Virus record (IMG/VR): IMGVR_UViG_3300036885_000101
Location: 1 to 57,822 of that record
DNA length: 57,822 nt
DNA from: a virus
Taxonomy: Duplodnaviria > Caudoviricetes
Direction: 5' to 3' (one strand)
The position numbers were made by a program, and so were the translations under genes. Position 1 is the stretch's first letter. Each line of letters begins with the position of its first letter. The notes beneath the pieces are model-generated. The model was not told the DNA's origin and searched no databases. It saw only the letters and a program-made list of their open reading frames with translations. Of this stretch, positions 1 through 57,822 are shown one piece after another.

Positions 1-127
1 GATTACGATACGAAAGTGCTTGAAGCCGATTCGAAGAAGCAGGGCTACAAAACGAAGGTAAAAAAGCCTTCCGAAAAAAAGGAGAATGGCAATGCCGCAA
101 AAAATCCTTCATAAGCTCATGGGAAGC
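1..127. repeat. Terminal direct repeat, left copy (circular assembly overlap)
   Basis: Bases 1-127 are identical to 57696-57822; 127 matches a common assembler k-mer. Confidence 0.97.
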
Positions 128-2119
128 GAAGTGCTTTCCGCTGACCCGAAAACGCTGACTGTCGAGCACTTCATATCAACGGAGAAGCAGGACGAAGACG
201 GCGACATCATGGATCCGGAGTCAATGACGCAGCGGGGTAAGGTTGTCGTCCTACAACAGCATGGTAAAGACCCGAAGCAGGGCAACGAGCCGATTGCAAA
301 GAACCTCGGAATACGCCCAGGCGTTCACCCGAAGAGCGGCAACCAGGGATTGATTGCCAAGACGCAGTTCTATGACGGTTCGCACCTAACGCCGCCGGAC
401 AATACCGGCAAGCGCCTCTATGAGAAATCGACGCAAGGCTTCATGCCGAATTGGTCGATAGGATGGCTCCCAGGCGAGAACAAGGGCGATAACAACCCGG
501 TCAAGGGCGGCATGTTGCGCAAGAACTGGCGTTTGCATGAGTACAGCCTTGTCGGGGTGGGCATGAACGATGAAGCAACATGCGCCGATGAGTACAAGTG
601 CAAATCATTCGGGATGACCAAAGAGCAATTCGACAATGCTTTTCCGAGCGGCCGATTGTTCACCGTTCGCCTTGAGGGAAAAGATGTGGAATTTCCTGAC
701 TTCAGGATTGACCTCGTTGATGGCAAGCTGAAAATACAGGAAAAGGACGCGCTCGGATTCTACGGCGAAAAGGACTTTCTGGACAGTACCGAAGAAGTCA
801 AGTTTGCCGTGGGCGCTGAAATGGTTTGCATTGGCGGGCAATGCGAACTTGTTGGAGAAGGTAAGCCTTTTCCGAATGAACATTCATGCCGTCTTTTACA
901 GCCAGTCAAGGACGCTTCGACACGCCGCAAGAATAGTGCGCAAAAGCATGAAGGCAAGTCCTATGACGTGATTTACCAGAAACAGAACGGGAAATGGGTT
1001 CAACAGGCGTACAGATACAGCAAGGACTCGTGGACTTCCGAACAAGCCGCCGCTCATTGCAAAAGCCATGATGGATCATTTACGGGCGCAAAGGAAATAG
1101 TCAAAGAGATGCCGACAGAGGCCAAGATTGCCCATAAGGTCATGCATATGGCGCACAAGGACATGATTGAGAAGATGAAGAAAGCCGCATGCACGAAGAC
1201 CGAAGGCAACACTTCCTCAATGGAAGACATGGGTAATGATGCGCTGAATGAATACCGCGGGCTTGTCGAGGATCACGTTGAAAAGTACATCAAATCTGTC
1301 CAGGCGAACAATGCCAACCCTGAATTCGACGAGGATGACCACGGCGTTGGCAAAGGTTTTGAGCATGCCCGCGTCAAGGTTCATCACGATGCTTTGAAAA
1401 CCGTTCATGCTGCCTTCATCAAAGAAATTCACGCATGCAAGGACAAGGCCGATTTGAATTCCCGTATTGCCGCAAAGGAATTGCTTGACCAGCATCACAA
1501 AGAAGCGTTGCCACATGCGGTTAAATTCATGACAGCATTCGGTGAAGTGAGAACCGAAAAAGGATTTTCAACGAAGTCTATCGAAGAAAAAACGGAAATG
1601 TCCATTGCCTGTCAGACTCTTCGAACTCTGTTTGATGGCGTTTTCATGGAGGCGTGCGAACAGGCATACGACAAGGAAAAGGACACTATTACCGAAGAGG
1701 AACTTGCAAAAGGTATTCTTGATGAATTCATAGAGCTTGCACTTCCTCCCCTTGCCGAATTCATGGACATCATACGAGGGCCTGACAACGACGGCGATGA
1801 GGATACCGAAGAGGAAGATACCGAGGATATGCTGACCAAGAAAGATGCGCAGGACTTTCTTGCAAAGAAAGATCACATCGAAATCAGCCTTGATCTCAAA
1901 GGCATGGAAGCGGTCATCAAAACGATAACCGATGAGCAACTTTCCGCAATGAATAAGCAGCTTGCCGAACTTTCAAAACAAAACGAACTTCAAGTAAAAT
2001 CGTTGTTTGATAAATTCCGTTTAACTTTCCCTTCGGGCGACAGGAGAACGAAAACGTCGGACGATGATATTTACCAGAAGGTAATAGAGGGCGTATCATT
2101 CAAAATAGGAACAAAATAA
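92..2119 (+). CDS. HK97-type prohead protease with long helical/acidic C-terminal extension
   Basis: ISTEKQDEDGDIM, LQQH, WSIG, LHEYSLVGVGMNDEA motifs; GGAGA RBS favours ATG 92; directly upstream of the capsid gene. Confidence 0.88.
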   Translation: MPQKILHKLMGSEVLSADPKTLTVEHFISTEKQDEDGDIMDPESMTQRGKVVVLQQHGKDPKQGNEPIAKNLGIRPGVHPKSGNQGLIAKTQFYDGSHLTPPDNTGKRLYEKSTQGFMPNWSIGWLPGENKGDNNPVKGGMLRKNWRLHEYSLVGVGMNDEATCADEYKCKSFGMTKEQFDNAFPSGRLFTVRLEGKDVEFPDFRIDLVDGKLKIQEKDALGFYGEKDFLDSTEEVKFAVGAEMVCIGGQCELVGEGKPFPNEHSCRLLQPVKDASTRRKNSAQKHEGKSYDVIYQKQNGKWVQQAYRYSKDSWTSEQAAAHCKSHDGSFTGAKEIVKEMPTEAKIAHKVMHMAHKDMIEKMKKAACTKTEGNTSSMEDMGNDALNEYRGLVEDHVEKYIKSVQANNANPEFDEDDHGVGKGFEHARVKVHHDALKTVHAAFIKEIHACKDKADLNSRIAAKELLDQHHKEALPHAVKFMTAFGEVRTEKGFSTKSIEEKTEMSIACQTLRTLFDGVFMEACEQAYDKEKDTITEEELAKGILDEFIELALPPLAEFMDIIRGPDNDGDEDTEEEDTEDMLTKKDAQDFLAKKDHIEISLDLKGMEAVIKTITDEQLSAMNKQLAELSKQNELQVKSLFDKFRLTFPSGDRRTKTSDDDIYQKVIEGVSFKIGTK

Positions 2120-2120
2120 T

Positions 2121-3461
2121 ATGGAGCTCAAAGAATTCCAGGAAACCCTGACAAAGTGGCAGGGTGATATCCAGACTCAGGTCAACACGTTGCTCAAAGA
2201 GTCCGGCGACAAAGCCGATGGAGCGCGTAAAGTTCTGGAAACGGAACTCGACACCGTAAAGAAAACGCTAAACAGCGTCAACGAACAGCTCAAGACCATT
2301 TCGGCGCGGCATGTGCCGGGTCTGGACAAAGAGCTGGAAAAGCATCCCTTTGACTTCGGCATGCTTGCCAAAGCCATGTGCAATATCAAGTACGATATGC
2401 CGGGCGACCCGTGGGCGGAAGCCGGTCCCGAAAAAGAGATGATGGACCAGTCCATGAAACTGCGCGGCAAGGCTAACGAAGCCACGTCCGGCGCGGGCGG
2501 TGGATACCTGATTCCCGATGAAGTGACTAACAATTTCATCGACATGATCGTAGTGAACATGCCCCTTGCTGATCTTGGCATGAATATTGTCAAAGGTCTT
2601 GTCGGAGAACTTCCCGTTCCTCGCAAAACGGCGCGTACCGCAGGCTACATGGTCGGTGAAAACGGCAAACCGCCGGAAAGCTCCGTCACATACGGGGAAA
2701 TCACCCTTCGACCCAAGAAGGCAGCGGCGTTCAGCAAGCAGTCGAATCGCCTGATCTATCAGAGCCGTGGGGTTTCTGACAAGATCATACGCGATGACCT
2801 CCAGTACATCCTTCGGCGCACGATTGAGCAGCAGGCCATGACCGGAGCAGGTGCAGGCAAGCAGGCCAAGGGCCTGTACCAGTTCACGAGCGGTATGACT
2901 CCTTCCAGTGTCGCTCTTGCGGGAACAGGAACGGCGTTGACGACAGGTGGCGGACGCTTCAAGATCGACGATGCCAACCTGATGATGGACGACATCGAAA
3001 GTGCCGATGAAGCCTCAACACCGGGCGCAAAGATGGGCTTCCTTATGCATCCGCGCGTTAAGAATGGCATGAAACGCGAGCGCGTGCAGTTCTACAGCGG
3101 ACAAGCCGCAAGCGCTGGCATGCCTATTCTGCCAATGAATCTGCTCATGACCGATAAAGTTCTGAGCGACCAGCTTGGCCAGAAAATCGCATGCACGACA
3201 CTCGTTCCGTTTAACGAAACGGTAGGAACGTCCACGACGTGCTCCCGCGTGACATATGGAAACTGGGATTTGTTCTGGATGGGTATGTGGCGTGACCTTG
3301 TAATCAAGGTTTCCGACGTTGCCAGTGACGGTTCCACGGGTTCCGCGTTCCTGGATGATCAGATTTACATTGTCCTCTTTCAGGAATTCGACACGGCGCT
3401 CATGAGGGAAACCGCGATGACGCAGGCGACCGGTGCAGAAACGACAAAAGCGAACTGGTAA
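2121..3461 (+). CDS. Major capsid protein, HK97 fold, with N-terminal coiled-coil delta domain
   Basis: GGYLIPDE, VGENGKPPES..YGEITLRPKKAAA..SNRLI and YGNW motifs. Confidence 0.95.
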   Translation: MELKEFQETLTKWQGDIQTQVNTLLKESGDKADGARKVLETELDTVKKTLNSVNEQLKTISARHVPGLDKELEKHPFDFGMLAKAMCNIKYDMPGDPWAEAGPEKEMMDQSMKLRGKANEATSGAGGGYLIPDEVTNNFIDMIVVNMPLADLGMNIVKGLVGELPVPRKTARTAGYMVGENGKPPESSVTYGEITLRPKKAAAFSKQSNRLIYQSRGVSDKIIRDDLQYILRRTIEQQAMTGAGAGKQAKGLYQFTSGMTPSSVALAGTGTALTTGGGRFKIDDANLMMDDIESADEASTPGAKMGFLMHPRVKNGMKRERVQFYSGQAASAGMPILPMNLLMTDKVLSDQLGQKIACTTLVPFNETVGTSTTCSRVTYGNWDLFWMGMWRDLVIKVSDVASDGSTGSAFLDDQIYIVLFQEFDTALMRETAMTQATGAETTKANW

Positions 3462-3510
3462 AGACCGGTTCAAAAACTGAGGGCTATCAGTTTCAAAAGG
3501 AAAAAGTAAT

Positions 3511-3972
3511 ATGTCCAGAATACAGGAAGTTGTAGAAAGCACGCTGGTCAAGGACATGCATCCGCCGGTAGTTCTTACCGGTGTGACGGCAACCTTCGGC
3601 CAGTCCATCGATACGCAGGGTTTTGACAGTGCGGTCGTCAAGCTCAGCGTGAACACCTTTTCGGCTCCCGCGACGTTGAGCGCGATCCTTTACGAGGACT
3701 CTACGGATCAGGGCGACCTGACGAAGGTTCCCGTGACGCTTGCGAATCTCGGCGTTATTACCGGTAGCGGTGCGAACCAGATCAAAATTGGCGGTATCGC
3801 AACCAAGAACTACAAGCGATATCTGTCGCTTCGCATACAGGCAGGACAATCGAATGGCGCGAACCCGACAATCGGAATTTCCGCGACGATGATCCTCGGA
3901 AAGGCTGAAAAGGAAATCGTGGCGAATTCGCCGGTGTTCAAACTTATTGATGACGGCATCAATAAGGCATAG
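3511..3972 (+). CDS. Probable capsid decoration/cement protein
   Basis: Follows the capsid gene; beta-rich, SIDTQGFDS..KRYLSL pattern. Confidence 0.6.
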   Translation: MSRIQEVVESTLVKDMHPPVVLTGVTATFGQSIDTQGFDSAVVKLSVNTFSAPATLSAILYEDSTDQGDLTKVPVTLANLGVITGSGANQIKIGGIATKNYKRYLSLRIQAGQSNGANPTIGISATMILGKAEKEIVANSPVFKLIDDGINKA

Positions 3973-3990
3973 TTTTTCACATTAACAGGG

Positions 3991-4018
3991 GTGCGGGTGT
4001 CAAAGCCCGCATCTCTTT
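3991..4018 (+). terminator. Putative intrinsic terminator after the head genes
   Basis: GTGCGGG-tgtcaaag-CCCGCAT stem followed by ctcttt. Confidence 0.55.
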
Positions 4019-4031
4019 AAAAAAGGGAAAT

Positions 4032-4877
4032 ATGCTGCTATCAAGTTACAATCGACTTCTCCGGTATTGTGGCGCGGATGACATCTTGACTGACAACGCG
4101 AACAATCGCCGCCAGCTTATGACATGGCTCCCTGCCGTATCAAAAAATATTGAGAATTGGCTCAATCGTGGAATTCAATATCAGACTACCTTCACGGAGT
4201 ATTTTGATGTGGGCTTCCACAAGAACGAATTCTATCCGAAATATATTCCCTTGATAAATATAACGGACGTGTATGTTGATTTCCTTGGTATGTGGGATGG
4301 GAGAGAGTCACAATTATCAAGTATAAGTTATCATCCTGGATTGAACGGAAATTCACTTGTGCTTATATTTGCGCGACCGTTTGAGACGAAAAAGGGATTG
4401 CGCCTTCGGTATGACGGTGGGCTTGCCCTTGATGCGGTGCAATCCGTCTATGTTGTTATGGAAACAGGCGGGCCTTTCACGCCTGGGAAATTTGTCCATG
4501 GCGAAACGTCGGATGCTGTCGGAATGACCGTTGCGGATACCGGGACATCAATGACAATAGAAGTTTTGTATGGTGCTTTTACAATAGGGGAAACCGTCAC
4601 CGAATGGGATACTGAAACCGGGCCTGGGAATTCTTCCGCAACTGCTGTTTTAGTATCGGCAACGAGCCTATCCCTTGCCGAATCATACCCGGAAATCGTG
4701 AACGCCGTTGAACTGCAAATCCGGTACATGAAAAAGAACAAAGACCGCTTCGAGCAACAGACAATCGGCAAGGACGGCACATCGAATCGGCGCGTAGGAT
4801 ACCGGGGCATGAACGACAACGAACTTCAGCCGGAAGTCAAAATGATGCTTGGATATTTGAGAAGGATTGCGATATGA
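4032..4877 (+). CDS. Head-tail connector/adaptor with inserted beta domain
   Basis: Position; IENWLNR..TEYFD and LQPEVKMMLGYLRR ends typical of adaptors. Confidence 0.7.
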   Translation: MLLSSYNRLLRYCGADDILTDNANNRRQLMTWLPAVSKNIENWLNRGIQYQTTFTEYFDVGFHKNEFYPKYIPLINITDVYVDFLGMWDGRESQLSSISYHPGLNGNSLVLIFARPFETKKGLRLRYDGGLALDAVQSVYVVMETGGPFTPGKFVHGETSDAVGMTVADTGTSMTIEVLYGAFTIGETVTEWDTETGPGNSSATAVLVSATSLSLAESYPEIVNAVELQIRYMKKNKDRFEQQTIGKDGTSNRRVGYRGMNDNELQPEVKMMLGYLRRIAI

Positions 4878-5353
4878 AAATCACCTGGACCTTTTCAAAC
4901 GTGCAAGATACCGTTGCAAAGATGGGGGTGAAGCGGGATAAGATTCTTGCGGCATCAAGGCGCGGGCTTATTCAAGGAATGCGTTTATTTGAGTCAAAAA
5001 TTCTTGTTGAACAAATGAGCGGACCTAAAACAAGTCCTACTACTCTCGCAGTTCGGCATGGTTCTGGTGGATTAAGAAGTAGTTGGACAATTAAACCAAA
5101 TGATACCAGTTTTGGCGGAATAACAATTGTAAAGCTAGCAACAAGGCAAACATACGCCGCCGTTCATCAGTTTGGTTCTCGTGATTGGGACGGGACTTTC
5201 GGGCCACATCCGCGAGTCAAGCGACAAGTAGGCGCTCCGAAGCGGCACAACATCCCGAAGCGCCTGCACATATACGAGGACTTTCAATCCAGTGGCCCGG
5301 CGATGCTTGGCCGCGCTGTTCGTGATGAAGTGGCAATGTTAGGCAACTTGTAG
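4874..5353 (+). CDS. Virion morphogenesis / tail completion protein (Mu gpG / HK97 gp10-like)
   Basis: GGLRSSW..YAAVHQFG..IPKR motif. Confidence 0.75.
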   Translation: MKITWTFSNVQDTVAKMGVKRDKILAASRRGLIQGMRLFESKILVEQMSGPKTSPTTLAVRHGSGGLRSSWTIKPNDTSFGGITIVKLATRQTYAAVHQFGSRDWDGTFGPHPRVKRQVGAPKRHNIPKRLHIYEDFQSSGPAMLGRAVRDEVAMLGNL

Positions 5354-5369
5354 AAAAGGATTCGAGGGC

Positions 5370-6053
5370 ATGGAAAAGAAGAAGATAGTAAGTTTTTCGC
5401 TTTGGGGAAGCAACGAAGGATACTGTCAAGGCGCAATAGAAAACGCCGAACTTGCGCCGAAGATATATCCCGGCTGGACTTGCCGCTTTTATGTTGATCC
5501 GATTGTTCCACGTGAAACAGTCACACGCCTTTTCGATCTTGGTGCTGAGATAGTTTACAGAGAAGAGTCAATCGACAATCTCGGACTATACTGGCGCTTC
5601 GGTCCAATGTTCGATGACAAAATGGTTGACCGCTTCATCGTACGCGATACCGATTCCCGGTTGAACGTCAGGGAAGCGCAAGCAGTGAAAGAGTGGGAAG
5701 ACTCCGGTATGCTCTTCCATATCATCCGCGATAATAACGAGCACAATATCAAAATCCTTGGCGGCACCTGGGGATCAAAAGCAGGGATCATTCCACATTT
5801 TAAGATGCTCATGGATTCGTGGATTTCAGGAATTCAGCCTGATAGCAGAAACCCACGCGGGATATACCACGGCACGGATCAGATTTTCCTTTCGACAATT
5901 ATCTGGCCGTTCATTGAAAATTGCCATATCGCACATGATAATTATTTCAAGTTCACTGGCAGAGAAAAGCCGTTGACTGTGAAGTTGAAGCGCGATGGAT
6001 ACGTGGGCATGGTGTTCGCGGAAAAAGACCGCGATAGAACATTACCACTTTAA
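5370..6053 (+). CDS. Glycosyltransferase-like protein (GT-A fold)
   Basis: IVSFSLWG, YPGWTCRFYVD, WRF, IVRDTDSR (DxD), GGTWG and DQIFL motifs. Confidence 0.7.
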   Translation: MEKKKIVSFSLWGSNEGYCQGAIENAELAPKIYPGWTCRFYVDPIVPRETVTRLFDLGAEIVYREESIDNLGLYWRFGPMFDDKMVDRFIVRDTDSRLNVREAQAVKEWEDSGMLFHIIRDNNEHNIKILGGTWGSKAGIIPHFKMLMDSWISGIQPDSRNPRGIYHGTDQIFLSTIIWPFIENCHIAHDNYFKFTGREKPLTVKLKRDGYVGMVFAEKDRDRTLPL

Positions 6054-6068
6054 ATAGAAGGATTTATT

Positions 6069-6362
6069 ATGCCTCTTAACATTTCAAAAATGGGATACTA
6101 CAACGATTTGGCTAAATTCATGTTACCGATAGGGTCAAGAAAATCAATAGCTGTAGATATAAGCAGTACTGATTTTCCCTTGACCACTCCGTGCAGGTAT
6201 CTGACGGCGGCAACGGGGACCGTAATATATGTTGACATAACGTCAGAGGAAGGTCTTGACGCGAATGTCCCTATCACGGTTGGAGTGCCTTGTATAAACA
6301 TTACCAAAATATACAAGGCCGGAACAGATTGTACGGGTATTCGTGCGTGGCCGGTTGATTAA
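6069..6362 (+). CDS. Probable head-spike base protein (RcGTA Rcc01079-like)
   Basis: 97 aa with pattern AVDISSTD..CRYL..GTVIYVD..VP..G..I.KIYKAGT..TGI.A, recognised by eye. Confidence 0.55.
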   Translation: MPLNISKMGYYNDLAKFMLPIGSRKSIAVDISSTDFPLTTPCRYLTAATGTVIYVDITSEEGLDANVPITVGVPCINITKIYKAGTDCTGIRAWPVD

Positions 6363-6382
6363 CGAACAATAAAGAGGGCAAG

Positions 6383-7120
6383 ATGTACGATAAAATATGG
6401 TTGATGGTCCCGACGTACAAGCGGGTCGAATGGATAAAACGATTCATTGATTCGGCTATCGAAATGGCGGAAAAACCGGAACAGATTGCCTTTTGCTTTT
6501 GCGTGAACCATAAGGATAAAGTTACTCAGGAATTTGTTGATGATTTTTGCAGTAATAAATGGAGAGATTCTTTTTTTATTATCGAAAAATCAATTCAGCC
6601 GAATCTTTCCTTGTATTTCAACATGATGTATGATTCGGTTACCGAAGAGCAGGGCGATTGCATTGTCTCCATGCTTGGCGATGACATGGTTTTTGAAACC
6701 AAAGGATACGATACTCGCATTCTTGACGAAATCAACAAGTCTGACGGAATCGGCGTTTTCTGGTGCGATGATGGATATATCGCGCATGAAAAATGCAGCG
6801 TCAATCTTTTCGTGACAAAGAAATTTGTCGATATTACCGGGAAACCGTTTATGTGTCCATATTATAAAGCGGATATGATAGATGCGGTTTGGTGGTTGAT
6901 CGGACAACAGACACAAACGGCTCACTATCTCAGCGATGTAACAATCAAGCACCTTCACAATACGTCTTTGAAAGATGGGTACGATCCAACTTTCCAACGC
7001 CTTGTACCTTTGCAGAAGTCGGCAAATGCGCCGGACAAGCAGAGGATAGGATATGTTTACGCGACGGCGGTATCAGGCAACATCATTTCAAGCGGGTACG
7101 GAAAATGGAATCAGATATAA
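6383..7120 (+). CDS. Glycosyltransferase family 2-like
   Basis: LMVPTYKR start, MLGDDM acidic motif, IKHLH. Confidence 0.75.
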   Translation: MYDKIWLMVPTYKRVEWIKRFIDSAIEMAEKPEQIAFCFCVNHKDKVTQEFVDDFCSNKWRDSFFIIEKSIQPNLSLYFNMMYDSVTEEQGDCIVSMLGDDMVFETKGYDTRILDEINKSDGIGVFWCDDGYIAHEKCSVNLFVTKKFVDITGKPFMCPYYKADMIDAVWWLIGQQTQTAHYLSDVTIKHLHNTSLKDGYDPTFQRLVPLQKSANAPDKQRIGYVYATAVSGNIISSGYGKWNQI

Positions 7121-7677
7121 TTCTTACAATTCTTATTTGCACAATACAAGCGCGAGAAAAGAAGCTCCGTCGATTGCTTGATATTCTAATACCTCAGATT
7201 GATTCGTCCGTTAGCCTTGTCATGAATGCCGATGACAACATGACCGTAGGGGAAAAAAGAAACAGGCTTGTAGGTGGAGCTGCGGGAAAATACGTTTGCT
7301 TTGTCGATGACGATGATTTGGTCAGTAATGATTATGTCAAGAAAATAACCGATGCGATTAAAAGCGGGTATCCTGATTGCGTCGGAATCCAAGGAATAAT
7401 GCTTACAAATTCAAATTGCCCGCGCCGGTTCTTTCATACGATTGAGGTCAATAACTGGTATACGAACGGTTCAGAATATTACCGGACACCAAATCACCTT
7501 AACCCGATAAAAAAAGAAATCGTGCAAAAAGTACAATTCAATTCGTTCAAAAGCTTCTGGGAGGATTTGGAATTCTCTTCATCGATAAAGCACCTATTGA
7601 AAACAGAGGTAATGATTGATGACCCCGTTTATTATTACCTTTACAATATGAAACCGAATGAGGTTATGTTCGCATGA
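7105..7677 (+). CDS. Glycosyltransferase family 2
   Basis: LTILICT..R, GEKRNRL..AAGKYVCFVDDDD, WED; start moved to ATG 7105. Confidence 0.85.
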   Translation: MESDIILTILICTIQAREKKLRRLLDILIPQIDSSVSLVMNADDNMTVGEKRNRLVGGAAGKYVCFVDDDDLVSNDYVKKITDAIKSGYPDCVGIQGIMLTNSNCPRRFFHTIEVNNWYTNGSEYYRTPNHLNPIKKEIVQKVQFNSFKSFWEDLEFSSSIKHLLKTEVMIDDPVYYYLYNMKPNEVMFA

Positions 7678-8765
7678 GATTTTTTAGCATCGATCAACAT
7701 ATTTCGGTAATCGCCGACTTGAAAAACATCTTTGGCAAGCTCGGTCATACCATTGACGATGTCTGCCTCAGTGGTCATGCCGCAATTATGGGGCGCAAGA
7801 TTGATAGTATACCAATTCTTGACGGGAACAATTGGTGTGGATTCGTGCAGCAGAGGAAATGGGATGAATTCTTTCAGGCGTATCCTGACTTGGATGAAAA
7901 ATACGACGGGTTCATTTGCTGCTATCCACCTATATTTTCATACCTTTACAAAAGATTCAAAAAGCCTATCATCATAGATATTCCTATCAGGTACGAATAT
8001 CCTTGTCAGTCGAGCGCCGAAGATTGGAATAATTTCAACCAGTATTTGCAGGAAGGCGTTGACTCAAAACGGATTTACCTTGTTGCTAATTCTATCTACG
8101 AAAAAGAATATACTAAACTATTTCTTGATCGTGAAGTGCGATACATTCCGAGCCTTTGCTTGTATACCGGGATGAAATATGATCCTAAAAGGAATGAGTT
8201 TCTATACCGTGCTGCAAAGCCTTTTTCTGAATTGAACAATACCAATTTCAAATTGAAAAATCAGGTATTGGCTTTCGGTCATCCCTGGCAGGCCGTCGCG
8301 GAATATTCCGGCGTTGTTCACTTCCCGTACAATGTTTCAACCATGTCAACATTCGAAGAATATTCTGCAAATATTCCTCTGTTTGTTCCGTCCCTTGATT
8401 TCACAATGAAACTTTATTCAAAGGGCCTTGCATATCGCATGCTTGAACAAATTTCGTGGGCAGGAACATTTGGCCGCGAGTCCGGTTCGGTTATACCGGT
8501 GAAGCCTGGAATGCCGGACCCGAATGATTTCAAGAACGTGGAAGCCGTTCGATATTGGATGCAGTTTTCAGACTATTACAACGAAACAGCAATGCCGCAT
8601 ATCGTTCATTTTGATTCATTCGATGATTTGCATGATAAGGCTATGCATCTTGATCTTGATGCAATAAGCGATAAAATGAAAGCAACGAATTTCATACGGC
8701 AAGAAAAGACAATTGAATCATGGAGAACCCTACTCGAAACGGTAAAAAATGATCACAGGTTGTAA
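7674..8765 (+). CDS. Putative glycosyltransferase (GT-B-like) / glycan-cluster protein
   Basis: Inside the GT cluster; VVHFPYNVSTMSTFEEYSANIPLFVPS resembles a GT-B donor-binding segment. Confidence 0.55.
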   Translation: MRFFSIDQHISVIADLKNIFGKLGHTIDDVCLSGHAAIMGRKIDSIPILDGNNWCGFVQQRKWDEFFQAYPDLDEKYDGFICCYPPIFSYLYKRFKKPIIIDIPIRYEYPCQSSAEDWNNFNQYLQEGVDSKRIYLVANSIYEKEYTKLFLDREVRYIPSLCLYTGMKYDPKRNEFLYRAAKPFSELNNTNFKLKNQVLAFGHPWQAVAEYSGVVHFPYNVSTMSTFEEYSANIPLFVPSLDFTMKLYSKGLAYRMLEQISWAGTFGRESGSVIPVKPGMPDPNDFKNVEAVRYWMQFSDYYNETAMPHIVHFDSFDDLHDKAMHLDLDAISDKMKATNFIRQEKTIESWRTLLETVKNDHRL

Positions 8766-10212
8766 CTGGGAAGATTGCCCCGAAATATATACCGATGGAA
8801 ATAAGGCTCTTGCCTTTGCAAAATCTATTCCCGAAGCCGTCTATCCCGAGAAAACTAACTTTCATTTTTGTTGGCGCGTGCCGCTTGAATTCGGACGGAA
8901 ACAAGTCCTTGCGCTGAAATCGTGCATTACGACGCAAAACCTTGAAAATGTCAATATCATCATGTGGAGCAATGTCGATCTTTCTCGCAATGAGTGGATA
9001 CAACCCATTGCGCGGCACATTGAACTTCGTATCTGGGACCCGGTGAAGGAAGCCGAAGGAACGCCGCTGGAGGGCTTGCGCTTGCTCACAAAGGACGACG
9101 AACATCACTGGCTTGGTGGCGATCTGTTCCGCTTGCTTGTTCTCTACAAATACGGCGGCGTGTATGCGGATCAGGATGTTGTTTTTCTTCGTGACTTTGC
9201 GCCTTTACTTGGTCATGAATTCATGTATCAATGGGGGACGGAAACGCCGACATCGCCACAAAATGCAAAGATAAACGGTGCGGTCATGCGGATGTTCAAG
9301 CAGAGTAAATTGGCAACCGACCTTATAACCACATTGCCAAAAATGCCCGCCGGTTTCGATAGCACAGATTGGAGCGCAACGCTTTATGGAGAAGTTAGAA
9401 AGATAAATAAGAACTGGACAATTTTTCCATGTGCTTTTTTTAATCCTGAGTGGCAGTTGTTTATTAATATGGGTGAGTCTGCCCATCCATTTCGTTGTGG
9501 CATCGAAAGTAGCATGGATTTTGACGGGTGTTTTTCTTGGCATTGGCACAATAAATGGACTTCTCCAATTGAGGAGGGTTCGAAATTTCAACGCCTTGAA
9601 GCTAAAGTCAATGAAAAATACGAACACGAATTCAACTACATGACCGACAAAAATAAACGGTATCTCGGCGGCAACTTCGGCGGTGGTGATCCGGGGACAT
9701 TTTACCCTGCACTATGGCACTGGCTTATTGATACGTATAAGGTAAAAACACTGCTTGATGTCGGATGTGCTGAAGCACATTCTACGCAATGGTTTCAAAC
9801 GCATGGAATAGAGTCTATCGGAATCGACGGACTTGAACAGAATATAGACAACGGCCTTGCCAGAGGTGCAAAGAATCTTTTCTTGTGTGATTTGACAACT
9901 TCATCTTTTAAAACAGCTTCCACTGTTGATATGATTTGGTGCTGTGAGGTTGTTGAACATATAGAAGAAAAATTCATAGGCAATCTTTTTGATACATTCA
10001 AGAATGCAAATATAATCGTCATGACTTTTGGGAAACCGGGACAAACAGGATGGCATCATGTGAATTGCCAACCGAAAGAATATTGGATTGAGAAAATGAA
10101 TGGCAATGGCTTTGACTTCCTTGAAACAGATACAAAAATATCCAGTGAACTTGTTCCAGCGCTTTCTCACTATGGAAAAACAGGACTGATATTCAGAAGG
10201 AAAGAAAAATAA
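8749..10212 (+). CDS. GT32-like (DxD) glycosyltransferase fused to a class I SAM methyltransferase
   Basis: DLFRLLVLYKYGGVYADQD in the N-terminal half; LLDVGCAE and CCEVVEHI in the C-terminal half. Confidence 0.85.
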   Translation: MITGCNWEDCPEIYTDGNKALAFAKSIPEAVYPEKTNFHFCWRVPLEFGRKQVLALKSCITTQNLENVNIIMWSNVDLSRNEWIQPIARHIELRIWDPVKEAEGTPLEGLRLLTKDDEHHWLGGDLFRLLVLYKYGGVYADQDVVFLRDFAPLLGHEFMYQWGTETPTSPQNAKINGAVMRMFKQSKLATDLITTLPKMPAGFDSTDWSATLYGEVRKINKNWTIFPCAFFNPEWQLFINMGESAHPFRCGIESSMDFDGCFSWHWHNKWTSPIEEGSKFQRLEAKVNEKYEHEFNYMTDKNKRYLGGNFGGGDPGTFYPALWHWLIDTYKVKTLLDVGCAEAHSTQWFQTHGIESIGIDGLEQNIDNGLARGAKNLFLCDLTTSSFKTASTVDMIWCCEVVEHIEEKFIGNLFDTFKNANIIVMTFGKPGQTGWHHVNCQPKEYWIEKMNGNGFDFLETDTKISSELVPALSHYGKTGLIFRRKEK

Positions 10213-11021
10213 TGAAAGAAATCAGAAATCAGGCGGGGCAATTAATGCAGGAGATTAACGATGAAGGAAAAGTCGTTCGTTACTCCGATATTTCAGGGAA
10301 AGAAAAAGTTCCTGCAACGGAATTGTGCGAGCTATGTCTCAGGCATGGTTCCGATAAATGCGGAAACGGTTACACTGAGTTTTATTCCAGATATTTTGAA
10401 CTGATCAAAACAGAAGTCAAAAAAGTTCTTGAAATCGGAGTTTCCGCTGGCGGTTCAATAAAAATGTGGCATGATTATTTTAAAAACGCCATTATCTACG
10501 GAGTAGATGCGTATCCCGATAATTGCAAGGGAATTCTTCCAGAGAAAGCAACCGAATTGTCTAACGACAGGACAATTATAAGACTTTTTGACCAAAGCAA
10601 AGTTGAAGATGTCGAAAAGTTTGAGTCGACATTTGGCAGAGATTTTGATTTGATATGCGATGATGGATCACACAAACAAAGAGATCAACAAATGTGTTTT
10701 GGAATTCTTTTCAAATTACTTAAACCAGGAAGATTCTATATATGTGAAGATTTAGTCGCGGCCGATGCTATCTATGCAAATCCTGCTTTGCGGTGGGACC
10801 CTACGGATACGGTTCATAACGATAGCACTGCAACATTCTTTGCAAATGCAATCAAAGGAATTTACGCAAGCCAATACATAGCTACGGAGCAGCTTGAATA
10901 TTTGAGACAAAATATCGAATGGATTAAATTTCTTTTTGGTTGTTCAAGTGGCGAACCTCATGCAAATCCTTTTCAATGGGGTGGACCAATTACCGTGCTT
11001 ATAAAGAAAAAGGATGTTTGA
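10212..11021 (+). CDS. Class I SAM-dependent (sugar O-)methyltransferase
   Basis: GSDK..Y, VLEIGV..GGS..MW, FDLICDDGSH and YICED motifs. Confidence 0.85.
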   Translation: MKEIRNQAGQLMQEINDEGKVVRYSDISGKEKVPATELCELCLRHGSDKCGNGYTEFYSRYFELIKTEVKKVLEIGVSAGGSIKMWHDYFKNAIIYGVDAYPDNCKGILPEKATELSNDRTIIRLFDQSKVEDVEKFESTFGRDFDLICDDGSHKQRDQQMCFGILFKLLKPGRFYICEDLVAADAIYANPALRWDPTDTVHNDSTATFFANAIKGIYASQYIATEQLEYLRQNIEWIKFLFGCSSGEPHANPFQWGGPITVLIKKKDV

Positions 11022-11866
11022 TGTATACCTTCGATTTTCTCAGAGAAGTAATTCACGGAGATAAATCCCGCGCTGCCGCCGACATCGTTATTGACGGTGA
11101 ACCGACATACGAACAGGCGCAATTTATCTGCAATAATTCATGCATCATCTTTTGCAAGACCGACTACATTTTCATGCTGTTTGAAATACTTTTAACAAGT
11201 CCTAATAAAAGATACATTCTGATAACGCACAATTCAGACTATGCAATTGATTTCAGGTATTGGGAGAACAAGCCTGACAATATTCTTCGGTGGTACGCTC
11301 TCAATGTGGCGTACAAGCATCCCGACCTTGTGCCTATCCCAAGCGGAATGGAGCGGCCTTTAGGATGTGGATATTCAAGCGATGCAAATGTTCTTTTCGA
11401 GCAAATGCAGAAGCCAAGGACAATAAAAAACCTTGCGTACATGAACCACAATTCAAATAATAATCACGGTGAAAGGGATGTCGTTGACAGCCATTTTGAG
11501 GGCAAGTCCTGGGTAACTGTGAGGAAGCATGGAACTTCTTTCAAGGATTTTATTGAGAATTGCCACAACCATAGCTTTGTTATCTCTCCTCCTGGCAATG
11601 GCATTGATTGTCATCGAACTTGGGAAGCTTTATACATGGGTGCTATACCCATAGTAAAGCGTAGCCTTGTTACTGAGGCTTTTGTTGACTTGCCTATTTT
11701 GATTGTCGAGGATTGGACAACGATCACAGAAGAAATATTGAATATAGTTTTAGAAGAGTTCAAGGAAATGAAATTTAACTATGAAAAATTAACATTGTCC
11801 TATTGGATTAATAGGATAAAATCAGATAAAATTTATTTGAAAGAGGGCGCAAATGAACAAACCTGA
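11021..11866 (+). CDS. Exostosin/GT47-like glycosyltransferase
   Basis: ILITHNSD, PIPSG and FVISPPGNGIDCHRTWEALYMGAIPIV. Confidence 0.8.
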   Translation: MYTFDFLREVIHGDKSRAAADIVIDGEPTYEQAQFICNNSCIIFCKTDYIFMLFEILLTSPNKRYILITHNSDYAIDFRYWENKPDNILRWYALNVAYKHPDLVPIPSGMERPLGCGYSSDANVLFEQMQKPRTIKNLAYMNHNSNNNHGERDVVDSHFEGKSWVTVRKHGTSFKDFIENCHNHSFVISPPGNGIDCHRTWEALYMGAIPIVKRSLVTEAFVDLPILIVEDWTTITEEILNIVLEEFKEMKFNYEKLTLSYWINRIKSDKIYLKEGANEQT

Positions 11867-12431
11867 TTTTGGCCGTGATCGGTTCGAGGGGCAAATGAAT
11901 CCTTCGGAACGGGAGATTCTTTACGACTTGGTTTTGCAGGAAAGGCCTGATGTGGTCTGCGAGATTGGAACGTGTCGCGGCGGTGGATCAACATATTTCA
12001 TTGCAAAGGCATTGCATGCCAATGGAAAAGGAAAGCTCTATACTTGCGAGAATAACAAAGAATACTATGAATACGCTCGGGCTCTTTATGCCGGTAATCC
12101 TGATTTTGCAGGGCTTGAGGAATATGTACGCTTTCATTTTGGAGATAGCGAATATTGCTTTCATCGAATATTTGAAGGTGGTTTTGATGGTGGCATTGAC
12201 ATCGTTTTTCTCGACGGCGGCGCGGACTCAATAAAAATGGTCTATGACTTTGCAATGTTCCGGCCATACATACCGATAGGAAAATGGCTTGTTATGCACG
12301 ATTGGAACAACGGGAAAAGCGATTACATAAAGCCGATATTGAATGATGATAAAGATTGGAAATTCGTCAAGCAAGAAATCGGTCTTGTTGTTTTTCAGCG
12401 CATTGCTGACATTCACGGGAGCAATTCATGA
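11853..12431 (+). CDS. Class I SAM methyltransferase (Methyltransf_24-like)
   Basis: VCEIGTCRGGGST, IDIVFLDG, VMHD. Confidence 0.85.
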   Translation: MNKPDFGRDRFEGQMNPSEREILYDLVLQERPDVVCEIGTCRGGGSTYFIAKALHANGKGKLYTCENNKEYYEYARALYAGNPDFAGLEEYVRFHFGDSEYCFHRIFEGGFDGGIDIVFLDGGADSIKMVYDFAMFRPYIPIGKWLVMHDWNNGKSDYIKPILNDDKDWKFVKQEIGLVVFQRIADIHGSNS

Positions 12432-13597
12432 AAACAAGGCTTGCCCTAAATATTATCGTTGGAGCCGGTGACGGCCCTGTTCTTAATCGCCTTATGTCAT
12501 CATATGACATGAAGAAATTATTTGATGAAATTGTCATTGTAAGAACAACGGACGATCAGGAAGTCATTTCGGTCATTAACCAATATGCCGACAAAACAAC
12601 CAAGTTTGAATGGAATACCGAAGACTTTCCTAAAGGGAACTTCGGCGGCGCTCGTGATGCGGCAAGGCTTCTGACCAATTCGGAATGGATCATGTGGCTT
12701 GATTCAGATGATATGCTCGCTTCCGAAGAGGATATGGAAAAAATATTTACTAAGATAAAATCAATGCTCGCCGCTAATTCTGACCGCGATTATTTCGTGT
12801 TACCGTACATCCTTGGCATCTCCGATAAAGGTGAACCGATGAATGTTATTTCTAGGGAGCGTATTTTCAAACGAGAATCTACAATCAAATGGGTAAAACC
12901 TATTCATGAACAACTGACAATAAATACCGAAATACACAAGCGGGCTGACTTGAACGGCCTTGATATTCTGCATTGCCCGGTAAAGACCGGCGAACAAAGC
13001 GCGTCAAGAAACATCGAAATACTTGAAAACGAATATCTGAAACCGAATAGAGAGCGGCACGACGCTTTTTATTATGGCCGTGATCTTATCCAGTTGGATA
13101 AGTGGGAGAACGCTATTTCGATCCTTGTTGATTTCATTGAGACCGCCAATGAAGATTTGAGCTGCGTTTACGATGCTTCTTTGCTCATTGCAAAGTTTTT
13201 CATGTACAAGCAATTGCCGGACAAAAAACAGACCTCGCTTTGCGAAACTACGTCACCAATTGCCGAACAGTACGCGAGGATATGCCTATCAATAACGGAA
13301 TCGAATGCGGAGCCTTATACCGTCCTTGGCGATGTTTACATATCGCAGAGACGAAATAGGGATGCAATCAGGATGTTCAAGCAGGCAATGACAAAGCAGT
13401 TCGGGACCGGGAGCCTGCAAGACCGCTCGTTCTACGAGGAAATGCCAGCACGAAGGCTTGCCGAATTGTTTGTCTGGGAGAACGAACTTGAGCAAGCGAT
13501 ATGGTATAACAAAGTGGCAATGAAGCATTGTCCCGAAGATAAGAACTTGATTGAACAGCGAAAAAAGATCATCACCAAATTGCAAGAAACGGTATGA
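12428..13597 (+). CDS. GT2 glycosyltransferase with C-terminal TPR repeats
   Basis: FGGARDAA..WIMWLDSDD, W..PIHEQL, FYYGRD, TPR-like helices. Confidence 0.88.
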   Translation: MKTRLALNIIVGAGDGPVLNRLMSSYDMKKLFDEIVIVRTTDDQEVISVINQYADKTTKFEWNTEDFPKGNFGGARDAARLLTNSEWIMWLDSDDMLASEEDMEKIFTKIKSMLAANSDRDYFVLPYILGISDKGEPMNVISRERIFKRESTIKWVKPIHEQLTINTEIHKRADLNGLDILHCPVKTGEQSASRNIEILENEYLKPNRERHDAFYYGRDLIQLDKWENAISILVDFIETANEDLSCVYDASLLIAKFFMYKQLPDKKQTSLCETTSPIAEQYARICLSITESNAEPYTVLGDVYISQRRNRDAIRMFKQAMTKQFGTGSLQDRSFYEEMPARRLAELFVWENELEQAIWYNKVAMKHCPEDKNLIEQRKKIITKLQETV

Positions 13598-14097
13598 CTA
13601 TGATTTCCGTCAAAGACAATATCGCCGATGCAATCCAGTACGGGCTTTTACAAATAACTAAAGCCAACGGGTATGCAAATGACATTGTCCGCGTGTATGA
13701 TCCCCCGGTGGACATTGGAGCAATGCAGGAATTTCCATGCTTCAATTATTTCGAAGGAATGGATGATTGCACGAATGTTTCAAGTCCTGGATCACATCAA
13801 CAGACAGGCGGAAACCAGGCGAAACTATTTAATGAATTTGTTGTCGAACTTGATGGATATGTCAATGTTGTTGGTTCGGCAAGAAAAACAAGAAATAGCT
13901 TGCTTGCCGACGTTGAAAAATATATCGGCAACCACTGGAACTTGCCGGATTCAAACGGTGTTCCTTCTGCATTCAATTGCATGTATCTAAGCAGTGCGCC
14001 TTTCGGGGAACAGGTCAATTCCCCGCAAACAGGAATGACAATACGGTTGAAAGTTTGGTATGACCAGAAGCTTACCGATCCGAAATTACGAGGGTAG
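13594..14097 (+). CDS. Tail terminator/completion protein
   Basis: ITKANGYANDI..VY motif; precedes the tail tube gene. Confidence 0.7.
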   Translation: MTMISVKDNIADAIQYGLLQITKANGYANDIVRVYDPPVDIGAMQEFPCFNYFEGMDDCTNVSSPGSHQQTGGNQAKLFNEFVVELDGYVNVVGSARKTRNSLLADVEKYIGNHWNLPDSNGVPSAFNCMYLSSAPFGEQVNSPQTGMTIRLKVWYDQKLTDPKLRG

Positions 14098-14120
14098 AAT
14101 AATATAAAAGGAGATGCTCT

Positions 14121-15098
14121 ATGAGCGGATTCTTAGTCATCAAAAGAACCATGGGGTGCAAGATCGAGAGCACTCCTTATACTGCGGAAACACTCGCGGT
14201 AGCCGATTACAATGTATCGGCGTACAACATCAACTACGATCCGACGATTGCGGAATATGCCCGCAAGCTCGCTCGTGGTGACGCTTCACGAGATCCATCG
14301 ATCATGGGTAAGAGAAGCGGGAAGATCACGTTTTCCGTTGATGTGACCGTGGGCGCTGCGGCGGCAACGGCTCCGAACTATTTCAAATGCTTGCAGGCAT
14401 GCGGACTGAAACAGACGACCTTCGGTGCGGTTGGAGTTAGCCTTGTCACGGATGCACGATATTTTAACGTGCCGATGACAATGGAAGTGGTCGAAATGGA
14501 CGAGGGCGCGTCCCCGGCACAGCTCACGATTAAGTTCCGCGGGTGCATGGGTAATGCCAAGCTCTTGACCAATGGCGTGGGATTGCCGAAGCGCATTGAT
14601 TTTGAGTTTACCGGTGTATTACAGAACGTCCAGGACCGGACTTTTGCAAACCAGATCATGCCCACAGGCTTCGATGCGGCCCTTCCCCAGGCGGTTCTGG
14701 CATGTACTACGTCGCTTTTCACGGAGTCTCAGAACTTCGACAAAATCACGATTGACCTTGGAAACAAAGTTGAATTGTGGACGGACTCGACGAAGGCGGA
14801 AGGCTTCGAAGGGGCGCGTATCGTTGACCGGGAGCCGACTATAGAACTGGACCCGGCGATGTCCCTGATAGCCACAAACGGCAACTACGCGCGCTTGACG
14901 GGCAATTCGACCGGTGCTTATTCCGAGACCATCGGCGGCGGAACGATACCGATAACGATCTCGGCGCCGAAAGCCCAGATCATCCAGGCATACAAGCCAG
15001 GAGACCGTGAGGGAAGGACGATTAACACGATCAAGTGCAAGCTCCAGCGGAATCTCGGAAACGATGAATTGGAGATATTACAGGGAGCGAAGGCGTAA
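14121..15098 (+). CDS. Major tail tube protein
   Basis: KIESTPY start, LQACG, FRGCMGN..FEFTG, DLGNKV; position before chaperone and tape measure. Confidence 0.85.
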   Translation: MSGFLVIKRTMGCKIESTPYTAETLAVADYNVSAYNINYDPTIAEYARKLARGDASRDPSIMGKRSGKITFSVDVTVGAAAATAPNYFKCLQACGLKQTTFGAVGVSLVTDARYFNVPMTMEVVEMDEGASPAQLTIKFRGCMGNAKLLTNGVGLPKRIDFEFTGVLQNVQDRTFANQIMPTGFDAALPQAVLACTTSLFTESQNFDKITIDLGNKVELWTDSTKAEGFEGARIVDREPTIELDPAMSLIATNGNYARLTGNSTGAYSETIGGGTIPITISAPKAQIIQAYKPGDREGRTINTIKCKLQRNLGNDELEILQGAKA

Positions 15099-15106
15099 AG
15101 TGAAAA

Positions 15107-15174
15107 AGACCAAGGGGACGAGCAAATGCTTGAAAGATTCCATGCCCTCATCTTTCCCCCTTGGTTTCTTTTTA
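15107..15174 (+). terminator. Long hairpin/terminator after the tail tube gene
   Basis: ACCAAGGGG (15109) pairs with CCCCTTGGT (15157), followed by a T-run. Confidence 0.55.
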
Positions 15175-15212
15175 ATTACCGCGACAGGGCACGCGGATAA
15201 ATGGAGGGCGTG

Positions 15213-15680
15213 ATGGAAACCAAAGACGTAATTTTGGCCGACGAAATGAAGGCAAGGCTCAAGGACTTTTTGGGCTTTGATGTGGAGGCGACTTTCCCCT
15301 ATGTGCCTCTGGCATTCAGGGGTAAGGACATTCCGAATGAATTGAAACCGGTGTTCACGCTGCGGTCAAAGAACGGCCTTGACGTGGCAAAGGCGGAAGA
15401 CTCATCCGGTTACTTCGAATACGATGCCGCTGAAAAAGGAAAATCAAAGCTTGTCATGCAGAGCGGTTCGGCGCGTATCGAAACGCTGCGGAAAGGGATC
15501 GTGAAGATTAAGAACTTCATCCTTGAAAATGGTAAGTCGCTGAGTTTCGACTCGGCAGAAAAGAACGCGAACATTGACCCGATCATAGCAAAGATCAGGC
15601 CAAAGCTTCAAGTCGAATTACAGGAAGCAATCAACGAGCGGGCCGTTATGGCTCCCGAGGAGTTGTTGGGTTTAGAATAA
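15213..15680 (+). CDS. Tail assembly chaperone (G)
   Basis: Between tail tube and tape measure; GGAGGG RBS before ATG 15213; slippery site at its end. Confidence 0.75.
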   Translation: METKDVILADEMKARLKDFLGFDVEATFPYVPLAFRGKDIPNELKPVFTLRSKNGLDVAKAEDSSGYFEYDAAEKGKSKLVMQSGSARIETLRKGIVKIKNFILENGKSLSFDSAEKNANIDPIIAKIRPKLQVELQEAINERAVMAPEELLGLE

Positions 15681-16024
15681 TCGCAGGATTTCACGCCGGG
15701 ATATTTAAAGGAAAATTCGAATGCGCAAAATGCAGAGAGAACAAAACCTTTCCCGTCGTATGGGGCTGCGAAAAGAAAGCCAGGATGTCTATTCCCCCGT
15801 TCGAGGAAATCGAAAATGGAGTTCATTTCAGGTATTGGAATTGTCCGAGCAAATTTATACCGGAATCAGTGGAAAACTTTTTGATGCTTTACAAGTATTA
15901 CAAGGATTTCCCCAGCGCTCCAATGCCAGGTATAAAGGATGTTTCAATTAGATTTTTCATTGCGTACCGGTATTACGAGAACAAGATGAATGAGTTCAAG
16001 ATCAAAATAATGGAGACCAAATGA
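15668..16024 (+). CDS. Tail assembly chaperone extension (T), reached by -1 frameshift
   Basis: G-GGT-TTA at 15668-15674; the -1 frame stays open for 39 codons into ORF 15785-16024. Confidence 0.75.
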   Translation, partial: GFRIIAGFHAGIFKGKFECAKCRENKTFPVVWGCEKKARMSIPPFEEIENGVHFRYWNCPSKFIPESVENFLMLYKYYKDFPSAPMPGIKDVSIRFFIAYRYYENKMNEFKIKIMETK

Positions 16025-18036
16025 GTGACAATCCCGAACTGTCGGTTGAAGCGAGATTGATTGACTATATTTCAGCGAACCTAAATACTATTACGCGGAA
16101 TATTCAGCAGTTCGAAACTACGTCAAGTTCATCATTTGGAAACTTCTCAAATTCAGCCGATAAGGCCAATGATGCCGCCACAGATTTGGCGGGTTCTATT
16201 GGAAACAATCTTACGCGTTCTGTCATTGGCCTTGCTACTGGTTTTGCCGGAGTTGCTTCTATTGGGATGTTCATAGGAAAAATGCAGGAAGCATACAAAG
16301 AGGCAAAGAAATTGCAAGAGGCGAACATTCAATTGACTGCTGCAATTGGATATTATTCCAGCGGACTGAATGAACAGGCTATGCAACTTTCAAAAGTTCA
16401 TAACATGGAAGAAACGAGCATTATTCAAGCACAAGAACGCCTTGGAAATTACATCAAAGAAGAAGCAACAATAAAAGCTCTTATTCCGGCAATTATGAAC
16501 CTTGCCGCCGCAAAGGGAATTGATCTTGCCCGCGCCGCCGATATTGTTGGACGGTCAATTGAAGGCAACGAAAAAACAATGGGTCGTTACGGAATCACAA
16601 TGGAAGGCGCGGCGGGAAGTGCCGAAAAAGCAGCGTCGGCATTAAAAGGATTGAATGAAAAATTTCTCGGACAAAGGGAAGCTTTAGATGAAACCGTTTC
16701 AGGGTGGGATAGGCTTTGGAAAAAGGCAAGTGATTATTTGAAAGTAGTCGGGTCAATATTTACAGCGGAAACGCAGCAAGAAAAATATGAACAAGACAAG
16801 AAAATGCTCGCCGATCCCAAAAGGGTAAAATACGGTGATCCTGAAATAATTAAAGAGGCGCAGGATTTCGTCACGAAGTTTGAGGCTGATAATAATAAAA
16901 AGCGTGCCGATGCCGAAGAAGAATTAAAAAAAGAAACAGCCAAAAGAACAGAAGAAGAAACTGAAAAACTTCGTGAACAATATTGGAAGATGACTGATGA
17001 TGGAAAATTAAAACTTCTCAACAAAGAAATGACCGACGAGATTGAATCACACAAAAACAATGAAGAACAAATTACATTAATAAAACTTAGATATGCGAAA
17101 GAACGGGCGGATTTACTCGCATCGCAAGGAAAGAAAGACTTTGAGAACGCCGGGACTGGTGTTAAAAAGGCAATAAACACTTCCCCGGCGGCGGGCTACC
17201 AAAAAGGTACGAATTCTTTCAATGTCGATAACGCTTATGATTCAGGAATGGCTTTCTTGAAAACAGTTGATATCTCAAAAACTGAAGAGCAACTTAAACA
17301 AGCAGAAGATATGCGTAAACGGTTTTTAGATTTTCAAGAACAGATGAATGGTAGGCAAGTCAATTTAAACAATATGAACGATAAAGAACAAGAAACTTTT
17401 TATGCTACATTGCTTAAAGAAAATCAGGCATATTACGATCAATCGTTGATTACTTATGAAGAGTATCTTAAAAATAAAGATATTCTTTCTGGAAAAGAAA
17501 TTAGCATTCAAGATAAAAAAAGAAAAGTCATCCTTGAAATAACGGCGGCAGAAACAGCCGCCATGATGACTGGATATGACAAGGGTCGTATGGATATGAA
17601 AAAAGGGATGAAGGCAATGCTTGATTTGGCTGTTGATTATATAGAAAAATGGGCATTAGCTGCCGTCGCTGCAAATGTTGCAAAGAACGAGACTGCTTAT
17701 GGATATATAGCTGGAACAGTTTTAAGTATTGCAGAAACTGCCGCTATTGTCGCTGGTGCCGCTGTGGCTAAGGGAGGAATAGATAGTTTCGCCATAGGCA
17801 CCCGTGACGCTCCTGGCGGTCTTGCCTATGTCCACAAAGATGAATTGATAAATCTCCCTGCTCATTCACAAGTATACACGAAGCAGGAAACAAAGCAGAT
17901 GATGGGCGATACGGTTCATTTCAATTTCTATGGCAATACTGATTCGACAACCGTTGATAATATTCAATCAATGCTGATTGAGGCAAACCGAACCGGAAAA
18001 CTGAAACGCTTTAAAAGCATAATGCAGAACGATTAA
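16021..18036 (+). CDS. Tail tape measure protein
   Basis: 671 aa, helical, Ala/Glu/Lys-rich; C-terminal FAIGT..PGGLAYVHKDELI. Confidence 0.92.
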   Translation: MSDNPELSVEARLIDYISANLNTITRNIQQFETTSSSSFGNFSNSADKANDAATDLAGSIGNNLTRSVIGLATGFAGVASIGMFIGKMQEAYKEAKKLQEANIQLTAAIGYYSSGLNEQAMQLSKVHNMEETSIIQAQERLGNYIKEEATIKALIPAIMNLAAAKGIDLARAADIVGRSIEGNEKTMGRYGITMEGAAGSAEKAASALKGLNEKFLGQREALDETVSGWDRLWKKASDYLKVVGSIFTAETQQEKYEQDKKMLADPKRVKYGDPEIIKEAQDFVTKFEADNNKKRADAEEELKKETAKRTEEETEKLREQYWKMTDDGKLKLLNKEMTDEIESHKNNEEQITLIKLRYAKERADLLASQGKKDFENAGTGVKKAINTSPAAGYQKGTNSFNVDNAYDSGMAFLKTVDISKTEEQLKQAEDMRKRFLDFQEQMNGRQVNLNNMNDKEQETFYATLLKENQAYYDQSLITYEEYLKNKDILSGKEISIQDKKRKVILEITAAETAAMMTGYDKGRMDMKKGMKAMLDLAVDYIEKWALAAVAANVAKNETAYGYIAGTVLSIAETAAIVAGAAVAKGGIDSFAIGTRDAPGGLAYVHKDELINLPAHSQVYTKQETKQMMGDTVHFNFYGNTDSTTVDNIQSMLIEANRTGKLKRFKSIMQND

Positions 18037-18038
18037 TT

Positions 18039-19316
18039 ATGTCTGATTTCACATATACACTTTCTGGCGGAAACGCTACAATAACCGGGTATACCGGGGC
18101 GGGTGGTGCTGTCACAGTTCCATCAACAATTGATGGATACCCTGTTATTGCTATTGGAGATAATGCTTTTTATGGAAATGCTTTAATTACTCATGTGATT
18201 ATTTCAAGCGGAATAACAACTATTGGACAAAGTGCATTTTCTGGATGTCCTTATTTGGTTGATGTAATTATCTCGGCAACAATTACGCATTTAGGAAATT
18301 GGGCAATTAATTATTGTCCCAATCTTCTTTCTGTCACATTTTTAGGCTCTGTTCCTCCATCTCTTGATGGTGGGGTATTCGACGGTGAACATGCTGGATT
18401 TATAATTTATTATCAGCCTGGTCCATTATGGACAAATCCTTGGCATGGATACCCTACTTCACCTATTCTTTTGCCTGATGGAAAAATGAGATTTACCGAC
18501 AATAATGGTAACACTGTTGACGTTACGATACCCGAATACGGGTACAAATCTGTAATATCTTTTCCGTTTGACATTGACACGCTTGATACTGGAATAAAAA
18601 CAGTATTCGCCTATGATAATACGCTCGACAAATACCATTGTGAATGTGATTTGATTCTCAATGAAACTGATATGCTTTCCTTCAATTCATGGATGAAAGA
18701 TGCAGCACTTGGAAGGGCAAAGAATAATTGCACTTTACAGATGAATGCTAATTCGGGGTTTTTTCCTTTCACGCCGTTGCATGGAGATGCGGGAATATTC
18801 ACTGTAGGAATATTGGTATCAAAATCCGAAAAGGTTCAAGATAACCCTTTCAGATATTTCAAGATTTCAATATCAATTTTCAAGCAAAGTACATTCCCAG
18901 CATATACATTGCAGAGTCAAATAAACGAGGGAAGTTTATCAATTGGAACTGTGAACAATATCCGCTTTCCTGAAAGTTATTTCGACTCCGATGAGGATAA
19001 TTCAATACAGAGCAACGTCGATGAGAGCGGGACATTGAATTTTATTGACCGTGGTCGCATTGCTTCATCGTGGAGAACAGCAATAAAGCTTTCGGCCGGA
19101 ACCGGAAAGGCGGCGGCAATCCTGGATTACCTTATCAATACGGCTCGCGCCGGAAACTTTGCTTTGACTACTCAGGCATACCATTATGCCTTCGGACGCG
19201 ACAAGGGAAGCAATTCAGCGTATACGGTTTCATTAATACAAGATAGCATCGAAGTGACTCATGAGCTTTTCAATAAATTTGTTTTCGATCTTAACGTACA
19301 ATACATAGCAGGTTGA
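18039..19316 (+). CDS. BspA-type LRR domain fused to a distal-tail-like protein
   Basis: ATITGYTG..VTVPSTIDGYPVIAIGDNAF..ITTIGQSAFSGC repeats; follows the tape measure. Confidence 0.7.
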   Translation: MSDFTYTLSGGNATITGYTGAGGAVTVPSTIDGYPVIAIGDNAFYGNALITHVIISSGITTIGQSAFSGCPYLVDVIISATITHLGNWAINYCPNLLSVTFLGSVPPSLDGGVFDGEHAGFIIYYQPGPLWTNPWHGYPTSPILLPDGKMRFTDNNGNTVDVTIPEYGYKSVISFPFDIDTLDTGIKTVFAYDNTLDKYHCECDLILNETDMLSFNSWMKDAALGRAKNNCTLQMNANSGFFPFTPLHGDAGIFTVGILVSKSEKVQDNPFRYFKISISIFKQSTFPAYTLQSQINEGSLSIGTVNNIRFPESYFDSDEDNSIQSNVDESGTLNFIDRGRIASSWRTAIKLSAGTGKAAAILDYLINTARAGNFALTTQAYHYAFGRDKGSNSAYTVSLIQDSIEVTHELFNKFVFDLNVQYIAG

Positions 19317-19317
19317 T

Positions 19318-22300
19318 ATGAGCGAAACCGTTTACGGCGTGCAGATAAAGCTTGAAGACAGAGCTCTTCCGGTAACGGCAGGCATTGACTTCGGACTTTA
19401 TAACCGCGTATATAACCTTTCGCTCAGCATACCAAAAAACGCCACTGTCGCGCATGTGGCAACGCTTTCGATCAATCTCCTTGAAAACAGATTGCCGATT
19501 ACCATTCATGACGGCGTACATTCAGAGTCAAATATTATCACGTCGATTGATCCAACAAACGGTATATTGGGCCTGCTTTGGCCCACTACGCAAGGATACA
19601 ACATTTCAGGCGGTAAGGTACAAGCTGATTCAGTTTTCCAACTTATCCAGAATGACATAGCCGGACTTGATAGCAGTTGGAAAAGCGGCGTTCTAATGCA
19701 GGACGGAATAGGTAATTTCTCGCGCAAGATCGACTTGAAGCGAATGGGAAACATTGCATCACCAGGATCATGCACCATTGAACTGAAAAATACGAATCAG
19801 TTTCACAAGGAAATGAATGATCGTGGCGTTTATTTCAATGGACAAATTGCAAAGATTTTTAAATTCACCGGGACATCAAAATCACAAAAGTGGATAGGTG
19901 AATGTCAAAAACCTACCTGGACATCGAAGCGGTTTAAAATTCCTGTCAATGGAATTTACAACAAGAGAATATCGAACATTTCAACAGTGATAAGCAACGA
20001 TCCCGTGAGTGGAAATTACAAACTTGCCGGTGATAATGCCAATGGTAAAATAGTTCCTATCTCCCTTGGTAAACTCTATCCAGTGACCGGAGCGCCGAAT
20101 AGGTATGCGAAGTTTTTGAGAACAAGTGAAAAGCAAACAACATTGACCAACGATGATGGAGTTGGAAACTATTGCCTCCCTCGCGGTATAGATATTTTCC
20201 CCCTCATTGGATATGGTGACAGTTCGTCGACGGCGCATCTGGCATATAAGATCGAGTTTGGAACCTCTGCTGTAGGCACTTTTCAACTTGATTTATCAGG
20301 AAAATATATTCAGGTCATTGTTGGAGGTTCTTCAGACGGAACATCTTTTGTTGGGAAGTATAGGAAAATAGTAAAGCATGTTCAATTGTCAGGAACCTCG
20401 GCAAATGGATCTCCTATAATAACCGGGATTTCCAGCACTGTTGATTTTCTTGTTGGAACCAAGATAAAATGCAGTGCCGGATTTGCAAGCTCTCTTTTCG
20501 ATTATACTATACTTTCAAAGACTTCTACTACCATAACTCTTGATGCCAATTCAAATTCATCAGGTGGATTGACTGTCGTTCAGGGATATTATTTTATAAG
20601 TCAAGGTGATACTGCTTATATTGTCCTTGAAAGCTTCTTTGAAAAGGATTTGTATGCGGTATCAGGCGCGATTGATTCTCCTCCTGCTTTGAACGCATGG
20701 GTGAAAATTGTTGATATTCCTTTTGAATTTAAGGCCGATGAATGGCCGTGTGACGGATTTACTGACGAAAGCGGCGTTCCTATTGTATCAGGAGATTATC
20801 CGCGCCTTGCTGCATACGGCCATGTTGTTTCATCAAGTACGGCTCCTATAGTGCAAGGCGTTACAATTCCTGATGTAAGTTTTATTCAGATACCAACATT
20901 CGGGTATCTTGTTGATCTTTCGGCGGCCGGAAAAAACCGACTTATTATGGACTTGAAATTATTCAAAGATAGTCCAGACACAATGAGCACTTTTTCAATA
21001 TTTCCATGCAAGAATTTGACTGATTATATCGCAGCGAATTTGGGTCTTTTCGGGTTTGCTGGAGTAGTCAATAAAACAAGTGGCGGAACGGGCAACGCTT
21101 ATTCCGGTCACGGTGTTGTTGGAAATTTAGCGCAACAGATATTCTCTCCCGGCGCTTTTGACCGGGATGATAGTACCTACGAGAAAAGAATAATAGTGGG
21201 CAATTTGGAAGAGTCTTCAGATTTCAGTATTTGGTCTGCGTTTGATTTTGATTTGCCATTGGACAAATTGGTCATTGAATATGATGCCTATTATATCGGG
21301 GTAAACTTCGCTTCATCAAACGCCAATGGTCTTTATATCACCGATGGAAGATTTTTAATGATGTACCGAAGGTTTCTTGGAAACGCTAAGGTCATGAATT
21401 CAAATTTCAATTATTCTGGTTCAATTTTTTCAAAGTATATGGAAAGCCAATCCCCTTATCTGGGATTTGAAAATTTGAGCAGAATAGACAACCTTCCTGA
21501 TTATTATTATTTAAAAAGAGCATTAAGGGATAACAATAAAGCGTTCTATTTTAGTATTGATACTTCCGCTACGCATCTTTTTTCAATCACGGGATTGTCT
21601 CTTTTCAATATAAGCGACTTTACAACAATAGATAATATTAAATCAATAATAAAGGCATCGCTTGTTTATGGGATAGAGGGGGCAACAGATATAGGAATTG
21701 TTAATCAAACGGTCCGCATTATTGAGCTTGCCCTCATCTGCGAAAAATCCTTCAACATTGCCTCCGACCTCTATGCCATGTTCATCGGTCGCATTTATAA
21801 TGACACCTTCGGCGGGCGCAAAACAACAACTGATTACCCAAGCGACCCGGTGAACATGCTGGAAATGATTTGCCGCTTGCAGGGCGGTTCCGAGAACGAT
21901 TTCACCGACGTTAATGGCTGGGGCCATTCTTATTGGAAAAATGCGCTTATAAAAACAACGGGGGATGGCAGCTTCGATGATGCGGTTGACCCTGACCTTG
22001 CCTCTATCAAAACCCTTGATTGTGGCGGTCAAATCCTTGACTACAAGAACGCACAAACCAACGATATCAAGCGAAAGCTCTGCTATCAATTTGGTATGGC
22101 TAACTGGGTAGATGCAAACGGAAACGAGTGCGTTAAGCCGATAAGGAAGGGAATTCATTCTCCCACCGACATCATAACGATTTATGACATTCTTGACCGT
22201 TCATCCATCGAAGTAAATTATCCTGACCCTGTTGACCTGTATGCAGAGCCTTTCGTGCAATACAACAAAAATCCGGCAACAGGGAATTATGATTCGATTA

Positions 22301-22818
22301 TCAAGGTAACGAATATCGGTTTCGAAAATCCTACCGATGCACAAAAACTTTCCTTTGTCATCGGATGTCAAAGCCAATCGTCGGCAACATATATCTATGA
22401 TAAGTGCAAGGACATTTTCAAGCGTGCCGGGGCGGTCGAGCCAGCACCAAGCGATATGACAGACCTTGATTTCGTCCATGATTACGATACCGCTTTGCAA
22501 CATTTGATCGACTGGATTAATTGGATGTACAATCCTGAAATCAGTTTCAAAATACCTACAAGTTCCGTCGATGGATGGGAAGAGTGTCACCGTTTTATCA
22601 TTCAATTACCGCACCAAACGGACAACGTAGAAATTGAATGCTTGCTTGAAGAACATACAATCAACCCGAACAATGAGCACGAATCAGTTATCAAAGCAAT
22701 TATGTTTTCAGATACAATACCGGAAGGGTTTAGCTTTCAGGATTCTTTGCAATTGATCGGGCAGCTTTCGCAAGACACTAATATTTTAAGCAATCCCTTA
22801 AAACAAGCTGGTAACTAA
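19318..22818 (+). CDS. Large tail tip / hub protein
   Basis: 1166 aa in tail-tip position; GKIVPISLG motif. Confidence 0.65.
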   Translation: MSETVYGVQIKLEDRALPVTAGIDFGLYNRVYNLSLSIPKNATVAHVATLSINLLENRLPITIHDGVHSESNIITSIDPTNGILGLLWPTTQGYNISGGKVQADSVFQLIQNDIAGLDSSWKSGVLMQDGIGNFSRKIDLKRMGNIASPGSCTIELKNTNQFHKEMNDRGVYFNGQIAKIFKFTGTSKSQKWIGECQKPTWTSKRFKIPVNGIYNKRISNISTVISNDPVSGNYKLAGDNANGKIVPISLGKLYPVTGAPNRYAKFLRTSEKQTTLTNDDGVGNYCLPRGIDIFPLIGYGDSSSTAHLAYKIEFGTSAVGTFQLDLSGKYIQVIVGGSSDGTSFVGKYRKIVKHVQLSGTSANGSPIITGISSTVDFLVGTKIKCSAGFASSLFDYTILSKTSTTITLDANSNSSGGLTVVQGYYFISQGDTAYIVLESFFEKDLYAVSGAIDSPPALNAWVKIVDIPFEFKADEWPCDGFTDESGVPIVSGDYPRLAAYGHVVSSSTAPIVQGVTIPDVSFIQIPTFGYLVDLSAAGKNRLIMDLKLFKDSPDTMSTFSIFPCKNLTDYIAANLGLFGFAGVVNKTSGGTGNAYSGHGVVGNLAQQIFSPGAFDRDDSTYEKRIIVGNLEESSDFSIWSAFDFDLPLDKLVIEYDAYYIGVNFASSNANGLYITDGRFLMMYRRFLGNAKVMNSNFNYSGSIFSKYMESQSPYLGFENLSRIDNLPDYYYLKRALRDNNKAFYFSIDTSATHLFSITGLSLFNISDFTTIDNIKSIIKASLVYGIEGATDIGIVNQTVRIIELALICEKSFNIASDLYAMFIGRIYNDTFGGRKTTTDYPSDPVNMLEMICRLQGGSENDFTDVNGWGHSYWKNALIKTTGDGSFDDAVDPDLASIKTLDCGGQILDYKNAQTNDIKRKLCYQFGMANWVDANGNECVKPIRKGIHSPTDIITIYDILDRSSIEVNYPDPVDLYAEPFVQYNKNPATGNYDSIIKVTNIGFENPTDAQKLSFVIGCQSQSSATYIYDKCKDIFKRAGAVEPAPSDMTDLDFVHDYDTALQHLIDWINWMYNPEISFKIPTSSVDGWEECHRFIIQLPHQTDNVEIECLLEEHTINPNNEHESVIKAIMFSDTIPEGFSFQDSLQLIGQLSQDTNILSNPLKQAGN

Positions 22819-23171
22819 TGGCAAGCGATAACATATACAATCAGCCTGGCGCACAAAAAATATATCTTACTCTTGCCAATCAGACCGACGAAGTATTGAC
22901 TGATGACATGGGAAAATGCAAAATTGCTGTTTCAACAGATGAAAAACTCCTTAATTATACTGATGATGTTGGAACAAAACATAAATGCGCCGAATACGGG
23001 AGTAGTGGAACATCCATTGATATTTTTGCTCCGGCCTCATGGCCCGCTGCGGTTGCGGATCACCCGATACTGTTTCTCGACAGCGGCAGCGGGAACCTGA
23101 TGATACGCATGCCGACGAATAGCCCGTTTGGAGGCGTGGCGAGAGAAATAAACGCGAGTGACCCATTATAA
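22818..23171 (+). CDS. Small tail/adaptor protein (hypothetical)
   Basis: Translationally coupled to the upstream gene. Confidence 0.5.
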   Translation: MASDNIYNQPGAQKIYLTLANQTDEVLTDDMGKCKIAVSTDEKLLNYTDDVGTKHKCAEYGSSGTSIDIFAPASWPAAVADHPILFLDSGSGNLMIRMPTNSPFGGVAREINASDPL

Positions 23172-23180
23172 AGGAAAAAC

Positions 23181-26060
23181 ATGAAATACCTTTTTATCTT
23201 ATTTCTGTCAACCTGTTGTTTTGCCATTAATCCACGTACATCATGGCAGTCAGGTATGTTTAGGGATAGCCTTCAAGACTCCGCAGTTCTCTCCGCCCCC
23301 TTTCTTGGTACGGCGGCAAATGGGAAAATTATAGAAAGCCATGCAAAGGCAGATTCTTCAAAACTTGCAGATTCTTCAAAGCGTGTTGACAATCGTTATT
23401 TATTATTACACGCTAAAGCCGATTCTGCTGTCAAGGCCGACACTTCTTTGCGTTATGACAATCGTTACCTTGGACTGCATGCAAAGGCGGACTCATCTGT
23501 AAAATCAGATACGTCAAAAAAATACGACAACCGATATTTGGGCTTACATGCAAAGGCGGACAGTGCGGTCAAGGCCGACACCGCCCTTCACGCCCCGAAT
23601 CACAACGTGACAATCGGCACGATCCCCGTCAGCGCCACGGCGAGTACGTGGGGGAATAGTATTATACAAGACAACGGAACCGCTATCGGCGTGAATCGCG
23701 CCCCGCTTGCGCCTTATATTGACGCAGTGCGGGCGACTGCCACAAATGCAAACAACAGTGTCTTTAGATTTGATGCAGTTGACACTTGCAATACCGCAGG
23801 AACATTTAACAACTCATCCACTGAGGCGTATGCCTACGAGTATGATAATGGATCAACCAACAGTGGAAGCAATATTGGGTTTTATGCAGAAGCGTTGAAG
23901 AAATCAGGCGGTGGAACATTGACAGACAATGCAGCGTTCAGCATAAATTTTGGAAACGCAAGCGCGGGAACGCTTACAAATAACTATGGTATTTCGTTGA
24001 CGCAAAACAAAACCGGCAACATAGGAACTTCTTATGGATTAAAATATTCAACGTTGGGAGCAGGAACTGTTACAAACGATTGGTTTTTGTACTCTAATGT
24101 AAATTCTCCGTCATGGTTGACAGGATCATTGGCTGTTGGAGGAAACGTAACACCTATTACCCCGCTTGCTTCTTTGCACTCAATAAATGTTGCATCGAAC
24201 AGCGGCTCAGGCATTCCAAACTGCGCCTTGTATCTTTCCGGCAGTGGTGGGACGACAGTTACTGACGGCGTAAGTTTAGTTTTCAACCCTATTTACAATT
24301 CATTTGCATCGTACAAAAACTGGATAGGCGGGGTGCAAATTTGTGCAATGAAGCAGGCGGTAAACTATGATTGTGACATGGTGTGGTATCTCAACACAGG
24401 GACATCTCAAACGTCAACGGCAGAGGCTATGCGGTTAATCGGTAGTACAGGCGCGCTGAAGCTTGCGCAATATGGTACAGGCAGGCCGTTGTTTACATCC
24501 GGTACAATGTCGTTAGCACCCCTGACCGCCGCGGAGTGCGCGGAGGCGGTGAGTGGGACGACGAATTATCTGGCAAGATTTACAGGCGCAAACACCGTTG
24601 GAAATGGTTTGGTGTATGACGATTTGACAAGTGTCGGAATTAATTGCGCACCGCAGACTATTGGTGCACAGATTAAAACGCTGGATATCAGATCAGGAAC
24701 GCATAATTCTGGCGATGGTGCCGGTTTATTGCTTGGTAAAGATAATGCAAAAAAAGGTGTGTTTTATACTGTCGATGACAATTTGTATATTGAGAGTATT
24801 TCCGGCTATACGGATATTGATAATCTTAAGGTAGGCATTAACACGCTAAAACCATATGGGGGAACTGGCGTTGGGGGGCTCACAATTAATGGACTATATT
24901 ATCCAGTATTAGATTTTCAGTATCATGGCGATACCAGTATGTGTTTAATGTCAGGATCAGTTAGTCATTTTGATATTACTACTAATGGAAACAGGTACTT
25001 GTCTTTCGGAACAAATGATTTAGAACGGATGCGTATTCTTTCCAATGGCAAGGTTATTGTTGCCGGAAATGATAGTATTGGTGGAGATTTGCATGTCAAC
25101 GGTGCGACGTATACCACAAATATTGGTTTGGGAACCGTAGGTTTGATAGATTGTTATGCAAACACCCCAGGATTGACAATTAATGCCACAACAGGAAACT
25201 TAATATTACAAGCATCTGGCGGAAATGAGGTTCGGGTTTTCTCGAATTTTAAGGTTACAGGAAATGACACCGTGGTTGGAAACGACACTATTGGTGGGGA
25301 TTTAAAAATAGGCGGTGCGACTTATACCAAATCTGTTGGTTTAGGTGCTGTTGGCTTGATAGACGTTTATATGAATTATCCCGGCTTGACAATCAACGCA
25401 ACGGCAGGGGATATGACGCTGATGGCGACCGGGGGAAACAAGGTCAAGGTCATGTCTAATTTATATGTTTCCGGGAACGATACGATAGGTGGGAAATTAG
25501 CCGTTCTTAATGATAAAATCTTCACCCATTATATCTACGGAAATTCAGGTTCTCCAGATGATACAATAGATGGGTTTGTTTTTAAAAACTGTAGTTTTGG
25601 ATTTCCAGATTGGAATTTCTTTGAGAATATTGGTGGTGGTGATCGTTCATTAATATTTTATAACGGACGGTCATTTGGTACTAGTATAACATTCGACACC
25701 CTTGGTGATGTTTATAGTAATGACTATCATGACTATTTTAATTCGTCAACAAAAAACGGATGGGCAAGTTATGTTTCTGGAACCATAAATATAAAATCAA
25801 TCGGCAAAACCCTTTTTTGCGAATTCAATATAGCGGGGACAGCAAATAGTGATGTAGTCACTTATTTTTCATTACCGGTTACACCTGCTTTTTCGTATTG
25901 GCAATCAACCTGTGTCTTGACTCTTAACGGAACAACAAGTATTGGAATTGTTGAGTATTTTAGCACTAATACAATAGCAATTTACACAGGATCAGGGAGC
26001 AATCTCCCAACATCAGGAAACAAAACAGTGAACGGATCCTTTTCGTTTCAAATAAAATAA
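23181..26060 (+). CDS. Tail-fibre-like protein with N-terminal signal peptide and internal repeats
   Basis: MKYLFILFLSTCCFA; GTTNYLARFTG..VG, ERMRILSNG and AEAMRL fibre motifs; 23-aa and ~71-aa repeats. Confidence 0.75.
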   Translation: MKYLFILFLSTCCFAINPRTSWQSGMFRDSLQDSAVLSAPFLGTAANGKIIESHAKADSSKLADSSKRVDNRYLLLHAKADSAVKADTSLRYDNRYLGLHAKADSSVKSDTSKKYDNRYLGLHAKADSAVKADTALHAPNHNVTIGTIPVSATASTWGNSIIQDNGTAIGVNRAPLAPYIDAVRATATNANNSVFRFDAVDTCNTAGTFNNSSTEAYAYEYDNGSTNSGSNIGFYAEALKKSGGGTLTDNAAFSINFGNASAGTLTNNYGISLTQNKTGNIGTSYGLKYSTLGAGTVTNDWFLYSNVNSPSWLTGSLAVGGNVTPITPLASLHSINVASNSGSGIPNCALYLSGSGGTTVTDGVSLVFNPIYNSFASYKNWIGGVQICAMKQAVNYDCDMVWYLNTGTSQTSTAEAMRLIGSTGALKLAQYGTGRPLFTSGTMSLAPLTAAECAEAVSGTTNYLARFTGANTVGNGLVYDDLTSVGINCAPQTIGAQIKTLDIRSGTHNSGDGAGLLLGKDNAKKGVFYTVDDNLYIESISGYTDIDNLKVGINTLKPYGGTGVGGLTINGLYYPVLDFQYHGDTSMCLMSGSVSHFDITTNGNRYLSFGTNDLERMRILSNGKVIVAGNDSIGGDLHVNGATYTTNIGLGTVGLIDCYANTPGLTINATTGNLILQASGGNEVRVFSNFKVTGNDTVVGNDTIGGDLKIGGATYTKSVGLGAVGLIDVYMNYPGLTINATAGDMTLMATGGNKVKVMSNLYVSGNDTIGGKLAVLNDKIFTHYIYGNSGSPDDTIDGFVFKNCSFGFPDWNFFENIGGGDRSLIFYNGRSFGTSITFDTLGDVYSNDYHDYFNSSTKNGWASYVSGTINIKSIGKTLFCEFNIAGTANSDVVTYFSLPVTPAFSYWQSTCVLTLNGTTSIGIVEYFSTNTIAIYTGSGSNLPTSGNKTVNGSFSFQIK

Positions 26061-26118
26061 GGAGGTTTTTAATGAAAAAGAAATTGTTGTTTCTATTTAT
26101 CCTTTTAGGAGGTGACTT

Positions 26119-26436
26119 GTGAAATCATTAATTATCATTCTCGCTCTCGCGTCGGTATTGTTTGCCCAGGACAGCGTTACCGTTACCCCTGTTGCAAAGA
26201 GATATGTGGTAGTGCAAGGAATTAATATAAACCCGGCGAGCAGAATGGTTGACGCGGTAACTCCCGTAGAATTATATCCGTATATCTCAGCGGACACAAT
26301 GCAGAAAAACTTGCCGCCGTTTAGAATAAACAGGTTGACATGGAAATATTCTGATTTTGGGGCTGACAGTGTGGTTTTTATCAAGGCTGCGGCGCTGGTC
26401 ACGGCAAAAGTAAAAGCAAGGATCACACTGAAATGA
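26119..26436 (+). CDS. Small secreted protein
   Basis: GTG start with AGGAGG; MKSLIIILALASVLFA signal peptide. Confidence 0.65.
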   Translation: MKSLIIILALASVLFAQDSVTVTPVAKRYVVVQGININPASRMVDAVTPVELYPYISADTMQKNLPPFRINRLTWKYSDFGADSVVFIKAAALVTAKVKARITLK

Positions 26437-26615
26437 AACAGTTCCTTTGCAAGCTTGGTCTTCACTATTGGGAATACTCTCTTAATAAGAAGGTGCGCTA
26501 TTGCATTCGTATAGGGTGCGGGAAGAGGCAGTATTTCAACGGGGTTCTTTGGTTTGATGATAGGCGAAAACAAACAACCGGAGAGGAACGCAACAATGCA
26601 GTACGTAAAAGATAA
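26433..26615 (+). CDS. Small Cys/His protein
   Basis: ATGA overlap; LCKLGLHYW..C.R.GC pattern. Confidence 0.5.
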   Translation: MKQFLCKLGLHYWEYSLNKKVRYCIRIGCGKRQYFNGVLWFDDRRKQTTGEERNNAVRKR

Positions 26616-27027
26616 GTCGATGCAAGATGACCCAACGCAACGTGAAGGTGATAACGGTAATATACCGACAGCTACACAGCGGCGTTTTGATATTGAGTAT
26701 GAGATCGAGCAGAAAAGGAAAATTGAATTTGATGCTATTAATGGGAAAATTGCAATTCTTAATGACAAAATCGGCGGCATTGAAAAGCTAGTTACTGAAA
26801 TTCATGAGGCTCTTAATGGTCTGGTCAGTGAACGTGGCGCTCTTAGCCGGTTGGAACTCGTAGAAAGTAACCAAGAGCTTTTAGCGGAAAAACTGAAAGC
26901 CTTAAATAAAGAAATGGAACAGTTTAAGTTGATAGACAATACTGTTCTGATTGCACACGCTGTTGACTTAATGGCGCGGCTTGAATCAAAACTGGACCAC
27001 CCGCGCAGGGGTGAGTATGGCACCTGA
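26596..27027 (+). CDS. Coiled-coil hypothetical protein
   Basis: GGAGAGG RBS before ATG 26596. Confidence 0.55.
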   Translation: MQYVKDKSMQDDPTQREGDNGNIPTATQRRFDIEYEIEQKRKIEFDAINGKIAILNDKIGGIEKLVTEIHEALNGLVSERGALSRLELVESNQELLAEKLKALNKEMEQFKLIDNTVLIAHAVDLMARLESKLDHPRRGEYGT

Positions 27028-27286
27028 AAACCGCAGAAATGTTGACAATGTACGTTCGATAGTTCGTGACATTGTTTCGGGTGGTACCTTTCTCGGGCTG
27101 ATTGGGTTGGTGTTCTACGCTGGGCAATTGGTAGAACGATTCGACAATTTTTGCAAGACGCAAAATGAAATAAACATAAAAACCAATGAACGGATAATTC
27201 AGACATCGAACGACGTTTCTGTTTTGCGGGATTGGAAAGTGGCATCAACGCAGCAACCGTTTTATAAAATTTCGGGTGAAAAATGA
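27017..27286 (+). CDS. Single-TM coiled-coil protein (holin/antiholin-like)
   Basis: TM segment GTFLGLIGLVFYAG followed by coiled coil. Confidence 0.45.
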   Translation: MAPENRRNVDNVRSIVRDIVSGGTFLGLIGLVFYAGQLVERFDNFCKTQNEINIKTNERIIQTSNDVSVLRDWKVASTQQPFYKISGEK

Positions 27287-27993
27287 TTCCTTCGCTTCTC
27301 ATTATCTTCCTTTTCATCGGCCATAGCAATATGACTGGTTATTGTGCTGCTATGGACACGGTGACAAATCAGCATGTTTACAGTTATGACGTGAAGCGCG
27401 GGTTTTACAATTGCACAGACCGAGACCTTGGCGGTGGAAGCGGTTCACCGGTAATGCCGTTTCTTAAGCGCATGTCGACGATGTATCCGGGGTACAATTT
27501 TTGCGGAATACGGTTTGCGGGACCATGCAGGCAGGCTTTCCACGTCTATTCTGAACAGCGACACCGTGAAGCAATCCATAATATTGTGTCACAAGTAAAG
27601 GACAAGGGCATGTTCGGCGGGGTATTGCTCATGTTTGGCGTGATAGAAAATCAGTACGATGGTGTTGACAGTCTTGAGTTGTCTCTTATCAAATTGGTTG
27701 CTTTTCTCAGGGCTGAAACAGGTGTAAAATTGCCGGTAATTCTTGGAAGGTTTGAAGAAAATGGAGATAAAATTCAGGGTGCGCCCATGTTTAAACACGA
27801 AAAACAAACAGTGAAAATTATAAATGGTATGCCGCAACTGATTGAAAATCTTTCCTTGACACCTTTTAAACCTGTTCCGAAAAGCGACTTTTGCGACAAC
27901 CATCATTATGATTCTAACGGATATAAAATCTGGTCGCATGACGCGGCAACAATTTACAAATATAACGGTTATGACGAATGGAGTAGACCATGA
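27283..27993 (+). CDS. SGNH/SASA-family carbohydrate acetylesterase with hydrophobic N-terminus
   Basis: FLFIGHSNM nucleophile block and C-terminal DNHHY. Confidence 0.75.
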   Translation: MIPSLLIIFLFIGHSNMTGYCAAMDTVTNQHVYSYDVKRGFYNCTDRDLGGGSGSPVMPFLKRMSTMYPGYNFCGIRFAGPCRQAFHVYSEQRHREAIHNIVSQVKDKGMFGGVLLMFGVIENQYDGVDSLELSLIKLVAFLRAETGVKLPVILGRFEENGDKIQGAPMFKHEKQTVKIINGMPQLIENLSLTPFKPVPKSDFCDNHHYDSNGYKIWSHDAATIYKYNGYDEWSRP

Positions 27994-29837
27994 AACGCAT
28001 ATTTTACTTTCCTGGCCTAAAGTTAAATAAGAAATTCCTTATTTTACTTTCCGTTCTCGTTCTGGCGCTGGCGGCAGGGGCGACCCCTACGCACAGCGGG
28101 AGGACGTGGACGGCGGCAACGTGCGGGTATGCGGATGTGCAAGAGGCGTATGACTCATGCCCTGAAAACGGCGTGTTGATTGTTCCATCCGGTTCTGCAA
28201 CATATACCGGCACGCAAAGAATTACCATAACGAAAGCGATACATATTCACGGCCAAGGTCCTACACCTTCCGGCAAGGCCAAGGGCAGCGGGGCTAATGC
28301 TCCCGTACTCACTCCCGCAACTACATATCAAGGGTGGTATTATTGGGGCATCTTTGAAATCTCTCCGACCACTGATAAACGAATAAGAATCTCAAATTTC
28401 AATTTTACCACGGCGGCGCACACTTACCCTTATATCCGCATCAATGGAAGCACGTCGAATGGCACGGCTTTGACCAAAATCCGCATTGACCATTGCACGT
28501 TTAATTTTGGGAGCGCTCAAACAACCGTGACGGGAAATGTATGCGGGGTCATTGACCATTGCATATCTGTGAATGCAGACATAGGTGTGATGCTGAGTGG
28601 AGACGATCATTATTCTTGGCATCGGGCAATAACGGCGGGAACGGCAAATGCTTGGCATATCGAACAGGACTCATTAGTTATTAATGGAAGTTTTGGAGCC
28701 GATAATTTACGACAGCCGGTTTATCAACAGGATGGGGCGAGATCGACGACTCGCTACAATACGTTTGACGCTGTCGGATATACGAGCCAATACGGACTCC
28801 TTTGGGATTCGCATGGGTATATGCCATGCGTTACGGGGTGCCGTGGACAACCGATTGTCGAGGTGTACAATAATCAATTCAAGGTTTATCGAACCTATGA
28901 TTTTACTGATAGCCGGGGCGGGTCAAATATATGGCATGATAACAATTTCACTTATGTAACTTCTGGAACCGACCCTATGCAATTACGTGATGAACAAGCA
29001 TGGACTTCGGGCGGGTTTTGGTGCCCTACTCCTGGGCCGTGCCCGTATTCGTCTCGATGGCCGTCTATGGATCAGATCAATAATAGTTTTTATTGGAACG
29101 ATACTTTACAAGGGGTGGTAATTACCGATATCACGCTAAGCACCTCGACGGAAATACCATACATCGTTAAAGACCGGGATTACTTCATGCACGCGCCTGC
29201 GGCAACGGGTGGTTATGAGTCATGGCCGGACAGCGCAGGGTCGATGAATATGACCTTTACGGCAGGAACGCAGCTTTATTATCCGTACACGCCTTACACC
29301 TACCCGCACCCACTGACACGCTCCTGTTATTGGAAAGATAGCGCGAATAGAATCGGAGCGAATAGTTTCTATGTTATTGACACTTGTTATAATGATACTG
29401 GCACAATCAGAATTTATGCGACCGTAGACACAGCCTCTTGGGGAAGCAGCAAGGCAAGCGCGGTTGTCGGGCCGGGAACGCGCTGTACTCTTAGCGCGAC
29501 AGGCGTTGCATCTGGCAAAAATCAGGTTCGCATGACGTTCACCGGCGCAGATTATTCGGCGGGAATAACCGATACTTTCCGCTTTGCGGATTCTACAGTC
29601 GGGACAAAAACTCCGATTACGCTTGGTTATACGCCAAAAGCATTTCATCGCGGGTTGAACGGCAATCAAGCGGCGAGTGTTACTGGAAATATATTAAAAG
29701 TGATATTTGTAAATAAGACCTTATTCCCACCACCACCTGGAATTTTAGTGGATTCAACAACCGGAAACTTTCATGGAACAGCGACAACGAAACATACGGA
29801 AATAGCTGTTCCTGTTGCAGCAATACCGCAACCATAA
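27990..29837 (+). CDS. Secreted pectin-lyase-like beta-helix protein (glycan binding / depolymerase)
   Basis: Signal peptide; DVQEAYDSC..LIVPSGSA, IDHCTF, VEVYNNQF, YTPYTYPHPL. Confidence 0.7.
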   Translation: MKRIFYFPGLKLNKKFLILLSVLVLALAAGATPTHSGRTWTAATCGYADVQEAYDSCPENGVLIVPSGSATYTGTQRITITKAIHIHGQGPTPSGKAKGSGANAPVLTPATTYQGWYYWGIFEISPTTDKRIRISNFNFTTAAHTYPYIRINGSTSNGTALTKIRIDHCTFNFGSAQTTVTGNVCGVIDHCISVNADIGVMLSGDDHYSWHRAITAGTANAWHIEQDSLVINGSFGADNLRQPVYQQDGARSTTRYNTFDAVGYTSQYGLLWDSHGYMPCVTGCRGQPIVEVYNNQFKVYRTYDFTDSRGGSNIWHDNNFTYVTSGTDPMQLRDEQAWTSGGFWCPTPGPCPYSSRWPSMDQINNSFYWNDTLQGVVITDITLSTSTEIPYIVKDRDYFMHAPAATGGYESWPDSAGSMNMTFTAGTQLYYPYTPYTYPHPLTRSCYWKDSANRIGANSFYVIDTCYNDTGTIRIYATVDTASWGSSKASAVVGPGTRCTLSATGVASGKNQVRMTFTGADYSAGITDTFRFADSTVGTKTPITLGYTPKAFHRGLNGNQAASVTGNILKVIFVNKTLFPPPPGILVDSTTGNFHGTATTKHTEIAVPVAAIPQP

Positions 29838-29846
29838 GAGGAAACC

Positions 29847-31976
29847 ATGAAAAAATTAATTATTATTTTACTTTGTTTTGGCTTGTCATTTGCAACAAAC
29901 TTAACGAAACACATACGATATGGTGGAGATTATCGAAGCGTACAAGGGTGCTTGGCGGCAAATACCGGAATGACGCAGGATACTCTTAATATTTCTGTGG
30001 ATAGCTGTTTTGTTGATACCGCCATAAATACAAACAGTTATTCAAAAGTAATTAATATTTTTGCCTCATCCGGGAACTATTCAACGACAGGGGCATGGGA
30101 CCCGACAAAGTATTATATCAACGAAGTGGGAGCTGGCGCTACTCCGGCCATTAATATTAAAAGCACTCATGTTAATCTTTATAATTTACAGATAGAAGCA
30201 ACCTCTCCTTCAGCAACAGGAGAGGATTGCATACAATTCACATTCGGTTCCGCAGGCGGGGTCCATCGATTTCATAATCTCATTATAAAGGGACACAACA
30301 ACGGAACATATTCACAATCTGGCATTAACTTCAAAACCACTGCCGAAAATTTATACATGTGGAATTGCATACTTTACAATTTCGGGACAGTTTCTTCCAC
30401 GTACCCGATTTCCGGTAACTCATATGCCGATAGTGTATGGATGTATAATTGCGATTTGATTGGCGGTGTTTTTGGAGTATATACCGGCGGTGCCACTGGA
30501 GCTCAATGGATAGTAAAAAACTGTTATTGTGGCGGCGGCTCATCAGATCGTTATTACGCATCAACCTATTTAACAAAAACAACTTGCGCGTCATCGGACG
30601 GAACAGGCTCTACAGGGTTGATCAATATTGCGTATTCAACCGCGAATTTTACCAATGTTACCGGTGGAAGCGAAAATTTTGCATTGACAAGCGGAAGTGC
30701 CTTGCGAGGGACGGGAACTTATACCGGCGGTGATCTTGCCCCAATGAATTTTACTACAGATATAACGGGGTACGCTTATACAAATCCACCGTCGATAGGC
30801 CCATTTGAATACCCGGCCTCGTATTGCGTCACTACAGTTTCAGCAACGGCGGGAGGCTCGATAACCACTCCGGCGACGGGCAAGGATTCAAGCGTTTGCG
30901 GTGGAGCGGTTTCTATCGTCGCGGCAGCGAACACGGGCTATAGTTTCAACGGGTGGACAGCGACGGGGTCCGTAACTTTTGTCAATGCGGCGTTGACCAC
31001 GACCACGTTTACGAGCAGCGCCACGGGCGGGGCGATCACGGCCAATTTCATCGCCGCGCCCGGCCCGATCAGCTATACTGGCGGCAACATCTCAGCAACC
31101 TACGGCCTCGGCGTTGCGGTGGACTCTGTATGGCATACGATGACTATGAGTAACGCAGGAGGGGCTTTGGATAGCGTCCGCAGTCATCCGGCGCTCTCTA
31201 CATGGGGATTGACCCTCGGCGCGGACGGATCGATCTCCGGCACACCCACGACGTATACGCCGGGAGATTCCGCGTTGACGGATACCATAATCGGATACAA
31301 CGCGATAGGCTCCCAAAAATGCACGACATACGTTACAATCCAGATTTTGCACCAGGGCGGCGTGTGGACCTACGATCGCCTCACCGTGGACACGATGAGC
31401 CTGTATACCATGCAAGTCTACGCGGGCACGGGTGGAATCGTTTCCCCGTCCAGCGTGACGGACAGCCTGAGCCACCCGTTTAGCGCCATGGCAATCCCGG
31501 CAGCGTATCACGTCGTCGGATCGCCTGTATGGTCCCTACGTGCGGGCGGTACTGTGACCGTCAACGCGGCGGCAGGGAGTTTTCGTCTGTTCGGCCCAGA
31601 CACGGCGGATGCGGCGTTTTCGTGGGCCACGCCGGTCGCGCCCACGCTCTACACGCCCAACCAGAACGACAGCAACCAAGCGACGAATCTCAATCTTGTA
31701 TGGAGGTCGAACACAGCCGATAGTGTGTATTATCTCTGGTACGACACGACGCTTTCCTTCAACAGTCCGTTTCTTGTCAAGGACACGCTCGCGGACACAT
31801 CAAAAAACGTGATTCTCGGCCTGACAAACTCGTGGTACCACTGGAAGGTTGCCGCTGGAAACAACGGCGGGACAACAAGCTCCTTTTCGTCGCCCAGGAC
31901 GTTTAAGACCATGAGCGCGTACAGGAGGCGGCATGGCGGGATGAATATAGGGATCGGCATCGGAATCGGCTTTTAA
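29847..31976 (+). CDS. Secreted beta-helix + InlB-B/Ig/Fn3-like protein; candidate head fibre
   Basis: MKKLIIILLCFGLSFA; DITG..PSIGPFEY; ANTGYSFNGWT; YHWKVAA; C-terminal MNIGIGIGIGF. Confidence 0.7.
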   Translation: MKKLIIILLCFGLSFATNLTKHIRYGGDYRSVQGCLAANTGMTQDTLNISVDSCFVDTAINTNSYSKVINIFASSGNYSTTGAWDPTKYYINEVGAGATPAINIKSTHVNLYNLQIEATSPSATGEDCIQFTFGSAGGVHRFHNLIIKGHNNGTYSQSGINFKTTAENLYMWNCILYNFGTVSSTYPISGNSYADSVWMYNCDLIGGVFGVYTGGATGAQWIVKNCYCGGGSSDRYYASTYLTKTTCASSDGTGSTGLINIAYSTANFTNVTGGSENFALTSGSALRGTGTYTGGDLAPMNFTTDITGYAYTNPPSIGPFEYPASYCVTTVSATAGGSITTPATGKDSSVCGGAVSIVAAANTGYSFNGWTATGSVTFVNAALTTTTFTSSATGGAITANFIAAPGPISYTGGNISATYGLGVAVDSVWHTMTMSNAGGALDSVRSHPALSTWGLTLGADGSISGTPTTYTPGDSALTDTIIGYNAIGSQKCTTYVTIQILHQGGVWTYDRLTVDTMSLYTMQVYAGTGGIVSPSSVTDSLSHPFSAMAIPAAYHVVGSPVWSLRAGGTVTVNAAAGSFRLFGPDTADAAFSWATPVAPTLYTPNQNDSNQATNLNLVWRSNTADSVYYLWYDTTLSFNSPFLVKDTLADTSKNVILGLTNSWYHWKVAAGNNGGTTSSFSSPRTFKTMSAYRRRHGGMNIGIGIGIGF

Positions 31977-31994
31977 CCGGAAAGGTGGTGCGGT

Positions 31995-32339
31995 ATGAAC
32001 TTATCGGCAGAACAGAATGCATTCTTGCTCGATTTTGCCAAGTTGATCGAATTTATCTACAATTCCGGCGACGGCATGCTCGTGACCGAAGGCGAGGGAT
32101 ACCGGACTGTTGAGCAACAGCAAATCTATTTCAACACCGGGAAATCAAAAACCATGAACAGTAATCATCTAAGGCGGCTTGCCCATGACGTCAATTTTAT
32201 CAAAAACGGACAGATGGTTACCGACAAGGTAACGCTCCAAAAATATGCCGATTATTGGAAAAGTCTAAACCCGCTTAACCGATGGGGGGGAGAATTCTCA
32301 AATCTGTACGATTACGATCACTTTGAGCGTAATGTATGA
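31995..32339 (+). CDS. Endolysin, M15 family peptidase
   Basis: GEGYRTVEQQ, SNHLRRLAHD, RWGG..DYDHFE. Confidence 0.9.
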   Translation: MNLSAEQNAFLLDFAKLIEFIYNSGDGMLVTEGEGYRTVEQQQIYFNTGKSKTMNSNHLRRLAHDVNFIKNGQMVTDKVTLQKYADYWKSLNPLNRWGGEFSNLYDYDHFERNV

Positions 32340-32428
32340 AAATGCACTGGCTCGTGCCGTACCTGATAATTTTTGCCGTAGTTGAAACGGCGGTTTTGGT
32401 TTTCGCATACTATTCACTTTCACCTTAA
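32336..32428 (+). CDS. 30-aa membrane peptide in the lysis module
   Basis: ATGA overlap; MKMHWLVPYLIIFAVVETAVLVFAYYSLSP (not in the ORF track). Confidence 0.4.
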   Translation: MKMHWLVPYLIIFAVVETAVLVFAYYSLSP

Positions 32429-32443
32429 CCTTTTGGAGGTTTT

Positions 32444-32839
32444 ATGTTTTCCCGAATTCCGTTTCTGTTCGTAATGATTCTGATGGTTGTCGGCGTTTCT
32501 ATGGTATTTGCGGATACCACAGCAACGGAAGCGCAGGGGCCGTGGTATGTCCAGATCCTTGTGGCCGCGATCCCGGCGCTTGTAGTGTACATTACCAGCC
32601 AAATCCGCAGCCACGCTAAAGACGGAACGATCAAAGAACTTGCTTTAGTGGCCCAAAAAGTCAAGCCGTATGAACCGATAGCCGAAGAAGTGTTGTCGGC
32701 GCTGGAAGCAAAATATCCGGTTTTAAAAACAAACGTGACGAAAGTTGAAACCGTAATCCAAACTCCGATAGGCCAGGCAGTTAAGAATGCGGCGCAGCAG
32801 GTTGTAGAGAATTTACAGCCGACACCGGGGCAGGTTTAA
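32444..32839 (+). CDS. Holin-like membrane protein
   Basis: Two hydrophobic segments; next to the endolysin. Confidence 0.55.
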   Translation: MFSRIPFLFVMILMVVGVSMVFADTTATEAQGPWYVQILVAAIPALVVYITSQIRSHAKDGTIKELALVAQKVKPYEPIAEEVLSALEAKYPVLKTNVTKVETVIQTPIGQAVKNAAQQVVENLQPTPGQV

Positions 32840-32840
32840 C

Positions 32841-33071
32841 GTGTGGATCAAGGCTCTTTTCGAAGCAATAGTCCTTCTGCTACAGCAGCTTGGCTATGTC
32901 GAGAAAAAAGTGGACGACGCAAGCGCAAAGAAACAAACACCGGAGGCGAAGTATGCGAAAGACAAGGAGGCAATGGATGAAGCACTCGCTAAAAATGATG
33001 TTGATTCTATCAACCTGCTTACTAATGACGTGCTGCCGCCACCCACGGGTAGTGGTGATCCCAAGCGATAA
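32841..33071 (+). CDS. Inner-membrane spanin (Rz-like)
   Basis: N-terminal hydrophobic helix and helical tail; overlaps a lipoprotein gene. Confidence 0.6.
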   Translation: MWIKALFEAIVLLLQQLGYVEKKVDDASAKKQTPEAKYAKDKEAMDEALAKNDVDSINLLTNDVLPPPTGSGDPKR

Positions 33072-33180
33072 CGCGGTTCACGGAATCACGGATTCGACGA
33101 TGGTCATATCCAAAGCTGAATACCAGAAGCTTTTCGATGCCGCCGCGTATTGGAAAAGCAGATGCGAGAGCGGCAAATAA
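32977..33180 (+). CDS. Outer-membrane spanin lipoprotein (Rz1-like)
   Basis: AAGGAGG RBS; MKHSLKMMLILSTCLLMTCC lipobox-like; overlaps the Rz-like gene in another frame. Confidence 0.7.
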   Translation: MKHSLKMMLILSTCLLMTCCRHPRVVVIPSDNAVHGITDSTMVISKAEYQKLFDAAAYWKSRCESGK

Positions 33181-33202
33181 TATATTATAACTAGGATAAT
33201 GA

Positions 33203-33230
33203 AGAAGGCCGTGTAACAGCGGCCTTTTTC
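33203..33230 (+). terminator. Intrinsic terminator ending the late operon
   Basis: AAGGCCG-tgtaacag-CGGCCTT-ttt. Confidence 0.8.
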
Positions 33231-33258
33231 ATTCTAAAAAAATAAATAAACAAAGTTG

Positions 33259-33287
33259 TTGACAACACTGTTTAAAAGGTGTATATT
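33259..33287 (+). promoter_or_regulatory. Sigma70 early promoter P1
   Basis: TTGACA-N17-TATATT with TG extension; near-copy at 44173. Confidence 0.85.
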
Positions 33288-33304
33288 AGAATAAAGGAGA
33301 AACT

Positions 33305-33514
33305 ATGAAGAACAGAACATCGAGGATTTACGACAGTGATGCAGTGTGGGCTGAGGCGGTAGCGGAAGTTTTGACTGAGAGCAAAAAGGATACTTTTGAC
33401 ACGTCGAAGTCGAGTACCGCGACAGTGATCCATGACGCTGTGGAGTGTTACAAGCATTCAGAAGTGTATCGAGCGAAGATACTTCCCTTGCTTCCAAAGA
33501 AGATGAGGGTTTAA
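33305..33514 (+). CDS. Hypothetical early protein
   Basis: AAGGAG RBS after P1. Confidence 0.6.
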   Translation: MKNRTSRIYDSDAVWAEAVAEVLTESKKDTFDTSKSSTATVIHDAVECYKHSEVYRAKILPLLPKKMRV

Positions 33515-33516
33515 TT

Positions 33517-33720
33517 ATGTGGATGTACATTGCTATTCCACTGACGCTTGGATTTTTTTCTGGCGTTTATCTTGTAGAGGCGCATTTCAAATATATTATC
33601 CGAAAACAAATCGAAACGATTCAAAGAGACTATGAAGATGATATGAAACATCCTACGGTTACTCCTGCTATGTACGGCTATGCGTCTTATAAGGTAAAAG
33701 AACTAAGGAGAATGCTATGA
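33517..33720 (+). CDS. Small membrane protein
   Basis: N-terminal TM MWMYIAIPLTLGFFSGVYLV. Confidence 0.55.
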   Translation: MWMYIAIPLTLGFFSGVYLVEAHFKYIIRKQIETIQRDYEDDMKHPTVTPAMYGYASYKVKELRRML

Positions 33721-33894
33721 AATTCGACAAGACAGAGATCAAGCAGAGTCCGAAGCGGCAGGAAGAGCCGATGATCGAAATGAGGGAGATTGTAGAGGAT
33801 GCTCACAGCCGAGCTGTTGATATCATAACCGTTATTCGTGCGGCATTAAAAGACATTTCACAGAGATCGAATTAAACTAAAGAGGGGTACGCAA

Positions 33895-34869
33895 ATGAAG
33901 TATACAAACAAATTCAAATTGCCGCAGTCATTGGTTGACGCGCTGACTAATGACGACTACGATCTTACCAATGCCCCAGCAAACATCATATCGGTAACAA
34001 CCAGCATTGCTCCGGCAAAGCTTAAGACCCTTGAATGGCGGCATTGGGACGCATTAGAGGCTGATGTTTCAGAGCTTCTGTGGCGCATGATGGGAACGGC
34101 ATGCCACTACGTTGTCGAGCTTGCAGCGAAAGGAGAGAGGCTTTCCGAGGAACGCTGGTATCTTGATGTGATTGACTGGACGATTCACACAGCGCCGGAA
34201 GGTGTGAAGGCTCAGGATTGCAAATGGTTCAAGAAGGATCATATTTACCTTTCCGGCAAGATGGATGTTTACGATCACGCGACAAAGAAGGTGGAAGATT
34301 ACAAATTCACGTCGCTATGGTCCTGGATGTTTGATCGGGCGGCAAAGCCTGAACACATCGCGCAGTTGAATATGAACTCCTTTGCAATTCGTCTGCTTGG
34401 TTTTCCGGTTGAGAAGGCAAGTATTGTGATGTTGTTCAAGGATTGGTCGAAGAGCGCCATGCGAAAAGGAGAATACAACGACAAGTTTTCAGGTGAATGC
34501 TTGCTTCCTGTGAACGTCAAGGAAGTTGCGGCACCGATGTGGAACGACGACTTCACAAAAGAGTACATCATGCAGCGCATTAACCAGCACATTGAAGCCA
34601 AAACCAAGTATACCAACGATGACGACATACCGGAATGCACGCCGGAAGAGCGATGGAGCAAGCCGACCAAGTACGCGGTCATGAAGAAAGGTAAGGAGCG
34701 TGCGTTGCGGTTACACGACACGCTTGAACAGGCAGAGATCCATGCTAAAAGCGATCCGGCATTACAAATTGAAGAACGCAAAGGCGGAGATATCAGGTGT
34801 ACCGATTATTGCAGCGCAAATTTTCTATGTTCATATTACAAAAAAGTTTACGGTAACAGCAACAAATAA
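33895..34869 (+). CDS. PD-(D/E)xK (Cas4-like) exonuclease
   Basis: GTACH, LSGKMD..VEDYK, QLN, C-terminal C..YC..C; adjacent to ERF. Confidence 0.85.
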   Translation: MKYTNKFKLPQSLVDALTNDDYDLTNAPANIISVTTSIAPAKLKTLEWRHWDALEADVSELLWRMMGTACHYVVELAAKGERLSEERWYLDVIDWTIHTAPEGVKAQDCKWFKKDHIYLSGKMDVYDHATKKVEDYKFTSLWSWMFDRAAKPEHIAQLNMNSFAIRLLGFPVEKASIVMLFKDWSKSAMRKGEYNDKFSGECLLPVNVKEVAAPMWNDDFTKEYIMQRINQHIEAKTKYTNDDDIPECTPEERWSKPTKYAVMKKGKERALRLHDTLEQAEIHAKSDPALQIEERKGGDIRCTDYCSANFLCSYYKKVYGNSNK

Positions 34870-34898
34870 CTTGACTATGCTAATCAAGATCTGAACAT

Positions 34899-35081
34899 AT
34901 GAAACTTCACGAATCTGCTTTGACAGAAAAACAGATTGCAGCTCTTAAGAAAATGTATGATACTGGTAAGTTTTCTCACAGAGATTTAGCGAGAATGGTT
35001 AATGTGGATAAAAGTCAAATAAGCAGGTATTTTCAAAAGATGAAACCGATTACCACGGAGGATCAATCATGGAAACAGTAA
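34899..35081 (+). CDS. Small HTH DNA-binding protein
   Basis: FSHRDLARMVNVDKSQISR. Confidence 0.75.
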   Translation: MKLHESALTEKQIAALKKMYDTGKFSHRDLARMVNVDKSQISRYFQKMKPITTEDQSWKQ

Positions 35082-35986
35082 CAAAAGTAACAAACGGGAT
35101 ACAGGAAGCCGCAAAGGAGCCGATAGAAGCCGTAGTATCAAAAAAGGTGTTCCCGGTAAAGAAGAAATCCCTGCTTGCAGAAGCAATGGTAAAATGCCAG
35201 AGCCTTATCAATCCGGCAGGAAAGAGCGGGGAGAACAAGTTTGACCACTACAAGTATTCTACTCTTGAGGATTACTGCAATCAGCTTAAGCCGGCGCTAA
35301 CCGCTTCAGAGCTTGCGGTGTACTTCAATCAGGACGAGATTACAGACAAAGGTATCCGGGAAACATCGACAGGCAAGAAGGAATACGTAATCAGGGTGAA
35401 GCTTACCGCGACGATCATGCATAGTTCCGGGGAATGTATGGATGTGGTAGGATACGGGGAAGGCCAGGATCGAGGTGACAAGGCTATCTACAAAGCGATT
35501 ACAGGGTGCAAGAAGTACCTGCTTGCTAATGCGTTCAACATCCCGACGACTGACGACCCGGAAGTAGACTCACATGATGCTGAAGAAAAGTTACCGCCGA
35601 AAGGCCAGAGATTCAAGGACGAACAGGCGGTAGTGTCCAGAGCGTTGGTAGATCAAGAGAAAAAGGCCGCAGAATCTCCTCAGAAGGCCCAGGACGCAGG
35701 CAAACCAGTACCGGGAAGCCAACTGCCAGCCAAGAAGAAAGAACCCTCTGACGAGGACCAGGCAAAGGACGGACTGATCATAACGGCCCAGGTGAAAGCA
35801 TTGCAGAAAAAGCGTACTCAGTTCAAAATACCGGATGCTAAATGGAAAGCATGGCTATTTGCGAAATACGCTATCCTGACAGCGTGGAAGATAAAGCAGG
35901 AATGGTTTGCAGCGATAGATGGAACTGTGACACTTAACCCAGCAGAGATAATCGAATTTGTTACAGCAGATGATGTGGCGCAGTAG
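35069..35986 (+). CDS. erf: ERF-family single-strand annealing protein
   Basis: KSGENKFDHYKY, GEGQDRGDKAIYKAITGCKKYLLANAFNIPTTDDPE. Confidence 0.9.
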   Translation: METVTKVTNGIQEAAKEPIEAVVSKKVFPVKKKSLLAEAMVKCQSLINPAGKSGENKFDHYKYSTLEDYCNQLKPALTASELAVYFNQDEITDKGIRETSTGKKEYVIRVKLTATIMHSSGECMDVVGYGEGQDRGDKAIYKAITGCKKYLLANAFNIPTTDDPEVDSHDAEEKLPPKGQRFKDEQAVVSRALVDQEKKAAESPQKAQDAGKPVPGSQLPAKKKEPSDEDQAKDGLIITAQVKALQKKRTQFKIPDAKWKAWLFAKYAILTAWKIKQEWFAAIDGTVTLNPAEIIEFVTADDVAQ

Positions 35987-35995
35987 AGACATGAG

Positions 35996-36024
35996 TTTAC
36001 ATAATAAAAAAGACGATTTAAAAT
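35996..36024 (+). promoter_or_regulatory. Sigma70 promoter upstream of the cassette array (Pc-like)
   Basis: TTTACA-N17-TAAAAT, about 80 bp before the first GTT core. Confidence 0.65.
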
Positions 36025-36152
36025 GAAAAATAAATTAAACTATATAAATCATAATGATAACAATTGCAGACGACATATTGTAAAACCCGTCTGATGGATA
36101 TTACCTGTTGGCTGCAATGCCCGGTGAACCATGTAAAATAGGAGGTCGTCAA

Positions 36153-36500
36153 ATGATTAATGATAGGGTTTTAAAGTCAAGTGACATTATGCTGCTTGGT
36201 GATATTCTCGTTACAATAAACGGTTCTCAAATTCCTGTTATCGGGTATTCCGGCCAAGTTGTTTCTGATGCTGTCAACGATCATACAAACTTTATCGAAT
36301 GCCGCCGACCTCAAAAAGTAGAGGAGTCACCGGGCACAGTTCCGCCAGTAGGCGCAGCCAACAGCCAAAGTGTGACGGCGCTGAGTGAAATAGTTTGGGA
36401 TTGGCTCACTGAAAATGCTGTCGATGTTATGGTTGACAAGTGTGACGTTAATATGCTAATTCAGCGCCTAAATGCCGGAATATCGGCACTTCACACTTAG
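36153..36500 (+). CDS. Cassette 1 hypothetical protein
   Basis: GGAGG RBS; reads through the attC-like arm. Confidence 0.6.
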   Translation: MINDRVLKSSDIMLLGDILVTINGSQIPVIGYSGQVVSDAVNDHTNFIECRRPQKVEESPGTVPPVGAANSQSVTALSEIVWDWLTENAVDVMVDKCDVNMLIQRLNAGISALHT

Positions 36501-36553
36501 GCGAACGTTGGTTGCAATAGCGGCCAAGGACTTTACAAATAGGAGCGCGGCTT

Positions 36554-36823
36554 ATGAATATAATTTGCGATAAGTGTAAATATGTTTCTGGTTTTTCATC
36601 TGAATTTCCGTGCAATAGATGCGTTGTAATTGCCATTAATTGTTTTGTTCCAAGCAATGCCGCGCTCAATTCTGAGGAGTTGGCCGCTACAGTTCCGGCA
36701 GTAGCCGCAGCCAACAAACAAAGTGACAAAATTAAACCTTGTGGCTGGCAATATTCTTGTGGATACGTTCGGGTCAATAAGGTGTGCAAGGGTCCGACGT
36801 GTAATATATACGATCCGGTTTAA
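36554..36823 (+). CDS. Cassette 2 Cys-rich hypothetical protein
   Basis: AGGAG RBS; CxxC motifs. Confidence 0.6.
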   Translation: MNIICDKCKYVSGFSSEFPCNRCVVIAINCFVPSNAALNSEELAATVPAVAAANKQSDKIKPCGWQYSCGYVRVNKVCKGPTCNIYDPV

Positions 36824-36887
36824 CTTCGCACGTTTGTCAAACGTTGGCTGCAATGCCCGGTGAACCATTTAAACAGGAGGCGCGGGA

Positions 36888-37286
36888 ATGAGAAAGATAC
36901 ATTTGCAAATGGATGGGAATCAGATAGTGGCGACGTGGGACGATTTTGATTGTCTTGCTGTTTCTCCGGCAGGCTTTGGCGACAATATCGGCGAAGCCGT
37001 AAGCGCGTTGATAAACGAAACGGCTTCATATGCACTTAACGGCATCGTATCAAGCATTGAGAACGCAGCACACCTCACAAATAGTAGCCGTATTACAGAG
37101 GCAAGAGGTGAAGACCGCGCCTCTAAATCAGAGGAGTCACCGGGCACAGTTCCCGGAGTACCGGCAGCCAACACGGCCAGCCCGCAATTGCTGGCATTGG
37201 TTGCCCTTATGAAAGTATCGGCTACAGTATCAACGACAGCGGTTTTAAAAGTGATCTACGATGAGTTCCCGCAACTGCGGGCGTAG
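36888..37286 (+). CDS. Cassette 3 hypothetical protein
   Basis: AGGAGG RBS; DGNQIVATWDDF..SPAGFGD. Confidence 0.65.
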   Translation: MRKIHLQMDGNQIVATWDDFDCLAVSPAGFGDNIGEAVSALINETASYALNGIVSSIENAAHLTNSSRITEARGEDRASKSEESPGTVPGVPAANTASPQLLALVALMKVSATVSTTAVLKVIYDEFPQLRA

Positions 37287-37339
37287 GCGAAACGCGTTGT
37301 GCGAAATGCCCGTTTACTTTTTAATTATAGGAGGTGCTT

Positions 37340-37552
37340 GTGCAGTTAGCAATCGACATTCTTAGATCGGAGCTTGAGTCTTACAAGCAGTGTTTGCGCA
37401 CCGAAGGTAAGTATAGCGTGTATCCGGAGTATCGTGGCCCGAACGTGGATTTTGCCCGTAACATAGCTGAGTTGCAGGACGCAATAGCGCACCTCTTAAA
37501 AGCTGTGGAAGTAAACGGTCACATCGCACAACAAATAAATGGTGTTCGCTAA
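37340..37552 (+). CDS. Cassette 4 hypothetical protein
   Basis: AGGAGG before GTG 37340. Confidence 0.55.
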   Translation: MQLAIDILRSELESYKQCLRTEGKYSVYPEYRGPNVDFARNIAELQDAIAHLLKAVEVNGHIAQQINGVR

Positions 37553-37908
37553 CGCACATGCGGAGTACCGCACGTCACTATTTATCGAACGATGGGCGCG
37601 CTGGAATAAGAGATAAGAGAAGACACCCAGGTTTACCTAACAAGGTATTCAATTTTGACTCGCATGCTCTCGCGAGTAGGTTGCTTTATGAAACATTCAC
37701 TTTTTCAGGAATACAGTGTTCGGAATGGCGTAAAACGTCGTCTTTGCGTACCCATAGTGATCGAAGACTCCCACGCGAACTTCGAGGGTCGACGGTGTGT
37801 GAGCTTTAGGGATTGCGCCATTCCCTTTCTTAGCGAGTCGCAAGCTGGCGGGCCTATTGCTCGCAAATTAATACCGACGTTAGGCCGCTTAAAAACAAAG
37901 GAGAAATT

Positions 37909-38187
37909 ATGAAAGTCGTAGCATTGGAGATTAAAAAGCGCGAAAGTTACGATAGTGAATATCCGAATGAAATTGTTGGCGTTGTGCAAATAACCGGCGA
38001 AACGGGTAAAATGGAGGTTCGTCTTCGCCCTAAAACCGTTGCCGAAATTTTCAGAATGTGCAAATCCGATGTTCAAATGGTTGCCAATTACAACGCCAAC
38101 CAAGCGGCTTTGGCTTGTGAAAATGTCGCCGGTACTATCGAACTTCAGGTCGAAAACAACGATCTAAAACAAATCGCGGCGGCCTAA
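37909..38187 (+). CDS. Cassette 6 hypothetical protein
   Basis: AAGGAG RBS; stop codon lies inside the GCCTAAC inverse core, as in classical cassettes. Confidence 0.7.
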   Translation: MKVVALEIKKRESYDSEYPNEIVGVVQITGETGKMEVRLRPKTVAEIFRMCKSDVQMVANYNANQAALACENVAGTIELQVENNDLKQIAAA

Positions 38188-38249
38188 CAACCGCTTCAAT
38201 TCTGACTCGTGGGCGGATACAGGCTACAAAAAATTATAGGAGGCGCTAA

Positions 38250-38426
38250 ATGTTTGAAGAGTTTTGTCGTGTGTGTAAAAACAAACATAAATTTATAATT
38301 TGCGGTAATTGTAAAACAAAAATGGCCCCTCCGCCATATTATGAATTTAGCGCCTCAATTGAGGACGGCAAACCATCCGCAGCGGGACAAGATCCTTTAC
38401 CCGTTAGCGGCGCGAAAACTGAATAG
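38250..38426 (+). CDS. 58-aa CxxC protein nested inside the attC-like loop of cassette 6
   Basis: AGGAGG RBS; MFEEFCRVCKNKHKFIICGNCK (not in the ORF track). Confidence 0.55.
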   Translation: MFEEFCRVCKNKHKFIICGNCKTKMAPPPYYEFSASIEDGKPSAAGQDPLPVSGAKTE

Positions 38427-38486
38427 CTTATCACTCGCAAATTAAGCGGACGTTAGGGTGCGGCAAAGACTAAATAGGAGCGCGGC

Positions 38487-38753
38487 ATGATAAACGCAGA
38501 ACAAGGCATAGAGCGGTTTGAAGCACATTTTATTAATTGTGATGGAATAAACTCCATAAACGCGGATCTTATGAAAGAGGCAATTGACGCAATAAGAGCC
38601 GCGCTCCAAGAGAATAATAATACCGCTGTAGCTTTGCTCGATGAGATTGAAAACGCCCTCGGCGATTGCAAGGACAACTTAGACTTTTCTTGCCGAGTCA
38701 CGGAAATTTTACAACGGAGGCACGATGAAAAACAAAATCAAAAAATTGATTGA
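38487..38753 (+). CDS. Cassette 7 protein a
   Basis: AGGAG RBS. Confidence 0.6.
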   Translation: MINAEQGIERFEAHFINCDGINSINADLMKEAIDAIRAALQENNNTAVALLDEIENALGDCKDNLDFSCRVTEILQRRHDEKQNQKID

Positions 38754-39192
38754 ATCATTTTTAGACAACGAAATGGAAACAGACGAATTAGTTGATAACA
38801 TAGATGCAATTTGTCGCGCCTCCAACACAGAAATGAATATAAATAATTATTTGGCGGCACGTCGGTTGACAATAGAATCAAGCCTTGCCGCCGAAATACT
38901 CGCCGGAAATACGGTCAAGCAGCAATGCGAACAGACGGCGTTAGCAGAGATTTCGGCGATGGAACAAACATTTTTTAAGAGCGCCGCCAGCGAGCGGGAA
39001 ATTTCCCTTTCCGGGTGTGCATCGAGTGGTGCGTGCGGTTATACCGGATATCCAAGAATGTGCTATTCTACTAGTCCATGCGAGCATAAGATTGCGCTGA
39101 AAGCCGCAATCAACAATGGCATCAATCTTGACTCGCCACGTTTGCCAATCGGTAGCGGCGAAAATAAGAGTCTTTTGGGTACGCAGCATTAA
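38725..39192 (+). CDS. Cassette 7 protein b
   Basis: GGAGG RBS; runs into the attC-like arm. Confidence 0.6.
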   Translation: MKNKIKKLIESFLDNEMETDELVDNIDAICRASNTEMNINNYLAARRLTIESSLAAEILAGNTVKQQCEQTALAEISAMEQTFFKSAASEREISLSGCASSGACGYTGYPRMCYSTSPCEHKIALKAAINNGINLDSPRLPIGSGENKSLLGTQH

Positions 39193-39323
39193 GTCGGTTA
39201 CTGTCTATCAATGCGGTTGTAGGCTCGCAAATTATGCCTACGTTAGCGCATTTTTGGCTGCGGGAAATAAAACAAGATCGGGCGGCATAGGCCCGGCGTC
39301 ATGCCGGGCGAGGAGAATATAAA

Positions 39324-39629
39324 ATGAAACTTATTTGCACATTGTCTAAACCCGCATACGTTCAAAAAACAATGAAAGAATTATGCGAAAGAAAAGATAT
39401 TTCTTTGGTTCAAATTTTGGATAATTCTGAAGTAAAAGCGGAGTCACCGGGCACAGTTCCCGGAGTACCGGCAGCCAACACGGCCAGCCTAAAATTGCCG
39501 AGCACAGAAGATGTTTGGAATTATGTATATAATCATCATGAATTTTGCGAAGATTTTGCAAGAGAAAACGAAGCTCGTGATATATCAAAACTTGTTTACG
39601 AATTTATATATCGGCAACTTCAGGCGTAG
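39324..39629 (+). CDS. Cassette 8 hypothetical protein
   Basis: AGGAG RBS; shares ESPGTVPGVPAANTAS with cassette 3. Confidence 0.6.
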   Translation: MKLICTLSKPAYVQKTMKELCERKDISLVQILDNSEVKAESPGTVPGVPAANTASLKLPSTEDVWNYVYNHHEFCEDFARENEARDISKLVYEFIYRQLQA

Positions 39630-39689
39630 CCGGAACATTGCACGCAATAGGCCGCGAACCATATTGTAAACGCGCCAAGGAGAAAACAA

Positions 39690-39986
39690 ATGACAGTTTT
39701 TAAAGCCATAAAAAGCATTTGCTCTATGCGAATAAATGATGTGTCGGGCAATCGTTTACGGGTAAAGTATCGTTGGGTATGTGCAAAGAAAAAGTGTTCT
39801 TGTTTGTGTGCTGAATCAAATTGCGAAATAGTAAAAAGAATTGGCGCGTTAAAAAATGCGGAGTCGCTGCCTACAGTTCGCCCGAAGCGGGCCGCGCAAC
39901 AACGCAAGGAAGCAATATTACGCTTTTGTGGAAACTGTCAACGCAATGATGATAGGTCAAGCGAAAAGGTAAATTATCATAGATAA
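39690..39986 (+). CDS. Cassette 9 Cys-rich hypothetical protein
   Basis: AAGGAG RBS. Confidence 0.55.
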   Translation: MTVFKAIKSICSMRINDVSGNRLRVKYRWVCAKKKCSCLCAESNCEIVKRIGALKNAESLPTVRPKRAAQQRKEAILRFCGNCQRNDDRSSEKVNYHR

Positions 39987-40075
39987 CTTAATATTAGCGT
40001 GGCCGCATATGCGGTCGTATCACTCGCTGCTTAAGCGGGCGTTAGGCCGCAGCGGGGAACTAAATAGGAGGCGTG

Positions 40076-40456
40076 ATGAAACTTGATGTAAACAAAATAC
40101 TGGCGTTGCGGGCGATTTATAGTAGAGAAACAGGATGCCCAACATCGTGCCCTGACGGGAAGTTATTTACAATTCAATACACAACATGGCTCGAAGCTCG
40201 CGCCTCCAATACAGAACAGAATAATTCCGCTGTAGCTTTGCTTGCTGATGTTTATAGGCACATAGAAACGGGTGAGATTAAAATGGGTTGTTTGCGCGGT
40301 TTGAAACATGACATTGCAGTCTGGGCGCAATCCCCGCTGCCGCCTAACAATGGCATCAATCTTGACTCGCCACGTTTGCCAACAGTAAATCCGTCAAGTG
40401 AAATTGACGTGGGTGGAGTTGGTATTGGCCCTCGCGGTTGTGGCGACATAGACTAA
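40076..40456 (+). CDS. Cassette 10 hypothetical protein
   Basis: AGGAGG RBS; shares NNGINLDSPRLP with cassette 7b. Confidence 0.6.
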   Translation: MKLDVNKILALRAIYSRETGCPTSCPDGKLFTIQYTTWLEARASNTEQNNSAVALLADVYRHIETGEIKMGCLRGLKHDIAVWAQSPLPPNNGINLDSPRLPTVNPSSEIDVGGVGIGPRGCGDID

Positions 40457-40639
40457 TAATGCGGTTGCGCCTATGAACACAACGGAACTTTTATTTGAAT
40501 ACGGAATAGCTATCGTTTTTCTTATTGTCTGCATTTTTATAATACGAAGCGTAACCGTATTGTATGCGTTTCAGCGAATTAACTCAACGTTAATCACTTT
40601 TGCAATATGGATGATTATGTGTGTAAAAGAAAAAACTAA

Positions 40640-41047
40640 ATGTATAAAATAAAATACCGTGGCATATCTAAAGGCGGTAAGATCACGCTTGATCCAGGCC
40701 ACTTGGAAGCTTATAATGCAGCAGTGAGACGCTTAGAGGGTCAAAAGATAGAGGTAACGATATGCAAGCGCCAGAAGGCCAATACGCGCAGCGAGCAAAA
40801 GTATTTCTACGCTGTGATCGTGAAGATGATAGCCGATGAAATAGGTGAGAGCGAGACGCGAGCTTTTGAGATTATACAGGCGCAGTTTTTTGAATATGAG
40901 GATGCTAACGGACGGAAGTACATACGGTCAACGGCGCTTGGTGAATGGACAACGGTGGAGTGGGAAAGTCGGATGCAGGATATCCGGCAGTGGGCGCAGG
41001 ACTATTTAAACTTAACGATTCCAACGCCGAACGAAACAGACTATTGA
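40640..41047 (+). CDS. NinB/Orf-like protein
   Basis: RSEQKYFYAVIV..RSTAL..TVEW..I..WA..L.IPTPNE. Confidence 0.65.
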   Translation: MYKIKYRGISKGGKITLDPGHLEAYNAAVRRLEGQKIEVTICKRQKANTRSEQKYFYAVIVKMIADEIGESETRAFEIIQAQFFEYEDANGRKYIRSTALGEWTTVEWESRMQDIRQWAQDYLNLTIPTPNETDY

Positions 41048-41072
41048 CAGCGTGTTGAAATAGTGGTATATT
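41044..41072 (+). promoter_or_regulatory. Sigma70 promoter of the replication operon
   Basis: TTGACA-N17-TATATT. Confidence 0.8.
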
Positions 41073-41156
41073 ATTAAGCGGATCGTGGCACCTTGAGCAA
41101 GTGTCTAAAAGGATGTGTGCGGTGAAAACGAAAATACTCCCTGAAAAGGGATTACA

Positions 41157-41219
41157 AGAGCTGGTGTCGAATAAGGCATACCGCACAATGCCGCTCATCG
41201 ACACTGGCTCTTTTTATTT
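41157..41219 (+). terminator. Leader terminator/attenuator upstream of the replication initiator
   Basis: AGAGCTGGTGTCGA pairs with TCGACACTGGCTCT (two G-U pairs), followed by a T-run. Confidence 0.6.
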
Positions 41220-41232
41220 GTAGGAGGGGTAT

Positions 41233-41949
41233 ATGGATAGAAAATTTGAAGGTGTTTATTTTTCTTTTGAACTTTGGTTAGATAAGAGTATTCCAGCATT
41301 AGAAAAAATGGTTTTTGTCGAAATACGATCTCTTGATAATAATAAAGGTTGTTTTGCAGGTAACGATCATTTTGCAGAAATGTTTGGTGTTACCGAGAGA
41401 CAAGTACAGCGATATATTGCCTCTTTAAAAAACCGTGGGTATATTACTCAAGAATCTTTTGATGGAAGAAAAAGGGTATTGAGAGTATCTGAGGGAATGA
41501 GGGGTGACAAAAATGTCATATCTGATACGACATCTATGTCATTACAGACTAGAAGTAATTGTCGTGACATCTCTTCTATTATAGAGAAAGAACATAAAGA
41601 AAAGAATAAGGACAATTCTAAATACATTCCTTTAAGTGAATATCTAAAGGAGCGATTAATAAAAGAATCACCGGATGCTATCATAAAAGAGAGTCAAGTA
41701 AAAGATTGGTGTAACGATTTTAGATTAATGGTTGAGCAGGACAAGCGAACAGACCAACAGATAAGAGAAAAAATTGACGCGGTTTTTTCCGATTCTTTTT
41801 GGTGTCGGACTATTCAGTCAGCGTCGAAATTACGCTTGCGATGGAACGAGGGAAAATTGTCTCACTTAAATGTTGTGCAAATCGGTCACGACGATCCACC
41901 GGAAGAATTTGTTGATTCACCTAACGCCTACGACATGCCGCAACGATGA
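41233..41949 (+). CDS. Replication initiator (N-terminal winged HTH)
   Basis: GCFAGNDHFAEMFGVTERQVQRYIASLKNRGYI; C-terminal FW..IQSASKLR; precedes DnaB. Confidence 0.85.
   Translation: MDRKFEGVYFSFELWLDKSIPALEKMVFVEIRSLDNNKGCFAGNDHFAEMFGVTERQVQRYIASLKNRGYITQESFDGRKRVLRVSEGMRGDKNVISDTTSMSLQTRSNCRDISSIIEKEHKEKNKDNSKYIPLSEYLKERLIKESPDAIIKESQVKDWCNDFRLMVEQDKRTDQQIREKIDAVFSDSFWCRTIQSASKLRLRWNEGKLSHLNVVQIGHDDPPEEFVDSPNAYDMPQR
41506..41615. other. Putative replication origin: three 23-bp-spaced iterons plus an A-rich tract
   Basis: GACAAAAATGTC (41506), GACATCTATGTC (41529), GAAGTAATTGTC (41552) inside the initiator gene. Confidence 0.55.
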
Positions 41950-43334
41950 ACGAACATTATGATAAGATTCCACCGCAGGCTCTAGACGTGGAGCGCACAG
42001 TCCTTGGGTCAATGATGATCGACCGAGAGGCGGCGAACACGGCAATTGACATGCTTAGTGAAGGGTGTTTCTACGCAACACAGAACCAACGTGTATTCGT
42101 TGCTATGCGAAACCTTTATAATAAAAGCACGCCGATTGACCTGATAACGGTATGCCATGAGTTAAAAGATAAAAAGTGGTTGGAATCAGTAGGAGCAGAA
42201 CCGTACCTTTCTGAACTAAACAACAGTGTGGCTACAGCGGCGAATATCAAACATCATTGTCAAATATTGGACAATAAAAGGATACTCCGGGAGTTGATTT
42301 CAAACGCCGCCACAATAACCACAGACGCGGTTGAGGCTGAAGATCCAATAGCATGTCTTGAGCGGTCACAAAATAAAATCTATTCTATTGGTAATGTCTA
42401 CGAGGCAAAAAACACGCATATTCATGGCGCTTTGGTCAAATTCACAGAGGATATGTCGAGCAGAAAGTATGGTGAGCTGTCTGGACTTTCAACAGGGTTT
42501 GCGGACATCGACGACCTTACCGGGGGATTTCAGCGGAAAGACCTGATACTTATTGCTGGCAGACCTAGCAGTGGAAAGACAGCGTTAGAGTGCGCTATTA
42601 TTTTACGCATGGCGCGTGCAGGGATACCTGTAGGGGCCTTTTCAATGGAGATGGACGAGCGGTCTATTGCGTCACGCCTTGTGTGCCTGGACGCACGGAT
42701 AAACAGCGTGCATATCCGTAAGGCGATTTTGACCACAGAAGAAAAGGCTAAAATCAGTCTTGCTGTGAACAGCATTCATACCTTGCCGATTCACATAGAC
42801 GATTCGTTTCACCTGAATGTGTCGAAGGCCCGGAGCCGGTTGCGCAGGATGATATCAAATTACGGCATTCAAGCGTGTTTCTTTGACCACTGGCACCTGA
42901 TGGAGCCTGACCACGACATGAAGTACATGAAAGGTGCGGAGCTGATAAACGAGCGTGCGCGGCGTTTAAAGGGCCTTGCGAAGGACTTGAATATACCCAT
43001 CATTGCTCTTGCACAACTATCGCGGGAATCAGACAGGCGTGTTGTGAAGAGTCATAGACCTATTCTGAGCGATTTGAGAGAGGGTGGCGAGCAGGACGCG
43101 GATTTAGTCATGTTCACGCACCGAGAAAGCGAGTACCCGCCGATATTTAAAGGGAAAACGGCCGAGGCGATGGCTGAAGCACGCCAGAAGTGGGAAGCGG
43201 AGTATCTTGGCAAGGCAGAGATCATTGTAGCTAAACAGCGCAACGGGCCTCAAGGTAAGATAGTTTTAGGGTTTGAAAAGCAGTATGCAAGGTATTTTGA
43301 TGACAATGACACCAAGGCGACTGATGAATGGTGA
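41946..43334 (+). CDS. dnaB: Replicative DNA helicase
   Basis: IPPQALDVE, AGRPSSGKT Walker A, FSMEM, LAQLSR, SDLRE, KQRNGP. Confidence 0.96.
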   Translation: MNEHYDKIPPQALDVERTVLGSMMIDREAANTAIDMLSEGCFYATQNQRVFVAMRNLYNKSTPIDLITVCHELKDKKWLESVGAEPYLSELNNSVATAANIKHHCQILDNKRILRELISNAATITTDAVEAEDPIACLERSQNKIYSIGNVYEAKNTHIHGALVKFTEDMSSRKYGELSGLSTGFADIDDLTGGFQRKDLILIAGRPSSGKTALECAIILRMARAGIPVGAFSMEMDERSIASRLVCLDARINSVHIRKAILTTEEKAKISLAVNSIHTLPIHIDDSFHLNVSKARSRLRRMISNYGIQACFFDHWHLMEPDHDMKYMKGAELINERARRLKGLAKDLNIPIIALAQLSRESDRRVVKSHRPILSDLREGGEQDADLVMFTHRESEYPPIFKGKTAEAMAEARQKWEAEYLGKAEIIVAKQRNGPQGKIVLGFEKQYARYFDDNDTKATDEW

Positions 43335-43540
43335 TGTTGCGCCAAGTATCAAGACCGTGCACTTGTGGAAGCTACTACCGCGTTGATGATAAGTGTAATA
43401 AATGCGGCAAGGTTGATTCGGTTAAAGAAGAACACGAAGTTTTCACTGGACTTGTCACGGCGGCAGGCCCACAGTGGAGCAAGAAGAAACACAGATACCT
43501 TACGACGAAAGAAATTGCGGCAGGAGAAAGGGGTGGTTGA
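43328..43540 (+). CDS. Small zinc-ribbon protein
   Basis: CTCG..CNKCG. Confidence 0.5.
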   Translation: MVMLRQVSRPCTCGSYYRVDDKCNKCGKVDSVKEEHEVFTGLVTAAGPQWSKKKHRYLTTKEIAAGERGG

Positions 43541-43740
43541 TGGTTTTTAATCGCTTGACAAAGTACCGACACAAGGCAACGAAATGTATTTCTATTTTCA
43601 TAAAAGACAGTCAGGCGACACCTGAAGTGTTTGCGCAGTATGAGGAAATAAAAGAAGTGGTGACTGAGCCGATAGAGAAAGATACGAGCTACAACGTGAA
43701 GCGGATGATCGAGAAAAATACCGGGGTGCAAAGTGAGTGA
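43540..43740 (+). CDS. Hypothetical protein
   Basis: TGATG coupling. Confidence 0.45.
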   Translation: MVFNRLTKYRHKATKCISIFIKDSQATPEVFAQYEEIKEVVTEPIEKDTSYNVKRMIEKNTGVQSE

Positions 43741-44176
43741 TTTAATGTTCATGAAGAAGAAGTGGAAGAAGGTTCACGGTAAAAAAGGATTGATCCATAC
43801 TCTTGACCGTGTTTTCAGTGAGTATATCAGACGGCGAGACGCAAACAGTTTTGGATTGTGCCGATGTATCACTTGTGGAAGGTACGGAAATTGGCAGTAT
43901 GAGATGGACGCAGGACATTTTATTTCACGAAACAAGCCGAGTATCAGGTTCAACCCGCTCAATGCCGCAGCGCAGTGTCCTAACTGCAATCGTTTCTCTT
44001 CTGGCAAGCAATACGAATTTGGATTAGCGATAGATCGAAAGTACGGAAAAGGAACAGCGGAACAGCTATTGATTTTAAGCAAAATGAAAAGTAAATACAC
44101 TGACGAGCTATTGCAGTTAAAGATAGACGAGTTTAGGCAGAAAATAAAAGAATTAAAAAATAAACAAAGTTGTTGA
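43733..44176 (+). CDS. ninG: NinG/Rap-family endonuclease
   Basis: FSEYIRRRD..CITCG..DAGHFISR..RFNPLN..QCPNCN. Confidence 0.9.
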   Translation: MSDLMFMKKKWKKVHGKKGLIHTLDRVFSEYIRRRDANSFGLCRCITCGRYGNWQYEMDAGHFISRNKPSIRFNPLNAAAQCPNCNRFSSGKQYEFGLAIDRKYGKGTAEQLLILSKMKSKYTDELLQLKIDEFRQKIKELKNKQSC

Positions 44177-44201
44177 CAATGCTGTTTAATCATTGTATAT
44201 T
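44173..44201 (+). promoter_or_regulatory. Sigma70 promoter P2, near-copy of P1
   Basis: TTGACA-N17-TATATT inside a ~50-bp block shared with 33245-33293. Confidence 0.85.
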
Positions 44202-44247
44202 AGAATAGTGCGGGAAAGAACTATTCACAATTAAGCGGGAGGTTTTT

Positions 44248-44460
44248 ATGAGCGAGCCACAACACATTCATCCTATCATTCAAGGTGTTTTAGAGGCAAC
44301 GCGGCAGATGTACGGCGTATCAGTGAGCACCGCAGTAATAGCTGAGAGTGATTCGAGCGAATTTGAGGCAACTGCGGATATCGGCCAATGCCCAGAATGC
44401 GGTTGCTTAGTGATAAATGGCGTGTGTCAGGGAATGATCTGTAAGGAACGGCTCCTATAA
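44248..44460 (+). CDS. Small zinc-ribbon protein
   Basis: GGAGG RBS; CPECG..C..C. Confidence 0.6.
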   Translation: MSEPQHIHPIIQGVLEATRQMYGVSVSTAVIAESDSSEFEATADIGQCPECGCLVINGVCQGMICKERLL

Positions 44461-44478
44461 TCCGAAAGAGGAAAAAAA

Positions 44479-45016
44479 ATGTGTAATTTTTGGACCGCAA
44501 TAGTAACAAAAGACGGAGATGTGTTTTTTTGATGAGATGGAAGACTCTCACGAAAAAATCATCAGGGATCACAAATTAATTGATGACAACAATGATAAAA
44601 ATAAGCGCCAGTTTGTTCGTATTGAGATAACTCCTCCTGCCGGTGATGTTTTTACTAATGTAGACGGATGGAATTTTAAGGTTGATGAGGGTGAAACTCC
44701 GGTTTGGTGGAGAGTCGGACTCGAAAAGTCTGCAAGGTCAGTCTGTAAAAACTACATTGCAAAAGTGGTTTTTGAGAACAAAGACGGAATCGAATTGAAG
44801 TCGGGCCGAGGCTGGTTTAAAAAGTGTGTAAATATTGTACTGAGGGGATCAAGCCACGCGGAACTGTGGGGATCAAGCCACGCGGTACTGAGGGAATCAA
44901 GCCACGCGGACAAAATAGAAAACGATGGAATCGCAATTGATAAAACCGGCGATGTACCTAAGATTATTGTAGCGAACAAGAAAATCAAGACAGAGATTTT
45001 TAAAGCAAAAGTATGA
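44479..45016 (+). pseudogene. Hypothetical protein with 8-aa repeats, interrupted by a 1-nt frameshift in a T7 tract
   Basis: GAGG RBS and ATG 44479 give MCNFWTAIVTKDGDVFF then TGA; removing one T at 44524-44530 joins it to ORF 44519-45016. Confidence 0.55.
44837..44908 (+). repeat. 3 x 24-bp tandem repeat (xLxxSSHA)
   Basis: gtactgaggggatcaagccacgcg / gaactgtggggatcaagccacgcg / gtactgagggaatcaagccacgcg. Confidence 0.9.
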
Positions 45017-47037
45017 AAATAACGACAAGAATATCAGATGATAGTTGGACGCTTGCGGTTGGATCATGGTTGAAACCGGGTTCCCGCATGTATGTCGCTA
45101 TTTCTGATTTCAGCGAAAAAGATATGGTTAAGCAGGCGGGCTTTCGGTGGAACCCTGAAAAGAAGGTCTGGTGGACTAATGACGCCAGCAAAGCTTCTAA
45201 ACTCAGCGAGTGGGCTGACATTTCTTGTCAGGCAGAACTGGACGCGATCCGCAAGGAAAATTTTAAGGCGGTGGTTGAGAGTAAAGCTGTTACTACGAAT
45301 ATGGTAATACCTCATCCTGAAGGACTGAATTATTATGATTTTCAAAAAGCTGGAATTTTCTACGCGATGCAACGGAAAAACACGTTAATAGCAGACGCCA
45401 TGGGATTAGGCAAGACCGTAGAGGCTATCGGGGTTAGCAATTGCGATGATAACATTAAAAAAGTTTTAGTAATTTGTCCGGCCACGTTAAAGCAAAATTG
45501 GTATCGAGAGTGGAAACGTTGGGACATGAAGAAAATGAATGTAGGCATAGGAGATTCTAAAATATGTCCTATGCCGAACGATGGCTTTAACGTCTGTATA
45601 ATAAATTTCGATGTTTTGACCAAGCACAAAAAAATAAAGGCCGAAAATTGGGATTTACTGATAGTTGATGAATGTCAAAAATGTAAAAATGCGAAAACGA
45701 TTCGAGGAAAGTTTATTTACGGTGCACCTTACGACCAGAAAACAGGAACAGCAGCGATTGACCCGATAAAAGCAAAACGAATTTTATTTCTTACCGGAAC
45801 ACCGATAGTGAATAGACCGAGCGAACTTTGGCCTATAATTTCTTTTCTTGATCCTGACACCTGGAAGAATAAGTGGCGATATTTTATGAGCAGGTACTGC
45901 AATTTAAATCAAACGCGGTGGGGATGTGATATCAAAGGAGCGAACCCGGACAGATTACCGGAATTGCAGGAAGTGCTTCGCCAAAAGATTATGGTGAGGC
46001 GCCTAAAAGAAGAAGTTTTGCTTGATTTGCCGACAATGACCAGACAGATAATTGAGGTTGAACCAACACCGGAGATGGAACAGTATATTATTGCAGAGAA
46101 CGAGGCTATGGATAGCAAGGAAGACACCTACAACGACCTTAAGGCCAAGGTCGAACTTGCCAAAGCAGGAAGCGAGGATTCTTATAGGAACGCCGTCAAA
46201 GAGCTTCAGAAGGCCATGAGCGTATCTTTTGAGGAAATGGCGAGACTTCGGCATGAAACGGCATTGGCAAAAGTACCAGCAGTGATTGCGGACGCTCAGG
46301 AAGCGCTTGAAGCTATAGATAAGGTTGTAATTTTTGCGCACCACAAAGATTGCATTGCCAAGATTGCAGCGGCGTTCCCAGGTCAAGCAGTGGTTTTGAC
46401 CGGTGACACAACGATGGCGAACCGGCAGGCCGCGATAGACGCTTTTCAGATTGATCCTGTTATTAAAGTTTTTGTTGGATCAATCACAGCGGCGGGGGTA
46501 GGAATAACCCTGACAGCAGCGTCTACAGTGATCTTTGCTGAATTGTCATGGGTTCCAGGAGATATCAGTCAAGCAGAATCACGCCTTCACCGGATCGGCC
46601 AGAAAGACGCGGTGAATGTTCGACACATCGTATTAAACGGTAGTCTTGACTCCAAACTTGCCAAAACCCTTGTAGAGAAGCAGGAGATTATCGAGCTTGC
46701 ACTGGACAAGGAAATTGAGCAGATCCCGATAACACCGGGACCGCAGGCAGCGACAACGCGAACCAGCCGGCAGAAGATCGAGCAGGAAGCCATGACGATA
46801 GGAGCAGAGCAGATCGAGGCGATACACGAAGGGCTGAGGACGCTTTCCGCGATGTGTGACGGGGCACGGTCCCTGGACGGCAGCGGATTCAGTATGATAG
46901 ATACACACATCGGGAAGTCTCTTGCGGCAGCGTACAGTCTAAGCGCGAAACAGGCTGCACTTGGCCGGAAGATACTTATTAAATATAAACGTCAACTCGG
47001 TGAAGAACTGTATATAAAGATCAAAGAGGCAGCATGA
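45013..47037 (+). CDS. SNF2-family helicase/ATPase (HARP-like)
   Basis: ADAMGLGKT, VICPA, IVDE, LTGTPIVN, AAGVGITLT, QAESRLHRIGQ. Confidence 0.93.
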   Translation: MKITTRISDDSWTLAVGSWLKPGSRMYVAISDFSEKDMVKQAGFRWNPEKKVWWTNDASKASKLSEWADISCQAELDAIRKENFKAVVESKAVTTNMVIPHPEGLNYYDFQKAGIFYAMQRKNTLIADAMGLGKTVEAIGVSNCDDNIKKVLVICPATLKQNWYREWKRWDMKKMNVGIGDSKICPMPNDGFNVCIINFDVLTKHKKIKAENWDLLIVDECQKCKNAKTIRGKFIYGAPYDQKTGTAAIDPIKAKRILFLTGTPIVNRPSELWPIISFLDPDTWKNKWRYFMSRYCNLNQTRWGCDIKGANPDRLPELQEVLRQKIMVRRLKEEVLLDLPTMTRQIIEVEPTPEMEQYIIAENEAMDSKEDTYNDLKAKVELAKAGSEDSYRNAVKELQKAMSVSFEEMARLRHETALAKVPAVIADAQEALEAIDKVVIFAHHKDCIAKIAAAFPGQAVVLTGDTTMANRQAAIDAFQIDPVIKVFVGSITAAGVGITLTAASTVIFAELSWVPGDISQAESRLHRIGQKDAVNVRHIVLNGSLDSKLAKTLVEKQEIIELALDKEIEQIPITPGPQAATTRTSRQKIEQEAMTIGAEQIEAIHEGLRTLSAMCDGARSLDGSGFSMIDTHIGKSLAAAYSLSAKQAALGRKILIKYKRQLGEELYIKIKEAA

Positions 47038-47330
47038 GTAGACCTTTTGGCGCAAAAGACAAAAAGCCCCGCAAAGCATACCCGAAAAATCCAAAAATAG
47101 CTTTACGAAAATGCAAATGGCAACCATGTGAAAAAATATTTACTCCAAAAACCAACGGACAATTACATTGTTGTCCGGAACACGCAAAGAAGACACTTTA
47201 TAAGAGGACAAATATATGGGCGCACGCATACGCTAAGCGCCGGTATAAAAATGATCCTGAGTTCAGACTTAAAAATTTAGAATATCAAAAAAGATGGCGA
47301 GATAAAAGAAAGATTAAAGAGGCAGCATGA
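47034..47330 (+). CDS. Basic Zn-finger DNA-binding-like protein
   Basis: SRPFGAKDKKPRK; CKWQPC..F.P..CCPEH. Confidence 0.6.
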   Translation: MSRPFGAKDKKPRKAYPKNPKIALRKCKWQPCEKIFTPKTNGQLHCCPEHAKKTLYKRTNIWAHAYAKRRYKNDPEFRLKNLEYQKRWRDKRKIKEAA

Positions 47331-47638
47331 AACACCCTCTTGATTGGATTGCCTTTGTAGATCAATTTATCGAAGTGGCGGGAAAGAACCACTGGCACAT
47401 CATAGACGCTCAAGAGAACATAGGCATGGTAAGTTTTCAGCGAATCAACGGTGACGACCATGAAAGAATAAACATCTACATTACTACCATGACGGTAGCA
47501 ACATGCGTTAACCATCCATTTAAAGGGAAGACACAGTTGTTTCGTAAAAGGCAGAGTTTTGATAATATCAAGAAGATTTTTGAAAATCCGAGGGTGCATA
47601 CAGGTGTGGGATACATTTCAAAAACGAGGAAAATGTGA
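47327..47638 (+). CDS. Hypothetical protein
   Basis: RINIY.TTMTV.T..NHP.KGKTQLFR..NPRVHTGVGY; ATGA coupling. Confidence 0.65.
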   Translation: MKHPLDWIAFVDQFIEVAGKNHWHIIDAQENIGMVSFQRINGDDHERINIYITTMTVATCVNHPFKGKTQLFRKRQSFDNIKKIFENPRVHTGVGYISKTRKM

Positions 47639-47934
47639 ATTTAAAAAAGCTACATAAGCTATGCGACGAGTTGAGAAACGAAAACTTCTTTATTCAGAAA
47701 TCGGGTGACTATCACAACATATTTTACAAAAAAGTAATACTTTGCCACGTACCCGACGACGAGCAGCTTGCTGAACACATAGCTAGAGAGTACGGAGCTT
47801 TGAGTGCAAGGATGGCCGAACACATTGAAGGGATCATAGAACAGATCGAGGCACACGCGAAACAGGAGATGTTGAACCTGAAATTTGGAGGACATGATGA
47901 GCATGAAAGACCTGAGTCAGTACCGGTTAGTTGA
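47635..47934 (+). CDS. Hypothetical protein
   Basis: GTGA coupling; GAGG RBS. Confidence 0.55.
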   Translation: MNLKKLHKLCDELRNENFFIQKSGDYHNIFYKKVILCHVPDDEQLAEHIAREYGALSARMAEHIEGIIEQIEAHAKQEMLNLKFGGHDEHERPESVPVS

Positions 47935-48241
47935 CATAGATCAAGGAAAGCTTTTGGAGGGAATCCAGAAGGAGATGAACAAGGCGGTCGCCGAGTGCAT
48001 TAAAAGGGTAACATCTACCGCTGTTAAACTGGAAATCAAATTCATCCCTGATAAGGACGAGTCTTCACAGGTGAAAATACTCTGCAAGTACCAGGCAATC
48101 TTGCCGGACCATACTCACGGCGACATTGGAATCATCGTGGACAAAACGATATGTACGCAAATGCCGGTTTCGCGGGAGAGAGTTGACGAGATTCTTGACT
48201 TCACCGGAGAAACAAAAGCAAAATTAACCCTTGCAAAATGA
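47894..48241 (+). CDS. Hypothetical phage protein
   Basis: GGAGG RBS; VKLEIKFIPD pattern. Confidence 0.6.
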   Translation: MMSMKDLSQYRLVDIDQGKLLEGIQKEMNKAVAECIKRVTSTAVKLEIKFIPDKDESSQVKILCKYQAILPDHTHGDIGIIVDKTICTQMPVSRERVDEILDFTGETKAKLTLAK

Positions 48242-48301
48242 TCGGTTTTATTTATATTATATAACAGTGTAATGCCAGTCTATTGGCGAAAGATGGATAA
48301 G

Positions 48302-49027
48302 ATGGGTTTGAAGGAAATCTCTAAAGGGCGCAGTGATGTTTTCAACGTACCTCTCGATAAGATCAAGATAATTCCTGGAAGAAACATTCGGACGGAAGAC
48401 CTTGGCGACCTGCACATGCTAGCCATGCAGCTCATTGCTGAGGGACAGAAGGAACCGTGCACGATCCGGTATTCCAAGGAAGAAGGGATAGTCGAGATCG
48501 TAGACGGAGAGCGCCGGCTTCGTGCGGCTTTGCTTGCGCGGAAAGACCACAAGTGGAAAGTAGATACCTTGAAGTGCATCACTGAGGAAGCCGGTATCAC
48601 CGAGGACAAGCGCATAGTAGCTATGTTGCACGCCAACGAAAGCAAGCCTCTGTTGCCGATGGAGCGTGCAGGAGCCTACCAGCGCCTACTCAACATGGAT
48701 TGGACACCCACAATGATTGCTGCGGCTATGGGATGTTCCAAAGCAGCGGTAGAGGGCTTCCTTGCGCTTGCGAAAGCGCCAGAAGCAATCAAGGATGCGG
48801 TGGCTAGAGGAAAGATGAGCGCCACGGCTGGTAAGAAGGCGGCAAAGGCCAAGCCTGAAAAACAAAGAGAGATCGTGGAAAAGGCTGAGAAAGGCGAGAA
48901 GATCAAGGTAAAGGACGCGGAGACGCACCGGACACAGTTCAGCCTGAAGGAAATCGAAGAGGCAATGAAAGGCTCGTGTCATGAGTGTGCGCTTAAAAAG
49001 GATCTAATTGCTGCATTGAGCGTGTAA
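48302..49027 (+). CDS. ParB/Srx N-terminal domain + HTH protein
   Basis: IVDGERRLRAA; ERAGAYQRLL..IAAAMGCS. Confidence 0.85.
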   Translation: MGLKEISKGRSDVFNVPLDKIKIIPGRNIRTEDLGDLHMLAMQLIAEGQKEPCTIRYSKEEGIVEIVDGERRLRAALLARKDHKWKVDTLKCITEEAGITEDKRIVAMLHANESKPLLPMERAGAYQRLLNMDWTPTMIAAAMGCSKAAVEGFLALAKAPEAIKDAVARGKMSATAGKKAAKAKPEKQREIVEKAEKGEKIKVKDAETHRTQFSLKEIEEAMKGSCHECALKKDLIAALSV

Positions 49028-49058
49028 GGCGAGCAAAATAAAAACACAGGAGAATATC

Positions 49059-49490
49059 ATGAATCAGGTTACTCTTTTTGGATATACCGGCAAGGACATT
49101 GAGATCCGCCAGACCAATAGTGGAGACACAGTAATTAACTTTAGCTTGAGCACTGAGGAGCGCTGGACCGACAAGCAAGGCCAAGTCCAGAAGAAAACTG
49201 AGTGGCATAACTTGGTGCAGTTCGGTAAAGGTGCCGATGTGACCGCGAAGTACGTGACCAAGGGTAGCCAGATCCTTGTTACCGGGAAGCTTCAGACGCG
49301 ATCATGGGACGACAAGGACGGCAATAAACGCCAGAAAACCGAGATAGTTGTGCAGAGAGTCGAGTTTGGCAGGCTGAAGGACCGTCAAGAAGGTCAGCAA
49401 GGTGAACCGTACCCACAGGCACCTGCCTTACAGCAGCGGCGCCGGGAACCAGGCCAGGACGACGACCCAGGCCCACAGGACGACTTCTGA
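49059..49490 (+). CDS. ssb: Single-stranded DNA-binding protein
   Basis: MNQVTLFG, KTEWHNLV, GKLQTRSW, acidic DDF tail. Confidence 0.95.
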   Translation: MNQVTLFGYTGKDIEIRQTNSGDTVINFSLSTEERWTDKQGQVQKKTEWHNLVQFGKGADVTAKYVTKGSQILVTGKLQTRSWDDKDGNKRQKTEIVVQRVEFGRLKDRQEGQQGEPYPQAPALQQRRREPGQDDDPGPQDDF

Positions 49491-49729
49491 TGATTTACCC
49501 TAAAGACGGCACGATACAAAAAGGCGATGAGGTAAAAGAGTCGTCGAGGTATCGGAAGGATATTAAGATTTGGCGTGAATGCTCCACGGGGAGCAATTAT
49601 TGTTTTTGACGAATTGAATGCAAAGATATTTCCGGGGGAAACGCTGGCTGTTATTGATGAAATGGGAATAAATTCTTTGGAAATAAAGCGTTTTAGTTTT
49701 GATAGTTATGTTTCATATGCGGTTTTATC

Positions 49730-49930
49730 GTGATTAAGTCCAGGACATGTGGAGACTGCCGGCACGCTTGTTCAAATGTTATGGCTTCTAAGTATTGTCG
49801 AAAGTGTTATTTTAATAAAACGAAGCCGAACTGGGCAAAGCAGTATTGGAAAAGTAATTATAGGTCCACTGTTGATGGTAGTACGTGGGTCCCGGAGCAT
49901 TATACTTTAGTTCGTCGGCGGAGGGGATAA
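49730..49930 (+). CDS. Small Cys-rich hypothetical protein
   Basis: CGDC..CRKC. Confidence 0.4.
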   Translation: MIKSRTCGDCRHACSNVMASKYCRKCYFNKTKPNWAKQYWKSNYRSTVDGSTWVPEHYTLVRRRRG

Positions 49931-50234
49931 TGGGACTTTGTCTGTCCTGTAAGTATAGATTCGTAAAATGTGAGCCACGTAATTTTGAAACCGAACCGGA
50001 TGGGAAGTATGTAATAATTGTAAAGTGTGGTGGGTACGAAAAGAAATCTGTAATAGTAATAAGGAGGGCTTGTGGACAGACTTGACGCGGAACAGTTTGC
50101 GGAAAAAGTGATTGATAATTGTTCTGATTTTAGTATTGAGGATATTAAAAGAAGTATTATTATAATTTATGCCTATAATATATAAGTTATAAATATTTTG
50201 ATGCTTTTACGGGATTTTAATATATAATATAGGC

Positions 50235-50834
50235 ATGAGCAAGATCCGAACTACACTTAATCCACGTGAAGAAAAGTTCTGCCAGGAATATTTAGCAGAG
50301 CCCCACCTCAATGGAAGAAAAGCAACAATAAAAGCCGGGTATAGTAAAAAAACCGCAAATGTTAAGGCCGCACAATTATTAGCTAAAATTAGTATACGAC
50401 AACGTATTAAAGAACTTCAGATACCTCTACAAAAGAAAACAGAAGTAACACAAGAAATGGTTATTGAAGAGCTTCGCCGTCTTGCTTTTGGAGACAGGCG
50501 TAATATTGTTTATAAAAAAGGTCATCGGGTTTATGTAACTGATTCTGATAAATTAAGCATTGAAGATGCGGCCTGTATTGAAAGCATGGAAAAAACAAAA
50601 ACCGGAATTAAAATAAATACAAGTTCAAAAGAAAAAGCCCTTGAACTTTTGTCTCGGCATCTTGGAATGTATGATAAAGATAGCCGAGGAAATAATACTA
50701 CCGTAATTATGCAGCCAACATTCAACTGTACTCCTGAAACTGTTCCTTTGGTACAAGACTTACTTGCGGGGAAAAAGCCTGATGGCAATAACGTTGCCGA
50801 AAGTAAACAACCTGACGCGGGTATTCACGGCTAA
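50235..50834 (+). CDS. terS: Terminase small subunit
   Basis: FCQEYL..NG.KA.IKAGYSKKTA..LL; KEKALELLSRHLGM. Confidence 0.93.
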   Translation: MSKIRTTLNPREEKFCQEYLAEPHLNGRKATIKAGYSKKTANVKAAQLLAKISIRQRIKELQIPLQKKTEVTQEMVIEELRRLAFGDRRNIVYKKGHRVYVTDSDKLSIEDAACIESMEKTKTGIKINTSSKEKALELLSRHLGMYDKDSRGNNTTVIMQPTFNCTPETVPLVQDLLAGKKPDGNNVAESKQPDAGIHG

Positions 50835-51954
50835 CACTGCCGCGTACTACACAGGAAAGGGAATTATCATCAACCAGGGCGGAACGTCATCAAGCAAAAC
50901 GTTCTCGATCATCCAGCTGTTCATCTACCTGACGGTGGGGACAGTCGGGGCCTGCATATCCTCCATCGTGTCCGAATCAATTCCCCACCTCAAGCTTGGC
51001 GCAATCCGCGATTTCAAGACCATTATGGGCGATTCCTTTTGTGAAAAGGACTTTCACCAGACAGACAACATCTACAATTTCGGCGAGGGGCGGCTGCTTG
51101 AATTCTTTTCAGCGGACAATCCCGGCAAGGTCCATGGCCCAAGGCGCAACAATCTTTTCATCAATGAAGTGAACAACGTCCCGAAAGACGTGCAGTCAGC
51201 CCTTTCGGTCCGCACACAGGGGCTTGAGGTTTACGACTACAACCCCACTGGCGAATTTTACTTGATGGAGGAAATTGGAAAGCCTGGCGTCGCGTTTATC
51301 AAAAGCACGTACCTCGACGCGAAGCAGTTTCTTCCGGCAAGCATTGTTGAGAAAATCGAATCCCGAAGAGAACGTGACCCGAACTGGTGGCGCGTTTACG
51401 GCCTGGGGGAAGTGGGGAATATCGAAGGGCTTGTTCATTCTGTTTTTACACAGTGCAATATTCCTGAAGGAAAGGGAAAAGTTTTCTATGGTCTTGACTT
51501 TGGGTATACCAATGATCCGACATGCCTCGTGAAGTGCTGTCTGCATGGCGAAGACCTGTACTGCGATGAATTGATTTATGAGACAGGCCTCAACAATCAG
51601 CAGATAGCAAAACGGTTCGAGACGCTCGGGCTGAAAAAGAACGAGACTGAGATATTTGCAGATTGTTCAGAGCCAAAAAGCATCGACGAGATACATCTTT
51701 GTGGATGGAACGTAAAACCGGCACCGAAAGGTCCCGACAGCGTGCTCAACGGCATCCAGCGTATCAATCAATATAAACAGCATTGGACAGCGCGAAGTTT
51801 GAATGCAATAAAGGAAATGCGGAACTATAGGTACTTGCAGGACAAGAACGGAAAGTATCTTAATACTCCACGCGATGACTTTAATCACGCTATGGACGCA
51901 CGAAGATATGCGGTAATTGGCAAGGGCCTTGATCGGCCAATTCAGATTTTCTAA
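50782..51954 (+). CDS. terL: Terminase large subunit (PBSX/SPP1-like)
   Basis: QGGTSSSKT, FINE, DYNP, YGLG, GLDFGYTNDP, NHAMDARRY. Confidence 0.95.
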   Translation: MAITLPKVNNLTRVFTANTAAYYTGKGIIINQGGTSSSKTFSIIQLFIYLTVGTVGACISSIVSESIPHLKLGAIRDFKTIMGDSFCEKDFHQTDNIYNFGEGRLLEFFSADNPGKVHGPRRNNLFINEVNNVPKDVQSALSVRTQGLEVYDYNPTGEFYLMEEIGKPGVAFIKSTYLDAKQFLPASIVEKIESRRERDPNWWRVYGLGEVGNIEGLVHSVFTQCNIPEGKGKVFYGLDFGYTNDPTCLVKCCLHGEDLYCDELIYETGLNNQQIAKRFETLGLKKNETEIFADCSEPKSIDEIHLCGWNVKPAPKGPDSVLNGIQRINQYKQHWTARSLNAIKEMRNYRYLQDKNGKYLNTPRDDFNHAMDARRYAVIGKGLDRPIQIF

Positions 51955-51964
51955 AGGAACATGC

Positions 51965-52297
51965 ATGGGCTTTCTATTTTTCGGCAAGCGTGACGATGAG
52001 GAAGAAAACATCCCGGATGAGATCAATAGCGAACTTGACGCGATCAAACTAAAATCAGAACTGGTTATTGTTCCCGCCGGTGAACTAACTGCGCAAGAGC
52101 AAGAACTATGGAACAATTTGAAAGCGCGGTTTGCGTTTTCGCAGAAGATAGAATCTGATTTGCATTTGCTTAAGGCGGAAAATGAATCGCATTCGACGCT
52201 ATTCTGGATTGGTTTGCGGCGAAGGTTGAAACTTGATATTAGTGAATCATTCGAGATACAAGGCGATAAGGTTGTAAAAACAAGGAGGGCACGATGA
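51965..52297 (+). CDS. Hypothetical protein
   Basis: AAGGA RBS. Confidence 0.55.
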   Translation: MGFLFFGKRDDEEENIPDEINSELDAIKLKSELVIVPAGELTAQEQELWNNLKARFAFSQKIESDLHLLKAENESHSTLFWIGLRRRLKLDISESFEIQGDKVVKTRRAR

Positions 52298-52623
52298 AAA
52301 AAGTAGCCTTACTGATAATCCTGTCAGTAATTATTTGCACGGCTGGCGCGGACACCCTGTCCGTGGTTAAGGTTACGGACACGACATACACCAAAATCTA
52401 CAAGCCCGATGTCGTGGTGAAGGCAGAAAAAAGCAGAGCTGGAAATGTTGTCGCAGGAATTTCTCTGGTTGCGCTCGGGTGTTTTGGCGGGACCGTATCA
52501 ATAGTTGACGCTTGCGACATTCCACGATATTATAAATACAATCCCAATGTCAGAACCGATGTTATTTATCTTACTATCAACGTCATGGCTATTGTGGCAG
52601 GGATTCGGTTAATATGTCCATAA
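52294..52623 (+). CDS. Membrane protein with signal peptide
   Basis: MKKVALLIILSVIICTAGA plus two hydrophobic segments. Confidence 0.6.
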   Translation: MKKVALLIILSVIICTAGADTLSVVKVTDTTYTKIYKPDVVVKAEKSRAGNVVAGISLVALGCFGGTVSIVDACDIPRYYKYNPNVRTDVIYLTINVMAIVAGIRLICP

Positions 52624-52928
52624 GGCGCTACACTTGTAACGTTCGCGGCGAATTGAACCCGCATGCAGCTGGTGATCTTGTAAAATATCTTGATCATGTC
52701 CAAGAAGTCGCCGAAATCAGAACGTATTTTATCAATAAGCTGAATGCAGTAAATCAGATCATGGTCGAAACCATAAGTAGAACAAACGAAATACAACGCT
52801 TGATTAAAGTAGCCAAATCTGATTGCAAGCAGCACAATTATGAAAAACTCAAACTTGTTTTGAAAAAATTAGAGGAAATGTGGGGGAAGGGCAAAAACGA
52901 AAGCGCAACCGATTATCATGGCAACTAA
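52614..52928 (+). CDS. Hypothetical protein
   Basis: IRRY..GDLVKYLDH pattern. Confidence 0.5.
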   Translation: MSIRRYTCNVRGELNPHAAGDLVKYLDHVQEVAEIRTYFINKLNAVNQIMVETISRTNEIQRLIKVAKSDCKQHNYEKLKLVLKKLEEMWGKGKNESATDYHGN

Positions 52929-55206
52929 AGAAATCACCCTGTATGGCCCGACCGGGGATCTTCTCACAAAGGACGTTCCCGCAGGTGGCGTTGAGATACC
53001 AGATCTTGACCCCACCTTTTTCATGTCTCCCAGTGGATCGTCGGTCAATACACGCGAGGTCGAACGCAAGCCATATTCGCTACACTGGATGGTCTACGCT
53101 TGCGCCCGTGTTATTTCTTGGAACCTTTGCAGACTTCCCCGCGTGTTTGAGGATAAGAACAATAAAAAAGTTGAGATGACGGATATTGATGACCTGTTCG
53201 GACGGCCTAATCCTTTTATGACACGGCGGACGTTCTGGGAAGCGGTGATACTCAATTTATTACTTCCGTGCCGTGAAGGTTTCGGACGTGGGCAACGTGG
53301 CGGACAATGCTTCATCGTTTGCGATAGCGGCAAGGAAGATTACCACGTCGATCTTGCTAAAGGTGAAATACCTGTTGCGATGTATCCATACAATGATCAG
53401 TATGTGAGCCCCGAGTACGACAATAGCAAACATTTCATCGGATGGAAATTTGAGATACGAGAACAAGAAATTTTGCAGCATTACGCCCCGCATGAGATAA
53501 TCCGTATCTATAATTTCAATCCTTACGACTGGTTGCGAGGATTGTCGATGTATGAACCGGCGCAAATGGCGATCATCAACGACATCAAGGCCGATGTGTG
53601 GAATAGCCGGACGTTTGACAATGACGCGATCCCGGCGGGCATACTCACGAGTGACCAGGAATTAAATGAAGCCCAGGCCATTGAGATACAAAACCGCTGG
53701 TATCAGAAGTACGGCTTCGGCAATGCTCGCCGCATCTCTGTTCTTGGCAAAGGCGCGACATTCCAGAAGATACAAAACGATGCCAAAGACATGGAGTTTA
53801 CACAACAGAAAAATAGAGTCATTGAGGAAATCCTTGGAGTTTTTGGATTGAATAAAATTGCAATTGGTAAATATGAGGATCTCAATTTCGCCACAATCGT
53901 GGAAGGCCGCAAGATGCTATGGGAAGATACATACCTTCCCATTGACGAATCCATGATGGAGCAAATCAATTCTCAATGGCTTCGCAATATCAATCCGCGC
54001 AACCCCGTTCACATGAAGGTCGACACCTCGAATATCCGCGTACTTAAGAAAGACTATTCCAAACAGACTATCGCGGCAAAGACTCTTTACAGCATGGGAG
54101 TAACGGCGGAAGTATCGTGCCGGATCAACGAAATTCCGTTGAGCGATGAGGACAAGGCAGCGATGCCGTGGATTTCTGAAAAGCCTGTTGCACCTATCGG
54201 TGGGAATTCCCCCTTCGGCGGCGGGAGCGAAGGACCGACAGGGGTTGAGCCGCCACAGAAGCAACTAAAAAATTTAGTAACATGCATACATTGTAAACAT
54301 CAATTCAATTATGGCAAAGTTTCAGAAGTTAAAATGGGGGCAGTAAGTTGTCCGAATTGTGGAAAAGTAATTAATCAAGATGGTAAAAGTCTTATTACGC
54401 GGGTGAAGTGGAATGTTGATGCGCTGGATAAGATTTCGGAGAGCTACATCGAAAAGGTGTTGCAGCCAGGCGAAAACATCATGTACAATAAGCTCCTGCG
54501 CTTCTTCACAAGTGAGCGGAATAAATTGCAGGACATGGTTGACGAGTGGTTGAACAAACAAAAGACGAAAGCCAATGATACCATTTCAGCGGATGACTTT
54601 TCGTTTGACCGTGAGGAAGAGGACTCGTATTTTATCGAAAAGATATATGCGCCTTCGGTCAAAGAACAGCTTATCAGAGAAGCGGCAAAGCTGAAAGAGG
54701 AAATCGGCCCACTTGTTAATTGGGGCGTTTCTGATGATATGATACAAGAGTTTGTCGATGCCCGCGCTGAAGGATTGAAGGCAATCAACAAGACAACTAT
54801 CAACATGTACCGGGATAAAATATCGGAGGCAATCTCTGACGGATACAAGAATACATTTACTCCGCAACAGTTTGCAAAAGCTGTTAAGGAAGCAATCTCC
54901 GACACTGGGGAGGTTCGTAAAAATCAAGCCCGTACGATTGCCCGCACAGAAACCGGGATCATTTCCAGTACGGCGCGTCAAGAAGCATTTGAAGATGAGG
55001 GCATTAAATTCAAACAATGGGTAACGGCAGGGGACGAAAAAGTCAGGGAGTCACACATAGAGGAAAACGGGAATATCGTTGACATCGACGAAGAGTTCCC
55101 TGTGACCGGGCTTATGCATCCGTGTGCTTTTGAAAATGAAGATGGAAGTCCAACTGACGCATCTGAGGTGATAAATTGCCGGTGCGTTTCTATAGCAAAT
55201 TTTTAA
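52918..55206 (+). CDS. Portal protein fused to a MuF (gp7/gpF) head-morphogenesis domain via a Zn-ribbon linker
   Basis: VYAC, RGLS, FDNDAIPAGIL, KDMEF (portal); ARTIARTE, KQWVTAGDEKVRESH, EVINCRC (MuF). Confidence 0.9.
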   Translation: MATKEITLYGPTGDLLTKDVPAGGVEIPDLDPTFFMSPSGSSVNTREVERKPYSLHWMVYACARVISWNLCRLPRVFEDKNNKKVEMTDIDDLFGRPNPFMTRRTFWEAVILNLLLPCREGFGRGQRGGQCFIVCDSGKEDYHVDLAKGEIPVAMYPYNDQYVSPEYDNSKHFIGWKFEIREQEILQHYAPHEIIRIYNFNPYDWLRGLSMYEPAQMAIINDIKADVWNSRTFDNDAIPAGILTSDQELNEAQAIEIQNRWYQKYGFGNARRISVLGKGATFQKIQNDAKDMEFTQQKNRVIEEILGVFGLNKIAIGKYEDLNFATIVEGRKMLWEDTYLPIDESMMEQINSQWLRNINPRNPVHMKVDTSNIRVLKKDYSKQTIAAKTLYSMGVTAEVSCRINEIPLSDEDKAAMPWISEKPVAPIGGNSPFGGGSEGPTGVEPPQKQLKNLVTCIHCKHQFNYGKVSEVKMGAVSCPNCGKVINQDGKSLITRVKWNVDALDKISESYIEKVLQPGENIMYNKLLRFFTSERNKLQDMVDEWLNKQKTKANDTISADDFSFDREEEDSYFIEKIYAPSVKEQLIREAAKLKEEIGPLVNWGVSDDMIQEFVDARAEGLKAINKTTINMYRDKISEAISDGYKNTFTPQQFAKAVKEAISDTGEVRKNQARTIARTETGIISSTARQEAFEDEGIKFKQWVTAGDEKVRESHIEENGNIVDIDEEFPVTGLMHPCAFENEDGSPTDASEVINCRCVSIANF

Positions 55207-55221
55207 CTTGAGGAGGGCAAA

Positions 55222-55662
55222 ATGATTAAATATGAAGGGATTGAATTTGATTCTGTAAAAGAATTAATGCAGTACCAAAACAAACAAAAGAACTCTGGGA
55301 AAAAACCAAATCTATTTCCTGATGCAGAAGCAAAAAAATTAGAATGTCAAATTGGTAATTGTGATCACGAACATTTAACATATTCTCATGGAATTGCCAT
55401 TGCTTGGCTTTTCCCCATACCACGAGAATGGCATGAGTGGGTTTGCAAAGATTGTGGAAAATCTTTTAAAAATGACCCACGACCCATAAAAAGAAATATT
55501 TGTTGTCAAGTAAGTAATTGTGAGGAAGATGCCGTTTATATAGTTCCATCAATAAAAAACGGCATTGAATGCCAAATACGTTTTTGTGAAAATCATTTTA
55601 ATTCTTTGCGTGGAAAAACAATGAGTTTTAGTGAAAAAAGTCAATCAGTTTTAATATCATAA
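55222..55662 (+). CDS. AT-rich Cys-rich hypothetical protein (moron-like)
   Basis: GAGGAGG RBS; several CxxC motifs. Confidence 0.55.
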   Translation: MIKYEGIEFDSVKELMQYQNKQKNSGKKPNLFPDAEAKKLECQIGNCDHEHLTYSHGIAIAWLFPIPREWHEWVCKDCGKSFKNDPRPIKRNICCQVSNCEEDAVYIVPSIKNGIECQIRFCENHFNSLRGKTMSFSEKSQSVLIS

Positions 55663-55728
55663 TTAAATATTTAAGAGGGCAAAATGTTTATTTATCAGGA
55701 TTTGTTGTATTTACTTTGAGGTAAAAGC

Positions 55729-56661
55729 ATGAACATTCTCATTACAGGAGGCAGCGGTTTTATCGGTCGCGCTGTTGTATCGGAACTACTTGATGCAAAG
55801 CACGATGTCACAATCCTTGATACAAAGATGCCTGACTTTCCCGGACGTGTCCATTATTTTGCATGCGACATACTGCAATCACTCGATGATCTGTTCCTGA
55901 AAATACAGCCTGAAATCGTGATTCACCTTGCCGCATGTACTGACCCTACGGCGGGACCGGATCATTTGTACAAGGTGAACGTCAAAGGGACAAAGAACGT
56001 CGTTGATGCTTGCGAGAACTTCGGTGTACGGCGGATAATCTTTGCATCAACCGGTATGGTCTATGGAAAGAATTCTGATTTGGAAGTTACGGAACAGACC
56101 GAAGTCGCGCCGGTATCGTTGTACGCTTTTACCAAAGCAGTAGGGGAAAGCCTTGTGCGTGCAAGTTCGCTTGAACATATCATCTTTCGTATGTTCAACG
56201 TGGCTGGGCCTGGCTTCACGCATAACCCGGCGCGGTATCTTGTCCCCGTGGCCCTGGCGGCGACGCAAGAGAAGCCGTTGCGCTTATTCACTGGACAAAA
56301 CGATATACGAGATTATGTTCATGTAAATGATGTTGCAAAAGCTTATATTAAAGGTATCGAAACATGCGAAAAGGGCGAAACCAACAATATCGGCACCGGG
56401 ATACCTACACGACTTGGGAAAGTGCTCTCTATGATTGCCGATGAAAGAGACTATCCAGTTCCGACAATCATTGACCACAATGCGCCAGGACTAAACAAGC
56501 AAGAAGGCGTGAACTTAACGGCTGATGCATCGAAGGCAAGGGATTTGCTTGGATGGAGACCGGAAAAGAATATTGGCGACATTATCCGTGATTCCGTGGC
56601 GTGGTGGTCTTTACATATTGGCAACAAAATGCCTAAAGGGATCATGGAGTACGCGAAATGA
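55729..56661 (+). CDS. NAD-dependent sugar epimerase/dehydratase (GalE-like)
   Basis: TGGSGFIG, HLAA, YAFTK (YxxxK), FNVAGP, RDYVHVNDVA. Confidence 0.92.
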   Translation: MNILITGGSGFIGRAVVSELLDAKHDVTILDTKMPDFPGRVHYFACDILQSLDDLFLKIQPEIVIHLAACTDPTAGPDHLYKVNVKGTKNVVDACENFGVRRIIFASTGMVYGKNSDLEVTEQTEVAPVSLYAFTKAVGESLVRASSLEHIIFRMFNVAGPGFTHNPARYLVPVALAATQEKPLRLFTGQNDIRDYVHVNDVAKAYIKGIETCEKGETNNIGTGIPTRLGKVLSMIADERDYPVPTIIDHNAPGLNKQEGVNLTADASKARDLLGWRPEKNIGDIIRDSVAWWSLHIGNKMPKGIMEYAK

Positions 56662-56840
56662 ATTCGACCGATACTATTGAGGATCGCAAATTGACAACGG
56701 GCACACGGCGATTGCTTGAGATGAAGAAGCGCAATGTGCGCGGGCGTATCACGTTCTATCTGGAAAAGGGAGACCGTGAGGCGCGCGTGAGTGAATTGGA
56801 ATGTGTGGAAAAGGAATAATAATTTAACAAGGAGGGTATT

Positions 56841-57014
56841 GTGAATTCTGTAGCATTTAAGTTTGATGTTGGTGAAAAAGTGGAAACGATTTTCGATGAA
56901 GTTGGGGTAATCGAAATGCAAGGCCGAGATGAAACCCCTTATAACAAATATTTCGTTAAAGGGAAAATACAAAATTCATGGTTCAAAGAGGAAGAATTGT
57001 CTTCCGTGAACTGA
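56841..57014 (+). CDS. Small SH3-like protein
   Basis: AGGAGG RBS; KFDVGEKV..WFKEEEL; resembles 57476 (not in the ORF track). Confidence 0.5.
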   Translation: MNSVAFKFDVGEKVETIFDEVGVIEMQGRDETPYNKYFVKGKIQNSWFKEEELSSVN

Positions 57015-57053
57015 AGAATAGTTTCTTTTTGACATAGTTCTCTACGGTCTAAG

Positions 57054-57101
57054 AAGGGCCGGTTAACCTGCGAAAGTGGGTTTACTGGTCCTTTTTGTTT
57101 T
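57054..57101 (+). terminator. Hairpin with GAAA loop and T-tail
   Basis: AAGGGCCGGTTAACCTGC-GAAA-GTGGGTTTACTGGTCCTT-tttgtttt. Confidence 0.65.
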
Positions 57102-57113
57102 GGAGCAAGTGCG

Positions 57114-57317
57114 ATGAAAGTACCGATTCTGATAAAGGACAATGCTTCCTTCATTGCCAAGATCAAGGATGATATGAAGGTCGAAGAGAAAAGCGTTGTC
57201 GGGTATGAGGCAACAATCAAACTCGCTCCTGACAAATACAAGGACGTTTTGCAGGAAATCCTTGACGATGAAAAAGACCACATCGAAAAATTGAACAAGA
57301 TATTGGAGGACAAATGA
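57114..57317 (+). CDS. Small ferritin-like two-helix protein
   Basis: EEKSVVGYE..EILDDEKDHIEKL (ExxH). Confidence 0.65.
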   Translation: MKVPILIKDNASFIAKIKDDMKVEEKSVVGYEATIKLAPDKYKDVLQEILDDEKDHIEKLNKILEDK

Positions 57318-57472
57318 TAAAGCAAAATCGCAAGCCCGAACCGGTCAAGGAAGAGACGAAAGCCGAACCGGTCAAGGAAGTCAAAGCGGTCGATTCCATG
57401 CCGGACGGCGTGACAAACGGCATGGCGTATTCGAACGAGTCCGTATTTTTCAGTCCCTATTCGATGGGTTAA
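57314..57472 (+). CDS. Small protein with duplicated EPVKE motif
   Basis: GGAGG RBS; ATGA overlap. Confidence 0.45.
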   Translation: MIKQNRKPEPVKEETKAEPVKEVKAVDSMPDGVTNGMAYSNESVFFSPYSMG

Positions 57473-57475
57473 GAA

Positions 57476-57685
57476 ATGATGATTATTGACAACAAGTTTG
57501 ATCTTGGAAAAATTGTTTATCTGAAAACTGATAAAGATCAAATTCCGCGCATCGTTACGGCGATACAGTCATCTCTATGCGGTGCAATTTTGTATAGAAC
57601 AAATTGCGGCGCTTCTGAGTTTTGGTCTTCTGAAATGGAAATATGCGAAGAAAAAGTTCTCAATCCTGAAATTGTTGGAAGTTAA
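57476..57685 (+). CDS. Small SH3-like protein
   Basis: KFDLGKIVYLKTD..W..EMEI. Confidence 0.55.
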   Translation: MMIIDNKFDLGKIVYLKTDKDQIPRIVTAIQSSLCGAILYRTNCGASEFWSSEMEICEEKVLNPEIVGS

Positions 57686-57695
57686 AATGAAAACC

Positions 57696-57822
57696 GATTA
57701 CGATACGAAAGTGCTTGAAGCCGATTCGAAGAAGCAGGGCTACAAAACGAAGGTAAAAAAGCCTTCCGAAAAAAAGGAGAATGGCAATGCCGCAAAAAAT
57801 CCTTCATAAGCTCATGGGAAGC
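57696..57822. repeat. Terminal direct repeat, right copy
   Basis: Identical to 1-127. Confidence 0.97.

Follow-up and report, generated by a model that had tools for sequence, protein, structure and literature searches.

A phage array of small ORFan genes whose repeats pair over long distances: candidate ribosome-binding-site clasps and in-frame exchange points

Introduction

Phage early regions are rich in tiny ORFan genes, the origin and turnover of which are poorly understood. The window analyzed here, a complete 57.8-kb peat phage genome (57,822 nucleotides), contains a 4.4-kb array of about eleven small ORFan genes (36,100-40,460), and closely similar blocks of DNA recur inside genes that are otherwise unrelated. 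This raises the question of what the blocks are. The original prediction was that they are recombination arms through which the ORFs read, forming a combinatorial protein-shuffling device perhaps served by an adjacent ERF/exonuclease pair.

Results

Repeats, shared peptides and layout of the array

All three repeats on which that prediction was built are present. Copies of the first family (D1) occupy 36320-36381, 36673-36734, 37130-37191 and 39437-39498, with exact identity between 37133-37182 and 39440-39489 and a fifth variant at 39860. The second (D2) is 100% identical between 39112-39148 and 40346-40382, with weaker copies at 37636 and 38183, and the third (D11) aligns 36107-36137 with 36843-36873 at 97%. 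The repeats are far beyond chance: GGAG-N10-CAGTTC had 5 exact matches, every one in the array region, and 8 matches with 1 mismatch allowed versus a shuffle mean of 1.91, and the class-B pattern was observed 4 times versus 0.00 expected in 100 shuffles. The shared peptides are likewise real translations, with EESPGTVPGVPAANTAS in ORF 36888-37286, AESPGTVPGVPAANTAS in ORF 39324-39629, variants of this peptide in ORFs 36108-36500, 36554-36823 and 39690-39986, and NNGINLDSPRLP in both ORF 38725-39192 and ORF 40073-40456. The mid-ORF position and fixed phase attributed to the blocks hold for class A, in which a single reading phase was found for 11/11 copies (all five in the window and all in related contigs). 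Since arms of the other classes fall in phases 0, 1 and 2 (2, 5 and 4 units, respectively) or contain a stop codon, in-frame linking belongs to class A alone.

Three features had been overlooked. The mid-ORF block has a reverse-complement partner, namely the 26-31-nt block at 36107/36843; the two partners covary in sequence; and the Shine-Dalgarno (SD) region is paired as well. Each unit starts 6-20 nt past the preceding stop codon with a 5' arm, composed in order of a 9-nt P1 starting GTT (GTTR-type), AA, a 10-nt P2, a stretch rich in A and U, and P4, in which the SD sequence or start codon lies. The 5' arm finds its complement in a 3' arm located 120-440 nt downstream, within the unit's own ORF, where the order is P4' (anti-SD), usually GGAG, P2', CA or CAGTTC together with a 4-bp hairpin, and P1', which terminates in AAC (YAAC). 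The C-terminal module or spacer that follows is closed by a further helix, ending right before the next GTT. All ORFs run in one direction, such that the coding strand reads ORF, ...AAC, helix, variable loop, helix, GTT..., ORF. Just upstream of the array lies ERF (PF04404, E = 4e-16), adjoining an ORF that was originally called an exonuclease and is without a Pfam match. Our promoter and terminator scan found no promoter-like site or terminator in the arms. Searches of Pfam and PHROG left the array proteins as ORFans; some of their C-termini are alike (..QLRA). The features are as follows.

35996-36024, plus strand: sigma-70-like promoter candidate upstream of the array (TTTACA-17-TAAAAT; 10/12 consensus matches only).
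36107-36148, plus strand: A1 5' arm, with P1 36107-36115, AA, P2 36118-36127 and SD/P4 36141-36148; paired in the minimum free energy (MFE) fold, z -3.3.
36153-36500, plus strand: A1 ORF, 115 aa, an ORFan for which no Pfam or PHROG family was matched.
36306-36362, plus strand: A1 3' arm, with anti-SD 36306-36312, GGAG 36323, P2' 36327-36336, CAGTTC, hairpin 36343-36354 and P1' 36354-36362; translated as EESPGTVPPVGAAN.
36368-36498, plus strand: A1 C-module, closing helix 36368-36375 / 36491-36498.
36507-36853, plus strand: A2 whole cassette, with P1 36507, P2 36518, P4 36543-36551, ORF 36554-36823, anti-SD 36659-36667, 3' arm 36676-36715 and C-module helix 36724/36833; z -3.2.
36843-37286, plus strand: A3, with P1 36843, P2 36854, P4 36877-36885, ORF 36888-37286, anti-SD 37115-37123, 3' arm 37133-37172 and C-module helix 37180-37191 / 37271-37282; z -4.0.
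37296-37552, plus strand: unit C, lacking the P3 hairpin, with P1 37296-37304, P2 37310-37319, SD 37330, ORF 37334-37552, anti-SD 37489, P2' 37509-37518 and P1' 37524-37532; z -2.9.
37553-37850, plus strand: stretch without a convincing ORF, probably a decayed unit, with hairpin GCGGAGTACCGC at 37560 and a class-B 3' arm at 37628-37662.
37851-38209, plus strand: B1, with GTTAGGCCGC at 37879-37888 in the 5' arm, ORF 37909-38187 (its TAA stop lies inside GCCTAAC) and 3' arm 38175-38209.
38240-38426, plus strand: zinc-ribbon-like 58-aa ORF (38250-38426), its SD and start (38240-38251) pairing with 38345-38356; z -3.1.
38429-39192, plus strand: B2, with 5' arm 38429-38466, SD 38477-38486 paired with 38598-38607, ORFs 38487-38753 and 38725-39192, and 3' arm 39100-39148 (encoding NNGINLDSPRLP).
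39224-39629, plus strand: A4, with ORF 39324-39629, a hybrid 5' arm in which class-B flank 39224-39246 precedes a partial class-A arm, and a 3' arm (39440-39489) that is the same as A3's in every letter.
39637-39986, plus strand: A5, with P1 39637, P2 39648-39657, P4 39669-39678 / 39841-39850, ORF 39690-39986 and 3' arm 39860-39903 (AESLPTVRPKRAAQ).
40018-40456, plus strand: B4, with 5' arm 40018-40058, SD 40067 paired with 40201-40207, ORF 40073-40456, 3' arm 40331-40382 and an 18-nt helix 40041-40058 / 40331-40348 with one mismatch.

Covarying helices are predicted to reach the ribosome binding site

A descriptor scan in which GTT was required returned 108 raw matches versus 30 in reversed-sequence controls, and provided 24 distinct units from 9 sources. 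Among these units, the P1 helix takes 17 different forms and the P2 helix 19, with complementarity kept and 322/343 pairs being Watson-Crick. In the class-A copies with a full arm (n = 9), the 10 nt that precede CAGTTC find their best complement within 600 nt upstream exactly behind GTTGGCTGCAA; chance matches of the class-A 3' pattern, about 36 in number, had complements of only 6-8/10 at arbitrary positions. P2' encodes SPG, LAA, SLP or DLQ while pairing is kept, which argues that selection acts on the pairing and not on the peptide.

We tested the SD region using units picked by P1 and P2 only, with the 48 nt before P2' taken as the partner. Pairing with the unit's own partner reached -22.9 kcal/mol, compared to -15.6 (sd 4.0) for non-cognate partners, and the cognate partner ranked best in 12/26 units and among the top three in 21/26. 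By our reading of the pairing table, the SD or start codon lies within the helix in 20/24 units and the helix abuts the SD in 4/24. MFE folds recovered the clasps in five units (z -3.3, -3.2, -4.0, -2.9 and -3.1), and z was only -0.7 to -2.0 in six of the eleven. Pairing of the ribosome binding site (RBS) with downstream sequence was also stronger for array genes than for the 58 other genes of this phage (Mann-Whitney p = 0.0025). The blocks are consequently poorly described as free-standing recombination arms: each is one strand of covarying long-range helices that bury the RBS in these predicted folds.

On balance, and with modest confidence, we lean toward a model in which the repeats are the helix strands that close each module, producing an mRNA fold that would lock the RBS, with the arms doubling as in-frame crossover patches. 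The helices would form in a polycistronic early mRNA, keeping each RBS locked unless its cistron is under translation. A ribosome traversing the 3' arm would hold the RBS open, and an untranslated cistron would re-close and might turn into a target for a double-strand RNase. Wobble G.T pairs were no more frequent than A.C (3 versus 4 among 343 pairs), an uncommon result for helices of RNA that would agree just as well with pairing at the DNA level. Moreover, the only universally kept letters are the GTT that starts P1 (true by construction in all 24 scanned units, as the scan demanded it) and the AAC that ends P1'; an RNA lock does not explain their conservation, and analogy with integron attC sites would. 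For the helices that close the C-modules, a role in translation is not obvious.

It is highly improbable that the array is an ordinary paralogous small-gene family in which the blocks are left over from a shared ancestor and serve no purpose themselves. The resemblance among some C-termini and the single phase of class-A copies would suit such a family, but the N- and C-modules around the blocks show no sequence relationship, even though the blocks themselves are up to 100% identical in nucleotides. Across 24 units, three or four helices in each carry compensatory changes, and the blocks are common to phages that are otherwise dissimilar in the compared parts. This reading was already disfavored.

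Exchange of cassettes and half-genes

Among 35 database relatives of ORF 36888-37286, 29 matched the N-half only, 6 the C-half only and 0 both, as expected if halves with alternative partners are joined at the block; the tails of the 29 N-half-only relatives fall into at least 13 unrelated clusters. In P0004, the N-half of this ORF is fused to the C-half of its neighbor (36554-36823), and the same N/C module mosaic was seen for ORF 40073 (B4). Coding constraint on the C-halves is indicated by a comparison of that of A3 with its counterpart in L132, in which, out of 38 codons, 6 changed synonymously and 4 non-synonymously, and by a dN/dS of 0.72 for that of A2, in which four Cys are all kept. 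Since the halves never co-occurred and the C-halves are constrained, neither of the observations named beforehand as damaging to the original prediction (halves that always co-occur, C-halves free of constraint) was made.

Larger pieces behave similarly. The A2 cassette (36500-36853) is the only long stretch shared with the compared parts of G003 and G001 (85.5% identity), the A3 C-module is present in L132 at 89% identity behind another N-module and other arms, and the A1 C-module recurs in a 17-kb contig of another phage with flanks unlike those of the array; for this module, run X7 record 26 covers 36336-36511 only. In the probably decayed unit, 37517-37595 is 81% identical to L135, and contigs from 4 peat runs diverge at the arms. 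Homology breakpoints are spread out (36336/7, 36500, 36511, 36853, 37168 and 37294), whole-cassette limits lying at or near P1 and the other breakpoints at P2'/J and within P1'. Between unrelated modules, nucleotide sequence is conserved in the arms only, and in related phages the conserved arm motif marks where genes have been swapped. Arms alone being conserved, together with the single phase of class A, indicates that homologous recombination swapped genes, N-modules and C-modules in frame. A4 itself looks like a recent recombinant, as its own P2 partner is only 8/10 matched. These comparisons point to exchange of genes, N-modules and C-modules among unrelated phages, and N/C shuffling holds, as read from the sequences, as evolutionary fact. 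Of the proposed protein-shuffling device, the reassortment of halves at the block stands, and in-frame phase is restricted to class A.

Whether the blocks were selected as arms for combinatorial half-protein shuffling, driven by the phage's ERF annealing protein and exonuclease, is a separate matter, and we give this reading little credence. Reassortment of N and C halves at the block, the constant class-A phase (11/11), the 50-nt perfect A3/A4 identity inside unrelated genes, which suggests recent exchange, and the position of ERF just upstream all agree with it. Direct repeats would suffice for recombination, however, leaving the inverted partners, covariation and SD pairing unexplained, and the other arm classes occupy phases 0/1/2 or bear stops. 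In addition, tblastn with window proteins as the sole queries found no match to the ERF or exonuclease of the array phage in the compared parts of G001-G003, three other phages that have arrays of this type, and evolvability as a selected trait is hard to demonstrate.

Integron-like features of the arms

The array might instead be an integrase-less cassette array of the integron type (CALIN), the ORFs merely reading through attC-like sites. The attC-like site would then run from P1' (...AAC) across the C-module helix up to the next P1 (GTT...), would fold in single-stranded DNA, and would be recombined at G|TT by an integron integrase of the host. We regard this as possible, if on the unlikely side. 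P1' pairs with the P1 of its own unit and not with that of the next, reportedly the classic cassette signature described by Hall and colleagues in 1991. Between their boxes, attC sites have L boxes that form an imperfect hairpin with a variable terminal loop of about 20-100 nt, and a hairpin of this kind was found here: the 12 segments from P1' to the next P1 (43-160 nt) formed cognate-specific helices (-25.2 versus -14.3 kcal/mol), with the cognate flank best in 10/12, and class-B adjacent pairs were the best partner in their row in 3/3 cases. AAC/GTT order occurs in all class-A, -B and -C arms, and class-B arms are exactly GCCTAAC / GTTAGGC. The one-directional order of ORF, AAC, helix, loop, helix and GTT is attC syntax, AAC and GTT being described as the conserved triplets of attC sites (Cury et al. 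2016, 10.1101/030866), and CALINs with active attC sites are reported in virulent phages (Qi et al. 2023, PMC9892861).

Against an integron origin, tyrosine recombinase PF00589 was detected in 0/4 records, whereas the same profile was positive in 14/14 control genomes, and there was no tyrosine recombinase among the 30 window ORFs scanned with Pfam. Class B fits the consensus exactly, but strict GTTRRRY was found in only 3/14 distinct P1 and RYYYAAC in 2/13 distinct P1' sequences. Nothing in attC biology predicts that own-unit pairing should extend to P2 (10 bp) and the SD helix, as it does here, and N/C swaps require crossovers beside P1'. The scattered breakpoints make exchange look homologous rather than site-specific. 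A BLAST search against plasmids returned no attC-like match, which is uninformative because attC is poorly conserved in sequence.

A combined scenario, in which the array is a phage-borne, integrase-less relative of integron cassettes and its attC-like hairpins were extended over the gene start into translated RBS-locking clasps, strikes us as rather unlikely. If true, a single element would be cassette boundary, translational lock and in-frame protein linker, allowing exon-shuffling-like domain recombination for small early, possibly anti-host, proteins across unrelated phage genomes.

Discussion

The RBS-locking clasps that we favor resemble three known systems in part. Promoter-early stem-loops (PeSLs) of T4-type phages, as presented by Arbiol et al. 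2010 (PMC2839356) and Comeau et al. 2014 (PMC4122927), are likewise short conserved regulatory motifs repeated among small non-essential ORFan genes in a phage early/hyperplastic region, and serve as homologous-exchange points between otherwise unrelated sequences. In those accounts, PeSLs combine promoter and terminator in a compact intergenic unit and whole genes are swapped; no such promoter/terminator unit was found in the arms of the array. Unlike PeSLs, its motif consists of two mutually pairing arms 120-440 nt apart, one of them translated within the ORF, the RBS is paired, and gene halves are swapped in frame.

With attC/CALIN arrays, as characterized in 10.1101/030866 and PMC9892861, the array shares one-way small promoterless cassettes, conservation of structure but not sequence, AAC...GTT bounding an imperfect hairpin with a variable loop, and a cassette 5' end that matches its own ...AAC box. 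It differs from integrons as described there in that no integrase was found and most boxes miss the full consensus, and from attC in that complementarity crosses the gene start to the SD, ORFs span the element and exchange points are scattered.

Long-distance SD sequestration in two type I toxin mRNAs, hok and aapA3/IsoA3, is described by Masachis et al. 2019 (PMC6733600), where gnd with its internal complementary sequence is cited as well. As in hok and aapA3, a distant downstream anti-SD, partly within the ORF, would trap the SD, covariation supports the pairing (in the array by computation only), and a co-transcriptional translation window is in question. In that account, each toxin mRNA is a lone monocistronic transcript whose 5' and 3' ends pair, with processing at the 3' end and an antisense RNA, whereas the array comprises about eleven consecutive cistrons, each with a predicted lock, and its conserved outer helices are interchangeable.

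Module boundaries in the array correspond to a recognizable, covarying and searchable structure that also predicts the translation of each gene. If confirmed, the clasps would supply a testable translational-control rule for a whole early operon, a concrete mechanism for making new small phage proteins by shuffling, and possibly an evolutionary bridge from integron attC sites to mRNA regulatory hairpins. Natural relatives already display domain-level in-frame reassortment at the covarying structure, and these chimeras are ready-made for probing the roles of N- and C-modules.

Genomic setting of the cassette array

The complete record (57,822 bp) has direct repeats at its termini, and its + strand carries nearly all genes of the window. 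The array lies between the ERF and replication genes and comprises approximately eleven ORFs of 58-155 aa, ten of which were compared with Pfam and PHROGs without any family scoring above threshold.

Genes of the window assigned by Pfam (position, product)
2121, capsid
35069, ERF
41233, HTH_36 replication protein
41946, DnaB
43733, NinG/HNH
45013, SNF2 helicase
48272, ParB
50235, small terminase
50764, large terminase
52918, portal

Three strong matches to sigma-70-like promoters, at 33259-33287 (11/12), 35996-36024 (10/12) and 41044-41072 (11/12), flank the exo/ERF genes, the array of cassettes and the replication genes, suggesting that the array is one transcription unit. No tRNA was found in the window, and Rfam searches were empty both at gathering scores and at E <= 1. 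Elsewhere, a glycosyltransferase-methyltransferase fusion (8749-10212), a family-2 glycosyltransferase with TPR (12428-13597) and an NAD-dependent sugar epimerase/dehydratase (55729-56661) are encoded; sugar-modifying genes are thus scattered among the virion genes.

Megablast of 30000-50000 against a phage collection gave no match, and a related-locus search with the ERF protein gave no relative. In nine public runs labelled peat metagenome, at least 22% of the array's sampled words are present; contigs from four of these runs were compared with the array. Array stretches lacking contig cover in some runs, as well as RNA run X20 (0.06 share), were given no weight.

Complementary, covarying arms of the cassettes

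The original prediction reported three repeats in the array, read through by ORFs so that unrelated proteins share peptides; the repeats were confirmed at its coordinates, and the shared peptides are genuine translations of the ORFs. The 31-nt block that precedes two genes (36107, 36843) corresponds to parts of the mid-ORF block in reverse complement: GTTGGCTGC is complementary to GCAGCCAAC, and TGCCCGGTGA to TCACCGGGCA. Each 5' arm (P1, AA, P2, then the Shine-Dalgarno [SD] region) faces a 3' arm inside the same ORF (anti-SD, usually GGAG, P2', then P1'). Both strands of the inner helix are swapped in cassettes A2 (to TAGCGGCCAA/TTGGCCGCTA) and A5 (to TAGGCCGCGA/TCGCTGCCTA), and the small hairpin 3' of CAGTTC covaries as well (CGCC/GGCG, CGGC/GCCG, CCGG/CCGG).

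There are exactly five genomic occurrences of GGAG-N10-CAGTTC, all in the array, and four of the class-B arm pattern versus 0.00 expected in shuffles. All full-arm class-A copies, from the window and from related contigs, have their best complement in the upstream 600 nt exactly behind GTTGGCTGCAA; where this 3' pattern matched by chance in public collections (approximately 36 cases), the complement reached only 6-8/10, at arbitrary positions. A descriptor scan (P1 of 9 nt starting GTT, 2-3 nt, P2 of 10 nt, 60-450 nt, P2', 0-30 nt, P1') gave 108 raw matches versus 30 in reversed controls and, on the coding strands of nine sources, 24 distinct units, including ten in a row in the related phage record G003. 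Since these 24 units hold 17 different P1 and 19 different P2 helices, with 322/343 pairs of Watson-Crick type, the arms form a family defined by structure and not by sequence. What stays constant is GTT...AAC at the base, the AA/CA of the internal loop and, in most cases, a purine-rich GGAG or GGAA directly 5' of P2'.

A scan of metagenomes yielded 28 matches, of which 7 were true (L132, L133, L135, L148, L153, and L138 and L144, both cut by contig ends). Viral contigs contained neither the exact class-A 21-mer nor the class-B pattern (0 matches each). The 3'-arm pattern matched genome contigs 13 times, in every case by chance according to the P2-partner test, and pointed to no prophage or host there. 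A 14-base 5'-arm pattern gave at least 117 matches, which were taken as chance and left unused.

P1' and the following P1 are separated by 43-160 nt, which make up either a C-terminal module or a short spacer, with a closing helix of its own. The cognate flanks of this segment pair at -25.2 versus -14.3 kcal/mol for non-cognate flanks and are best partners in 10/12 cases; in class B, adjacent pairs were best in their row in 3/3. The array is therefore a chain of modules, each between complementary strands.

The ribosome-binding site is part of the helix

In a perfect-stem scan, the SD-plus-spacer of each gene had a complement lying 8-14 nt 5' of GGAG, and so did those of units in G003 and G002, another related record.

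SD/anti-SD stems in the window (positions of the two strands, stem)
36543 / 36659, GAGCGCGGC
36877 / 37115, GAGGCGCGG
38240 / 38345, GAGGCGCTAAAT
38477 / 38598, GGAGCGCGGC

Circularity was avoided by picking units on P1/P2 only. Under this test, cognate SD/anti-SD duplexes averaged -22.9 kcal/mol versus -15.6 for non-cognate ones, the cognate partner ranking first in 12/26 units and among the top three in 21/26. The clasps were recovered in MFE folds, and downstream pairing of ribosome-binding site (RBS) regions was stronger in 11 array genes than in 58 other genes of the phage (p = 0.0025). Because the SD is paired, and a DNA-level process would have no reason to target it, we infer that the primary function of the helices probably lies in the mRNA. 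Over the arm pairs, 3 G.T versus 4 A.C wobbles do not favour RNA; we count this against a role in mRNA, with the proviso that as a test of RNA versus DNA the count is uninformative. The possibility that a promoter (TATAGG, TAAAAT) separates 5' arm and SD was rejected, as a start there would remove the SD; a -35 spacing of 20-21 nt also disfavours it.

The coding-strand order ...AAC, helix, loop, helix, GTT... is that of attC sites, whose conserved triplets are AAC/GTT (10.1101/030866). Together with exact GCCTAAC/GTTAGGC in class-B arms and P1 and P1' that match within their own cassette, this raises the question of whether the array is an integron-type attC cassette array without integrase (CALIN), a kind already known in virulent phages (PMC9892861). 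The likeness to attC/CALIN arrays is one of syntax, and the window array differs in that no integrase was found and its pairing extends further, continuing into P2 and the SD. The integrase was missing in 4/4 records, the strict box consensus fits only 3/14 (P1) and 2/13 (P1') distinct variants, and exchange breakpoints are scattered; on these grounds we consider the attC reading rather unlikely. It is nonetheless compatible with helices that act in mRNA, the two not being exclusive. BLAST of a class-B element against plasmids gave chance-level matches only, which says little given the weak sequence conservation of attC sites. Hammerhead-like ribozymes, CRISPR-repeat mimics, retrons and MITE-type inverted repeats were each rejected, given that core motifs are absent, the stems vary and the window has neither reverse transcriptase nor transposase.

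Modules are exchanged among relatives

The original prediction held that N- and C-terminal halves would be swapped by recombination at the shared block, and the relatives of A3 (ORF 36888-37286; n=35 from a collection of 5.8 billion proteins) bear out the alternative partners: 29/35 share the N-module alone, with at least 13 unrelated tail clusters, 6/35 have the C-module alone behind six different heads, and 0/35 have both. Protein P0004 joins the A3 N-module to the C-module of the neighbouring window gene (36554-36823), and P0028 joins it to a module and the class-B peptide of ORF 40073. The latter ORF (40073-40456) is likewise a composite, with at least three modules that each occur separately elsewhere; a first homologue search with it returned nothing but the query, and HMMER found 7 proteins besides the query, P0038 and P0042 being set aside as repeat proteins.

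Compared with 27.9 kb of G003 and 12.3 kb of the related record G001, the window has nothing in common but the A2 cassette (36500-36853, 85.5%) and the arms, and tblastn of 14 window proteins against parts of G001-G003 gave no match. In L132, the A3 C-module (89% identity) stands behind another N-module and other arms, the homology starting inside P1' and ending before the next P1. Contigs of the four peat runs, which show presence and not frequency, break or diverge at arms; a 17-kb contig has 36336-36511 as the sole stretch in common with the window.

dN/dS was 0.09 and 0.11 for the N-modules of A2 and A3, respectively. Coding constraint extends to the C-halves: that of A2 has a dN/dS of 0.72 with four Cys kept, and that of A3 has 6 synonymous and 4 non-synonymous changes among 38 codons. 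The predicted in-frame joining within ORFs stood for class-A arms, which lie in one phase in 11/11 copies, but not for the others, which occupy phases 0, 1 and 2 in 2, 5 and 4 units and in several cases hold a stop codon (in unit B1, TAA inside GCCTAAC). In-frame joining is thus a property of one arm class only.

Proposed mechanism and related systems

Computation reveals complementarity, covariation, an SD inside the helix and modular reassortment. We propose that the helices would form in early mRNA, that the RBS would be open only during translation of the nascent cistron or with a ribosome on the 3' arm, and that cistrons left idle would close. Such a mechanism has analogues in the MS2 long-distance interaction, in IS10 fold-back inhibition and in the T4 lysozyme gene, masked by a hairpin in early transcripts. 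The 9 + 10 bp duplex, with a 2x2 loop at its centre, looks similar to the signals that RNase III processes in phages (T7).

The literature searched contained no account of phage gene arrays with split, translated arms that pair with the RBS. Besides attC/CALIN arrays, two known systems come closest. Type I toxin mRNAs (PMC6733600) share long-distance SD sequestration with the array. The promoter-early stem-loops of T4-type phages share its shuffling at regulatory motifs but are compact and intergenic and swap whole genes (PMC2839356, PMC4122927).

Further features of the arms

An SD-like GGAG or GGAA stands immediately 5' of P2' inside ORFs at 36323, 36676, 37133, 39440 and 39860 of the window and in most related units. 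GGAG is exact in 12/24 units and a GGAG-like motif occurs in approximately 20/24, always unpaired in the predicted internal loop. Small NNNN-AGTA-NNNN hairpins (e.g. GCGGAGTACCGC) appear repeatedly, both in the 3' arms of class A and in short inter-unit spacers of several phages (window 37560-37571; L135 and G003 spacers).

Approximately 300 nt at 37553-37850 have no convincing ORF but retain arm remnants, and are probably a decayed cassette.

Arm remnants in 37553-37850 (position, feature)
37591, GATGGGCGC in place of a GTT-type P1
37628, class-B 3' arm

In unit A4 (39224-39489), the 5' flank is of class B, the class-A 5' arm is partial, and the 3' arm has exactly the sequence found in A3. 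The two arms of this unit match poorly (8/10), and by its make-up it looks like a fresh recombinant with compensatory repair still to come. An IS200-type transposase is present in 1/4 records and absent from the window. The gene (L003:3874-4332, - strand, in G003; Y1 transposase, PF01797, E = 4.5e-35) has a perfect flanking hairpin and separates P2 from the SD in one unit of the related array, a position that makes it look like an IS insertion into a cassette.
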